Part shown: piece by piece, positions 1 through 64,000 of the stretch
How positions within the stretch are numbered: position 1 is the stretch's first letter
Layout of the letters: every line of letters begins with the position of its first letter
From: Mustelus asterias
Lineage: Eukaryota
Reading direction: 5' to 3'
DNA length: 64,000 bases
Assembly (NCBI RefSeq): GCF_964213995.1
Contig: NC_135815.1
Span: 2,542,001-2,606,000 of the forward strand
Notes under the pieces: model-generated
What the model was told of the DNA's origin: nothing
Databases searched by the model: none
The model's input: only the letters and a program-made list of their open reading frames with translations
Made by a program: the position numbers and the translations under genes

Positions 1-468
1 ACACACGGTGATGGATCAGAGACACGCGGTGACGGATCAGTGACACGCGGTGACGGATCAGTGATACGCGGTGACGGATCAGAGACACGCGGTGACGGAT
101 CAGAGACACACGGTGACGGAGCAGAGACACGCGGTGACGGATCAGAGACACACGGTGACGGATCAGTGACACGCGGTGACGGATCAGAGACACGCGGTGA
201 CGGATCAGAGACACGCGGTGACGGATCAGAGACACGCGGTGACGGATCAGTGACACACGGTGACGGATCAGAGACACGCGGTGACGGATCAGTGACACAC
301 GGAGGTGGATCAGAGACACGCGGTAACCGATCAGAGACACGCGGTGACGGATCAGAGACACGCGGTGACGGATCAGAGACACACGGTGACGGATCAGAGA
401 CACGCGGTGACGGATCAGAGACACATGGTGACGGATCAGAGACACGCGGTGATGGATCAGAGACACGC
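1..468. repeat. 21-bp minisatellite (CACGCGGTGACGGATCAGAGA)n, running off the left edge
   Basis: About 22 near-identical tandem units; explains the repetitive ORFs 40..507 and 305..514. Confidence 0.95.
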
Positions 469-1047
469 AGAGGTGGAATGCCTGCTCCACATTTCAATCA
501 TTATTAAGGCATGATCTGCCGATGTTTAGAAGTGCACATTCCCATCTCCCCCCGATAACTTGCTCAACAACAATCCAACCACCTCCGCATCAAAAATATT
601 CAGTGCCCCCACTTCCATCATCTTCTGAGGCAGAGTTCTAAAATCACACAACCCTCACTGTCGCTGGGTCAAAATCCCTCCCTAACAGCACAAAGGGTGT
701 ACCTACACCTCAGGGACTGCAGTGGTTCACCACCACCTTCTGAAGGGCAATTGGGGATGGGCAGTAAATGCTAGGCCTTAGAAGATGCTCTTTGACATCA
801 TGATCCACTCTTGATGCTACAGGTACACATTACAAAACCGATGTTGCCATTCTCACTGAGACGGCATTGTGTGTGAATCCTGGCAGCACTGAATGGGAGT
901 ACCATGAATACTATTCTGGGTCTGAATACTGCACCTGTCGCACCAAAGCAACTCACACCATGCAGCTGAATTTTGCCCCCAGCTGGTCTGTTTCTTTCAA
1001 AGAGATGGAGAGAAACAAGAGGCACAGGTTCTCTGTCTGTCTGTGAT

Positions 1048-1121
1048 ATGTGGATAGTTTCTTCACAACTGGGCAAGGCAATATTTCTCTCACCTTCCTC
1101 TTTCTCTGGTATACAAAGAAC
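1048..1121 (+). pseudogene. Possible disrupted leader (signal peptide) exon of the V-J Ig receptor gene
   Basis: ATG at 1048. Removing 2 bp from the CTCTC run gives MWIVSSQLGKAIFLTFLFLWYTK. A CR1 tail follows, and AAGAACACAG|GGAAGT resumes at 3354-3369 (degenerate phase-1 donor). The reconstruction needs three lesions. Confidence 0.3.
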
Positions 1122-3350
1122 AAAGAACAACACAGCACAGGAACAGGCCCTTCGGCCCTCCAAGCCTGCGCTGCTCATGTGTCCAGCGAGACCATTCGGT
1201 TGTATCCCTCTATTCCCAGTCTGTTCATGTGGCTACCTAGATAAGTCTTAAACGATCCCAGCGTGTCCGCCTCATTCACCTTGCTTGGCAGCGCATTCCA
1301 GGCCCCCACCACCCTCTGTGTAAAATACGTCCCCCTGACATCTGTGTTGAACCTTGCCCCCCTCACCTTGAACCCGTGACCACTTGTGTTCATCACCTCC
1401 GACCTGGGAAAAAGCTTCCCACTGTTCACCCGATCTATGCCCTTCATAATTTTATACACCTCCATTAGGTCGCCCCTCATCCTCCGTCTTTCCAGGGAGA
1501 ACAACCCCAGTTTACCCAATCTCTCCTCATAGCTAAGACCCTCCATAGCAGGCAACATCCTGGTAAACCTTTTCTGCACTCTCTCCAAAGCCTCCACGTC
1601 CTTCTGGTAGTGTGGCGACCAGGACTGGACGCAGTATTCCAAATGTGGCCTAACCAACATTCTATACAGCTGCAACATCATATGCCAACTTTTATATTCT
1701 ATGCCCCATCCAATAAAGGCAAGCATGTCATATGCCTTCTTCACCACCCTCTCCACCTGTGCTGCCACCTTTAAGGATCTGTGGACTTGTATACCCAGGT
1801 CCCTCTGTGTGTCTATATTCCTGATGGTTCTGTCATTTATTGTATAGCTCCCCCTTACATTAGATCTACTGAAATGCATCACTTCGCATTTATCTGGATT
1901 AAATTCCATCTGCCATTTCTCCGCCCAGTGTTCCAGCCTATCTATATCCTGCTGTATTCTCTGACAATGTTCATCACTATCCGCAACTCCAGCAATTTTT
2001 GTGTCGTCCGCAAACTTACTGATCACACCAGCTACATCTTCCTCCAAATCATTTATATATATCACAAACAGCAGAGGTCCCAGTACAGAGCCCTGCGGAA
2101 CACCACTAGTCACAGACCTCCAACCGGAAAAAGACCCCTCCACTGTTACCCTCTGTCTTCTATGGCTAACACAGTAAGAGTTTTAACAACACCAGGTTAA
2201 AGTCCAACAGGTTTATTTGGTAGCAAATGTCATTAGCTTTCGGAGCGCTGCTCCTTCGTCAGATGGAGTGGAAATCTGGGTTCCACTCCATCTGTCGAAG
2301 GAGCAGCGCTCTGAAAGCTAATGGCATTTGCTACCAAATAAACCTGTTGGACTTTAACCTGGTGTTGTTAAAACTCTTACTGTGCTTACCCCAGTCCAAC
2401 GCCGGCATCTCCACTTCTATGGCTAAGCCAGTTCTCCACCCATCTACCGAGCTCACCTTTTATCCCGTGAGATTTAACCTTTTGCACCAGCCTGCCATGA
2501 GGGACCTTGTCAAACGCTTTACTAAAATCCATGTAGACGACATCCACGGTCCTTCCCTCGTCAATTGTTTTTGTCACCTCCTCAAAAAACTCAACCAAAT
2601 TTGTGAGGCATGACCTCCCTCGTACAAAACCATGCTGTCTATCGCTAATGAGATTATTCAGTTCTAAATGCGCATATATCCCATCTCTAAGAATCTTCTC
2701 CAACAATTTCCCTACCACGGACGTCAAGCTCACCGGCCTATAATTACCCGGGTTATCCTTGCGACCTTTCTTAAATAACGGGACCACATTTGCTATCCTC
2801 CAATCCTCTGGGACCTCACCTGTGTCCAGTGAAGAGACAAAGATTTCTGTTAGAGGCCCAGCAATTTCACCTCTTGCCTCCCTGAGGAGTCTAGGATAGA
2901 TGCCATCTGGCCCTGGGGATTTGTCTGTCTTAATGTTTCCTAAAAAACCTAACACTTCCTCCCTTGTAATTGAGATTTTTTCTAATGGGTCAACACATCT
3001 CTCTGAGACACTCCCAGTCAACATGTCCCTCTCCTTTGTGAATACTGGTGCAAAGTATTTGTTTAGGATCTCTCCTATTTCCTTTGGTTCAAAGCATAAT
3101 TCCCCTCCTTTGTCCCTGAGAGGTCCGATTCTTTCCCTAACAACCCTCTTGTTCCTAACGTATGTATAAAATGCCTTAGGATTCTCCTTAATCCTGTCTG
3201 CCAAGGACATTTCGTGACACCTTTTTGCCCTTCAAACTCCCTGTTTGAGTTATTTTCTACTTTCTCTGTATTCCTCCAGTGCTCCATCATGTATGCCTCT
3301 TTTTTCTTTTTGATTAGACCCACAATTTCACTGATTATCCACGGCTCCCG
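1115..3350 (-). mobile_element. CR1 LINE, 5'-truncated ORF2 (RT), interrupted by a Penelope fold-back
   Basis: ORFs 2386..3210 and 1175..2143 with [27 protein letters not shown] and FADD motifs; (TTCTTTG)n tail. Confidence 0.95.
2168..2413. mobile_element. Penelope-like terminal repeat pair in inverted (fold-back) arrangement with hammerhead motifs
   Basis: About 105-bp arms in near-perfect inverted repeat; the same sequence ends the GIY-YIG-bearing fragment at 50608-51228. Confidence 0.85.
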
Positions 3351-4011
3351 AACAAGAACACAGGGAAGTTGAGTGACACAGACCCACCTGTGAAATACTG
3401 ACCTCAGCATATAGGAAGAACGAGCAGGAATTGAATCCTTGAAAACTAATTTTTTTGGGAATGCCTGGCCCTCCACTCTCAGCTCTGACTCTGACCCTCT
3501 GCATGGCGGTGGGTAAGTAAACACCCAGAGTTGGGTCACCCAACCTGGGGCTGGTTTCCCATCATGATGTTTTGCAGTTTGATTCTCTGATTCTGGGTGG
3601 GTGATGTGTATTTTTTCGTTAGATATTTCTGTTTAAGCATTGTGATAGTTTGGGCTTTCTCGTGGTTCATTGGGAAAATACAGCGTCAGATCTCACACTG
3701 AGACACCCAGCCCAGTTACCCTGCTCTTAAACTCCACCGGGTGCAAATACACAGACACAAGCGTGTCAGCCTTCACGTTCAAACACCATTAAAAACACAT
3801 TGTCCAGGTTCACTGACGGGGAGCAGCTATTGAAGTGAGCTATCAGAAGGTTGACACGAGCTGTGGGATTACTTCCCAAGGGGAGATAGACGCCATCAGG
3901 GTGAGGGGAAGGAAACCATTGACTAGAAAGTAAAATGTAGCTCTGTCCACCAGTTCAGCAATGTGAGCTCTCCGAGTATCCGTGTAGTCCCACGGTGAAC
4001 CTTGCTGAATT

Positions 4012-7000
4012 GAGACATAAGAACATAAGAAATAGAAGCAGGAGTAGGCCATCTAGCCCCTCAAGTCTGCTCCGCCATTCAATAAGATCATGGCTGATCT
4101 GATAGTGGGTTCAGTTCTACTTATCCGCCCGCTCCCCATAACCCTTAATTCCCTTATTGGCTAAAAACCTATATCTGTGACTTAAACACATTTAACGAGG
4201 TAGCCTCGACCACTTCATTGGGCAAAGAATTCCAAAGATTCACTACCCTCTGGGAGAAGTTCCTCCTCAACTCTGTTCTAAATTGACTCCCCCGTATTTT
4301 GAGGCTATGCCCCTTAGTTCTTGTTTCTATTGTAAGTGGAAACAATCTCGATGTTTCTACCCTGTCTCGCCCCTTCATTAACTTATATGTCTCTATAAGA
4401 TCTCCCCTCAACCTTCTAAACTCCAAAGAGTACAGGCCCAGTCTACTCAATCTCTCCTCATAAGCCAACCCCCTCATCTCCGGAATCAACCTTGTGAACC
4501 TTCTCTGCACCCCTTCCAAAGCCAATACATCCTTTCTTAAATAAGGGGACCAAAACTGTACACAGTACTCTAGGTGCGGCCTCACCAGTACCCTGTACAG
4601 TTGCAACATGACCTCCCTGCTTCTATACTCCATCCCTCTCGCGATAAAGGCCAACATTCCATTTGCCTTCTTGACCACCTGCTGCACCTGCAAACTGTGT
4701 TTTTGTGATTCATGCACAAGGACCCCCAGGTCCCTCTGCACAGTAGCATGTTGTAATTTTTCACCGTTTAAATAATAGTCCCTTTTCCTATTATTCCTTC
4801 CTAAGTGGATAACCTCACACTTACCAACGTTATACTCCATCTGCCAGATCCTCGCCCACTCACTTAACCGATCCAAATCTCTCTGCAGACTCTCTGTGTC
4901 TTCCACGCAATTTGCTTTCCCACCCATCTTAGTGTCATCTGCAAACTTTGTTACCCTACACTCGGTCCCCTCCTCCAAATCATCTATGTATATGGTAAAT
5001 AGTTGAGGCCCCAGCACCGATCCCTGCGGCACGCCACTAGTCACGGATTGCCAACCAGAAAAGCACCCATTTTACCTACTCTCTGTTTTCTGTTAGATAG
5101 CCAATCCTCAATCCACGCTAACACTTTACCCCCAACTCCGTGCACCTTTATCTTTTGCAGTAACCTTTTGTGAGGCACCTTACCGAAAGCCTTCTGGAAA
5201 TCCAAATACAATACATCCACCGGTTCCCCCCTGTCAACCGCACTCGTCACCTCCTCAAAAAACTCCAGTAAATTAGTCAAACATGACTTTCCCTTCCTGA
5301 ATCCATGCTGCGTCTGCTTGATTGAACCATTCTTATCCAGGTGTCCTGCTATTTCTTCCTTTATGATAGATTCCAGCATTTTCCCAACTACGGATGTTAA
5401 GCTAACCGGCCTGTAATTACCTGCCTTTTGTCTACCTCCTTTTTTAAACAGTGGCGTCACATTAGCTGTTTTCCAATCAGCTGGCACCTCCCCAGAGTCC
5501 AGTGAATTTTGATAGATTACAACGAATGCATTTGCTATTGCCTCTGCTGTTTCTTTTAGTACCCTGGGATGCATTCCATCCGGACCAGGGGACTGGTCTA
5601 CCTTTAGTCCCATTAGCCTACCCAGCACTACCTTTCTGGTAATAGTGATCATTTTAAGGTCCTCTCCCCCTACAGTCCCATGGCCGTCTATTTTTGGTAA
5701 GCTATTTGTGTCCTCCACTGTGAAGACCGACACAAAAAACTTGTTTAAGGCCTCAGCCATTTCCTCGTTTCCTATTATTAAATCCCCCTTCTCATCTTCT
5801 AAGGGACCAACATTAACTTTAGCCAATCTTTTCCTTTTTATATATTTGTAAAAACTCTTAATATCAGATTTTATATTTTGTGCTAGTTTACTTTCATAAT
5901 CTATCTTTCCTTTATTGCTTTCTTAGTAGTTCTTTCTTGTTTTTTTAAAGCCTTCCCAATCCTCTAATTCCCCACTAATTTTGGCCACTTTGTATGCATT
6001 GGTTTTTAATTTGATACTCTCCTTTATCTCCTTAGTTATCCATGGCTGGTTATCCCTTTTCTTACATCCCTTCTTTTTCACTGGAATATATTTTTGCTGA
6101 GTACTGAGAAAAATCTCCTTAAAAATCCTCCACTGTTCCTCAACTGTCCCACCAATTAGTCTAAGTTCCCAGTCTACATTAGCCAACTCTGCCCTCATCC
6201 TATTGCAATCCCCCTTGTTCAAGCAGAGGACACTGGTTTGGGACCCTACTTTCTCACCCTCCATCTGTATTAGAAATTCAACCATATTGTGATCATTCAT
6301 TCCAAGAGGATCCCTCACAAGAAGATCATTTATTTTACCTGCCTCATTACACAGGACCAGATCCAAGATAACTCGCTCCCTCATAGGTTCTGTAACATAC
6401 TGATCGAGGAAACTATCGCGACAGCATTCTAAGAACTCTTCCTCAAGTGCACCGCGTCCGACTTGAGTTGACCAATCAATATGTAGGTTAAAATCCCCCA
6501 TGATCCCCCATAACCTTATGAGATTATTGCTGTTCCATTTTTACATGCATCTGTTATTTGTTTGTTTATAGCCCGCCCCACCTTGAAGTTATTATTTGGG
6601 GGCCTATAGACTACGCCCACCAGTGACTTTTTCCCCTTACTATTCCTCATCTCCACCCACATTGATTCCACATTTTGCTCCTTAGAGCCTATATCGTCTC
6701 TCACTACCGCCCTGATGTTATCCTTAATTAACAGAGCTACCCCACCTCCTTTTCCTTCCTGTCTATCCTTCCTAAATGTCTGATACCCGTGGATATTTAG
6801 TTCCCAGTCCTGGTCACCCTGCAACCACGTTTCTGTACTGGCCACTAGATCATACCCATATGTACTAATTTGTGCCGTCAACTCATTCATTTTGTTTCGA
6901 ATGCTACGTGCATTCAGGTAAAGTGTCTTTATGTTAGTCTTTCCTACTTGGACCCGATTTGTTAGTGCATTCCTTTGTTTGCCTGCTCTGTCTCTTCCTA

Positions 7001-7385
7001 TCACAGACTGGTTTTTCTTCTCCAGATCAACTCCCTGCACTGTGTTGACCACCTCCCTTCTCATACAAGTCACCTTTTTTACTCTGCCTGAGGTTAGATT
7101 CCTGCCACCTTCTATACTCCCTGTTCTATTACGTGGTCTGGAAACTTTACTAACCTCTCCTGAGCTCTCGTCTCCTTTAACTAATTGAAAGTCCTCATCA
7201 TTAACTTGCACTCCTACCCTCTCTTTTACCTTTGATTTTCTAATTCTCCATACCACTGAACCCTCCCCCCCACTACTCAGTTTAAAGCCCTATCTACAGC
7301 CCTAGTTATACGATTCGCCAGGACTCTGGTCCCCAGCATGATTCAGATGAAGACCATCCCATCGGAACAGGTCCCATCTTCCCCA
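4012..7385 (-). mobile_element. CR1 LINE with the 3' end of ORF1 and a nearly complete but frameshifted ORF2 (APE endonuclease + RT)
   Basis: ORFs 6516..7256 (YLNARS, TETWL), 5923..6501 (GDFN, DHN), 5041..5826 and 4169..5044 (FADD); ORF1 ends ...LANRITRAVDRALN* at 7277. Confidence 0.95.
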
Positions 7386-7721
7386 ATGGGAAGGAGCTTT
7401 TCTTCATCTTTTCCAATTCCCCCTCCTGCTTTCCTCACCCTCAGGAGAGAAACATGGAATAGTTCCTTTGATAAAGAATCCTTTAAATGCAAGTTGTTCT
7501 TGGTCTATGCCATGCTCGATATAGAACAGCAGATCCTAATACACAGGAACTGTTATAATATGTATAGTTTCAAGTTATATTTTGTGTTTAGTTCTTCAGT
7601 TCTGATCCTCAATTATTTTCTTGCTCAAAAAGGGAAGGAGGCAAAATGCAGGAAATTACAGCCAGTTCGTCTAACTTCAATTATTGGGCGAATATTGGAA
7701 TCAATTATTACGGAGAGAATG

Positions 7722-7963
7722 ATATGGAAATGCTGGCATTGGACTGGGGTGGGCACAGTAAGAAGTCTCACAACACCAGGTTAAAGTCCAACAGGTTTAT
7801 TTGGTATCACGAGCTTTCAGAGCACTGCTCCTTCATCAGGTGAGTGGAGAAAAAAATACCATACTCTGCTCCACTCACCTGATGAAGGAGCAGTGCTCCG
7901 AAAGCTCGTGATACCAAATAAACCTGTTGGACTTTAACCTGGTGTTGTGAGACTTCTTACTGT
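7722..7963. mobile_element. Penelope-like inverted terminal repeat pair
   Basis: Inverted arms ACAGTAAGAAGTCTCACAAC...GGTGAGTGGAG / CTCCACTCACC...CTTCTTACTGT. Confidence 0.85.
7876..7910 (+). ncRNA. Minimal type-I hammerhead ribozyme motif (Penelope pLTR); inverted copy at 7808-7842 (-)
   Basis: CAC-CTGATGA-AGGAGCAGTGCTCC-GAAA-GC-TC-GTG: conserved core, stem II, UH site and stem I. Confidence 0.7.
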
Positions 7964-9646
7964 ACGGAAAGGATAGCAGTTCATTTGGAAAGTCATAGTC
8001 TGATCAAACAGAGTCAGCATGGTTTTATGAAGGGGAAATAATGTCTGACAACTTTATGAGAGTTCTTTGAAGAGGTGTCAGCCAGAGTAGATAGGGGAGA
8101 ACAAGTCGATGTTGTATATGTGGATTTTCAAAAGGCATTTGATAAGGTGCCACACAAAAGGCTACTACACAAGACAGGAGCTCATGGTGTTGGAGGTAAT
8201 ATTCTGGCATGGATTGAGGATTGCTAGCTTATAAAATTCTAACAGGGTTAGACAGGGTAGATTCAGAAAAAATGTTCCCGATGGTGGGGGAGTCCAGAAC
8301 TAGGGGTCATAGTTTGAGGATAAGGGGTAAACCTTTTAGAACTGAGGTGGGGAGAAATTTCTTCATCCAGAGGGTGGTGAATGTGTGGAATTCACTACCA
8401 CAGAAAGTAGTTGAAGCCAAAACATTGTGTGATTTCAAGAAAAAATTAGATCTGGTTCTTGGGGCTAAAGGGATCAAGAGATATGGGACGAAGGGGGGAT
8501 CAGGATATTAAATTTGATGACCAGCCATGATCACAATGAATGGGGGAGCAGGTTCGAAGGGCTGAATGGCCTCCTCCTGCTTCCAGTTTTTATATTTCTA
8601 TATAACTAATAGGAAGCAGCGAGTCGCGATAAGGGGGTCTTTCTCAAGTTGGAAAGCGGTAACCAGTGGAGTGCCACAGGGATCAGTGTTGGGACTGCAG
8701 CTCTTTACAATATATATTAATGATTTGGGGGGAAGGAACAGAGTGTATTGTGGCCAAGTCTGTGGTTGATACAAAGGTGAGAGGGAAGGCAGCTTTTAAG
8801 GAGGATAGAAATAGTTTCCAGAGAGATATTGACAGGTTAGTGAGTGGGCAGCAAATTGGCAAATGAAATACAAAGCGGGAAAATGTGGGAGTGTTCATTT
8901 TGGAAGAAAGAATGAGAAGGCGGATTATTATTTAAATGGAGAGAGGCGGCAGAGGGACTTGGGGGGGTTCTCGTTCATGAAATCCAGAAAGCGAGTGTAC
9001 AGGGACAGAAGGTAATCGTGAAGGCAAATGGAATGCTGGCTTCTAGTTCAAGGGGGATGGGGTATAAAAGTAAAGAGGTGTTGCTGCAACTGAACAAGGC
9101 ACAAGGGAGGCCACATTTCAAATATTGTGTATAGTTTGGGTCTGCTCATTTCAGGAAAGATATATCACTGGGGGCAGCACAGAGAAGTGTTCCTGGGTAT
9201 GGAGGGACTGCCATTTGAGGAAAGGTGAAACAGGTTGGGACTGTACTCCTTGGGTTCAGAACAATGTGAGCTGATCTGATTGAAACATATCAGATTCTTC
9301 GGGGGTTCGCCAGGGTGAATGTTGGGAGGATGTTTCCACTCGTGGGAGAGTGTCAGACCAGACAGCAGAGTCGCAGAATGAGGGGGAGCTCATCTAAGAA
9401 GGATTTTAGGAAGAATTTGTTCTCTCAGAGAGTGGTGAATCTTTGGAATCTTTGCTCCAGGAAGCTGTGGAGACCGAGTCCTTGAACATTTTAAAGGCTG
9501 AGATCGATAGGTTTTTAATCAGTCGGGGAATTAAGGGTTATGGAGAGAAGGCAGGAAAGTAGACTTAGTGAGTGTTGGATCAGCCAGGATTTTATTAAAT
9601 GGCAGAACAGGCATCTATATCTTGTGGCATTATGGTTTCTTCACAG

Positions 9647-9993
9647 GTGTAGAGTTGGACACAGTTCCTTTCCAGTCACCTGAAGTTGTCAAGCTCCTTG
9701 AGGGTGGAACAGTAAAGCTTCAGTGTAACTTACAGAGCAGCAATGTGGATTACACTGTCGATTTATACAATGTACATTGGCTTTATCCACAAAATAAGGA
9801 CAGAATAATGGCTTTTTATACAAATGGCAGAGTTTACCGGTCAGAAGGATTCTCAGAGCGATTTCAGCTTTCCAGAGATGTTGCCAGTAACAGTTACAAT
9901 CTGACCATCAGAGATGTGCGGCTCAGTGACTCCAATGTCTATGTGGGATTTGGGGACGTATCCTTGGAAGTAGAAGCCGGCTGAATGTGACCA
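9647..9993 (+). pseudogene. Ig V-J type domain exon 1 (frameshifted just before the second Cys)
   Basis: Acceptor TTCACAG, phase 1. Reads VELDTVPFQSP...VKLQC...VHW...RFQLSRDVASNSYNLTIRDVRLSDSNVY, then after a ~4-bp deletion CGIWGRILGSRSRLNVT. Donor A|GTGAGT, phase 1. Confidence 0.85.
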
Positions 9994-10149
9994 GTGAGTA
10001 TTTTCTCTGTTATATTGCTTTTATACCAAATAATGTTATTACACAAGGACTGAGTTTAAAAACAGTAACTTGGTCAGAGGGAACTTTGTGAATCTTACTG
10101 AGAAGAGAGACAAGTTGCTGAATCTTTTCATCTTTTTCATCTTTTTAAG

Positions 10150-10480
10150 AATGTTCCAGATGGTGGGGGAGTCCAGAACTAGGGGTCATCGTTTGAGGAT
10201 AAGGGGTAAACCGTTTTGAATTAAGGTGAGGAGAAATTTCTTCACCCAGAGGGTGGTGAATCTGTGGAATTCACTCCCACAGAATGTAGTTGAGGCCAAA
10301 ATGTTGTGTGATTTCAAGAAGAAATTGGATACTGCTCTTGGGGGTAAAGGGATTAAGGGATTTCGGGGGAAGGGGGGATCAGGATATTGATTTCGATGAT
10401 CAGCCATGATCATAATGAATGGCAGAGCCGGCTCGAAGGGCCGAATGGCCTCCTCCTGCTTCTAGTTTCTACGTTTCTAT
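10150..10480 (+). mobile_element. CR1 3'-end fragment
   Basis: ESRTRGH...RNFFTQRVVNLWNSLP motif plus tail. Confidence 0.85.
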
Positions 10481-10814
10481 CTTGCACTCATCAGGACAAA
10501 CACCAGAAAACCAAATTGCAAATGGTTGCAACAACTCATAGTAGAGGAGAAAAAGGTGCTAATTGGTTGGGTAGTTGAATTTAATTGACTGAACTAGTGC
10601 CAGAGATAAAGCATCAGTTCCCCGAATCTCGGAGTAATTCAGAAAAAGTGCAAGTCTGGAGCATATTTCTCCTGTTTTTCAGAGGAAACAGAGAACCAAC
10701 GCGAGCCCCACTTCCTTTTTGGAATGTGTACATTGTGTGACCCTTCAGGGCTTCATATGTCAATCATGGGCCTTACCCTGGTACCAAGGACCCCTCTATC
10801 ACTGATGGAAGGCT

Positions 10815-11270
10815 GGCAGTTCTCCAAGGTGACCTTCACAACACATGACAACGCAGAATCACCGAGCAAAATCTGATAGCCAAGTTCCGCTCACATGAGG
10901 ACGGTCTCAACAAGGATCTTGGGTTCATGTCACACTATCTTTAACCCCACGACTTGCCTGGGCTTGCAAAATCTCACTAACTGTCCTGGCTGGTGACGAT
11001 ACACACCTCTTTAACCTGTGCTTCACCCTCTCTCCACTCACATTGTCTGTACCTTTAAGACTTGATTACCTGTAAAGACTCGCATTCCAACCATTACCTT
11101 GTAAATTGAGTTTGTGTCTGTATATGCCCTGTTTGTGAACACAACTCCTCACTCACCTGAAGAAGGAGCAAGACTCCGAAAGCTTGTGCTGCCAAATAAA
11201 CCTGTTGGACTTTAACCTGGTGTTGTGAGACTGTCCCCACCCCAGTCCAATGCCGGCATCTTCAAATCAA
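10815..11270 (+). mobile_element. Penelope-like 3' fragment (end of GIY-YIG ORF plus terminal repeat with hammerhead at 11154-11188)
   Basis: EQNLIAKFRSHEDGLNKDLGFMSHY; homologous to 50608-51228. Confidence 0.85.
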
Positions 11271-11342
11271 GTTCTCTTAAAAACAGGGATAGACTGTAAC
11301 CTTGAAACTTGTTTTTAAATTGTTGATATTTTTCCCTCAAAG

Positions 11343-11687
11343 GTGCAAATATTCCAGTCCTTACCCAGTCTCCGAGTGTGGAACGTGTCACAGAGGGTCA
11401 GACTGCACGGTTACAGTGCACCATGGGGAACGCTGCAGTGACAGGCACTGATGTTCACTGGTACGGGGAGCTACCTGGAAAAGATAGGGAGAGAGTTTTA
11501 ACACTGGATACAGGGAATCACATACTCCGGAGCCCAGCTTTCACTGAGCGTTTCCAGCCTTCCAGAGACACCTCCAATAACAGCTTCATTCTGACAATCA
11601 CCATGGTGCAGCCCAGTGACACTGCCGTCTATTACTGCTCAGTGTGGGGAAGGGTCTGGGGTAAAGGAAGCTGGCTGAATGTAATCA
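11343..11687 (+). CDS. Ig V-J type domain exon 2 (open frame)
   Basis: Acceptor TTTTTCCCTCAAAG, phase 1. Reads ANIPVLTQSP...ARLQC...VHWY...RFQPSRDTSNNSFILTI...DTAVYYCSVWGRVWGKGSWLNVI. Donor is A|GCAAGT (GC variant). Confidence 0.88.
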
Positions 11688-12339
11688 GCAAGTCCAGTTT
11701 ACAGGATTCTCATTAATCTTCATCCAACGTGTCATGTCTTATAGTTCCCAGAAGTCTGAAATATTCACACTTTTGGACACAAAGCTTGCTGCATTTAACC
11801 ACAGAGCCACAGCAATGTGGTTAAATGCTCTCAGAACAAAGGCAATTAGGGATGGGCAATAAATGCTGGCTTAGCCAGTGACACCCACATCCGATCAAAG
11901 AAACAAAATCTTTTGTTTAAAAAAAACTGATGTCGCTTTATATCAACATTAACTTCCAGTCATTAACTTGTTTTTAACTCTGAACTTTAAACTCTGTTAT
12001 AGATTGTGTTCTATTAGTTGTGATATCGCTCAGTAGGTACAATGCTGTGGATGTAATAGTCTTTGCTCTCAGTGATGTGCTGTGTGGGTGATACTGGACC
12101 CAGTGCCCCTGTTGCTGGTGTTGGACTTGTTGCTGATGTATTACTTGTTAGTGTCAGTGATGAAGCACTGATTCTGTCGATGTTGTCTCGCTGACCAGTG
12201 ATATTCTTGGTGTTTGAATATGCGCTCAACTCTGACTCATTTACTAATCAGATTCTGACTCAGTGATGCATGGTTTTGGATTCACTTCTTCACCAACAAC
12301 ATTTGCTGGGTTGCTGGTTTTCTGAATTGCATCCTGTAT

Positions 12340-13360
12340 ATGGAGTGCGGTTACAAGTGGTGTACCTCAGGGATCTGTTTTGGGGCCACTGCTGTTTGTA
12401 ATATTTATTAATGATCTGGATGAGGGTATAGTTGGGTGGATTAGCAAATTTGCTGATGACACCAAAGTCGGTGGTGTGGTAGACAGTGAGGAAGGGTGTC
12501 GTAGTTTGCAGGAAGACTTAGACAGGTTGCAAAGTTGGGCCGAGAGGTGGCGGATGGAGTTTAATGCGGAGAAGTGTGAGGTAATTCACTTTGGTAGGAA
12601 TAACAGATGTGTTGAGTATAGGGCTAACGGGAGGACTTTGAATAGTGTGGAGGAGCAGAGGGATCTAGGTGTATGTGTGCATAGATCCCTGAAAGTTGGG
12701 AATCAAGTAGATAAGGTTGTTAAGAAGGCATATGGTGTCTTGGCGTTTATTGGTAGGGGGATTGAATTTAGGAGTCGTAGCGTTATGTTGCAACTGTACA
12801 CAACTCTGGTGCGGCCGCACTTGGAGTACTGTGTGCAGTTCTGGCCCCCACATTACAGGAAGGATGTGGAGGCTTTGGAGAGGGTGCAGAGGAGGTTTAC
12901 CAGGATGTTGCCTGGTATGGAGGGGAGATCCTATGAGGAGAGGCTGAGGGATTTGGGATTGTTTTCGCTGGAAAGGCGGCGGCTAAGAGGGGATCTTATT
13001 GAAACATATAAGATGATTAGAGGTTTAGATAGGGTGGATAGTGATAGCCTTTTTCCTCTGATGGAGAAATCCAGCACGAGGGGGCATGGCTTTAAATTGA
13101 GGGGGGGTAGTTATAGAACCGATGTCAGGGGTAGGTTCTTTACCCAGAGGGTGGTGAGGGATTGGAATGCCCTGCCAGCATCAGTAGTAAATGCGCCTAG
13201 TTTGGGGGCGTTTAAGAGATCCGTAGATAGGTTCATGGACGAAAAGAAATTGGTTTAGGTTGGAGGGTCACAGTTTTTTTTTAACTGGTCGGTGCAACAT
13301 CGTGGGCCGAAGGGCCTGTTCTGCGCTGTAATGTTCTATGTTCTATGTTCTATGTTCTAT
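12340..13360 (+). mobile_element. CR1 3' fragment with open RT C-terminal half
   Basis: ORF 12380..13258 (FADD, RPHLEYC); (TGTTCTA)n tail. Confidence 0.95.
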
Positions 13361-13569
13361 ATGTGCAGCTTGTCTTGTTAACAGCGCAGCTTGCGGTTTA
13401 CCATGCTTATTGAAGTATTGTCATCCTGCAACCTGTGCCTCAGTGATTCACTGCTTTATTTCCTCCTGGTCACTGGGAGGGAGTGTCTTTCTTGACAAAG
13501 TTGTCTTGTATTTTCTTCCATTCAGCAGCTCTGAAGATGATTTCACGTCATTCTTGAGAGATGTAGATT

Positions 13570-13850
13570 GGTTTGATTTGATTTGATTTGATTTATTATT
13601 GTCACATGTATTCGCATACAGTGAAAAGTATTGTTTCCTGCGCGCTATACAGACAAAGCATACCATTCATAGAGAAGGAAAGGAGAGAGTGCAGAATGTA
13701 GTGTTACAGTCATAGCTAGGGTGTAGAGAAAGATCGACTTAATGCAAGATAATCCATTCAAAAGTCTGACAGCAGCAGGGAAGAAGCTGTTCTTGAGTCG
13801 GCTGGTACGTGTCCTCAGACTTTTGTATCTTTTTCTCTACAGAAGAAGGA
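13570..13850 (-). mobile_element. Rex1/Babar-type LINE 3' fragment
   Basis: Reverse complement of the tail seen at 47180-47675 and 61160-61790 (RLKNSFFP, (TCAAA)n). Confidence 0.7.
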
Positions 13851-14122
13851 TTGACAATAAGGCATGATTTGGATCTTCCTTTGTCTCTCAGCTTCTCTTG
13901 ACCATCTGGATGTGTCATTCTCTAAACCCGTGTCCGCTCGGGTAATGGGGTGATGAGATGATAATGTTGGTCACACTGTTCAGAGAATTTCTTAAACTCT
14001 CAGGAGGCGAATTCTGTTCTATTGTCACACATTATACTTTCACAAATCATTTCTCGGTGAACAGAATGCATTCTGCTGAGATGGTTGTTTCAGCTTTCAA
14101 TGTCCTAACAATGTGAGAGGTT

Positions 14123-15922
14123 GTCAAAAGAAAAAGGAGTGGTTTGCACATGTAGATTCAAAGTAACGCACAACAGGTTTATTAAAAGAGATTTTAAACT
14201 GAAACTAAAACAGCGGCCTGTGCAACACCCTCATGACATCACCATCAAATCATGTGATTTTCTAATAAGACATTCATGCAACTACTTAAGTATATAACAT
14301 CCCTCCCCCTTTACTTCTGTGGTCATGACAATAGATTACTTTAATGTTATATATCGGATCAATAATACTCTAGACACAGTCTCTGGAATTCCACTGCCTC
14401 GCTTGTCATGGAATTGGAATGGGTGAGATGTGGACAATGGAAATGTCCATTAGTTTCAGGTGGAAACGTCTGCTCTTGCTCGAGTGAGGCTGCAAATCCC
14501 GCCCGGTATTATACATCATTAATCATTGTGTACAGTCAGTATAAAAGTCAATCTGGAGACACCTACTGCTCTTTGGCTGCATACAAGTTGTTCTTGACCC
14601 GAGGAGTATGATTTGGAATTCCAGTGGACACTTTTTTCTCTTGGAACTAACTCTACCTCATTCTCATGTGGTATAGTAGCAAAGACACCATCGTCAGGCA
14701 ACTCAGATTCAACTAACTCTTCCATAGCACCATTCACAACACCAGAGATGAGAGAAGTTTGTACTTCTGGAGATGATTTGGAGAAATCAGTTCAAGATGA
14801 CAATTGGTCAGCATGGCGATGGCAAACTAGTTCATCTTCAGTTTGAACCGCCTAAGAATCTGCACCTGTTTTTGCTAAACCTATAGCTAGCACTCATTTC
14901 TCACTCATGGCATAATTACCACAAACGTTCCATCTCCTTATTGAAATGTGCGTTGTTTTGCCGTCGCTTCTCATCCAGCAACTTGAGATTGTTGTTGACG
15001 CTCTACTATCTCTGCAGTCTCTGGAGTTAATCCCTGGAGTTTCAGATAAAGCTCGGCACAACATCGTGGGCCGAAGGGCCTGTTCTGTGCTGTACTGTTC
15101 TATGTTCTATGTTTAATAACAAATCAAATGTAGCTCTCAATTTTCTCTTTAAGAGTATTAATGAAGGAAAGCTTTGGGTAGCATGGTGGCACAGTGATTA
15201 GCATTGAGGTCTCACAGCGCTAGGGACCCGGGTTCGATTCTGGCCTCGGGTCACTGCCTGTGTGCCGTTTGCACATCCTCCCCGTGTCTGTGTGGGTTTC
15301 CTCCGGGTGTTCCGGTTTCCTCCCACACTCCAAAGATGTGCGGGTTAGGTTGATTGGCCGTGCTAAATTGCCCCTTAGTGTCAGGGAGATTAGCAGGGTA
15401 AATATATGTGGTTAGGGGGATAGGGCCTGGGTTGGTGCAGACTCGATGGGCCGAGTGGCCTCTTTCTGCACTGTAGGATTCTATGATTGAAGATTGAATT
15501 GCCAGTGCGGGAAGACCAAGTAAGAAAAATCTGTGTGTGTGGTTTTAAAAGAGGGCTTTTGTTTCAGATCAGAGAAGGGTGAGATTCCAGGCTTCTGCTA
15601 TTCAATGTGTGAGGACCCATAATGTTTCTTTCTTCTCCTCAGTATCATTTCTCAATGTTCTCAATGCAACAAAATCCCAACTCAGTACCAATTTTCTTTT
15701 TGCAATGTCCTAACTATGTTAGGGGCTGTGGGTTTTAAACAAAAAGACAATACTTGGTTTGCCCAAGTCGATTAAAGTAACACAAACAGTTTTATTAAAA
15801 GAGATGTTGCCTGTACAGAGGACAAACTGAAACAGCAGCCTGTGCAACACCCTAAAGTCATCACGAATCACTCATGTGACTGAGTCTTAAAGCAATCATG
15901 CAACTACTTAAATATATAACAT
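14123..15922 (-). mobile_element. Old, deleted Gypsy-like LTR element with two diverged LTR-like repeats
   Basis: Related repeats at ~14123-14299 and ~15715-15922, both ending TATATAACA; polypurine tract at 14300-14312 on the minus strand; integrase-like remnant RKLRATFDL near 15120-15147. Confidence 0.55.
15177..15490 (+). mobile_element. tRNA-derived V-SINE (HE1-like)
   Basis: A box TGGCACAGTG, B box GGTTCGATTC, V-domain core GTGTCTGTGTGGGTTTCCTCCGGG. Confidence 0.85.
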
Positions 15923-16116
15923 AACTCTCAAATCCTTCACTTGGCAGATAAAGGGGAACTTTGAGTAATGGTCTCCTATTGTGAGATCGCATTCTTGATT
16001 GATCGTGTGTGGGGAAAACAGCTCCCACAGTAAGCCATGGTCTGGCTAGTTCATTGACTATTATTTCCTTCTGCTCTGTATTTCTATACTTCTGGCATAA
16101 CTGCATGTGGACCGTG

Positions 16117-16277
16117 GCCAGAATTCTCCCGCCGTTCACGCCGGTGGGATTTTCCAGTCCCACTGGCAGTGCACTCCTGCCCGAGGGTTTCCTATTCACA
16201 GCGGCGGGACAGAGAACCCTGCTGCTATCAAACAATGCGCCACCTCCCACCAGCGGGAGGCTGGAGAATCTTGCCCC
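16117..16277. mobile_element. Short MITE-like element
   Basis: Imperfect TIRs GGCCAGAATTCTCC / GGAGAATCTTGCCC; related element at 19537-19740. Confidence 0.55.
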
Positions 16278-16774
16278 ATATTTTCAATGTCTTTGTAGAT
16301 GCTGTTAGAATGTAACCACTGACAACTTTGTATTGGATGTAATGTGACCAATGATAACAAGCTGTATGAGTCAGCTGACCCAGCAAACCATGGAACCAAT
16401 TACAGAATGATGTGATGGTCAGCTGACCAACTGACTCAACTATAAATAAGAACCTGTTGGGAATTGAGGGAAATTTGATTGGCTCAGAGCAAGGCCGCAT
16501 GTTTGGAGTCATGAAATTTATTTATTAAACCCTTTCTTTGATTTATAATTTGGAGTAAGTTTTGTTCTATTTTTGTTGTCTGCATTTGAAGAATTCCTCC
16601 TGAAGAAACAGATGCCTATCCAGTCCCCAGCTAATCTGGCTCTGAGCTGCCCCATTCCCATGCGGCCTTTTGTATATCTTCTGGAGAAGATTTTCTCATA
16701 TGGTTTTGGGTTTGATTATGCTGGATCTGGCTAACAGAACACCATCTTCCTGTGAGATGTCATCTCTGATGTAC

Positions 16775-17570
16775 ATCTCATATGAGGAGAGATTTAGTCA
16801 GTTAGAATTATGTTCACTGGAGTTTAGAAGAGTGAGAGGGGATCTCATAGAAAGTTATAACATTCTAACAGGGTTAGAGAGGGTAATCACAGAAACCCGA
16901 CAGTGCAGAAAGAGGCCATTTGGCCCATCGAGTCTGCACCGATCACAATCCCACCCAGGCCCTACCCCCATATCCCTACATATTTACCCGCTAATCCCTC
17001 TAACTTACACATCCCAGGACACTAAGGGGCAATTTTAGCATGGCCAATCAACTTAACCCGCACATCTTTGGACTGTGGGAGGAAACCAGAGCACTCGGAG
17101 GAAACCCACGCAGACACGAGGAGAATGTGCAATACTCCACACAGACAGTGACCCAAGCCGGGAATCAAACCCAGCTCCCTGGAGCTGTGAAGCAGCAGTG
17201 CTAACCACTGTGTTACCGTGCCACCCCACGATTCAGAAAGAATGTTCCCAATGGTGGGGGAATCCAGAACTAGGGATCATAGTTTGAGGATAAGGGGTAA
17301 ACCTTTTGAAACTGAGTCGGGGAGAAATTTCTTCACCCAGAGGGTGGTGAATGTGTGGAATTCACTCCCACAGAATGTAACTGAGGCCAAAACTTTGTCT
17401 GATTTCAAGAAGAAATTAGATATAGCTCTTGGGACTAAAGGGATCAAGGGATATGGGAGGAAGGGGGGAATCAGGATATTGAATTTGATGATCAGCCATG
17501 ATCAAAATGAATGGTGGAGCAGGCTCAAAGGGCTGAATGGCCTCCTCCTGCCTCTAGTTTCTATGTTTCT
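16775..17570 (+). mobile_element. CR1 3' fragment with a V-SINE (-) inserted at ~16886-17229
   Basis: SYEERFSQLELCSLEFRRVRGDL...GLERV | DSERMFPMVGESRTR is continuous across the SINE. Confidence 0.85.
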
Positions 17571-18190
17571 ATGACAGCTAATGTGGGATTACCGCTGGTT
17601 TGCTGCATCAGGCCATCACTGGATCATTTACTGAGAGAGTTTCTGCAACTCCACATCTTCACTGCTCCCAGGTCTGATTGGACACAGCTTTGGTGCTGAT
17701 GGATCTTTATATTTGAATCTTTCTTCTCATGTTTCACATGTGAGGAGTTGTGACATCTGCTGTTTGCTATCTGCCAAGCCAGCTTGTGACAGAGACACCG
17801 AGACCAGGTAGAGAAAGGTTATTGCTCAGTGCTCAGTTGCCCAATCTGCTCCAGTGGGAATGATCATTCTCCTCTACAAGCTGCCCCCTCGCCCCCCCCT
17901 CCCCCCTGCTCCCCGGGAACATGGCAATTAAACATGATCAAGTTGAATAATGGGGCAGTCTCGTGGGGCTGAATGACCTACTCTTGTTCCTGTGTTGGGC
18001 TCTTCCTTGTTAATGTTATAACCACACTACTTTAATCTCTCCGATAACCTTTTCCAATTGAAAGAAGATTGATTCTGAGACTATTATCATTATTTTGAGA
18101 CTGAGGTCACATGGTCAGTGTTATTTTGTGGATGTGAGTGTCTATAGCACTGTGTATAATCTGCAGTAATGTGAGATTCTGTGCCCACAG

Positions 18191-18232
18191 GTCAGGCACA
18201 CAGAGGTTGCAGCCAAATCTCACAGGCAGCAG
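18191..18232 (+). CDS. Stalk/hinge mini-exon of the Ig receptor, (S)QAHRGCSQISQAA
   Basis: CCCACAG| 42 bp |GTAACC, phase 1-1, stop-free and in frame with the flanking exons; contains one Cys. Confidence 0.6.
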
Positions 18233-18647
18233 GTAACCCAGTAATATCTCTGGGTCTGCAGTGTTGTTAAAACTCTTACTGTGTTCACCCCAGTCCAACG
18301 CCGGCATCTCCACATCATGACTGCCATCTGCAGAGTGATCCATCAACACTCACTCTGCATTAGCATTCTTCCATTGAATTTATCTCCATCTTGCTAACTA
18401 ATCTGTTTGACATTTCCTCTTCCTATGAGGAGAACTTTACCTTCATCTCTGTTCCCATTGCGCTGCCGTTCCTCAACTCAACCCTTCAATTTCTTTAACA
18501 ATCTTCAGCTTGATAAATTTAGCGATGTCAGTCACATGATACACAACACAAATCCAAAATCATTCTCCTACGTTGTGAGGTTTGTGTGGACGGAGGGAAC
18601 CCTCTTGAACATCTGATGCTCATTTTCCCTCCATCTTTGGAACTGTG

Positions 18648-18975
18648 GGCCAGCACGGTGGCACAGTGGTTAGCACTGCTGCTGCACAGTGCCAGGGACC
18701 CAAGTTCGATTCCCAGCATGGGTCAATGTCTGTTTGGAGTCTGCACGTTCTCCCTGTGTCTGCGTTGGTTTCCTCTGCGTGCTCTGGTTTTGTCCCACAA
18801 TCCAAAGATGTGCGGGTTAGGTGGATTGGCCATGCTAAATTCCCCCTTCGCATCAGGGGGATTAGCTAGAGTAAATGCATGGGGTTTTGGGGATAAGACC
18901 TGGGTGGGATTGTGGTCGGTGCAGACTCGATGGGCCGAATAGCTTCTTCTGCACCTTAGAATTCTATGATTCCAT
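18648..18975 (+). mobile_element. V-SINE (HE1-like)
   Basis: tRNA head with A/B boxes, V core and CR1-like tail. Confidence 0.85.
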
Positions 18976-19237
18976 GATTTACAGCCTCGATCAATCAAAT
19001 TGTCGGGTCAGCAAGAATGCCCAGCAAGTATTCAGTGTGTGGTATCAGACTGAGATTTTACATTCTATACAATCAAACGGAACGCGAGTTACTCTCATTC
19101 TCATTCCAAGTGCTCTGCTCAATCTGACTCCACCCTGATTTTATTTTTCTGTTTTTCCCATTTCAGATTTCATTGCCTGAAGAAAATTGAATTAATTCCC
19201 TGGTCTTTAACCTTAAACATCTGATTTTGTTTCACAG

Positions 19238-19351
19238 TAACAGACCACACTGGGAAGCTGAAGCTTACCTGGACCGTTCTGGGTGCTCTGTCAGGAGTTA
19301 CTGGAACAACTTTACTCACTGGATTCGTACTGTTTAGAACAAAACAATCCT
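19238..19351 (+). CDS. Transmembrane exon of the Ig receptor, (V)TDHTGKLKLTWTVLGALSGVTGTTLLTGFVLFRTKQS
   Basis: Acceptor TTTTGTTTCACAG, phase 1; uncharged ~24-aa segment followed by R-T-K; donor T|GTAGGT keeps phase 1. Confidence 0.65.
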
Positions 19352-19399
19352 GTAGGTGTGACAAAATAATTCAGTTTGTCTCGATTATTCTGTATCGAT

Positions 19400-19850
19400 T
19401 TTTAATTTGTTTATGGGATGTGGACATCATTGAAAAGACCAGCATCAATTGTTAATTTCCCTTGAGGGCAGTTAAGAGTCAACCACATTGTGGTGGGTCT
19501 GGAGTTACAAGTAGGCCAGACCAGGTAAGGACAACAGGGTTGGAATCCTCCGGCCGTTCTGGTGAGCGGGATTCTCCGGTCCGCCCAGTAGCGCTCCCCC
19601 ACTAACGGGTTTCGCAGTGGCGTGGGGTGACACCAATGGGAATTCCCATTGACAGTGGCAGGATCAGAGAATCCCACCACCAGCGAACAGCACACTGCCT
19701 CCTGCCTAGAAACAGGTAGGAAGCCGCAGAATCCCGCCCCAGATTTCCTTCCTTAAAGGACATTAGTGAATGGGATTTTAGTACAAACTGTGATAGTTTT
19801 GTGGTCACCATTACTGAGACAAGCTTCATATTCCAGAGTTTGTTGAATTA
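19400..19850 (-). mobile_element. DeuSINE/SacSINE1-like fragment with an inserted MITE, followed by a short Penelope fold-back (19852-19985)
   Basis: Shares core sequence with 46835-47175. Confidence 0.65.
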
Positions 19851-20191
19851 AGATGATGTGGAGATACCAGCGTTGGACTGGGGTGGGCACAGTAAGGAAT
19901 CTCACAAAACCAGGTTAAATTCCAACAGGTTTTATCCAAAAAAGCCTGTTGGACTTTAACCTAGTGTTGTGAGACTTCTTACTGTTGTTTATTTAAGGAA
20001 TTGGATTTGAAGATAATGGTGGGATTTGTAACCTCATTGGCAGCACTGGTCACGATGTCAATCCTCACTAAATTATCAAAGGACAGAACAAATTGTTTAA
20101 GAACCTGTGAGGAATGAAATGATGCCGTCAGCTGATCAATGTGATGAACATTGTGTTTGATGTTGGTGTGATTTTGTAATTCATTCCACAG

Positions 20192-20244
20192 CAGCTAATG
20201 ATCCAAACACAAGCACAGATTACGAACATATGAGATCCTCACGG
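20192..20244 (+). CDS. Cytoplasmic exon of the Ig receptor, (S)ANDPNTSTDYEHMRSSR
   Basis: Acceptor TTCCACAG, phase 1; donor CGG|GTGGGT; contains YxxM. Confidence 0.55.
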
Positions 20245-20349
20245 GTGGGTTCAGTTGGGTATCGAGGATGTTACTCTCTCGAATGTGATGGTGTGTGTGA
20301 GTTCTTTGACACCGTGGGCTGGATTTTCATTTAGAAACACAGAAACACA

Positions 20350-20640
20350 GGGCCTGATTTTACCATTTTCATTCTGAGGCTGAATCTGGGCGCAATTCAG
20401 ATCCGACTTGGAAATCTGCTCTCAGGCGCCCCCCCCCCCCCCCCATACACACTCAGCCTGCAAAAAAACATCGCGGGTCTGAATCGCACTGTGGGCGGGG
20501 CTTAACGTGCCCGAAACAATCAGAGCTCTGAACTGCGCATGTGCAGTTAGGAAAAGAATTGAAAATGGCGCTCCTGTCGCTCGATCCCGGGCCGCAAAAA
20601 GCGGATAAAGTGGCCCAGGAGCGAAAAGTATCGGTATCGG
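20350..20640 (+). mobile_element. Truncated MITE-family fragment
   Basis: Starts GGGCCTGATTTTACC, similar to the terminus at 36453; GC-rich body. Confidence 0.5.
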
Positions 20641-20649
20641 CCCAGTATC

Positions 20650-21070
20650 GGTCAGAGTGATGTTACTGGCCAGTCTGTAATGGTCAGAGTGATGTTACTG
20701 GCCAGTCTGTAATGGTCAGAAGGACATTACAGACCAGTCTATATCGCTCAGAGTGATGTTACTGGCCAGTCTGTAATGGTCAGAGTGATGTTACTGGCCA
20801 GTCTGTAATGGTCAGAAGGACATTACAGACCAGTCTGTATTGGCCAGAGTGATGTTACTGGCCAGTCTGTAATGGTCAGAGTGATGTTACTGGCCAGTCT
20901 GTAATGGTCAGAAGGACATTACAGACCAGTCTATATCGCTCAGAGTGATGTTACTGGCCAGTCTGTAATGGTCAGTGATGTTACTGGCCAGTCTGTAATG
21001 GTCAGAAGGACATTACAGACCAGTCTATATCACTCAGAGTGATGTTACTGGCCAGTCTGTAATGGTCAGA
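20650..21070. repeat. 32-bp minisatellite with A-A-B higher-order periodicity
   Basis: A = GGTCAGAGTGATGTTACTGGCCAGTCTGTAAT, B = GGTCAGAAGGACATTACAGACCAGTCTATATC. Confidence 0.9.
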
Positions 21071-22553
21071 GGGATGATGCTGTCGGATTTCTCGCTCTAT
21101 CTGGCCCAGCCTCCTGTCTCTCTGAGCCAATTACTGAACCCTGAGTCCTCACCACCTCGAAAACTCAGACAAAATCCAACATTTGTCACACTTTCACAAG
21201 ATTGCTTTTGATAACTGCTTAAGTTTTACTTTGTTCACACAGACAATAAATAAACAGTTGCCAGCTGGACACAGGAGAAACCCTTCAGTGAGATCTTGTT
21301 CTGGGCAATAGAACATATGAGGAACATTCCGAGCCGATGTGATGATACTGTGCCTTTAAGAAATGTATTATAATCATGTTTCTCTGCACAATGTTTATCG
21401 GCACCGTGTTGTCTGCAGCCAGTGTCCTTTAGTGTAACTGAAGCAGTATAATTGTTATCATGCTCATTTGAATCTGAACTAATGCAGAGTCCTGTGATTT
21501 TAATGGTCTCTTTTGGGATTGGAGAGTGGAGCTTGATTGGGGGTGATTGACAAGTCATGTCAGGTGACTGAGGGACGGCTCTCTTTCAAACAGCATTCTC
21601 GTTTTAGTTTTGCTTTCAGAAGCTGCTTGAAGCTCAGAGAAACAGCTTCCCTCTCTCTGGAGTTAGGGTCATTGTTTTGAAGTGGTGATGTGTTGGAAGC
21701 TGCCAGTAACTGGGTTTACCTCTCTGAGGTTGTGCTGTTTTGAGGATATAACCTTCTCTGCAAACTTCTGGCATTTCTATCCATAGGTAGTTACAAAGCT
21801 GAAAATCCAGCATTATGGATATGTGTGGGTGTCACAGGGTAGTTGTCATGGGGGACTTTAACTTTCCAAATATTGATTGGAACTTTGTAGGTCAAATAGT
21901 TCGGATGGGGCAGGTTTTGTGCAGTGTGTGCAGGAGGGTTTCCTGACACAATATGTGGATAGCCCGACAAGAGGTGAGGCCACATTGGATTTGGTACTGG
22001 GAAATAAACCGGGCCAAGTGTTAGGTTTGGTTGTGGGACAGCACTTTGGAGATACTGACCACAATTCGGTGTCTTTTGTTATTGCAATGGAGAGGGATAG
22101 GGCCGTACAGCAGGGCAAGGTTTACAATTGGGGGAGAGGTAATTATGATGCGATTAGGCAAGAATTAGGGGGCATAAGATGGGAACAGAAACTGTCAGGG
22201 AAAGGCACTAATGAAAAGTGGAACTTTTTCAAGGAACAAATACTGGGTGTCCTTGATAGGTATGTCCCTGTCAGGCAGGGAGGAAATGGCCGAGTGAGGG
22301 AACCATGGTTCACAAAAGAGGTGGAATGTCTTGTGAAAAGGAAGAGGGAAGCTTATGTAGGGATGAGGAAACAAGGTTCAGATGGCTCGATTGAGGGTTA
22401 CAAGTTAGCAAGGAATGAGCTGAAAAAGGGGCTTAGGAGAGCTAGGAGGGGACATGAGAAGTCCTTGGCGGGTCGGATCAAGGAAAATCCCAAGGCTTTT
22501 TACTCTTATGCGAGGAATAAAAGAATGACCGGGGTGAGGTTAGGGCCGGTCAA

Positions 22554-25500
22554 GCTCTGGCTGGGAGCTTTGCTAATGCAGTTCGGGGGGGTTTAAACTA
22601 GTATGGCAGGGGGGTGGGGATCAAACTATTAGGTCTATAAGTGTGGTGGCTGGGGACGAGCTTGGGGCTGGGACAAGGCTGGCAAAGAAGAAGAGCACTC
22701 TGGGGGAGGACGACCTCACTGAGCCTGGGGGTCTGGAGTGCTTATACTTCAATGCAAGGAGCGTAGCAGGTAAAACAGACGAACTTGGGGCCTTAATGCG
22801 CACGAGGAATTTGGATGTGGTTGCGGTGACAGAGACTTGGTTGAAAGAGGGACAGGACTGGCAGCTGAATATTCCAGGGTACAAGTGTTTTAGGCGAGAC
22901 AGAGGAGGGGCCAAAAGAGGTGGGGGAGTAGCGGTATTGGTTGGAGAGCATATTACAGCGGTGCAGAGGGAGGACAATTCGGAGGAGTCGTGTAGCGAGT
23001 CACTCTGGGTGGAGCTTAGAAACAGGAAAGGCGCAGTCACTATGTTGGGGGTGTACTACAGGCCCCCCAACAGCCCAAGGGAAGTGGAAGAATGGATATG
23101 TCAGGAGATACTGGATAGGTGCAGGAAATATAGGGTTGTTGTAGTGGGAGACTTCAATTTCCCTGGTATAGACTGGAAATCGCTGAGGGCAGGGACTCTG
23201 GATGGGGAGGAATTTGTAAAATGTGTACAGGAGGGTTCGTTGGAACAATATGTGGACAGCCCGACTAGAGAGGGGGCTATACTGGACCTGGTACTGGGGA
23301 ATGAGCCCGGTCAGGTCTTCAAAGTTTTGGTTGGGGAACATGTGGCAAATAGTGACCACAATTCTGTTAGCTTTAGGATAGTGATGGAAAAGGATGAGTG
23401 GTGTCCCAAGGGTAAGGTGTTGGATTGGGGGAAGGCTAACTTTATTGGGATAAGGCAGAAATTGGCAGCTCTTGATTGGGAGAGGCTGTTTGAGGGTAAA
23501 TCCACATCTGGTATGTGGCAGTCTTTTAAGGAACGGTTGTTAGGGCTACAGGACAAGCATGTGCCTGTAAAAAAGAAGGATAGGAAGGGTAGGATTAGGG
23601 AACCGTGGATAACCAGGGAAATTGAGGGACTGGTCAAAAGGAAAAGAGAGGTGTATGTTAGGTCCAATCAGCTAAAAACGGAGGGAGCTCTGGAGGAGTA
23701 CAATGAAAGTAGGAAAATACTCAAACGGGGAATTAGAAGAGCAAAAAGGGGTCACGAAATGTTCTTGGCAGACAGGATTAAGGAGAATCCCAAGGCATTT
23801 TATTCATACGTTAGGAACAAAAGGGTTGTTAGGGAAAAAATCGGACCTCTCAGGGACAAAAGTGGGGACTTATGCTTGGAGCCCAAAGAGGTAGGGGAGA
23901 TCCTAAATGAATACTTTGCGTCGGTATTCACAAAGGAGAGGGATGTGTTGACTGGGAGTGTCTCGGAGGGGAGTGTTGAACCGTTGGAGAAAATCTCCAT
24001 TACAAAGGAGGAAGTGTTAGGTTTGTTAGAGAATATAAAGACTGACAAATCCCCAGGGCCTGATGGAATCTATCCAAGGCTGCTCAGGGAGACGAGAGGT
24101 GAAATCGTTGGGCCTCTGACGCAAATCTTTGTCTCGTCACTGGACACAGGTGAGGTCCCAGAGGATTGGAGGATAGCCAATGTGGTCCCGTTATTTAAGA
24201 AGGGTAGGAAGGATAACCCGGGTAATTATAGGCCGGTGAGCTTGACGTCCGTGGTGGGGAAGTTGTTGGAGAAGATTCTTAAAGATAGGATGTATGCGCA
24301 TTTAGAAAGGAATAAACTCATTAACGATAGTCAACATGGTTTTGTGAGAGGGAGGTCATGCCTCACTAACCTGGTGGTGTTTATTGAAGAAGTGACCAAA
24401 ATGGTTGACGAAGGAAGGGCCGTGGATGTTGTCTATATGGACTTTAGTAAAGCGTTTGACAAAGTCCCTCATGGTAGGCTAGTGAAAAAGGTTGGATCCC
24501 ATGGGATAAAGGGGGAGGTGGCTAGATGGGTGGAGAACTGGCTTGGTCATAGAAGACAGAGGGTGGTAGTGGAAGGGTCTTTTTCCGGCTGGAGGCCTGT
24601 GACTAGTGGTGTACCGCAGGGCTCTGTATTGGGACCTCTACTGTTTGTGATTTATATAAATGATCTGGAAGAAGGAGTAACTGGGGTGATCAGTAAGTTT
24701 GCGGACGACACAAAACTGGCAGGACTTGCAGATAGTGAGGAACATTGTCAGAGGCTACAGAAGGATATAGATAGGCTGGAAATTTGGGCAAGGAAATGGC
24801 AGATGGAGTTCAATCCTGATGAATGCGAAGTGATGCATTTTGGTGGGAATAATGTAAGGAGGAGCTACACGATAAATGGCAGAACCATAAAGGGTGTAGA
24901 GACACAGAGGGACCTGGGTGTGCAAGTCCACAGATCTTTGAAGGTGACGTCACAGGTGGAGAAGGTGGTGAAGAAGGCATATGGCATGCTTGCCTTTATA
25001 GGACGGGGCATAGAGTATAAAAGTTGGGGTCTGATGTTGCAGATGTATAGAACGTTGGTTCGGCCGCATTTGGAATACTGCGTCCAGTTCTGGTCGCCAC
25101 ACTACCAGAAGGACGTGGAGGCTTTGGAGAGAGTACAGAGGAGGTTTACCAGGATGTTGCCTGGTATGGAGGGGCTTGGTTATGAGGAGAGATTGGGGAA
25201 ACTGGGGTTGTTCTCCTTGGAAAGACGAAGGATGAGGGGAGACTTAATAGAGGTGTATAAAATTATGAAAGGCATAGATAGGGTGAACGGTGGGAAGCTT
25301 TTCCCCGGGTCGGTGGTGACGTTCACGAGGGGTCATAGGTTCAAGGTGAAGGGGGGGAGGTTTAACACAGATATCAGAAGGACATATTTCACACAGAGGG
25401 TTGTGGGGGCCTGGAATGTGTTGCCGGGCAAGGTGGTGGAGGCGGACACACTGGGAACGTTTAAGACTTATCTAGACAGCTATATGAACGGAGTGGGAAT

Positions 25501-25965
25501 GGAGGGATACAAAAGAGTGGTCTAGTTTGGACCAGGGAGCGGTGCGGGCTAATTGTTCCTTGTTTCTCGTGGAAGTGGAAATGACTAGGGTTGAGAAGCA
25601 TTTTCCGATCAGGGCCATTGTGATCTCCTGGACTCGTTTCGATCGCCTCAGGGGGTCGGAGAGGAATTTCCCAGATTTTCTTTCCCCATATTGGCCCTGG
25701 GGTTTTTCACTCTGGGTTTTCGCCTCTCCCTGGAGATCACATGGTCTGGAATGGGGGGGTGGGGGTGAGTTAATAGGTTGTAATGAACAAAGCATCGTAG
25801 CTGTGGGGGACAGCTCGGTGGATAGGATATTGGTATGTAGATAGGCTGGAAAATTGGGCGGGGATCCTGGATTCAGGATTCAATCCTGGACCGGGGAGCG
25901 GCGCGGGCTTGGAGGGCCGAAGGGCCTGTTCCTGTGCTGTATTGTTCTTTGTTCTTTGTTCTTTG
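22554..25965 (+). mobile_element. CR1 element B (young; ORF1 C-terminus, intact ORF2, extended 3' UTR)
   Basis: ORF1 end LAGSFANAVRGGLN* at 22601; (TTCTTTG)n tail. Confidence 0.95.
22592..25525 (+). CDS. CR1 ORF2: APE endonuclease + reverse transcriptase, uninterrupted
   Basis: 960-aa ORF 22643..25525, open upstream to FKLVWQ at 22592; [30 protein letters not shown] and FADD motifs. Confidence 0.95.
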   Translation, partial: FKLVWQGGGDQTIRSISVVAGDELGAGTRLAKKKSTLGEDDLTEPGGLECLYFNARSVAGKTDELGALMRTRNLDVVAVTETWLKEGQDWQLNIPGYKCFRRDRGGAKRGGGVAVLVGEHITAVQREDNSEESCSESLWVELRNRKGAVTMLGVYYRPPNSPREVEEWICQEILDRCRKYRVVVVGDFNFPGIDWKSLRAGTLDGEEFVKCVQEGSLEQYVDSPTREGAILDLVLGNEPGQVFKVLVGEHVANSDHNSVSFRIVMEKDEWCPKGKVLDWGKANFIGIRQKLAALDWERLFEGKSTSGMWQSFKERLLGLQDKHVPVKKKDRKGRIREPWITREIEGLVKRKREVYVRSNQLKTEGALEEYNESRKILKRGIRRAKRGHEMFLADRIKENPKAFYSYVRNKRVVREKIGPLRDKSGDLCLEPKEVGEILNEYFASVFTKERDVLTGSVSEGSVEPLEKISITKEEVLGLLENIKTDKSPGPDGIYPRLLRETRGEIVGPLTQIFVSSLDTGEVPEDWRIANVVPLFKKGRKDNPGNYRPVSLTSVVGKLLEKILKDRMYAHLERNKLINDSQHGFVRGRSCLTNLVVFIEEVTKMVDEGRAVDVVYMDFSKAFDKVPHGRLVKKVGSHGIKGEVARWVENWLGHRRQRVVVEGSFSGWRPVTSGVPQGSVLGPLLFVIYINDLEEGVTGVISKFADDTKLAGLADSEEHCQRLQKDIDRLEIWARKWQMEFNPDECEVMHFGGNNVRRSYTINGRTIKGVETQRDLGVQVHRSLKVTSQVEKVVKKAYGMLAFIGRGIEYKSWGLMLQMYRTLVRPHLEYCVQFWSPHYQKDVEALERVQRRFTRMLPGMEGLGYEERLGKLGLFSLERRRMRGDLIEVYKIMKGIDRVNGGKLFPGSVVTFTRGHRFKVKGGRFNTDIRRTYFTQRVVGAWNVLPGKVVEADTLGTFKTYLDSYMNGVGMEGYKRVV

Positions 25966-26730
25966 TTAGTAGTGGGAACTTGTGTATGGAGTCAGTAGAG
26001 ATAGGCGAGGTGATGAATGAATACTTTTCTTCAGTGTTCACCAAGGAGAGGGGCCATGTTTTTGAGGAAGAGAAGGTGTTACAGGCTAATAGGCTGGTGG
26101 AAATAGATTTTCGGAGGGAGGATGTCCTGGCAGTTTTGAATGAACTGAAGGTCGATAAGTCCGCTGGGCCTGATGAAATATATCCTAGGATTCTTTGGGA
26201 GGCAAGGGATGAGATTGCAGAGCCTTTGGCTTTGATCTTTGGGTCCTCATTGTCCACGGGATGGTGCCAGAGGACTGGAGAGTGGCGAATGTTGTTCCTC
26301 TGTTTAAGAAAGGGAATAGAAATGACCCTGGTAATTATAGACCGGTTAGTCTTACTTCGGTGGTTGGTAAATTGATGGAAAAGGTCCTTAGGGATGGGAT
26401 TTACGACCATTTAGAAAGATACAGATTAATCCGGGATAGTCAGCATGGATTCGTGAAGGGCAAATCGTGCCTCACAAATTTGATAGAATTTTTTGAGGAG
26501 GTAACTAAGTGTGTTGATGAAGGTAGGGCAGTTGATGTCATATACATGGATTTTAGTAAGGCGTTTTATAAGGTCCCCCATGGTCGGCTTATGATGAAAG
26601 TAATGAAGTGTGGGATAGAGGGAAAGTTGGCCGATTGGATAGGTAACTGGCTATCTGATCGAAGACAGAGGGTGGTGGTAGATGAAAAATTTTCTGACTG
26701 GAGGCAGGTTGCTAGCGGAGTGCCACAGGG

Positions 26731-28845
26731 ATAAGACCATAAGACCATAAGACATAGGAGCGGAAGTAAGGCCATTCGGCCCATCGAGTCCACTCCACCA
26801 TTCAATCATGGTTGATTTCAACTCCATTTACCCGCTCTCTCCCCATAGCCCTTAATTCCTCGAGAAATCAAGAATTTATCAATTTCTGTCTTGAAGACGC
26901 TCAACGTCTCGGCCTCCACAGCCCTCTGTGGCAATGAATTCCACAGACCCACCACTCTCTGGCTGAAGAAATTTCTCCTCATCTCTGTTCTAAAGTGACT
27001 CCCTTTTATTCTAAGGCTGTGCCCCCGCGTCCTAGTCTCCCCTGTTAATGGAAACAACTTCCCTACGTCCATCCTATCTAAGCCGTTCATTATCTTGTAA
27101 GTTTCTATCAGATCTCCCCTCAACCTCCTAAACTCCAATGAATATAATCCCACGATCCTCAGACGTTCATCGTATGTCAGGCCTACCATTCCTGGGATCA
27201 TCCGTGTGAATCTCCGCTGGACCCGCTCCAGTGCCAGTATGTCCTTCCTGAGGTGTGGGGCCCAAAATTGCTCACAGTACTCCAAATGGGGCCTAACCAG
27301 TGCTTTATAAAGCCTCAGAAGTACATCCCTGCTTTTGTATTCCAAGCCTCTTGAGATAAATGACAACATTACATTTGCTTTCCTAATTACGGACTCAACC
27401 TGCAAGTTTACCTTTAGAGAATCCTGGACTAGGACTCCCAAGTCCCTTTGCACTTTAGCATTATGAATTTTGTCACCGTTTAGAAAATAGTCCATGCCTC
27501 TATTCTTTTTTCCAAAGTGTACGACCTCGCACTTGCCCACGTTGAATTTCATCAGCCACTTCTTGGACCACTCTCCTAAACTGTCTAAATCTTTCTGCAG
27601 CCTCCCCACCTCCTCAATACTACCTGCCCCTCCACCTATCTTTGTATCATCGGCAAACTTGGCCAGAATGCTCCCAGTCCCGTCATCTAGATCGTTAATA
27701 TATAAAGAGAACAGCTGTGGCCCCAACACTGAACCCTGCGGGACACCACTTGTCACCGGTTGCCATTCTGAGAAAGAACCTTTTATCCCAACTCTCTGCC
27801 TTCTGTCTGACAGCCAATCGTCAATCCATGTTAGTACCTTGCCTCGAATACCATGGGCCCTTATTTTACTCAGCAGTCTCCCGTGAGGCACCTTGTCAAA
27901 GGCCTTTTGGAAGTCAAGATAGATAACATCCATTGGCTCTCCTTGGTCTAACCTATTTGTTATCTCTTCAAAGAACTCTAACAGGTTTGTCAGGCACGAC
28001 CTCCCCTTACTAAATCCATGCTGACTTGTCTTAATCCGACCCTGCACTTCCAAGAATTTAGAAATCTCATCCTTAACGATGGATTCTAGAATTTTGCCAA
28101 CAACTGAGGTTAGGCTAATTGGCCTATAATTTTCCATCTTTTTTCTTGTTCCCTTCTTGAACAGTGGGGTTACAACAGCGATTTTCCAATCCTCTGGGAC
28201 TTTCCCTGACTCCAGTGACTTTTGAAAGATCATAACTAACGCCTCCACTATTTCTTCAGCTATCTCCTTCAGAACTCTAGGATGTAGCCCATCTGGGCCC
28301 GGAGATTTATCAATTTTCAGACCTTTTAGTTTCTCTAGCACTTTCTCCTTTGTGATGGCAACCATATTCAACTCTGCCCCCTGACTTTCCTGAATTGTTG
28401 GGATATTACTCATGTCTTCTACTGTGAAGACTGACGCAAAGTACTTATTAAGTTCCTCAGCTATTTCCTTGTCTCCCATCACTAGATTACCAGCGTCATT
28501 TTGGAGCGGCCCAATGTCTACTTTTGCCTCCCGTTTGTTTTTAATGTATTTAAAGAAACTTTTACTATCATTCCTAATGTTACCGGCTAGCCTACCTTCA
28601 TATTTGATCCTCTCCTTCCTTATTTCTCTCTTTGTTATCCTCTGTTTGTTTTTATAGCCTTCCCAATCTTCTGACTTCCCACTACTCTTTGCCACATTAT
28701 AGGCTCTCTCTTTTGCCTTGATGCATTCCCTGACTTCCTTTGTCAGCCATGGCTGCCTAATCCCCCCTCTGATAACCTTTCTTTTGTTTGGGATGAACCT
28801 CTGCACTGTGTCCTCAATTACTCCCAGAAACTCCTGCCATTGCTG
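26731..28845 (-). mobile_element. CR1 element C, 5'-truncated with open RT, nested in element A
   Basis: ORF 26818..28992 (about 675 aa of it CR1-derived); (TCTTATGG)n tail. Confidence 0.95.
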
Positions 28846-30444
28846 TTCAGTGCTTGGTCTTCTGCTCTTTGTGATTTTTATTAATGACTTAGAGGAGGGG
28901 GCTGAAGGGTGGATCAGTAAATTTGCTGATGACACCAAGATTGGTGGAGTAGTGGATGAGGTGAAGGGCTGTTGTAGACTGCAAAGAGACATAGATAGGA
29001 TGCAAAGTTGGGCTGAAAAATGGCAAATGGAGTTTAACCCTGATAAATGTGAGGTGATTCATTTTGGTAGGACTAATTTAAATGTGGATTACAGGGTCAA
29101 AGGTAGGGTACTGAAGACTGTGGAGGAACAGAGAGATCTTGGGGTCCATATCCACAGATCTCTAAAGGTTGCCACTCAAGTGGATAGAGCTGTGAAGAAG
29201 GCCTATAGTGTGTTAGCTTTTATTAACAGGGGGTTGGAGTTTAAGAGCCGTGTGGTTATGCTGCAACTGTACAGGACCTTGGTGAGACCACATTTGGAAT
29301 ATTGCGTGCAGTTCTGTGGAAGCGCTGGAAAGAGTGCAGAGGAGATTTACCAGGATGCTGCCTGGTTTGGAGGGTAGGTCTTATGAGGAAAGGTTGAGGG
29401 AGCTAGGGCTGTTCTCTCTGGAGAGGAGGAGGCTGAGGGGAGACTTAATAGAGGTTTATAAAATGATGAAGGGGATAGATAGAGTGAACGTTCAAAGACT
29501 ATTTCCTCGGGTGGATGGAGCTATTACAAGGGGGCATAACTATAGGGTTGGTGGTGGGAGATATAGGAAGGATATCAGAGGTAGGTTCTTTACGCAGAGA
29601 GTGGTTGGGGTGTGGAATGGACTGCCTGCAGTGATAGTGGAGTCAGACACTTTAGGAACATTGAAGCAGTTATTGGATAGGCACATGGAGCACACCAGGA
29701 TGATAGGGAGTGGGATAGCTTGATCTTGGTTTCAGATAAAGCGCGGCACAACATCGTGGGCCGAAGGGCCTGTTCTGTGCTGTACTGTTCTATGTTCTAT
29801 CACTTGTTTTTGTGCTAGGTCTGGAGATGGGTGTGTGTCTTTGGGATGGTGTTTAACTAGGGACAACAGCGATAGCTAGCTGTTAGGAGTTACACTGTAT
29901 CATGTTCAAGCCTTGTATTTGGTAAAAGTTATGCTAATTCTTTTTGTATCTGTGTTCTTAAATAAACTTGGTTTGATAAAAGCTTCCCAGTGGGTCGCTT
30001 GAATCATACCTGGAGTGAAACACCTTCTGCTCCCAATGCCAAAATCAAATGTAAAACTGAGGGTCTAGGCTAACTTCACAAAACACCTTGGAGTCTCTGG
30101 CCTGGGTCTGAACACTGGAAAACAAAACAAGTCTGTTCCCCATCAGCTCACCCGGTCCACCAATCCCCTTCCCTTCCAGAATCTCATTCCTTTCCTCTTG
30201 ATCCCAGTGATTCTGTTCATATCAGGAACATTCTTTGCTGAATGATCCCTCAGTCCCATTTGCCATTGGGTAACGATCTTCTGTCTGATTCTTACCTTTC
30301 TTCCCCTCTTTCCAATCTCATTCTCCTGGGATTTGAACAATTTGCTTTGACACTTTTCATCATCTTAGAATTCAAGGAACGCCAACTGAAATTTTCCACT
30401 TTGTTGTCTCCCTATCTGCGCTACTCCCCTCACTGTCTCCTCTC

Positions 30445-31655
30445 AAAGAACAAAGAGAACAAAGAACAAAGAAAATTACAGCACAGGAACAGGCCCTTCG
30501 GCCCTCCAAGCCTGCACCGACCATGCTGCCCGACTGAACTAAAACCCCCTACCCTTCCGGGGACCATATCCCTCTATTCCCATCCTATTCATGTATTCGT
30601 CAAGACACCCCTTAAAAGTCACGACCGTATCCGCTTCCACTACCTCCCCCGGCAACGGGTTCCAGGCACCCACTGCTCTCTGTGTAAAAAATCTGCCTTG
30701 TACATCTCCTTTAAACCTTGCCCCTCGCACCTTAAACCTGTGCCCCTCGTAATTGACTCTTCCACCCTGGGAGAAAGCTTCTGACCATCCACTCTGTCCA
30801 TGCCTCTCATAATCTTGTAGACTTCTATCAGGTCACCCCTCAACCTCCATCGCTCCAGTGAGAACAAACCAAGCTTCTCCAACCTCTCCTCATAGCTAAT
30901 GCCCTCCATACCAGGCAACATCCTGGTAAATCTTTTCTGGACCCTCTCCAAAGCCTCCACATCTTTCTGGTAGTGTGGCGGCCAGAATTGAACACTATAT
31001 TCCAAGTGCGGCCTAACTAAGGTTCTATAAAGCTGCAACATGACTTGCCAATTTTTAAACCCAATGCCCCGGCCAATGAAGGCAAACATGCCGTATGCCT
31101 TCTTGACTACCTTCTCCATCTGCATTGCCACTTTCAGTGACCTGTGTACCTGTACACCCAGATCCCTCTGCCTATCAATACTCTTAAGGGTTCTGCCATT
31201 GACCGTATATTTCCTATCTGTATTAGACCTTCCAAAGTGCATTACCTCACATTTGTCTGGATTAAACTCCATCTGCCATCTCTCTGCCCAAGTCTCCAAC
31301 TGATCTATATCCTGCTGTATCCTCTGATGGTCCTCATCGCTATCCGCAAATCCACCAACCTTTGTGTCGTCCACAAACTTACTAATCAATCCAGTTACAT
31401 TTTCCTCCAAATCGTTTACATATATATATAAAAAACAGCAAAGGTCCCAGCACTGATCCCTGAGGAACAAGGAACCCAGTCCAACGCCGCCATCTCCACA
31501 TCATGAACACCACTTGTCACAGCCCTCCATTCAGAAACGCACCCTTCCACTGCTACCCTCTGTCTTCTTTGACCGAGCCAGTTTTGTATCCACCTTGCCA
31601 GCTCACCTCTGATCCCATGCGACTTCACCTTCTGCACCAGTCTGTGATGAGGGAC
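30445..31655 (-). mobile_element. CR1 3' fragment with a tiny Penelope-end insert (~31473-31505)
   Basis: ORFs 30640..31470 and 31416..31706 carry RT motifs. Confidence 0.9.
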
Positions 31656-32240
31656 CTCCTCCCTCACTCTCTCCTCTCCACCTCTGTCACTCTCCTCTCT
31701 CCTCATCCCTTACTCTCTGCTCTCCTCCTCGCTCTCTCTCCTCTCCCCTCCCTCCCTCTCTCCTCTCCCTCTGTCTCCTCTCTCCTCTCTTCACTCTCTG
31801 CCCTATCCTCCCCCCCCACATCTCCCCTCTCTCCACTCCCCTCCCTCCCTCTCTGCCCTACCCTCCCTCCCTCTCTCAATTCCCCTCCCTCCCTCTCTGC
31901 TCTACCCTCCCTCCCTCTCTCCATTCCCCTCCCTCCCTCTCTGCCCTACCCTCCCTCCCTCTCTCCATTCCCCTCCCTCCCTCTCTGCCTTACCCTCCCT
32001 CCCTCTCTCAATTCCCCTCCCTCCCTCTCTGCTCTACCCTCCCTCCCTCTCTCCATTCCCCTCCCTCCCTCTCTTCCCTACCCTCCCTCCCTCTCTCCAT
32101 TCCCCTCCCTCCCTCTCTGCCCTACCCTCCCTCCCTCTCTCCATTCCCCTCCCTCCCTCTCTGCCCTACCCTCCCTCCCTCTCTCCTCTCCTCTCCCTCC
32201 CTCTCTGCTCTCCCCTCTCTCACTCACTTTTCTCTCCTTC
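31655..32240. repeat. CT-rich low-complexity polypyrimidine tract with internal duplications
   Basis: Repeated CCCTCCCTCCCTCTCT units. Confidence 0.9.
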
Positions 32241-32692
32241 TTCTTGGTGCTCTGAGGGTTATCTCTCTCAGGATTGAGTTGTTTGAATGTTGGTGAAGTG
32301 ATTCTCTGCTCAGTGTGGAGTCTGACTGCTGATGTCCCCGGTCACAGTCCTGGTGCTTGTTGTTGCTATTTGCCCTTTCGCTGCATCAACCTTTCCAAAT
32401 ACATCGCTGACTGCTCGTCGGCTCAATCCTGACATTGTGTCCAGTTAGGCCGAACGTGGCTAAATCTGTATGGCTAAATCATGAAATCAAATCTAATCTT
32501 CTGTTTTGAATGATTCTGTAATAACTGCAGTTAAATAAGAATGTTAATGCATTGAGCCCAATGGTGAATTTACTATTTGCTAATAAATCATCAATTTTCT
32601 CACTGTAACGATTGTTTTAAAGGATATTTTCAATAATATTTTAAACCAGCTGTTTGAAGATTGCAATAATGCTCTTGAAGATTATGAAAGAA

Positions 32693-33386
32693 GGACCTTG
32701 GGGTCCGGGTCCATAGGACTCTAAAACCGGCCCCACAGGTGGAGGAGGTGGTTAAGAAGGCGTATGATGTGCTGGCCTTTATCAATCGAGGGATTGAGTT
32801 TAGGAGTCCGGGGATAATGATGCAGCTATATAAGACCCTCGTCAGACCCCACTTGGAGTACTGTGCTCAGTTCTGGTCACCTCATTACAGGAAGGATGTG
32901 GAAAAGATTGAAAGGGTGCAGAGGAGATTTACAAGGATGTTGCCTGGATTGAGTGGCATGTCTTATGAGGATAGGCTGAGGGAGCTTGGTCTTTTCTCCT
33001 TGGAGAGACGTAGGATGAGAGGAGACCTAATAGAGGTATATAAGATGTTGAGAGGCATAGATCGGGTGGACTCTCAGAGGCTTTTTCCCAGGGTGGAAAT
33101 GGCTGCTACGAGAGGACACGGGTTTAAGGTGCTGGGGGGTAGGTACAGGGGAAATGTTAGGGGGAAGTTTTTCACACAGAGGGTGGTGGGCGAGTGGAAT
33201 CGGCTGCCGTCAGTGGTGGTGGAGGCGAACTCAATAGGGTCTTTTAAGAGACTCCTGGATGAGTACATGGGACTTAATAGGATGGAGGGTTATAGGTAGG
33301 CCTAAAAGGTAGAGATATGTTTGGCACAACTTGTGGGGCCGAAGGGCCTGTTTTGTGCTGTAGTTTTCTGTGTTTCTATGTTCTAT
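32693..33386 (+). mobile_element. CR1 3' fragment
   Basis: ORF 32739..33299. Confidence 0.9.
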
Positions 33387-33405
33387 GAAATATCACAGTT
33401 CTTTT

Positions 33406-33985
33406 TTTATTCATTTGTGGGACATGGGCGTTGCTGGACGGCATTTATTGCCCAACTCTAGTTCTCAAGAGCAAGTGAGAATCAACCACATTGCTGTGTG
33501 TAATAAGTCCTCGGAGGCGGAAGTCCTTTCACCTAAATCCCTTTATATACAAAATCCAACAACACTATACAGGATGCTCTCAGTCTGCAGCCTGCATCCG
33601 GAGTGTCAGAAGAACTGACACTCCTGTTTAAGTGCAGAGCATGGGGCTCCCTGATTGGACCATCAATTTGGCCCTTAATCAGGGAGTTCATATTCAAGCA
33701 GGCCCACCTCAATTGTCTGATTAAAATCGTTACATTGTGGTTCTGGAGTCACATGTAGGCCAGGCCAGGTAAGGACGACAGATTTCCTTCCCTAAAGGAC
33801 ATCAGTGAACCAGATGGGTTTTTCCAACAATCGACGATGGTTTCATGGTCATCAGTAGATTCTTAATTCCAGATATATTTTATTGAATTCAAGTTCCACC
33901 ATCTGCCGTGGCGGGTTTCGAACCCGGGTCCCCAGAACATTAGCTGAGTTTCTGGATTAATAGTCTGGCGATAATACCACTCGGC
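33406..33985 (-). mobile_element. DeuSINE/SacSINE1-like SINE with a ~240-bp internal insertion
   Basis: Reverse complement of 46835-47175; split at ~33497-33735. Confidence 0.7.
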
Positions 33986-35024
33986 CTTTGCCTCTTTCAT
34001 CTTGAAAGGGCTGCAAGAACCAATGCAATAATCCATCTGAACATTCAGAGATTTCTGAAGTCTGGAGATTAGGAACATCGGAACAGGAGTGGGCCATTCA
34101 GCCCATCGAACCTGCCCCACTATTCAGCAGAAACCCTCAAAACAATTTTAAAATATTCAATATTCACATAAAGTGCAGTGATCTAGATGACAATGGATAA
34201 AGATTTATCATTAATAATAAAGAGCCAGACGGACTCGAAAGGTTAACTCTGTTTCTCACTCCACAGATGCTGCCAAACCTGCTTTTCCAGCAGTTCCTGT
34301 TTTTATTTTAAGATTTATCATTGACTGTCTTCTGTTTCTGGCTCCTGTAGTTCTGCTCTCCACCAAAAGTGGAAACATTTTCTCATCCATTTTATCAAAC
34401 CCTTTTCTTAACCTTAACGACCTCTATTTGGTCACCCCTCACTCTTCTCTTTTCCAGAACCTGTTCTCTCTTTCCTGATAGGTTAAACCTCTCAGAGTTG
34501 GCATCATTTTATTGCGCTGATGTCCTTTCTATGGTACGTACGGACCCTGAGCTGTTCACAATATTCCAACTGAGCTCCAATCAAAGTTCTGGACAACTTT
34601 GACAGAACTTCTCTGCTTTTTCAATTCTAACCTTCATGAAATAAAGCCCAGTGCTTCCTTTGTTTTTATTTTATGACCTTATTAACTTGTATTTGTAAAT
34701 CTATAATCCCAGATCACTTTGCTCCACTACCCGATTTTGATGCTTTTTCCAAGGAGTATGTACTCCTCATTCTGTACACCAAGTTAACACAGCTCACACT
34801 CAGACACATAAACTTCAATATAGATATCACACACTGACCGATTGTGCTTTGTAACATGTACAGCAGCATAGTTGTACATGTTATATATATTTACATGTAG
34901 GTTTGTTTATCTATGCAGGGAGTTAACTGATTCTGTGCCATTGCAGATAGATTATATTTTCATTACAGTTACAGGTGCAAAGGGATTTGAGCTTATATGT
35001 GCAAAGAGTCATTAATTTTTACTG

Positions 35025-35300
35025 TTTTATTTATTAGTGTCACAAGTAGGCTTACATTAACACTGCAATGAAGTTACTGTGAAAATCCCCGAGTTGCCAC
35101 ACTCCGGCGCCTGTTCGGGTACACTGAGGGAGAATTCAGCATGGCCAATGAACCTAACCAGCACGTCTTTCAGACTGTGGGAGGAAACCGGAGCACCCGG
35201 AGGAAACCCACGCAGACACGGGGAGAACGTGCAAACTCCGCACGGGCCGGGAATCGAACCCGGGTCCCTGGCGCTGTGAAGCAGCGGCGCTAAACACTGA
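35025..35300 (-). mobile_element. V-SINE
   Basis: Same family as 62915-63210. Confidence 0.8.
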
Positions 35301-35659
35301 GCTCATTGTATTTCATCCATTTTCCTGTTGGCCAACCAAAGGCTCCATTTTGATTCCGTTAGAGCCCCTCCACAACACCTTGAGCAAGGAACGTATTAGG
35401 AGTGAGACTTTCAGAGGCTCGCTGTATTTCTGGTCAAGACCAGTGAGAATGTGGAAGATGTACAGTGAGGAAGGAAAAATAACCCAGAGCATTTCTGGTT
35501 GAGGTGGATACAGAGAGTGCTGCTTTTGCATGGTTAATGGGAGCAACATTGTGTTAATAGCCTCAAACATTGTCTAAATGGGTTAACAAAACCACAAGAG
35601 AAGAATTTCACATTAAGGGCAGTGCTTTGTTCTTGATATCTCATGGTAAGAGTCCAGAG

Positions 35660-36310
35660 CGAGAAGATGGTGAACAGGTTGAGAGCACGGTTAATAAAGC
35701 GTACAGCATGCTGGGATTTATTAATGGGGGTGCGGCGTGCAAGAGCAAGGAGGTCATGTCAAACCTGCAGAAAACACCAGTTCAGCCTCAGCTGCAGCTT
35801 GTGTCCAATCCACAGCACCGCACTTTGGGAAGGATGTGAAGGTTTTAGAGAGAGGCCAGCAAAGATTCATGGGAATGGTTCCAGGGAGGAGGAACTTCAG
35901 TTCTGAAGATGGATTGGAGAAGTTAGGATTGTTTTCCCTGGGAAGAGAATGTGGAGAGGAGATTAGACATGGTGGGTCTGGACAGAGTGGATCAGGAGAA
36001 ACTGTTCCCGCTCATGAAATGATCAGAATGAGAGGGCACAGATTTAAAGGAATTAGTAGAAGAAGCAACAGTGACACGAGGAGAAACTTTTCCACACAGC
36101 GAGTGGTTGGGGTCTGGAATACGCTGCCTGAGAGTGTGGTGGAGGCCGGTTCAATCGAGGCTTTCGAAAGTGGATTAGGCTGTTGTCTGGAAAGGAAGAA
36201 TGTGCAGGGTTCTGGGGTAGAAGGCGGGAGAATGGGTGAATGACTCACTGAGAGAGCCAGCACAGACCCGATGGGCCAAACATCCTCCTCCTGCACTGTA
36301 ACAATTCTGA
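35660..36310 (+). mobile_element. Old CR1 3' fragment
   Basis: KAYSMLGFI, RNFSTQRVVGVWNTLP. Confidence 0.8.
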
Positions 36311-37769
36311 GATTTATCCACCCTCAAGCCCCACCTCCACCCAATTTCCCTGTCCCACTTTAAAATGTTGTTTAAAATCCCCTCCCTCCCTCTCTTCCTC
36401 CCTCCCATCCTGTACATTGCCCAGAGGTTGAAGGGGAAGAAACACACGCACTGGGGCCAATTTTACCAAATCGGCTCTAAGTGCCGGGTGCGGTCGTAAA
36501 TCAGACCCGCGCCCGGCAGCCGCGCTCCGGCGCCCCCATACGCCTTTTTTCGGCGCGGGTCCAGTGGGCGGGGCCCAGCGCATTTGCATCTGTCGGAGCG
36601 CCGAACCGCGCATGCGCAGCCCGGAACCGCCAGCACTCAGCGCGCCCGAGCGCGGAAGTCAAAGGCAGCGCTGACAGCAATGCTCTCTGCACTGCCTCTG
36701 ACTTTCCCTCGTGGGTGGGTGGGGGGGGGGGGGGGGGGGGGTGGGATGTGACGTCTCCGCCCTCCCCAGGGGCAGAGACGTCACATACCCCCCACCCCCC
36801 CCCCCCCACCCCTCAGGGAATAGACGTCACATCCCCCCCCCCCCACCCACCCCCCGCCCCCCCCCCCCCCCAGTGAAGAGACGTCATCCTACCCATCAGG
36901 ACCCCCGGAGCAAGGCCAGGATCCAGGATCACAAGATGCTTTCGACGGACACCAGCGATCAAGGTAGGTCAGGGGCCCGGGGGGTCCAATCCCGGGGGGG
37001 CGGGGGGGGGGAGGGGGGCAGCTGGCGGGGCCTGCGTCCCAGGGTGGTCCGATCGGGGGGGGTGGTGGGCTGCCGGGGTGGTTCGCGGGGGCGGTCCGCG
37101 AAGGGTGGTCGGGGGCGATTCGGCGGTTCAGTTGCTGAGTTGAAGCCCTATCGGACTTGAATTCAGCAACATGGTAAATGCGCGGCGCCGATCGGATCGG
37201 AGCCTCATAAAGTGGGAATCCTCGGGTAAGTTGGGCGCGGGCTTCATTGTGCCGATTTAAATGCATGCAAATGCATTTAAATCGGCCCGCTGGCCGATTC
37301 GGGCACGCGCCGGATCGGCTCCCAGATCAGCCATTGCTAAAGGCGCAATTGGCCTTGGGTTGGGTCTGGACCACGTTGTAGGCCCGATGCCCAACTTTAC
37401 CACTGATGCACCTCAATGAGCACCCGGAAACAAGGCTTTAGAACTGAAGGCTTTAATACATTAACAATGAAACTACTAACACAAATTCACCCGTTCAGAC
37501 TGAAGGGGTCCTGCCGGAGCAGGGGGTCTTATACCCTGCCACCGGAGGCGGGACCCCACTGGAGTGTGCCATGATAACACCCAGGACAGGTAAACACCCT
37601 ATCCCAACAACATAGTACAACCCCCATAACAACAACACCCTAGCCCAACAGTAATACAATAACAACCCCAGTGGTGAACCAACGATGGTTCACCACATTC
37701 ACCCCTCCTTTAGGAACCAAAGGTGGCGGGGTGGATGAAAACAGACAATGACAAAAAAAATAACAGGAT

Positions 37770-38940
37770 TCACAAGTCCAGACGGTCTGGAGGACCACAC
37801 CGACGCTGCGATCTTCTCAACACCGGTTGCGAAACCGGAGCAGGTGCTTGCGGTGGCTCTCTCAAAACAACATCTGGCTGTCCCCTCAAAGACTCCCGGG
37901 CCGGCCGGCCCTGATGAGGCGATGGTGTAGGGGATCCTGGAACGTTTGGTGGTGGTGGTGGTGGTGATGATGGTGGCGCCGATCTCCGAGTCTCAGGCAA
38001 GCTGTACATGGGAGTAAAAGTGTTATGCACTGGTCCCGGTGCTGACCGCGCCACGTCTGGGGAAGTAATGAGGAGTAGTGGATCTGTGACTGGGGGAATA
38101 GGAGCGACAGGAGTTGCTACGTCCCCTGCGGGCGCCAGGTCTCTAATGGAGACAGTGTCCTCTCGCCCGTCAGGATATGCCACATAGGCATACTGAGGGT
38201 TGGCGTGGAGGAGTTGGACCGGTTCGACCAAGGGGTCGGACTTGCGAGCCCTCACATGGCGCCGCAGAAGGACGGGTCCTGGGTACGTCAACCAGGCTGG
38301 CAATGAGGTCCCCGAGGACGACTTCCGAGGGAATGAGAACATCCTCTCGTGGGGAGTAGCATTGGTTGCCGTACACAGGAGGGAGCGGATAGAATGGAGC
38401 GCAGTTGGAAGGACCTCCTGCCACCGGGAGACTGGAAGGCCCTTGGATTTCAGTGCCAGTAGGACAGCCTTCCAGACTGTAGCATTCTCCCTTTCCACCT
38501 GTCCGTTACCCCTAGGGTTGTAGCTCGTGGTTCTACTAGAGGCAATCCCGAATGAGAGCAGGAATTGCCTCAAGTCGTTGCTCATGAACGACGAGCCCCT
38601 GTCGCTATGAATATAGCAGGGGTACCCGAACAGGGTAAAAAGCTCACTGAATGCCTTGATGACGGTGGCAGTCGACGTGTCCGCACAGGGGAAAACAAAC
38701 GGAAACTGGGAAAATTCGTCTATTATGTTAAGAAAATAGACATTCCGATCCGTTGAGGGAAGGGGGCCCTTAAAATCTACACTCAGCCTCTCAAAAGGGC
38801 GAGTGGCCTTGACCAAATGTGCCCGGTCTGGTCGATAAAAGTGTGGTTTGCATTCTGCGCAAATCCGACAACTTCTAGTAACTGACCTGACCTCCTCCAC
38901 CGAGTAGGGTAGGTTGCGGGCTTTTATGAAGTTCAGTGAG
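37770..38940 (-). CDS. Gypsy integrase (N-terminal HH lost, out of frame with RT)
   Basis: CRIC, VDFKGP, IHSDRG, GQVER (DDE core). Confidence 0.9.
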
Positions 38941-41157
38941 TGGGCGCATACGGTCTGGATCAGGGCCAATGACCCCGTTTTCCACCACGTATCCGAGGAT
39001 GGCTAACCTATGCGTACGGAATACGCACTTCTCCCTGTTATAGGTCAGATTCAGGCGAGATGCAGTGCGTAGAAAGTGTTGGAGATTCGTGTCGTGGTCC
39101 TGCTGGTCATGGCCGCAGATGGTGACGTTATCCAGGTACGGGAAGGTAGCCCGCAACCCGTTCTGGTCCACCATTCGGTCCATAGCACGCTGGAAGACCG
39201 AGACCCCATTGGTGACACCAAATGGAACCCTGAGGAATTGGTATAGACGACCATCCGCCTCAAAAGCCGTATATTGTCGGTCCTCTGGGCGGATGGGGAG
39301 TTGATGGTAGGCGGACTTAAGGTCTATGGTAGAAAACACTCGGTACTGCGCAATCTGATTGACCATATCAGAAATGCGCGGGAGAGGATACGCATCCAGC
39401 TGCGTGTATCTATTAATGGTCTGACTATAGTCGATGACCATCCGAGGTTTGTTCCCGCTTTTGACTACCACGACCTGCGCTCTCCACGGACTAGCACTGG
39501 CCTGTATGATCCCTTCCTTGAGGAGCCGCTGAACCTCAGATCTAATAAAGATCCGGTCCTCAGCGCTGTAACGCCTACTTTTAGTAGCGATGGGCTTGCA
39601 GCCAGGTACCAGATTTTTAAAAAGGGATGGTGTCGTGATCTTCAGGGTGGATAGATTGCACGCGGGGCGCTTTGGGCAATTTGGAGGCTGCGGCTGGTTC
39701 CCTACTGCCAGTGAAGGGAGTGGCCCACCGTACTGTAGGATCACACTCCTCATGTGGGCCATAAAGTTTAGTCCGAGGAGAATTGGCGCGCAAAGGTGAG
39801 GTAGCACAAGGAGCCTGTATTGCTCGTAAACTGTGCCCTGTACCTCAAGAGTTACCATACATTGTCCTTGGATCGGTACAGACCGGGACTGTGATGCCAT
39901 GGAAATTGTCTGTTTGGCAGGGAGAACCCGGAGTCCACACCTTTTAGCAGTTTCAGGGTGTATGAAACTTTCGGTGCTCCCACTGTCAAACAGACAATTT
40001 ACAGTTCTGCCACTAACCTTTACCTCCATCATGGAATGTTCCAGTCTGTAATGCCTGGTCTGATCCAGAGAGATCGACGCCACCGTTGGCCCCTGGGTGT
40101 CACTGCATGCTGCCGATGTGGATGCTGAGGACCCCTGCTGGTCGCTGCTGCATGCTGCCGATGTGGATGCTGAGGACCCCTGCTGGTCGCTCCTAGTCGT
40201 CGTGGACCATGATGGCCGCCCCCATGAATCGCATGTGGCCGAGGGCTCCAAGCGCAGCGACTCCTGGTGGTCTTCCTCCTCCTCTGTCTGCCACGATGGC
40301 GCCGTCCTGAGATCGCACGTGGTCGGACCTCGTGGGTACTGCAGCGCCGAAAGAGATGGTCTCCGTTCTGGAGGGTTACAAGCTGCACTGCCGTTTTTAG
40401 GTTTGGACCTGCAGACTTTGCCGTAGTGGCCTTTTTTACCGCACTGGCTGCAGATTGCCGTTCTTGCCGGACACTGTTGCCGTGGATGCTTGGCCCCACC
40501 GCAAAAATAGCATCGCTGGCCACCTGGAGCTGCCGCCGTCGTCGAATCGATCTGGGAGCGCGGGTTCGCGGGGCGAGGAGGGAGCAGAGCTTGCTCCAAC
40601 CACGTTGACTGCACGTGGTCCTCGGGGTACAGCGCCAAGCTCTTCGACGCCGCCTCCAACCTCACGGCCATCCCCATTGCCTGGGTCAAGTTGAGTTTCC
40701 CCTTTTCTAATAATTTAAGTCTGATGTACGAGGACCCTACCCCTGCTACGAACGCGTCTCGGGCGAGGTCTTGCATGTACTGCTCGGCGGAGACATCCTT
40801 ACAGTCACAACCCCTGGCAAGCTGCAGGAGTTCATTGGCGTAGTCTTCTATGGTCTCGCCCGACTGCCGACGTCGTGTAGCGAGGAGATAACGAGCGTGA
40901 ATCTCGTTGGGTGGCGTAATGTACCTATTCTTTAGGAGCTCGACGGCACCCTGGTAAGTGGAAGCTGCACGAATGGCTAGGTAAATCGTGTCGCTTACCC
41001 TTGCGTGGAGGACCTGGAGTCTATCACTGTCTGTAGTGATAGCTACCGAGGCTGCCAGGTAGTCCTCGAAGCACTTCCACCAATGTTCGAACGTGTTAGC
41101 TGCACCGACCGCACGTGGGTCCAGTGTCAGACGATCCGGTTTTAGGATCTGTTCCAT
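38875..41157 (-). CDS. Gypsy gag-protease-RT (truncated by deletion)
   Basis: MEQILKPDRL..., two CCHC knuckles, LFDSGS protease, RT motifs IDLKSAYHQ, PFGV and YLDN. Confidence 0.92.
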   Translation of the reverse strand: MEQILKPDRLTLDPRAVGAANTFEHWWKCFEDYLAASVAITTDSDRLQVLHARVSDTIYLAIRAASTYQGAVELLKNRYITPPNEIHARYLLATRRRQSGETIEDYANELLQLARGCDCKDVSAEQYMQDLARDAFVAGVGSSYIRLKLLEKGKLNLTQAMGMAVRLEAASKSLALYPEDHVQSTWLEQALLPPRPANPRSQIDSTTAAAPGGQRCYFCGGAKHPRQQCPARTAICSQCGKKGHYGKVCRSKPKNGSAACNPPERRPSLSALQYPRGPTTCDLRTAPSWQTEEEEDHQESLRLEPSATCDSWGRPSWSTTTRSDQQGSSASTSAACSSDQQGSSASTSAACSDTQGPTVASISLDQTRHYRLEHSMMEVKVSGRTVNCLFDSGSTESFIHPETAKRCGLRVLPAKQTISMASQSRSVPIQGQCMVTLEVQGTVYEQYRLLVLPHLCAPILLGLNFMAHMRSVILQYGGPLPSLAVGNQPQPPNCPKRPACNLSTLKITTPSLFKNLVPGCKPIATKSRRYSAEDRIFIRSEVQRLLKEGIIQASASPWRAQVVVVKSGNKPRMVIDYSQTINRYTQLDAYPLPRISDMVNQIAQYRVFSTIDLKSAYHQLPIRPEDRQYTAFEADGRLYQFLRVPFGVTNGVSVFQRAMDRMVDQNGLRATFPYLDNVTICGHDQQDHDTNLQHFLRTASRLNLTYNREKCVFRTHRLAILGYVVENGVIGPDPDRMRPLTELHKSPQPTLLGGGGQVSY

Positions 41158-41671
41158 ATTCTCAGTTAATGTATTAAATTGATGCACCTCAATGAGCACC
41201 CGGAAACAAGGCTTTAGAACTGAAGGCTTTAATACATTAACAATGAAACTACTAACACAAATTCACCCGTTCAGACTGAAGGGGTCCTGCCGGAGCAGGG
41301 GGTCTTATACCCTGCCACCGGAGGCGGGACCCCACTGGAGTGTGCCATGATAACACCCAGGACAGGTAAACACCCTATCCCAACAACATCGTACAACCCC
41401 CATAACAACAACACCCTAGCCCAACAGTAATACAATAACAACCCCAGTGGTGAACCAACGATGGTTCACCACAACCACGTGCGAAATTTTGGTAAAACCG
41501 GGCCCACTGGCTGGCTGGAGAAAATATTCAGCATGTAGAATCTGCACTGTACCACCAGAGGGCACTGATGTTCCACACACCTCATACTGGCTGCATCGCA
41601 AAGGGGCTGAGATTTCTACAATATAAAACACACTGGACTCATACTTTCTGAGCACGAGCTCATCTAAACTC

Positions 41672-42217
41672 AGTAAGAAGTTTAACAACACCAGGTTAAA
41701 GTCCAACAGGTTTATTTGGTAGCAAAAGCCACACAAGCCTTCGGAGCCTTAAGCTCCTTCCTCAGGTGAGTTGGAATTCTGTTCACAAACAGGGCATATA
41801 AAGACACAAACTCAATTTACAGAATAATGATTGGAATGCGAATACTTACAGCTAATCAAGTCTTTAAGGTACAAACAATATGAGTGGAGAGAGCATTAAG
41901 ACAGGTTAAGGAGATGTGTATTGTCTCCAGACAAGACAGCCAGTGAGACTCTGCAGGTCCAGGCAAGCTGTGGGGTTACAGATAGTGTGACATGAACCCA
42001 AGATCCCGGTTGAAGCCGTCCTCGTGTGTGCGGAACTTGGCTATCAGTTTCTGCTCAGCGACTCTGCGCTGTCGTGTGTCGTGAAGGCCGCCTTGGAGAA
42101 CGCTTACCCGAATATCAGAGGCCGAATGCCTGTGACCGCTGAAGTGCTCCCCACAGGAAGAGAACAGTCTTGCCTGGTGATTGTCGAGCGGTGTTCATTC
42201 ATCCGTTGTCGTAGCGA
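41672..42217 (-). mobile_element. Penelope-like 3' fragment (GIY-YIG C-terminus + pLTR)
   Basis: LRQRMNEHRSTITRQDCSLPVG; hammerhead-like motif at 41732-41768 (GAAA changed to GAAG). Confidence 0.85.
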
Positions 42218-43529
42218 TGTGACGGGGGTGAGGGGTAGGGCAGGGATTGAGGAGGGGGTTGGGGAGGGGGTGAGTGGTGGGGGTGGGGCAGGGGGTGAGG
42301 AGGGGGTTGGGGAGGGGTGGCGGTGGGGCAGGGGGTGAGGGGGGGTTGGGGATGGGGTGGGGGTGGGGCAGGGGGTGAGGAGGGGGTTGGGGAGGGGGTG
42401 AGGGGTGGGGCAGGGGGTGAGGGGTGGGGCAGTGGGTGACAGTGGGTGATGGAATGCCAGCGTGGTTCTGGGTATTCCAGTCCCCTTGCTCACTGACTGC
42501 TGACTTTCACACTCGGTGCCCGCACGCTGTTACTCCCTTTGCCAGTGCGAGATTCGCTGGCACTCTGGGGAATGAAGATTGGGGACAGTGAGAGCAGGGA
42601 CAGCATCACCATTGACAACTGCAGAGAAACGCCATCTGATTTTAATTACCCGGTGGAGCCAAGTTGAAGACAGATGTTTACCTTGAAGGAGCGTAAAGAG
42701 ACAGATTCGAACATTCATTTCCATGCATTTTGAACAAAGGTGCTGATAAAAGCCAGGTGGCTGCCTGCGGCACACATTCAGCGTACACACTTCACCGAGG
42801 GACAGCCTCCAGCCCCACTGCTTAATGAGAGCTGTCACATGTTATTTAGAGGAAGTTTATTATTTTAGCAAGTCTGATGGAATCTGACAACCCTGACTCT
42901 TCAGAACAGCACATGATTGGCTGAAGCAGATGAGACTTCAGGGGAGTCGACCCCTGACCCCTGTCGTTTAGTCAGGGAGCAGGAGATCAGCTTTGGATCT
43001 TCACTGATCATTTCAGACCATTTCCCATCTGTGATTCTGACTTGAGAGAGAAACTTGACTTGCTCAACGTCTCAGCGTTCAACTGAGAGTGAAGAGGGAG
43101 TTAGGAAACGGAGATTGTTGGCATCAAAATAGAAGCAGATCCGACTGATTCAACTTATCAAACCAGTTGGGCGAAATAGTCCGTGTGGTAAAATAGATGA
43201 TTCCATATCAACAGCCCCATTCCCAAGCCTCTGATATCAGTGAATGTTGAACAGTCAACGTGTGATCACCAGAGGACAATTTCACCCCATCTGAAACTTG
43301 CCAAAAACAGACCAGTAAATCTCGGCGCAACAAATTCCCCCCAAACAGCAACCTGATCACTGCACGCTAATCTGTTTCTGTCTAGTCGAATGGGGGATAA
43401 ACCTTTGGCAGAACACGAGGGAGATCTCCTCTACTCTTCAAAGCAGTGGCACAGGAACTTTCTCATCACCAGGCAGAGCAGATAGGGTCCTCGTTCCAAT
43501 ATACCACCCAATTACAGAACCAGTGAAAA

Positions 43530-43864
43530 CACAGTTCTCCCTCAGTCCCAGCACAGCTCTCCCTCAGTCCCAGCACAGCTCTCCCTCAGTCCCAGCACAG
43601 CTCTCCCTCAGTCCCAGCACAGCTCTCCCTCAGTCCCAGCACAGCTCTCCCTCAGTCCCAGCACAGCTCTCCCTCAGTCCCAGCCCAGTTCTCCCTCAGT
43701 CCCAGCCCAGCTCTCCCTCAGTGCCAGCCCAGCTCTCCCTCAGTGCCAGCCCAGATCTCCCTCAGGACCAGCCCAGCTCTCCCTCAGGACCAGCCCAGTT
43801 CTTCCTCAGGACCAGCCCAGCTCTCCCTCAGGACCAGCCCAGTTCTTCCTCAGGACCAGCCCAG
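43530..43864. repeat. 20/21-bp minisatellite grading from CAGCTCTCCCTCAGTCCCAGCA to CAGTTCTTCCTCAGGACCAGCC
   Basis: Visible tandem units with progressive sequence drift. Confidence 0.9.
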
Positions 43865-43984
43865 GTATTTCAGGCAAATTATAAACTCAGCTATATCACT
43901 GTTCCTTCCACGTTGTTGGGTCAAAGACCATAAAATCCCTTCCCTCCAGCACAGTGAATACACGAGGCCAGCTCATCATCACAG

Positions 43985-45240
43985 AGAAACATAGAAAATG
44001 GGTGCAGGAGGAGGCCTTTCGGTCCTTCGAGCCTGCTTCACCATTCAATGTGACCATGGATGATCATGCACTCTCGGTATCCCACTCCCACTTTCTCTCC
44101 AGACCCCTTGATCTCTTTAGCCACAAGGGCCACGTCCAGCTCCCTCTTGAACATATCTAATGAACTGCCCCCAACAGCTTTCTGTGGGAGAGAATTCCGC
44201 AGGTTCACAACTCTCTGAGTGAAGAAGTTCCTCCTCATCTCAGTCCCGAATGGCTTTCCTCTTATTCTTAGACTGTGACCCTAGTTCTGGACTTCCCCAA
44301 CATCAAGAACATTTTTCCCACATCCAGTCTGTCCTGTCCCATCAGGATTTTATATGTTTCTATGCACTCCCCTCTCATTCTTCTAAATTCCAGTGAGTCC
44401 AAGCCCAGTCGATCCAATCTCTCTTCACAGGTCAGCCCTGCCATTCCAGGAATCACATGGTCTGGAATGGGGGGGGTGGGGGTGAGTTAATAGGTTGTGA
44501 TGAACAAAGCATCGTAGCTGTGAGGGACAGCTCGGTGGATAGGATATTAGTATGTAGATAGGCTGGAAAATTGGGCGGGGATCCTGGATTCAGGATTCAA
44601 TCCTGGACCGGGGAGCAGCGTGGGCTTGGAGGGCCGAAGGGCCTGTTCCTGTGCTGTATTGTTCTTTGTTCTTGTTCTTTGAATCAGTCTGGTGAACCTT
44701 CGCTGGACTCCCTCAATACCAAGAATGTCCTTCCTCAGACCAGGAGACCAAAACTGCGCACAATACTCAAGGTCTGGCCTCACCAAGGCCCTGTTTAACT
44801 GCAGCAAAACATCCCTACTCCTACACTCAAATCCTCTTGCTATGAAGGCCAGCATGCCATTAGCTTTCCTCACCGCCTGCTGTACCTGCATGCCAACCTG
44901 CAGTGACTGTTCCACCATGACACCCAGGTCACGTTGCACTTCCTCTTTTCCTAAACTGCCATCATTCAGATAATAATCTTCCTTCCTGCTTTTGCCACCA
45001 AAATGGATAACCTCACATTTATCCACATTATATTGCATTTGCCAAGTATTTACCCACTCAGCCTGTCCAAGTCACCCTGCAGCATCTTAGCATCCTCCTC
45101 ACGGCACACACTGCCACCCAGCTTAGTGTTGTCTACAAATTTGGAGATATTGCATTCAATTCCTTCGTCCAAATCATTAACGTATATTGTGAACAGCTGG
45201 GGTCCCAGCACTGAACCCTGTGGTGCCCCACTCGTCACTA
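43985..45240 (-). mobile_element. CR1 3' fragment with a plus-strand LINE-tail insert at 44452-44680
   Basis: ORFs 45050..45238, 44547..45038 and 44268..44456. Confidence 0.9.
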
Positions 45241-45489
45241 ATCACACAAAGCACTTACTCCAATAGAGGAGAAATATGCTTCAGGACAGACCCTGGTATA
45301 TTATCCACTCTGTGTCATATTGAGATCACAATATCCTGTGCTATCAGCAAGAGGCAATGTGCCAATAAGCTGTCACATGATAGACAAACACATACATACA
45401 TGTATATACATACATGTATATACATACACACATATATACACGCACATACCTATCCATACACAAATACACGCACATACATATACATATTC

Positions 45490-46328
45490 TGATGCTACTG
45501 TGCCTTTAATAAATGTATTTCAATCATGTTTTTCTGCAGGATGTTTTAGCAGTCCTTGGGGTTTTGTCGGAGTTGTGTTGTCTGTAGCTGGTGTCCTTTA
45601 TTGTTATTGAAGCAGCATAATGTTTGTTTTAATCTGAACTAATGCAGTGTTCTATTGATTCAGTGTTCCCCTGGGATTGCAGAGTAGAGTTTGATTGGGG
45701 GTGATTGACAGGTCAGATCATGTGACTGAGGACAGCTATGCTTTTCAGAGAGAATTCCAGCTTAGTTTCATTTTCAGAAGCTGCCGGGAGCTGAGAGAAA
45801 CAGCAGTGTGTTCCCCCTCTCTGGAGTTGGAGGTTTGCTGTCGAAATGTTGCTGTCTAAATGCTGCTTTTGAGTTAGGAGAGAGCAGTCTCTCTCTTTTC
45901 CCCTCTCTGTAGTCTGGAGCCTGGAAAGCTGCCAGAGACTGGGTTTACCTCTCTGAGGTTTGGCCGTTTTGAGGGTATATCCTTCTCTGAATATTGCTGG
46001 CTTGGATTTCTGTCCATAGGTGTTACAAAGCTCTAAATCCAGCATCACCTGAGCATACTTGTATTAGTGCTGACGAATTCTGAAGAAGAGTGTGTGTCTG
46101 TGGGGTATTGCTTTGAATTGGAACAACAGAGATAGCTAGCTGCTAAGAATTATACTGTGTCACCTTTAAGTCTTGTAGTTAGAAAAAGTTATTGCTGTTT
46201 TTTCCTTATTATATGTTAACTGTGCTCTTAAATAAACTCTGTTTGATAAAAGCTTCCAAGTGGGTCACTTGAATCATACCTGGAGTGAAACACCTTAAGC
46301 TCACTCTAACACCAAAATCAAATATAAC
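45490..46328 (+). mobile_element. Solo-LTR-like interspersed repeat
   Basis: Homologous to 21338-21812 + 29799-30114; contains AATAAA. Confidence 0.65.
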
Positions 46329-46364
46329 ACACGCACACACACAGATTTACTATTGGCACAAATA

Positions 46365-46640
46365 GGCTTACATTAACACTGCAATGAAGTTACTGTGAAA
46401 ATCCCCTAGTCGCCACACTCCGGCGCCTGTTCGGGTACAGTAAGAGAGAATTTAGCATGGCCAATGCATCTAACCAGCACATCTTTTGGACTGAGGGAGG
46501 AAACCGGAGCACCCGGAGGAAACCCACACAGACACAGGGAGAACGTGCAGACTCCACACAGACAGTGACCCAAGCCAGTAATTGAACCCGGGTGCCTGGC
46601 GCTGTGAGGCAGCAGTGCTAACCACTGTGCCACTGTGCCC
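46365..46640 (-). mobile_element. V-SINE
   Basis: tRNA head and V core. Confidence 0.85.
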
Positions 46641-46834
46641 ACCCCTCACTAACATACACACTAACACATAAACATACACACATTCACACACACTCTCATA
46701 AACATACATTCACACACAACATATGCATGTACACACAAACACATAAGACATGCACACACACTCAGATATACCAATACACTCACACATATATATACAAATA
46801 CACACATAGAAGCATGTGCACACACTCATATTAG

Positions 46835-47175
46835 AGGAGGCGATGGCCTAGTAGTATTATCACTAGACTATTAATCCAGAAACTCAGCTAATGTTCTGGG
46901 GACCCTGGTTCTGGCCACGGCAGGTGGTGGAATTTGAATTCAATAAAAAGTATCTGGAATTAAGAATCTACCGATGACCATGAACCTATTGTCGATTGTT
47001 GGAAAAACCCATCTGGTCACTAATGTCCTTTAGGGAAGGAAATCTGCAATCCTTACCTGGTCTGGCCCACATGTGACTCCAGAGCCACAGCAATGTGGTT
47101 GACTCTCAATTGCCCTCTGAAATGGCTGAGCAAACTATTAAGTTCAAGGGCAACTAAGTTGGGCAATAATAAATT
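46835..47175 (+). mobile_element. DeuSINE/SacSINE1-like SINE; another copy at 48878-49220
   Basis: tRNA-like head; core CCTTACCTGGTCTGGCC...GTGACTCCAGAGCCACAGCAATGTGG. Confidence 0.75.
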
Positions 47176-47179
47176 CTCA

Positions 47180-47675
47180 GGAGGCTAAGAAAATTCGGCA
47201 TGTTCACTACAACTCTCACCAATTTTTATAGATGCAGCTTGGTATGGCTCCTGCTCTGCCCAAGACCGCAAGAAACTACAAAGGGTTGTGAATGTAGCCC
47301 AGTCCATCACACAAACCTCCCATCCATTGACTCTGTCTACACTTCCCGCTGCCTCGGCAAAGCAGCCAGCATAATTAAGGACCCCACGCACCCCGGACAT
47401 TTTCTCTTCCACCTTCTTCCTTCGGGAAAAAGATACAAAAATCTGAGGTCACGTACCAACCGACTCAAGAACAGCTTCTTCCCTGCTGCTGTCAGACTTT
47501 TGAATGGTCTGACCATATATTAAACCGATCTTTGTTTACATCATTGCTATGACATTCTGCACCTGTCCTTTCCTTCTTCCCTATATACTCTATGAATGGT
47601 ATGCTTTGTGTGTATAGTGCACAAGAAACAACACTTTTCACTGTATCCCAACACGTGACAATAATAAATCGAATC
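47180..47675 (+). mobile_element. Rex1/Babar-type LINE 3' fragment
   Basis: LRKFGM, IIKDPTHPGH, LLPSGKRY, RTNRLKNSFFP. Confidence 0.85.
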
Positions 47676-47731
47676 AAATGCTGGCCAGCCAGTGAAGTTG
47701 AGGTCCCACAAATGAATTAAAAAATAGAAAA

Positions 47732-47775
<44 letters not shown>

Positions 47776-48189
47776 ACACAAACTTGCACTTACAAACACA
47801 CTTATACATACCCATACAAACATGCACATACATATACACACAAACATACACACACACATCACTCTCCCCTTCATTTGAAGAGATCCTCGTGTTTCTGAGA
47901 ATAATTTATTTCCATTTACAATTGAGCAGGGGTCAGACAGACAGCAGAGGAAGGGAACGGGGCAATGTCCACAGCTGGGACCTGGGTACCTGTCTTGCGG
48001 CGATTGGAGCTGTTTGCTGATTTTTCACAGGAACAGCTCTCTGTGTGAGACACATTAACACTGTAACGGGAGCAGCTTCATTGAATAGTGCACCAGAACT
48101 GACAGACTGCCATCTGGATTTCGTTAGCAGTTAATTAACATACTTCACCATGAATTAATATATAATGAGCATTATCCATTGTTTAAAAT

Positions 48190-48870
48190 TAATTGTGTGT
48201 TGTTGGAGCGGATCCAGGCCAGTGGGGAGTATTCCATCACACGCCTGACTTGTGCCTTGTAGATGATGGACAGGCTTTGGGGAGAGTCAGAAGGTGTGAT
48301 ATCGCCACAGGATTCCCAGCCTCTGCTCTTGTAGCCACGACATTGATATGGCCAGTCCAGTTCAGTGTCTGGTGAATGGTAACCTCCATGATGTTGATAG
48401 TTGGAGATTCAGTGATGGTGATGCCATGGAATATCAAGGGGTGATGGTTAGATTCTCACTTGTTGGAAGTGGTCATTGCCTGGCACTTGTGTGGCACAAA
48501 TGAAACTTCTCACCTATCAGCACAAGCCTGGATATTGTCCAGGTCTTGCTGCATTTGAACATGGACTGTTTCAGTATCTGGGGAGTTGCGAATGGTGCTG
48601 AACATTGTGCAGTCATCAGCGAACATCCCCATTCTGACCTTATGACGGAGGGAAGGTCATTAATGAAGCAGCTGAAGATGGTTGGGCCTGGGACACTGAC
48701 CCTGAGGGACTCCTGCAGTGGTGAACTGGGACTGAGATGTTTGACCTCCAACCACCACAACCATCTTCCTCTGTGCCGGGTGTGACTCCAACCAGCGGAG
48801 AGTTTTCCCTTGATGCTCATTGACTCCAGTTTTGTGAAGGCTTCTTGACGCTATTCTGGATTGAATGCTG
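48190..48870 (-). mobile_element. Old CR1/L2-group LINE RT fragment
   Basis: SVPGPTIFSCFINDLPSVIRS. Confidence 0.75.
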
Positions 48871-50607
48871 CCTTTCAGGGCAGGCAGTGGTGTAGTGTTA
48901 TTGTTGCTAGACTAGTAATCCAGAGACCCGGGGTAGTTCTCTGGAGACACGGGTTCGAATTCCACCATGTCAGATGGTGAAATTTGAATTTTAAAAAAAT
49001 CTGGAAGAATCTACTGATGACCATGAAACCATTGTCGATTGTTGGAAAAACCCATCTGGTTCACTAATGTCCTTTAGGGAAGGAAATCTGCCGTCCTTAC
49101 CCGGTCTGGCCTACAGGTGACTCCAGAGCCACAGCAATGTTGTTGACTCTTAAAATGCCCTCAGGGATGAGCAATAAACACTGGCCCAGCCAGCGACGCC
49201 CACATCGGATGAATGAATAAAACAAAAGCTGCTCTCACCTCAAGAGTTCATGGCCATCTTTAAATCAAAGCTGTAATGAGATCAGGAGCTGAATGGTCCT
49301 GACAGAATCCAAACTGAGTGTCACTGAGCAGGTGATTGTTTAAAGTTTATTTGAAGTTTATTTACTAGTCACAAGTAAGGCTTACATTAACACTGCAATG
49401 AAGTGACTGTGAAAATCCCCTATTGCTGGTCTGTCAAAGAGTCATGGAAGTTTCCAGTCCAGAAATAGACCCTTTGGTCCATCATCTTTCTCCCAGCCAT
49501 CAAGCACCACTCCATTCTAATCCATTTTCTAGCACTTAGCCCGTAGCCGTGTATACTATAGCATTTCATGTTCTCATCTAAATGCTTCCTAAATGTTGTG
49601 AGGGTTCCCGCCCCCACCACCCCTTCATGCAGCGAGTTCCAGATTCCCAACAACCTCTGGGTGAAAGGTTTTTCCTCAAGTCCCCTATAAACCTCTTGCA
49701 CTTCATGTTTAATGGAGCATGAGCTGCTTATGTCAACAACGCAATCTTTAATCTCCCCTTGAGCTGTCAATCAAGCAGCCTCATAAAACACAATGGAGAT
49801 AATTGCCGTATTGAAATTGACAGCTCCTGTCAATCAAAGCAGTTCGAACAGGTCTGGGAAGACCTGGGGCTTCTGAAATTAGCCAAGGGCAATGCCCACT
49901 GTAGAATGAAGTGCTACTGTGATTTAGAAGGCTTCCAGCTGTTCAGGAAGCCTGGATTTTAATGCGACCCAGGCAACATCGAAGATTTTACACAATGCAG
50001 ACGATGATATACAATTTTACCTAAAATCACCACCCTAAGAGTTATTGCCACATTTCCCAGGCCAACAAAGTGAAGTCCAGGCACAAGACCCCTATCTCAG
50101 GGGAATGGCCTCGAGGCCAACCCCGTCCCCAGCCTGAGCACCCCCAACCCACAGGTCCTTTGAAGGATCTCCCCTCCTGTAACCTGGCAGTGGCTGCATA
50201 GTCCATGGGCACAGTTGGAGGCAGTACTTACCTCCTTGCTCTCCCTCGGAGCCGGAGCGCCCGGTCCTCACTTGTCAGGACCAGGAGAGATTGGGCCCGC
50301 TGCACTTCCAGCTGGGGAGGGAGTGGGGAAGGCATCCCGGGACGTTGGTTCCCTCTGCTTCATGTGAACGGTAGTTAGTTTGGATCAGGTTCCAGGACTC
50401 TCTGGCCGGGTGCAGATTCAATGGGCCATCGGGATTCCCACCGGGGGCTAACGGTCCGGGGAATTGCCCCCTCAATGTTGGGAACCCAGCCACCAATTTC
50501 TGGAACAGCAAGATCCCACAAGCAACAATGACAATGACAGGTCATCAGGTTTTATCTTGGTGACTGGATAGATATTGGCCAAAGACACCTCCCCTGCTCT
50601 ATTCCAA

Positions 50608-51228
50608 TAACTCGGCCAACATTGTCTACCTGATACGCTGCAGGAAAGGATGTCCCGAGGCATGGTACATTGGGGAAGCCATGCAGACGCTGCGACAACG
50701 GATGAATGAACACCGCTCGACAATCACCAGGCAAGACTGTTCTCTTCCTGTGGGGGAGCACTTCAGCAGTCACGGGCATTCAGCCTTGGATCTTCAGGTA
50801 AGCGTTCTCCAAGGCGGCCTTCACGACACACGACAGCGCAGAGTCGCTGAGCAGAAACTGATAGCCAAGTTCCGCACACATGAGGACGGCCTAAACCGGG
50901 ATGTTGGATTTATGTCACATTATCAGTAACCCCCACAGCTTCCCTCCTGGGCTTGTAGAATCTCACTAGCTGTTCTGTCTGGAGACAATACACATTTCTT
51001 TAACCTGTGTTTAATGCTCCCTCCACCCACATTGTCTGTACCTTTAAGACCTGGCTGGTTGTAGGATTCGCATTCTAACCAGTATTCTGCAACTTGATTT
51101 TGTCTGTTTGCACTGTTTGCGAGCACATTTCCACTCCATCTGACGAAGGAGCAGTGCACCGAAAGCTTATGGTATTTGCTACCAAATAAACCTGTTGGAC
51201 TTTAACCTGGTGTTGTGAGACTTCTTAC
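50608..51228 (+). mobile_element. Penelope-like element 3' fragment: GIY-YIG endonuclease + pLTR with hammerhead (51136-51172)
   Basis: SANIVYLIRCRKGCPEAWYIGEAMQTLRQRMNEH...EQKLIAKFRTHEDGLN. Confidence 0.9.
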
Positions 51229-51634
51229 CCTATTCCAATATTCCCATGGAACCTTTCACAGCCACCTGGGAGGGTAGCAGTGACTCACTTCAACATCATA
51301 CGTGAAAGACAGCACTTCTAAACAGTGCAGCACTCCCTCTGCAATGCACTGGCAACATCAGTAACAACAACAGTGCGGCACTCCCTCTGCAATTCACTGG
51401 CAGCATCAGTAACAACAACAGTGCAGCACTCCCTCTGCAATGCACTGGCAACATCAGGAACAACAACAATTATCAGAGTATTACTCAACTCAGCATGAAC
51501 CTGAACCATGTGAGGAAATATTCGGAGAGATGATCAACACTTTGGTCAAAATCGTGGGTTTGAAGGAGAAAACGGAGGTTTAGAGAGACAGATGTTTAGA
51601 GAGACAGATGTTTAGAGAGGCAATTTAAACATTT

Positions 51635-52442
51635 GGGCTGAATTTCTCCCAAAAAAATTTGAAGTGCTGAATTGGCGGGAAAAATGGTGCAGATCTTGAT
51701 AGTTTTTTCAGTGGGAGTTCAGACCCGAATCTCCGCACTCTGTGCAATGCAGAGGTCACAATTGTGAATATCATTAAAAGCTCGGTGGAGGGCGGCCTAT
51801 TCACACTGGGGTCTGACAGTTCTGGGACTCTGCACATGCACAGTGTCCCCGATCTGTCAGACTCCCCATTGCTGGCTGAGCCTCCCCCCGCTAACCCCAC
51901 CCCCCGAGTTGAACCCCCCCCCACCCCCCCAGCCCGCCCCAATCGCTGGTCTCCCTCCTGCCCCCACTGATCCCAATGGCAGGGTGGCAGTGGGAACCCC
52001 CACCTTCACTGATCACCCCCTCGGCCCCATCCCAAACTGGCCACACTCCCTTGACACTGTGAACAGTGTCAAGGTGCCCCCTGGGCATGGGCATTTTTCC
52101 CCTTGGGCGGTACCGGGGACTCATGCCAAGGGGGCTTCACCCCCCACCACCCAACCACCTGGGGGGCCCTGATTGCCTCCCCTTCACTCCAGCCGGTCCG
52201 GGCCACTAGTTCCCCGAAAGTGGGGCGCTAGTCTGGACTCTGCAGGAGTGAGGCACTCTGGCGGGGTGGGAGAGGTGAGCTGGGACGGAGAATTCAGTCC
52301 CAGACCCAATAATAGCATTTAAATGCTGGCCGTGCCTCCCTGCCAATCTCCGGCGTGGAGCAGACGCCGCTGGAATTCCAGCACTGGGAGACGCGAGCGG
52401 GACGTGAATGCCGACGCGAATCCTGCATGATTCTCCCGGCCT
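51635..52442. mobile_element. GC-rich MITE-like element
   Basis: Starts GGGCTGAATTTCTCC and ends ATTCTCCCGGCC; resembles the other MITE termini in the window. Confidence 0.5.
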
Positions 52443-53454
52443 TGGGCTCAAGCAGCTGAATGCACGGCCATCAATGGTGGAGAATGTTCAAGTTGCGAGA
52501 ACTGGAAGAGCAGAAAGTGTGAGGCTGGAGGAGATTGCAGAGGGTGAGGCCATGGGAGTGATGTGAAAACAAAGATGAGAATTTTAAATCAAGACATTAT
52601 TGGATTGGGAGCCGGTGCGGGCCAGGGAGCCCAGGGATGATGGGTGAACAGAGTTTGCTGCAGGTTAGGATGTGTTGAAGATATTGGAGAGTGAAGAGCA
52701 GCCAGGGGAGTGTTGGGATGGTCAAGTCTGGAGGCAGCAAAGGCAGGAAATGGGGCTTGGCTTCTCCATTCACTGACTCGGAGGAGAGAGTGTTACCCAG
52801 TGAAGTGTTCTCATTCATCGCAACTGATACAGATCCAGAGAAGGGACAGCCTCACTCAAGACTCACTGAGAATCCTCGCCAGGATTTCATCACAGTTTCT
52901 GAGTTAACAGAAATGTCAAAGTTTGGACAGATTGTAGAAAATATTCCTCACCAACATCCCGCAGAGTAACTTCCGAGTCAGAGAGAAACTGCGCCAAGAC
53001 ATTTGACCAGTCCGAATATTTTATTGAGTTGGGGAAATGCAGGGAATGGACACAGCAAAGTGAGGAATCCTCCGATGTGTCTGAGTAATGAAGGATTCCG
53101 AGGAGACGGGAGGTGAATTATCCCTTCACTGATAATGTGCTCGGAATCACCGGGGCTGTCTAAAGAAATGGAAGCTTTTTCTAGAACATTCTAAGTCAAT
53201 AAATCAAAAGGGCATCAAACTGTTTACCTGCAAATCATTTCTTAATGAACAAGGTGTCACTTCACACCTTCCCAGCCACATCTCGATATTTTAAACTATT
53301 ATCTATTTATTTTACTGATGAGAATATTAACATGGATGATGCAATCAGCTAAAGGGAGAGTGAGGGGTTAGTGTGCGAGCTCTCAGCGCAGCCCCTCGAG
53401 CAGCAACGACACAGTCTATAGCTCGGTACAATCTCACTGCCCATGGGCTGGGCA

Positions 53455-54115
53455 GGTGTGGGTGCCGGGGGGCGGCGGGGGGGGGGGGGGAGTGGATGCA
53501 GGAGGGTGGGGGAGTGGGTGCGGGTGGGTGGGGGGGGGAGGTGGGTGCGGGTGGATGGGGATGGGTGTGGGGTGGTGGGTGCAGGGGGGTGGGGGGGAGG
53601 TGGGTGCAGGAGGGTGGATGGGTGCGGGGGGGTGGGTGCAGGGGGTGTGTGGGTGCAGGAGGGTGGGTGCAGGGGGTGGAGGGGTGTGGGGGGGTGGGTA
53701 CAGTTGGGTGGGTGCAGGGGGATGTGGGTGCAGGGGTGTGTGGGTGCAGGGGGGTGGGGGGGGGAGGTGGGTGCAGGAGGGTGGATGGGTGCGGGGGGTG
53801 GGTGCAGGGGGTGTGTGGGTGCAGGAGGGTGGGTGCAGGGGGGTGGAGGGGTGTGGGGGGGTGGGTACAGTTGGGTGGGTACAGTTGGGTGGGTGCAGGG
53901 GGGTGTGGGTGCAGGGGGGTGTGGGTGCAGGGGTGTGTGGGTGCAGGAGGGTGGGTGCAGGGGGGTGGGGGGGTGGGTACAGTTGGGTGGGTACAGTTGG
54001 GTGGGTGCAGGGGGGTGTGGGTGCAGGGGGGTGTGGGTGCAGGGGTGTGTGGGTGCAGGGGGGTGTGGGTGCAGGGGGGTGTGGGTGCAGGGGGGTGGGT
54101 GCAGGGGGGTGTGGG
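53455..54115. repeat. G-rich minisatellite (GGGTGCAGGGGGGTGT-like) in the presumptive CHRNA2 3' UTR
   Basis: Starts ~75 bp past the stop codon; candidate minus-strand AATAAA signals at 53306-53311 and 53020-53025 lie beyond it. Confidence 0.9.
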
Positions 54116-54191
54116 GAGAGTTCCTTCCAGCTGCTCTCTCCCCAGTTGCTGCTCCAACGCTCCCGGCTTATTCCCTCTCCTGGAGACCAGT

Positions 54192-54758
<567 letters not shown>

Positions 54759-54958
54759 NNNNNNNNNNNNNNNNNNNNNNNNNNNNNNNNNNNNNNNNNN
54801 NNNNNNNNNNNNNNNNNNNNNNNNNNNNNNNNNNNNNNNNNNNNNNNNNNNNNNNNNNNNNNNNNNNNNNNNNNNNNNNNNNNNNNNNNNNNNNNNNNNN
54901 NNNNNNNNNNNNNNNNNNNNNNNNNNNNNNNNNNNNNNNNNNNNNNNNNNNNNNNNNN
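54759..54958. other. Assembly gap (200 N) in the last CHRNA2 intron
   Basis: N run flanked by GA/CT low-complexity sequence. Confidence 0.99.
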
Positions 54959-56299
54959 CTCCCCTCCCCTCCCCTCTACTCCCCTCCCCTCTACTCCCAG
55001 GGAGATCTTCGTGGAAATGTGCTATAGGCCTGACAGGGTCATCATGAAATGTCTAATCATGTCTCCGCTGATCTGTAAGACGGAGTTTGTAACATATTGG
55101 ATGGGTTGCAGTTTGGAAAAGCATCAGAAATTGGATAATCTTCGGATGGTGCAATGAACAGATGAAAGTCCGTGCGGATTTCTGTCACTCTGTTCAATGA
55201 CACGGATTGGGTTTCGCCCCCCAACAACCCACCCCCCCCCCCCCGCTCCCTCCCACCCCCCCGCTCCCACCCCAACCCCCCCGCTCCCTCCCACCCCCAA
55301 CCCCCCTCCCCCACCCCCTCACTAACTCAGCAAACCCCTTCACTGCTCATTGGCCTGGAGGAGATCCCGATACCCTGGACTGAGGATTTTACAGAGGATT
55401 GGTCCCGATACACCCAGTCTGGGATTCACTGTTTCACCCACTGTCCTTGCACAATCAGGACCGGTGCCGGTGCCGGCAGCAACTCCTGGAGGACAGAACT
55501 TGGAACTCTGGAGAAACAGCCAGCGTGCAATGAGCAATCATTAACTGAGATTATTCCCAGTGGATCGAGCAACTCTGTTTCTCGGGAAGGGATTTTGTTA
55601 ACCATTTGCCACGTTAGACTCAGAGTCTGGAAATTATTTCCTGCGTCCAGTTAACCATTTTCCCCTTTTAATGATGTCAACATTTATTCCTCTATCAATT
55701 CCTCAGCTCTTGGTTAACCATTTCCCATTGGAGACTTTGGTCTTTGCAGTCACAAACATTTTCCGTTGATGATTTTGTGTCAGGTTTGCAGTTTTCAACC
55801 TCACTCTTTCCTTGATTTTCAGTTTCTCATTAACCCTTTCTTGACTTGGTCTCTACATACAGTTTTCAGCTTTTTCAATGTATTTATTTATGGGGATGTA
55901 GGTGTCATTGGCTAGGTCAGTATTTGTTCCTCATCCCTAATTGCCCCTTGAGAAGATGGTGGTGACCCGCCTTCTTGAACCTCCGTAGTCTGTGTGGTGT
56001 AGGTACACCTACAGTGCAGTTAGGGAGGGAGTTCCAGGACTTTGACCCAGTGACAGTGAAAGTATGGTGATATATTTAATGTTGAATTTAATGGTATCAA
56101 GATCACTATTTCTTGCTGAATTTTGTACAGATTACTGCTTACCTCATTGTCCAATCTAAAATATCTGTGTCACCAGTTGGTTCCACAACATATTGACTCT
56201 TGCTATTCCTAATCTCCACCTATACTGACGCTACTTCCTCATTTCCTCAACCAAGATCCTTTCTCATGAATGTCCTTATGGTATCCTTTATTATCAGGT

Positions 56300-57430
56300 T
56301 CAAAAACTAAAATTACGTGGGATTTCGGGTGGGCTGGCCAGATGGATACAGACCTGGCTTGGTTATAGAAGACAGAGTAGCGGTGGAAGGGTGTTTTTCA
56401 GAATGGAGATCTGTAGCTAGCGGTGTTCCGGAGGGATCAGTGCTGGGACCTCTGTAGTTTGAAGTATATATAAGTGATCTGGACGAAAATGTGGGTAGTC
56501 TGATCAGTAAATTTGGGGATGACATCAAGATTGGTGGAGTTGCTGATAGTGCTGGGGATTGTCAGAGGATACAACAGGATATTGATAGATTGGAAAGCTG
56601 GGCACAGAAATGGCAGATGGAGTTTAATCTGGACAAATGCGAGTGATGCATTTTGGAGGATCAAATTTACCTGTGAATTACACTGTAAATGGCAGAACCC
56701 TTAGGAACATTAACATACAGAGGGATCTGGGCGTACAGGTCCATAGTTTCCTAAAAGTGGCAACACAGGTGGCCAAGGTGAATAAGAAAACATATGGCCT
56801 GTTGCCTTCATCGGCCAGGGCATTGAGTACGTGAGTTGGGAAATCAAGTTGCAGCTATATGAAACCTTGGTTTGGCCACATTTGGAGTATTGCGTGCAGT
56901 TCTGGTCACCACACTACCAGAAGGACGTGGAAGCTTTGCAGAGAGTGCAGAGAAGGTTCACCAGGATGTTGCCTGGTCTCGAGGGTGTTGGCTATGAGGA
57001 GAGATTGAATAGACTGGGATTGTTTTCACTGGCAAGGCGGAGGCTGAGAGGAGACCTGATAGAGGTCTACAAAATTATGAGAGGCACAGACAGGGTGGAT
57101 AGTCAGAGGCTTTTTCAAAGTGTGGAAGTGTCAATTACAAGGGGGCACAGGTTCAAGGTGAGAAGGGGAAAGTTAAGGGAAGTTTTTCACGCAAAGAGTG
57201 GTGGGTGCCTGGAACACGCTGCCAGAGGAGGTGGTGGAAGCAGGCACATTAGCAATTTTTAAGAGGCATCTGGATGGATACAAGGATAGGGAAAGAATAG
57301 AGGGATTCGGACCAAGTAAGGACAGAAGGTTTTTTTTAGTTTAGTTAGGGCATCATGATCAACACAGATTTGGAGGGCCGAAGGGCCTGTTCCTGTGCTG
57401 TAATTTTCTTCGTCCTTTGTTCTTTCTTTG
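56300..57430 (+). mobile_element. CR1 3' fragment (intronic)
   Basis: Degraded RT motifs and tail. Confidence 0.9.
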
Positions 57431-57550
57431 TACCCTTCCTCCTTTGGTATTCTGTCAGTCTTTTTAGAAATATCATGCACCCCAGACTATTTACTTCCCA
57501 ACCTTGGTCACCTTGTAACCATGTCTCTCCCCACCAGCAGCAACACTTAC

Positions 57551-58583
57551 TGAAAAGTCAGCATCCTCGGCTCGGAGATGGTTGGCGATGTAGTGTACTC
57601 CCTCCAGGGCTCTGATGATGCTGGGTGAGAGCAGCAGGGTGGGTTCCGCCTGGGTGCCATTATTCAGACTGCTTCTCTGGCTGTGATTGGCTCTCCCAGC
57701 TGGATACCGGTTGGGTTCATGGCGACACTGGTATCCGTGACTGTGGTGGCCCATTGTCCTGGGGTGACACAGGGGCAGGCTGAAACAGGGGGCCTCGGGC
57801 TCTGTTTGGGGGGAGCATCGCGGGGGGCTAAGCTTCAGCTCCAGCAGGCTGAAGTGATTGGTGAAGGTTTCCGTCTTGGGTCCAGGCCTCTTCATGAAGA
57901 GCCAGCGAGGAATGAAATCCAGGAAGACCTTCCGTACCCACCTGGGCATCTTGTGTGTGTTGGGCGAGCGATGATGGACGTTGAGGACAAAGACGGTGAT
58001 AACAATGGAGAGGGTGACAAAGATCATGGTGAACAGTAGGTATTCACCGATTAGCGGGATGACGAGGGAGGTGGAGGGGATGATCTCTGTTATAAGCAGC
58101 AGGAAGACAGTGAGAGACAGCAACACCGATATGCAAAGCGTGATCTTCTCTCCGCAGCCTGATGGTAAATAGAAGACCAAGACAGTCAGACAGGAGATGA
58201 GCAAACAGGGAATGATGAGGTTAATGGTATAGAAGAGGGGAAGTCTCCTGATAATGAAGGAGTATGTGATATCGACATACACCTCAGAGCAACAGTCATA
58301 CTTCTTGCTGTTGTAAATTCCCACAGCGTTGACTATTGCCCACTCGCCACTCTCCCAATAGTCCTTCAGATCCACGTTCCTGCCCATGCTCCTCAGATCA
58401 ATCTTGGACTTGTCGTGCGTCCAGGAGCCAAATTTCATTTTACAATTCTGCTGGTCGAATGGAAAGAATGTGACGTCAATACTACAGGAGCTCTTGTAGA
58501 TCGCCGGGGGCACCCACTGAACTCTGCCCGTGGAGTAGAGGTGAGCCTTGGTCATGTGGGTGACAGCAAACTCCCCGTCTGCA
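57551..58583 (-). CDS. CHRNA2: nAChR alpha-2 large exon (Cys-loop, loop C, M1-M3, intracellular loop)
   Basis: TTCCAG|(N)[15 protein letters not shown]...[19 protein letters not shown]...YDCC...AEDADFS|GTAAGT. Alpha-2-type residues and a short M3-M4 loop argue against alpha-4. Confidence 0.92.
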
Positions 58584-58794
58584 CTGGAACATGCAAATAC
58601 AACGGGTTTATACAGCTGTCAGGACCAGGGAGTAAGTTATCATTAAGACAAAGCTGGTACTTTAACTTTCAAATAATGCATGCTTGCTAAATCTAACCTA
58701 TCCATCTCCCTCGAAGGTGCAGCCCTTGCAGTTTATTGTAATCAGTCTGAATTAATGAACAGTTAACTTTACATTGATTAAAATGGATAGAATT

Positions 58795-59122
58795 TTAGAC
58801 ATAGAAACCCTACAGTGCAGAAGGAGGCCATTCGGCCCATCGAGTCTGCACCGACCACAATCCCACCCAGGCCCTCCCCCCACATATTTTACCCGCTAAT
58901 CCCTCTAACCTACGCATCCCAGGACTCTAAGGGACAATTTTTTTAACCTGGCCAATCAACCTAACCCGCACATCTTTGGACTGTGGGAGGAAACCGGAGC
59001 ACCCGGAGGAAACCCACGCAGACACGAGGAGAATGTGCAAACTCCACACAGACAGTGACCCGAGCCGGGAATCGAACCCGGGATCCTGGAGCTGTGAAGC
59101 AGCAGTGCTAACCACTGTGCTA
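58795..59122 (-). mobile_element. V-SINE (intronic)
   Basis: Same family as 16886-17229. Confidence 0.85.
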
Positions 59123-59919
59123 CATCTACTCAGTGAAATAGGTCTGGAGTATCTCGCAAGATGTGCCTCGAGTGAATGTACCGATCCTCGCTTGCAGTTT
59201 CCACTGAGTGCAAACTCCAATATCAAAGCTGCTCTCCGCATTTCAGCAAAGATGCACTAACGAGATAAGTAGGTACATAAAAATCAAATTAAATCTTTCA
59301 ATCTGTCAAACAGGCACGAAATCTCTGCAGACATTGCCCACTGAATCAAAAGAGAACCATTGACTTGCGATTTATTTTTAAGCCGTTCTCAGGATGTGGG
59401 CTTTGTGGGAAAAGCGGATATTTATCACTCAATCTCGTAATCCTCTCCGCACGTGTCAATTCAGAGACAAGTTTCATTGCTGTGGCTCTGGAGTCACACA
59501 ATGACCAGACTGGGTACAAACAGCAGCTTTGATTCCCGGAGGGACATTAGTGAACCAACTGAGTTTTTAGGAAAATCTAACAGCTTCATGGTTCTGTCAG
59601 AGTCAAACGGACTCGAAATGTTAATCCTGTCTCCAGCATTTTCTGTTTTTATTTCCGATTTCCAGCATCCGCAGTATTTTGCGGTAGTTATATCCCCGTG
59701 GCCAGTTTCACCGAGAATAACTTGATACTTCCAGAATTTTAAAGAATTTTTGAATTTTCAGACACAATGGGATCTGAACATCCTTTCCCGGGATTATTAA
59801 TCAGGGCTTCAGGATGCAGTCAGATAATCCATGAGACATCGTGACATTCTCCTGGGCCAGTGAGGATTAAGATGAAAGAATAACAACAGTTGTCACTTTG
59901 GGGCAAGCCCTTGTCAGAC

Positions 59920-61100
59920 AAGACCCTGTCGAACTCAGCCTTGGATAAAGCACCCACTGCTCACTGAGGGACAAAGGTCCACAGACTCACAACCCTCTGA
60001 GACAAATACATTTGCATCATCTCCCTGTGAAATCAGAGGCCCCTTATTTTTAAACTGTGTCCCCTAGTTCCAGTCTCTCCCACAAGGGGAAACATCCTCT
60101 CAGCATTCACCCTGTCAAGTCCTCTCAGGATCTAATATTTTCAATAAGATCACCTCCCGTTCTTCTAAAATCTAATGGACAGAGTCCAACCTTTCCTCAA
60201 AAGACAATCTCTTCATCCGAGGAATGAATCAAGTGAACCTTCTCTTCACTGCTGCGAATGCAACTCTATCTTTCCCTAAGTAAGGAGACCAAAGCGGTAC
60301 ACAATATTCCAGCTGTTCCAACTCATTACCATTCTGTGTAAAAATGTTCTTTCCCACAGGTCTCCTGAATCCCATGCCCAAAATCCAAACTCTGTGTCCT
60401 CCTACATAGAAACATTGAAACATGGAAAATTGGTGCAGGAGGAGGCCATTCGGCCCTTCGAGCCTGCTTCACCATTCAATATGATCATGGATGATCATGC
60501 ACTCTCGGTATCCCACTCCCGCTTTCTCTCCATCCCCCTTAATCCCTTTAGCTACAAGGTCCACGTCCAGCTCCCCCTTGAACATATCTGGCCCCAACAG
60601 CTTTCTGTGGGAGAGAATTCCACAGGTTCACAATTCTCTGAGTGAAGAAGTTCTTCCTCATCTCAGTCCTGAATGGCTAATCCCTTATTCTTAGACTGTG
60701 ATTCCTAGTTCTGGACTTCCCCAACATCGAGAACATTCTTCCCACATCTCGCCTGTCCAGTCCCATCAGGATTTTATATGTTTCTATGAAATCCCTCTCA
60801 TTCTTCTCAATTCCAGTCAGTACAAACCCAGTTGAGAAGACAGCTCCTATTCCTTGAACCCTCAGCCAACGAAAAAGGTTTCTCATTGTCTACTTTTTCT
60901 GAACCTATTAGAATCTTGTCCACCTCTTTCAATCCTCCCCTCAGTCTCCTTTGCCCAAAGGAAAAGAAGCCCAGCTTCTCCTCCCTAACCCTGCTGCTAA
61001 AATCCCCTCACCCTGGAGGCAATCTGGTAAATCTCCCTCTCGAGGACCTTCACATCTTTCCTGAAGTGTGGTGACCAGAACTGAGTGAAATACTCCAGCT
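59920..61100 (-). mobile_element. Cluster of degraded CR1 3' fragments
   Basis: LEYCV..WSPYL, IETYKIL and RTRNHSLRI remnants. Confidence 0.75.
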
Positions 61101-61159
61101 GTGCCCTGACAACAAACAAAGGTTAAGTCTAACTTGCTCTTTATTCGACTCAATGCCTA

Positions 61160-61790
61160 CTATCCCACCAATAACCTGCCCTGCTCCCCCCATGCCAACA
61201 TAATAGTTAAGAAAGCCCATCAGTGCCTCTACTTTCTCAGAAGACTAAGGAAATTTGGCATGTCAGCTACGACTGTCACCAGCTTTTACAGATGCACCAT
61301 AGAAAGCATTCTTTCTGGTTGTATCACAGCTTGGTCTGGGGCTCCTGCTCTGCCCAAGACCGCAAGGAACTACAAAAGGTCATGAATGTAGCCCAATCCA
61401 TCATGCAAACCAGCCGCTTATCTATTAACTCTGTCTACACTTCCCACTGCCTTGACAAAGCAGCCAGCATAATTAAGGACCCCACGCACCCCGGACATTC
61501 TCTCTTCCACCTCCTTGCATCGGGAAAAAGGATACAAAAGTCTGAGGTCACATACCAACCGACTCAAGAACAGCTTCTTCCCTGCTGCCATCAGACTTTT
61601 GAATGGACTTACCTTACATTAAGTTGATCTTTCTCTACACCCGAGCTATGACTGTAACACTACATTCTGCACTCTCTCCTTTCCTTCTCTAAGAACGGGA
61701 TGCTTTGTCTGTATAGCGCGCAAGAAACTATACTTTTCATTGTATACTAATACATGATAAATCAAGTCAAATAAATCAAATCAAACTTTA
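61160..61790 (+). mobile_element. Rex1/Babar-type LINE 3' fragment
   Basis: KKAHQCLYFLRRLRKFGMS, YRCTIESILSGCITAW. Confidence 0.85.
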
Positions 61791-61844
61791 ATAAACGGTC
61801 TCTTAATGTGTCCTGTCATCTTGAAAGATTATCACATATGCACA

Positions 61845-62182
61845 CGCATGCACACACACACACAGGCATGCACACACACACACAGGCATGCACACACACG
61901 CACAGGCATGCACACACACGCACAGGCATGCACACACACGCACAGGCATGCACACACACGCACAGGCATGCACACACACACACAGGCATGCACACACACA
62001 CACAGGCATGCACACACACGCACAGGCATGCACACACACGCACAGGCATGCACACACACACACAGGCATGCACACACACGCACAGGCATGCACACACACG
62101 CACAGGCATGCACACACACACACAGGCATGCACACACACACACAGGCATGCACACACACACACAGGCATGCACACACACGCA
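61845..62182. repeat. 20-bp minisatellite (CACAGGCATGCACACACAC[A/G])n
   Basis: About 16 tandem units. Confidence 0.95.
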
Positions 62183-62325
62183 CTGTTCCCTTTAATCCTG
62201 CACTCTTTAGAATTGTACCATCAAGGTTAGATTATTCTCCCTGTTGCTTCTGTGAAAATACACCGCTGACCTTCCTCTGTATTAAATCTCTGAAGAATTT
62301 CATCCCTTGAAATTGTGAAACTTAC

Positions 62326-62435
62326 TTGTTGTAAAGGACGATGTCGGGAATCCAGATCATCTCAGAGGGCACACGGATTGAAGTAACATTGTCAAACTCG
62401 ACGGGATTCCATGTGAGTTTATAATCACACCATTC
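62326..62435 (-). CDS. CHRNA2: nAChR alpha-2 110-bp exon (loop A)
   Basis: TTTTTCAG|[37 protein letters not shown]|GTAAGT; phase 2 matches the next exon. Confidence 0.92.
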
Positions 62436-62914
62436 CTGAAAAAGACAGCGGGAATCAGGAATATGTCTGCTGGAATGAGGAGCTGTGACAGTGTGTGAGC
62501 AGACTGGAGAGTCAGTACGGAGAGTGAAGATTCACACACAGTTCCCAGAGAGAGTTGTTCACTGACCCTACTGAACCCCTGACCCAGTGATTCCACCCAC
62601 TTTGAGTGAACCAGCATAATTCAATAGCTGTGACAGGAATTAAATTATAATTAACTCGAGAGGTATCTTCACATCAACATTAAATGGAATGTATAGATTC
62701 ACATCCTCCGTCCTGGCACTCAACTTAAGGCAGTGCCTCATCCGCTCTGCAAGGTTTGCGCCAACAGGTCCATCAGTTCCACAGAGAAACATCAACGATT
62801 CAGCTGTTCCCCAAACCAAAACCAACAGGTCACAGAACCCCCAAATACAGAAGGAGGCCATTTGGCCCATCGAGTCTGCACCGACTCTCTGACAGAGCAT
62901 CTTACTCATGCCTT

Positions 62915-63210
62915 GGGGCAGCACGGTAGCATAGTGGTTACCACTGCTGACTCACAGGGACCCGGGTTTGATTCCCAGCTCGGGTCACTGTCTATGTGGA
63001 ATTTGCACGTTCTTCCTGTGTCTGCGTGGGTTTCCTCTGGGCGCTCCGGTTTCCTCTCACAGTCCGAAAAACATGCTGGTTAGATGCATTGGCTGTGCTA
63101 AATTCTCCCTCTGTGTACCCGAACAGGCGCCGGAGTGTGGCAACTAGGGGATTTTCACAGTAACTTCATTGCACTGTTAATGTAAGCCTACGTGTGACTA
63201 ATAAATAAAT
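62915..63210 (+). mobile_element. V-SINE
   Basis: tRNA head, V core and (TAAA)n tail. Confidence 0.85.
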
Positions 63211-63211
63211 A

Positions 63212-64000
63212 AGAACATAAGATATTAAGAAATAGGAGCAGGAGTAGGCCATCTAGCCCCTCGAGCCTGCCCCGCCATTCAATAAGATCATGGCTGATCT
63301 GACGTGGATCAGTACCACTTACCCGCCTGATCCCCATAACCCTTAATTCCCTTACCGCTCAGGAATCCATCCATCCGCGCTTTAAACATATTCAGCGAGG
63401 TAGCCTCCACCATCTCAGTGGGCAGAGAATTCCAGAGATTCACCACCCTCTGGGAGAAGAAGTTCCTCCTCAACTCTGTCTTAAACCGACCCCCCTTTAT
63501 TTTGAGGCTGTGTCCTCTAGTTTTAACTTCCTTACTAAGTGGAAAGAATCTCTCCGCCTCCACCCTATCCAGCCCCCGCATTATCTTATAAGTCTCCATA
63601 AGATCCCCCCTCATCCTTCTAAACTCCAACGAGTACAAACCCAATCTCCTCAGCCTCTCCTCATAATCCAAACCCCCTCATCTCCGGTATCAACCTGGTG
63701 AACCTTCTCTGCACTCCCTCCAATGCCAATATATCCTTCCTCATATAAGGGGACCAATACTGCACACAGTATTCCAGCTGCGGCCTCACCAATGCCCTGT
63801 ACAGGTGCATCAAGACATCCCTGCTTTTATATTCTATCCCCCTCGCGATATAGGCCAACATCCCATTTGCCTTCTTGATCACCTGTTGTACCTGCAGACT
63901 GGGCTTTTGCGTCTCATGCACAAGGACCCCCAGGTCCCTTTGCACGGTAGCATGTTTTAATTTGTTTCCATTGAGATAGTAATCCCATTTGTTATTATTT
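63212..64000 (-). mobile_element. CR1 3' part, continuing beyond the window
   Basis: ORFs 63661..63945 and 63309..63671. Confidence 0.92.

Follow-up and report, generated by a model that had tools for sequence, protein, structure and literature searches.

The window, a stretch of 64,000 nucleotides from Mustelus asterias, appears to hold a frameshifted and probably decaying copy of a cartilaginous-fish VJ receptor family, the domain of which is likely a germline-fused V and J of the immunoglobulin (Ig) light chain isotype sigma-2. We put at about even the chances of a broader proposal, namely that the family is an undescribed paired ITAM/ITIM receptor system, more than 400 million years old and present in all cartilaginous fish, which arose through co-option of a RAG-joined germline sigma-2 VJ as a tandem module for ligand binding.

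Features of the window copy and its surroundings (positions within the window)
Feature	Position	Strand	Remarks
Leader exon	3461..3512	+	MPGPPLSALTLTLCMAV-G, phase 1, GT donor
VJ exon 1 (V1), family type a	9647..9993	+	347 nt; Pfam V-set E 1.7e-11
VJ exon 2 (V2), family type b	11343..11687	+	Open frame; Pfam V-set E 1.8e-15
Putative stalk exon	18191..18232	+	42 nt; plausible AG/GT sites, in phase; single copy in genome
Transmembrane (TM) exon	19238..19351	+	AG acceptor, GT donor; TM without charged residue; single copy in genome
First cytoplasmic exon	20192..20244	+	AG acceptor, GT donor; single copy; homologous to family members
Minisatellite, 32/96-bp	20650..21076	.	Occupies the expected site of the tail class's two ITAM exons
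Tentative last exon	21243..21311	+	By eye like the family G-N-K-Q-T-A-D-S end, Q changed to stop
nAChR alpha-2/alpha-4 subunit gene, 3' exons	54195..58582	-	Neighbour, synteny marker

The original prediction of a chondrichthyan gene for a membrane receptor of non-rearranging VJ type is borne out by V-set exons, J ends within the same exons and a TM exon. V2 has the predicted six-residue CDR3, and a scan of positions 9400-12000 that allowed up to 4 mismatches found no RSS, also as predicted. The proposed TM and cytoplasmic exons stand, based on splice sites and homologues; the leader had been missed. The latter matches the leader of family member P0059 at 100% (tblastn), and the leader region is 98.5% identical to that of the intact paralogue over 585 bp, in a match that begins just 36 bp 5' of the ATG.

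The predicted chain of five phase-compatible exons, V1-V2-stalk-TM-cytoplasmic, fails at V1. Four nucleotides are deleted at ∼9942, where paralogues have 4 extra bases, which takes both Cys104 and the J end out of the reading frame and leads to a stop at 9982. A V framework with a J-like end had been claimed for each exon; the same-exon J ends hold, but the V1 Cys104 and J end are out of frame. The open frame of V1 reads DSNVY-VGFGDVSLEVEAG-stop, with the second Cys and LGSRSRLNV in another frame, and the J motif is itself changed (G to R). Because of the frameshift, the window copy cannot make V1-V2-TM. The V2 splice donor, ATCA/GCAAGT, is GC, while GT is found in 13 of the 16 listed cluster V exons, two others being non-GT. 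CA/GCAAGT is a weak GC donor site.

Assembly error was considered as the cause of the frameshift and rejected, as short-read contigs carry the deletion allele. In DNA run X19, this allele corresponds to a contig of 117 nt at a depth of 29 and with 0 differences, and the GC donor lies inside a 239-nt contig, again with 0 differences. X19 may be the assembly's own source and hence does not represent an independent animal. A sister contig with the 4 V1 bases and 5 other differences is present in both X19 and X20; given this V1-like intact sequence among the reads, an intact allele or an unassembled paralogue is possible. The tree branch of V1 is 0.30-0.33, compared to 0.07-0.13 for its intact paralogue. 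We conclude that the window copy is probably a damaged, dying member of the family.

Downstream of V2, the Cys stalk of the original prediction is unsupported: a motif scan found a homologue of this exon in 0 of 130 family proteins, and the nearest homologues of the same tail class join V straight to the TM exon. The TM exon is ∼50% identical to those of P0053, P0057, P0058 and P0042, and together with the first tail exon places the window copy in the DYEN+ITAM class. DYEHM in the tail aligns with family DYEN[IV], YEHM being a change private to this copy. YxxM/PI3K signalling, to which the original prediction pointed, is not a trait of the family: YxxM occurs in only 2 of 102 TM-bearing homologues. 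No ITAM exon above chance was detected in 20245-54000 by motif scan and alignment to the paralogue's exon (alignment score 24.5 versus a shuffled 95th percentile of 28.5). TDQS words in the minisatellite are not significant. The tentative last exon aligns only weakly with the family last exon and, joined directly to 20244, gives 22 aa in another frame.

At best, the window copy would yield a 129-aa truncated product, a predicted target of NMD. If V1 were skipped and the weak GC donor used, a one-domain form of 210-224 aa lacking an ITAM would result. Could this form be a working receptor, with YEHM recruiting PI3K? An open frame, with matching phases, runs through the leader, V2, TM and first tail exons (210 or 224 aa), the leader is nearly identical to the intact paralogue's, the family includes single-V members (P0088, P0089), and GC-AG introns do occur. 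The weak donor, the lack of detected ITAM exons and the rarity of YxxM among homologues argue otherwise, as does, weakly, the finding that 0 of 91 family matches of 201-2000 aa is such a one-domain protein. We regard a working one-domain receptor as improbable. Eighteen runs guessed to be RNA contain 0.05-0.13 of the words, possibly repeats.

The copy lies at the end of a VJ cluster. A genome search for copy number and clustering, proposed along with the original prediction, returned 18 VJ exon matches (E≤3e-11) on contig C15, at 1.55-1.67 and 2.32-2.55 Mb, and relatives were found in other chondrichthyans. The cluster contains an intact YxN gene (P0059), two ITIM/ITSM genes and one gene with ITAM exons, and is flanked by PTK2B and a neuronal nAChR alpha-2/4 gene. 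V exons are 80-100% identical between the ITIM/ITSM, ITAM and YxN genes of one cluster. Among 140 MHC class I matches, none is on C15 and all are on C8. A VJ cluster on C13 was examined as a possible set of relatives and rejected; it consists of germline-joined IgL lambda with C exons.

Family members were found in 22 elasmobranchs (sharks and rays; 91 and 122 proteins in protein searches) and in Callorhinchus; the best 150 of 1.84 billion representatives include no member from beyond the cartilaginous fish. In database gene models, members have one to nine tandem single-exon VJ domains, an uncharged TM and a tyrosine tail; C1 domains after VJ, a feature of the UrIg/PRARP type, are absent. Of 130 proteins (isoforms included), 102 bear a TM, and their tails comprise 47 of ITSM type, 26 ITAM-spaced, 35 YxN and 2 YxxM; the TM is uncharged in 101/102 and charged in one. 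From their sequences, we predict that these tails either activate or inhibit immune cells: ITIM/ITSM tails would signal inhibition (SHP-type), ITAM-spaced YxxL-x7-YxxL tails would activate (Syk-type, with no need for a charged TM) and YxN tails would signal in a Grb2-type manner. With clustered genes, near-identical ectodomains and opposing tail motifs, the family has the sequence hallmarks of a paired-receptor system.

To which V domains is the family related? Judging from sequence comparisons, its closest outside V is that of Ig light chain sigma-2 (also known as sigma-cart, type I or NS5), rather than VpreB, CD8 or NKp30. Outside the family, the best match in the genome is an IgL V that is split, bears a 12-RSS and has a C exon (47%, E 7e-23; next match, 6e-13). 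Per-domain profile scores are 94-130 bits for sigma-2 IgL and 105.6 for coelacanth IgL, compared to ≤65 for every other V (P0126-P0279). V2 is 41-53% identical to elasmobranch sigma-2 at the protein level, versus 24-39% for lambda, IgH and TCR. Its DNA is 63% identical to the genome's rearranging sigma-2 V, almost without gaps, with an alignment score of 249.5 (others, ≤150.5). The two groups share a VPVLxQSP start, the framework 3 (FR3) motif RFQPSRD-S-N-ILTI and a C-x-V-W CDR3 start, and sigma-2, like the family, is often germline-joined. The FR3 likeness to VpreB, Ig-lambda and CD8 seen originally thus gives way to sigma-2. The call of the isotype as sigma-2 accords with J being joined in 12/12 batoid records and absent in 7/11 horn shark records, the pattern described for sigma-2 (PMC5192425).

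Phylogenetic analysis gave a graded picture. In a first tree, in which a long row of VJ-C1 type (L022) was present, shark outgroups were fewer and seven rows were left out (one junk domain, near-duplicates and one partial), family plus sigma-2 reached only 52/84. In a second tree, with 19 of the family rows and without L022, the two form one branch (96/89, starred), and coelacanth IgL adjoins the family (90/65). Neither tree included NCR3, CD8, UrIg, PRARP, NITR, SIRP, shark kappa or shark sigma sequences. Mean identity to elasmobranch sigma-2 is 38.7% for the family, about the same as for shark lambda (38.5%). Two topologies that kept the family out, one with sigma-2 monophyletic (p 0.25) and one with all IgL monophyletic (p 0.074), were not rejected in AU tests, so that descent from within sigma-2 is one possible position of the family. 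PDB sequence and fold searches (predicted model, pLDDT 81.7) returned generic antibody, TCR and VpreB V folds only and were non-discriminating.

The family departs from sigma-2 in several respects. Sigma-2 has one VJ exon followed by one C1 exon, whereas family VJ exons occur in tandem and run into a TM and tyrosine tail, with no C1 domain; the contigs also differ (C15 for the family, C23 for sigma-2). CDR3 is 6 aa in 287 of 292 family domain contexts, compared to 8-11 aa in sigma-2. The conserved VH-pairing face of sigma-2 (Tyr87, Phe118) is degenerate in the family: Tyr87, which precedes Cys, is present in 170/292 contexts versus 21/21 in sigma-2, and position 118 is F in 36, S in 100 and Y in 98 of the 292, versus F or Y in 20/21. 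With these residues often replaced, intact members would use monomeric V domains for ligand binding. Across seven paralogues, pN/pS is 0.093/0.030 in the CDRs and 0.035/0.052 in the framework, values based on few sites.

Starting from the observed exon structure, lesions, cluster, species range, tail motifs and closest V, we infer germline joining and the steps that followed. Before chimaeras and elasmobranchs split, RAG would have joined a sigma-2 V to a J in the germ cells and trimmed CDR3 to 6 aa; the joined exon would then have lost its C exon, moved beside PTK2B, and afterwards been tandemly duplicated and shuffled onto several tails. The original prediction leaned towards a pre-RAG relic. 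In its sharpest form, this would make the family and sigma-2 sisters, their common source being a pre-RAG VJ gene that was still unsplit. Joined sigma-2 is known from coelacanth, gar and turtles (PMC5985310) and from skates (PMC5192425), coelacanth IgL sits beside the family in the second tree, and a sister position is compatible with the AU tests. However, shark sigma-2 has an ordinary 12-RSS, so the sister reading needs a second, independent RAG insertion, and for shark IgL, joining of RAG type in the germline is already documented (PMC2193156). The absence of members beyond cartilaginous fish among the best matches also counts against it, as does the position of the locus away from the contig with the MHC class I matches, which contrasts with NCR3 and UrIg as presented in PMC12227049. 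We consider a sister origin unlikely; since FR3 is closest to sigma-2, secondary germline joining is favoured.

Several known receptor systems resemble the family. SIRP, NITR, NILT and hagfish APAR are V-type receptors that form clusters, evolve fast and have opposing tails, and mammalian NCR3/NKp30 has a charged TM and uses adaptors. The family is like the former group in mode, and its TEYAxI ends are reminiscent of SIRP-alpha and PD-1, but it lacks C1 or I domains, its V appears traceable to one rearranging IgL isotype, and its activating members seem to carry the ITAM in their own tail. NCR3, compared by description only, is likewise a membrane receptor with a non-rearranging VJ exon; the family differs in its uncharged TM, intrinsic motifs and lack of MHC class I linkage. 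Might the family already be known, most plausibly under shark NCR3/NKp30 in the form of divergent subtypes, or else as a VJ family of some other name? Both have single-exon VJ, Kinlein et al. 2021 reportedly described divergent shark NCR3 subtypes, and Atlas placed homologue P0069 in one NCR3-like cluster at 0.95, amid many generic V-set clusters. In PMC12227049, NCR3 is linked to the MHC and forms the root of the antigen-receptor V tree, basal to Ig/TCR V, whereas the family groups with sigma-2 and lies on a contig free of MHC class I matches. Its proteins are named 'uncharacterized' or arbitrarily in databases, and prior description under another name seems very unlikely.

The UrIg/UrIg2 genes, as described in PMC12227049, share with the family an elasmobranch distribution, a non-rearranging single-exon VJ and a split leader, but carry between 3 and 11 C1 domains and map to the MHC or the IgH/TCR complex; the family is multigene, with V domains only, signalling tails and a location in the PTK2B-nAChR interval. 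CD28 family members, including CD28H and CD28X, have one V, a proline-rich CDR3 and other synteny blocks (PMC11599192). Their YxxM-type motif is matched in the window copy but is not conserved in the family, and the CDR3 here is SVWGRV.

That the gene is one member of a family without an assigned name, as originally suggested, holds up: the family is multigene, and no name or description was found in a literature search, the scope of which did not extend to Kinlein 2021, Ohta 2019, Flajnik 2012 (B7/NKp30) and Flajnik 2023 (UrIg). Five family gene ids are absent from two supplements of PMC12227049. No octamer was found 5' of the window leader, nor 5' of the sigma-2 V.

The usual view of single-exon VJ genes is that they are relics of the gene invaded by RAG. 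If our reading is correct, the family points the opposite way, with an antibody domain reverted to a fixed receptor in an adaptive-to-innate direction, and cautions against treating each VJ exon of a shark as primordial. The family would also be the first concrete case of a 25-year-old prediction of such a change, made by Lee et al. 2000, who noted that their hypothesis had no direct example (PMC2193156). It is also a candidate NK/myeloid-type paired receptor system in sharks, where few are known. The window copy itself matters less, and illustrates birth-and-death turnover in the cluster.

The VJ exons in the window belong to a larger family, a possibility that the original prediction had raised. 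A genome search returned 18 related VJ exon matches on contig C15 of Mustelus asterias, arranged in two blocks, and two database searches yielded 91 and 122 family proteins; these come from 22 shark and ray species and are labelled 'uncharacterized' or after an arbitrary best hit. A search of representative proteins showed that Callorhinchus members are also present. The family is real and old. Its proteins carry one to nine VJ domains, with a CDR3 of 6 residues in 287/292 domain contexts, and a transmembrane (TM) segment is present in 102 of the 130 examined. Among these 102, which include isoforms and paralogues and hence are not independent, we found TEYAxI-type ends in 47, YxxL-x6-8-YxxL in 26, YxN in 35 and a charged TM residue in one. 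ITAM, ITIM/ITSM and YxN motifs act through Syk, SHP and Grb2, respectively, and the tail functions of the family are predicted from these motifs.

Mapping of leader, TM and tail exons resolved the C15 cluster into about six genes plus orphan exons (see table). PTK2B exons lie within the cluster and an nAChR alpha-2/4 gene follows it, inside the window; in human 8p21, PTK2B adjoins CHRNA2. All 140 MHC class I matches (140/140) fall on another contig, C8. The V exon at L011 has lost its donor and runs on into a repeat frame that is possibly a mucin-like stalk; a comparable build, V-V followed by a long repeat, is seen in Rhinoraja P0075 (1999 aa).

Features of the Mustelus asterias genome discussed here (window coordinates unless a contig is named)
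Feature	Position	Strand	Description
Leader exon	3461-3512
Leader region	3425-4009		shared with a paralogue
V1	9647-9993		VJ exon
V2	11343-11687		VJ exon
Proposed stalk exon	18191-18232		42 nt
TM exon	19238-19351
First cytoplasmic exon	20192-20244
LINE (CR1-type)	22577-25522	+	endonuclease/reverse transcriptase, 982-aa open frame; apparently young
Gypsy-type LTR retrotransposon	37773-41262	-	gag-pol + integrase frames
Gypsy-type LTR, second copy	near C15 1.537-1.540 Mb
C15 gene			two-V, intact, YxN tail; identical to NCBI Mustelus asterias protein P0059
C15 genes (two)			ITIM/ITSM tails
C15 gene			exon pair DPTYM / ALQQRPESIYSDL, ITAM spacing
C15 gene			window copy, at cluster end
PTK2B exons	C15 1.70-1.71 Mb
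L011	C15:1553198	-	family V exon, then 1139-aa open frame of NVTSEEILTNEIKQ-type repeats
L103/L104	C15:1487486-1499704	-	long coiled-coil open frames (509, 224 aa), just beyond cluster
L022	C373:216948-217238	-	single-exon VJ, then one C1 exon ending in stop (near 210978)
L110-L119	C13:60.07-61.32 Mb		IgL lambda VJ-C genes, germline-joined, at least two diverged V subgroups
L020	C166:442807		IgH V exon, apparently germline V-D-J joined (...YYCARHVQQWGMGYWGQGTMVTV)

The V1, V2, TM and first cytoplasmic exons of the window copy lie where they had been predicted; the leader exon had been overlooked. Both V exons had been read as intact, with J-like ends. This holds for V2, whose V-set domain is open and ends in WGKGSWLNV, but not for V1, in which the frame DSNVY-VGFGDVSLEVEAG hits a stop at 9982. 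The V1 sequence for the second cysteine and for LGSRSRLNV is in a different frame. Compared with its paralogues, V1 is four bases shorter at the frameshift site. A 117-nt contig from DNA read run X19 (depth 29) matches this deleted form exactly, which rules out long-read error as its source. A second V1-like contig, seen in both X19 and X20, contains the four bases and shows five further differences; its X20 form extends into sequence unlike the window intron, and it fits a paralogue or another haplotype. The V2 donor, inside an exact-match read contig, is GC, compared to GT in 13/16 cluster V exons listed.

The predicted 42-nt stalk exon has a counterpart in none of 130 family proteins, and the nearest tail-class homologues run V directly into the TM exon. 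The claim of YxxM signalling likewise falls: YxxM occurs in 2 of 102 TM-bearing homologues, and in the alignment YEHM of the window stands opposite DYEN[IV] of ITAM-class members. ITAM exons were sought downstream of the window tail exon and not found; the region searched contains a 427-bp minisatellite. The window copy is damaged. With V1 included, it would encode a predicted truncated product of 129 aa; with V1 skipped and the GC donor working, the prediction would be 210-224 aa. We judge the copy to be probably dead rather than alive. Over 585 bp, its leader region shares 98.5% identity with a paralogue 860 kb away, compared to only 80% for V1, indicating recent gene conversion or exon shuffling. 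This homology begins 36 bp upstream of the ATG, and hence the paralogue's promoter was not brought along.

Where did the VJ domain come from? With 150/1284 candidates scored, the best non-family genome match was the V of an IgL gene on C23 (47%, E 7e-23), a split gene that has both a 12-RSS and a C exon; the runner-up had E 6e-13. Relatives of the C23 gene are shark and ray light chains, with J joined in 12/12 batoid records and absent from 7/11 horn shark records. Passages of PMC5192425 attribute this batoid-joined, shark-split pattern to sigma-2/type I, and on that basis we call C23-type light chains sigma-2. The family profile scored 94-130 bits on sigma-2 domains, 105.6 on a coelacanth light chain and ≤65 on every other V tested. 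V2 aligned to sigma-2 V almost without gaps (63% DNA identity, score 249.5), seven control V alignments scoring at most 150.5. A tree that took in shark lambda, IgH and TCR rows of the Mustelus asterias genome joined the family to sigma-2 at 96/89. Several points weigh against this link. Support was 52/84 in an earlier tree, and the trees were built without NCR3, CD8, UrIg, PRARP, kappa or sigma rows. In AU tests, sigma-2 monophyly excluding the family was not rejected (p 0.25), and the same was true of all light chains excluding it (p 0.074). Identity to sigma-2 averaged across family subtypes (38.7%) is no higher than that of lambda to sigma-2. The best explanation of the family is that a light-chain domain of antibodies was made into paired innate receptors.

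In this scheme, RAG would join V and J of a sigma-2 gene in the germ line, and the joined exon would then shed C, duplicate in tandem and attach to different tails. Passages of Lee et al. 2000 (PMC2193156) describe RAG joining in germ cells for nurse shark kappa genes and propose that a gene rejoined in this way could turn into a new receptor; a direct example is said there to be absent. Positions 87 and 118 are degenerate, suggesting that heavy-chain pairing has been lost. In CDR-like loops of seven paralogues, pN (0.093) exceeds pS (0.030), which, for these few sites, fits a ligand-driven race. By analogy, the family may work similarly to the paired receptors SIRP, NITR, NILT and APAR. It lacks tested defining features of IgL, UrIg/PRARP, the CD28 family and NCR3, the last set apart by descriptions. 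No description of the family was found in the literature searched, including passages of PMC12227049, PMC10751288, PMC6795676, PMC5985310, PMC5192425 and PMC11599192, with the shark NCR3, UrIg 2023 and Ohta 2019 papers and most subscription papers outside its scope; the family is apparently without a published name. Both the original observation and its interpretation hold in part: they stand as to a real family with no named gene found, but not as to YxxM, the stalk or an intact copy.

Other antigen-receptor loci were seen in the genome. The V of L022 shares 45% identity with elasmobranch sigma-2, and the tree placed it within the sigma-2 clade, on a long branch; L022 is a joined gene of diverged sequence, sigma-2-like or PRARP-like.

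Follow-up and report, generated by a model that had tools for sequence, protein, structure and literature searches.

A Gypsy element in a 64,000-nucleotide stretch of the Mustelus asterias genome (the window) belongs to a widespread clade whose members probably prime their own reverse transcription. We put at roughly seven in ten the chance that the primer is an internal LTR segment of the element's own RNA, freed by a cut at the 3′ end of this segment, and not a tRNA. The segment (the arm) and the site of primer binding (the PBS) are complementary, stand in a fixed geometry and covary.

The element occupies 41473-37404 on the minus strand (4,070 bp; positions are those of the window). Its two 294-bp LTRs differ by one base. 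A reading of this DNA made from the sequence alone had reported a 5-bp target-site duplication and two zinc knuckles, and both are indeed present, as GTGGT and as two CCHC knuckles (Table 1). The TG...CA LTRs, the target-site duplication and the polypurine tract are Ty3/Gypsy features, as is the domain order protease, RT, RNase H, integrase: protease, RT and integrase are found in the window copy, and RNase H in relatives and in full-length sister copies of 4.7 kb. The best match of the enzyme among solved structures is that of Ty3. In the window copy RNase H is lost through a deletion of about 650 nt, which had escaped the sequence-only reading. A domain search of the frames of this copy gave no RNase H family hit, and it would need the enzymes of its sister copies. 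The family (family A) is young, since the 40 best-scoring of 2,267 candidate copies are about 100% identical over the LTR and the gag start. A 45-nt tandem duplication in gag (approximately 40103-40194) is absent from some sister copies. The closest named Gag homologs come from sharks (65-88% identical) and more distant ones from a ray, catsharks, a sea cucumber, a tunicate and a leafhopper, and Gag relatives with E ≤ 1e-10 form 1,390 clusters at 50% identity. No relative of the element was found in the viral contigs searched, and a search of the ESM Atlas returned generic names only.

Table 1. Features of the Gypsy element in the window, from its 5′ to its 3′ side
Feature	Positions	Strand	Basis or remark
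5′ target-site duplication GTGGT	41474..41478	-	flanks of element compared
5′ LTR, 294 bp, TG...CA	41180..41473	-	identical ends in full-length sister copies
TATA-like box TATAAG	41304..41309	-	sequence motif
Inr-like TCAGTC	41274..41279	-	putative transcription start near 41277; spacing from TATA 32-33 nt in families A, B, C, E, G
Arm, candidate self-primer, ends in ATTAAA	41228..41241	-	complementarity to PBS
GCC directly 3′ of arm; predicted cut 41228/41227	41225..41227	-	GCC follows arm in 176/185 shark copies
One-base spacer A between LTR end and PBS	41179	-	offset 1 in 15/16 elements
Self-complementary PBS	41165..41178	-	exact complement of arm
gag-protease-RT frame, ends just past deletion	38875..41157	-	ORF and domain hits
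Two CX2CX4HX4C zinc knuckles	40411..40512	-	translation
Junction of ~650-nt deletion (RNase H and integrase start gone)	38928..38932	-	comparison with sister copies
Integrase core and C-terminus, no chromodomain hit	37770..38927	-	domain search
Polypurine tract	37698..37711	-	sequence
3′ LTR with second arm copy at 37452-37465	37404..37697	-	LTR comparison
3′ target-site duplication GTGGT	37399..37403	-	flanks of element compared

Elsewhere in the window, a 375-aa stop-free frame (57491-58618, minus strand) matches both domains of a neurotransmitter-gated ion channel and is intronless over both; it is possibly a retrocopy or a single-exon receptor gene. LINE-type endonuclease/RT frames occur at 22577-25525 (plus strand), 26818-29058 and 1175-2182 (both minus strand), one of them running for 982 aa without a stop. 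Tandem arrays are present at 1-570, 20600-21100, 31700-32300, 43450-43900 and 61750-62250, with periods of 21, 32, 22, 22 and 10-20 nt, respectively.

On the minus strand, the 14 nt of the PBS, TTTAATACATTAAC (41178-41165), are the exact reverse complement of GTTAATGTATTAAA (41241-41228) in the LTR. The sequence-only reading had drawn attention to this pair, and we recovered it at the same coordinates, together with the other landmarks that it had described: a PBS lacking TGG and preceded by a single A, a gag ATG (at 41157) located 22 nt after the LTR, a TATAAG box upstream of the arm, and ATTAAA as the last six bases of the arm. The match does not continue beyond these 14 nt in either direction, and the arm ends 48 nt before the LTR end. 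When the LTR was dinucleotide-shuffled 1000 times, the longest match had a mean of 4.5 nt and a maximum of 10, and 0/1000 shuffles reached 14. The helix formed by arm and PBS has a mean pair probability of 0.99 in the window copy and of 0.87-0.99 in all 18 elements folded, and the GCC that follows the arm is predicted by folding to begin a second helix with the end of U5. The folding energy of the whole region is unremarkable (z = -1.51, with 18/200 shuffles as stable), so that the support comes from complementarity and covariation and not from stability.

Six more families of the shark genome (B to G) were fetched with related Gag queries, making seven with family A. From 200 loci given, 188 copies were parsed and pairing was scored over 13 positions, a copy with at least 10 being taken as paired; 185 of the 188 reach this level. 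Each of the families B to G has its own 13-17-nt arm and a matching PBS, and the pair is identical in 30/30 of the closest copies of the window element. Outside family A, 1,949 pairs are Watson-Crick, 14 are G-U and 52 are mismatched. At polymorphic sites, complementarity was found in 60/65 cases in family B (32.5 when shuffled; G:C, C:G and T:A haplotypes occur), 25/27 in family G (18.1 when shuffled) and 38/47 in family C (21.2 when shuffled), counts that are inflated by shared descent; a CpG change from C:G to T:A can also arise independently on both sides. More telling is that every common haplotype at the variable sites of arm and PBS is complementary, transversions included. The compensatory changes that the sequence-only reading had proposed to look for thus exist across the shark families, and also in the distant relatives described below. 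Of 14 copies with a mismatch or another oddity, 11 had a 3′ LTR for comparison, with a mixed result that is not diagnostic: some of these 3′ LTRs match the PBS, and in three copies both LTRs are alike, yet mismatched to the PBS at a variable site. Three loci (L427, L428 and L181) carry different common arm haplotypes in their 5′ and 3′ LTRs, with a PBS matching the 3′ LTR, a split for which gene conversion or intermolecular strand transfer is a possible origin.

A PBS matching a host tRNA had been named as one observation that would overturn self-priming. Seven PBS sequences were compared with a partial set of 83 tRNA genes representing 10 anticodon types, and within this set no match exceeded 7 Watson-Crick nt; tRNA prediction in intron mode gave some over-long calls, which only enlarged the target set. 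An Rfam search over the LTR yielded nothing credible.

Outside the shark, relatives were sought in metagenome contigs with RT; the Gag alignment was too variable for seeding a scan. Among 80 loci, a Gag start was found in 55 and enough upstream DNA in 46. A perfect pair of 11-19 nt, with the same geometry as in the shark, is present in 36 of these 46 testable loci; their arms amount to about 24 distinct ones when counted by eye, many loci being near-copies, and for some of them the 3′ LTR confirmed where the LTR ends. Throughout the clade, the LTR ends in CA and is followed by one spacer base and the PBS, the arm ends 35-65 nt before the LTR end and is mostly followed by RCC, and the PBS partner starts 1-2 nt from the LTR end in all elements. 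In five loci (L098, L100, L101, L103 and L119) a small hairpin starts at the 3′ end of the arm, where the sharks have a longer helix with the U5 end. No 11-nt pair was found in 10/46 loci. Six of these were placed on the RT tree and all fall inside the clade, two of them adjoining near-identical matched copies, which suggests that the pairless loci reflect decay. L217 is not a single copy with primer read-through, as considered at one point, but a member of a subfamily that numbers about 590 copies and has a PBS of 15 nt.

Two TGG-primed Gypsy families from the same genome served as controls: the self-match did not exceed 7 nt in 19/19 LTR-like pairs (20 regions), with LTR ends that were set automatically and are in some cases misplaced. 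The Gypsy elements fetched include a young 7-8-kb family with a TTTTTGG primer site and frames of up to about 1,990 aa (L381-L391, L397, L398), which may be Gmr1-like, and an older 4.5-kb family with a GTGGCG primer site (L393-L396, L399, L400), which may be Mag-type. In an RT tree built without named references or a chromovirus RT, and carrying a long-branch warning, 38 clade rows split from the TGG families at 100/99; two positive loci without RT and one short row were left out. A chromovirus outgroup was sought in 16 genome regions, which gave two RTs, one an unrelated long branch and the other a short clade member left out of the tree. The family with a TGGCG PBS in the same genome, presumably Mag-type, has an RT only 30-40% identical to that of the clade and lies outside it on the tree. 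Mag-type elements have a Gag with two CCHC knuckles and produce 5-bp duplications, and Cigr-1 carries one ORF, about 1200 aa long. As these elements are commonly described, the clade resembles them in its two CCHC knuckles, its 5-bp duplication, the length of the relatives (1192-1246 aa) and the presence of one Gag homolog from a tunicate. Neither a Chromo nor an SH3_Tf2-1 hit was obtained in the window integrase or in 4/4 full polyproteins of relatives. As far as these two domains are concerned, this agrees with the earlier proposal of a non-chromovirus lineage.

In five of the six shark families checked (A, B, C, E and G), a TATA box is followed at 32-33 nt by an Inr-like TCAGTC or TTAGTC; no Inr match was seen in the copy of family D that was scanned. 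This Inr lies 36-57 nt before the arm in the shark families, and about 36 nt before it in the window copy, so that the arm is predicted to be internal to the RNA and not at its 5′ end. No clear TATA-Inr pair was detected in 11 metagenome LTRs scanned. The earlier suggestion of an internal R-region segment as primer fits the conserved TATA-Inr pair; that the arm is the primer, and that its 5′ rather than its 3′ copy is used, we infer. In every shark family the last six bases of the arm are AATAAA or ATTAAA. Counted by eye, about 14 of the roughly 24 distinct metagenome arms contain such a hexamer and about 10 do not. L100 and L103 have it past the arm end, by 26 and 5 nt, and none was found in L098, L119 and L120.

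We searched for junctions at which the LTR end and PBS are intact and the following bases differ from normal. In family A, 5/5 such junctions go on with sequence complementary to the part of the LTR upstream of the arm, which extends over more than 120 nt in four of them and over 3 nt in one. The four long ones (three independent, two being duplicates) have intact ends and exact 5-bp duplications, and consist of LTR bases 1-246, then minus-sense U5, then internal sequence and the 3′ LTR. One of two altered junctions in family B is of the same fold-back type. Family G provided 32 fold-back junctions, 30 of which were fetched: 18 have the structure LTR-A-PBS-inverted LTR with a target-site duplication, which is exact in 15 and has a single mismatch in 3 (two of these insertions are duplicates). 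Another 2 are ordinary elements that carry a point variant, and the remaining ones have more complex structures. The palindromic insertions of this family (G000, L483-L512, L451) measure about 540-610 bp and occupy at least 17 distinct sites, with 5-bp duplications. The predicted RNA start is not the end point of any inverted run; most reach LTR base 1, and two in family G carry on through the polypurine tract to the 3′ end of the internal region. In 3/10 resolved events (L449, L491 and, ambiguously, L486), the minus-sense stretch finishes no more than 2 nt from the predicted cut, a weak clustering noticed post hoc (p about 0.04). L490 and L504 are separate insertions, with apparent duplications, of one small rearranged unit (the LTR as far as the end of the arm, a short piece of inverted U5, and U5 once more), possibly a tiny non-autonomous family.

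Because the ends are intact and flanked by target-site duplications, the rearrangement took place before integration; it shows that annealing of arm and PBS, followed by extension, occurs in pre-integration DNA. The simplest source, we infer, is plus-strand strong-stop DNA that terminates in the primer copy and has snapped back onto the arm it carries; template switching inside the complement would leave an identical product. The fold-backs prove pairing in DNA intermediates, not the use of the RNA arm as minus-strand primer, and 13-15 nt could seed a template switch. Snap-backs fit a report that Tf1 cDNA often retains a copy of the PBS at its 3′ end (PMC11042837).

How might the arm act on the RNA? 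In Tf1, RNase H cuts the RNA between bases 11 and 12 (PMC7175516), inside a structure of three duplexes (10.1101/2022.12.06.519325). By analogy, the element's RNase H would cut at the junction between arm and RCC. Transcription would start about 36 nt before the arm, and the 5′ R-region arm would fold onto the PBS beside a second short helix. Extension from the new 3′ end at the arm would cross U5, and the first strand transfer would rely on the short piece of RNA that separates the cut from the poly(A) site. Copying of the primer into plus-strand strong-stop DNA would then keep PBS and arm in agreement and allow occasional snap-back. The cut, the enzyme and the use of the 5′ arm copy are proposals. 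As the end of an LTR is set by the start point of minus-strand synthesis, the primer must pair at the PBS, and since the PBS tracks its own arm base by base, the primer is most likely the arm.

The arm could also be used from its 3′ copy, the RNA 3′ end or an LTR-only transcript being cut or trimmed to the arm end and annealing to the PBS in cis or on a co-packaged RNA. Such a source is unlikely, even with an arm that is present in both LTRs and ends in a poly(A) hexamer in every shark family, and with the two family-G junctions at which the inverted LTR is followed by polypurine tract and internal 3′ end, both of which speak for it. It requires the loss of the downstream bases and of the poly(A) tail and consumes the acceptor for the first strand transfer; moreover, folds of the 5′ region already give the arm:PBS duplex in cis (probability 0.87-0.99), and a template cut at the arm end would be in line with the weak clustering of minus-sense ends found at this place.

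Priming exactly as in Tf1, with an RNA beginning at the first base of the arm and its 5′ end as primer, is appreciably less probable. Published self-primers are located at the RNA 5′ end (PMC7175516, 10.1101/2022.12.06.519325), a point in its favor to which the 11 metagenome LTRs without a clear TATA-Inr pair can be added. In the shark families with the pair, however, the RNA would start well before the arm, and the distance to the arm varies whereas the TATA-Inr spacing is constant.

In HIV-1, the polyA hairpin masks the 5′ poly(A) signal and prevents early polyadenylation. A duplex serving mainly this purpose in the 5′ LTR, with another RNA as primer, appears slightly less probable again than a Tf1-like start. 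The hexamer in all shark arms and in about 14 of 24 metagenome arms, and a partner for the arm that exists only in the 5′ context, are what such masking would predict. Yet the arms without a hexamer (about 10 of 24), together with L100 and L103, whose hexamer lies past the arm, imply that masking is not the common denominator, and the three loci without any hexamer point the same way. G-U pairs are rare (14/2015), the partner always lies 1-2 nt from the LTR end, the position required of a primer, and any other primer would need to match the changing PBS of each family. Masking may nevertheless be a second function of the duplex. Least probable is priming by a host small RNA, such as a tRNA or a tRNA half, with the LTR match as a by-product: Copia lineages are known to have half-tRNA primers that lack TGG (PMC6317226) and the tRNA comparison covered 10 anticodon types only, but some 30 distinct PBS sequences follow the LTR of their own element, even in single-base haplotypes, the best tRNA match is 7 nt, and Rfam offered no credible candidate.

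Self-priming by the internal arm invites comparison with known systems. The clade shares with Tf1/Tf2, Tj1, Tosmo and the Tf1/sushi chromoviruses a PBS that complements the element's own LTR and no tRNA, predicted adjoining helices, and the Gypsy domain order. In Tf1/sushi elements the primer is the RNA 5′ end and a chromodomain is present (10.1101/2022.12.06.519325), whereas the present clade has an 11-19-nt arm predicted to lie 36-57 nt inside the RNA and often ending in a poly(A) hexamer, two zinc knuckles and no chromodomain. Self-priming was predicted for plant Tcn1 chromoviruses and Copia TAR elements (Houba, Osr-1) from a complement of at least 10 nt between the LTR and the post-LTR sequence, so that an origin outside Tf1/sushi has already been proposed for TAR (PMC6317226); unlike the present clade, these elements have plant hosts, and TAR has the Copia domain order. 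The RT motif has no match in the accessible supplements of PMC6238403. No description of self-priming in an animal non-chromovirus Gypsy clade was found in the available parts of the open literature, including PMC4600332, PMC3601003, PMC6934838, PMC6238403, PMC12440569 and PMC8556966.

A wider proposal is tentative, and we hold it at somewhat less than even odds: in a large animal Gypsy clade, self-priming would have evolved independently of chromoviruses and would involve cutting a capped RNA internally, behind the poly(A) signal, one duplex would both make the primer and silence the 5′ poly(A) site, and the palindromic snap-back LTR insertions would represent a new class. Self-priming is regarded as characteristic of Tf1/sushi chromoviruses and of a small number of plant lineages. 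If our interpretation is true, a second abundant and recently mobile animal clade uses an internal primer, and independence from tRNA would be far commoner than assumed. Elements of this clade would be invisible to the tRNA-based PBS filters used in LTR annotation, and probably also to silencing by tRNA fragments. The system offers a clear test of RNase H cutting an RNA duplex deep inside a capped RNA, and wherever the clade occurs, the fold-back insertions can be mined as a lasting trace, in the genome, of reverse-transcription intermediates.
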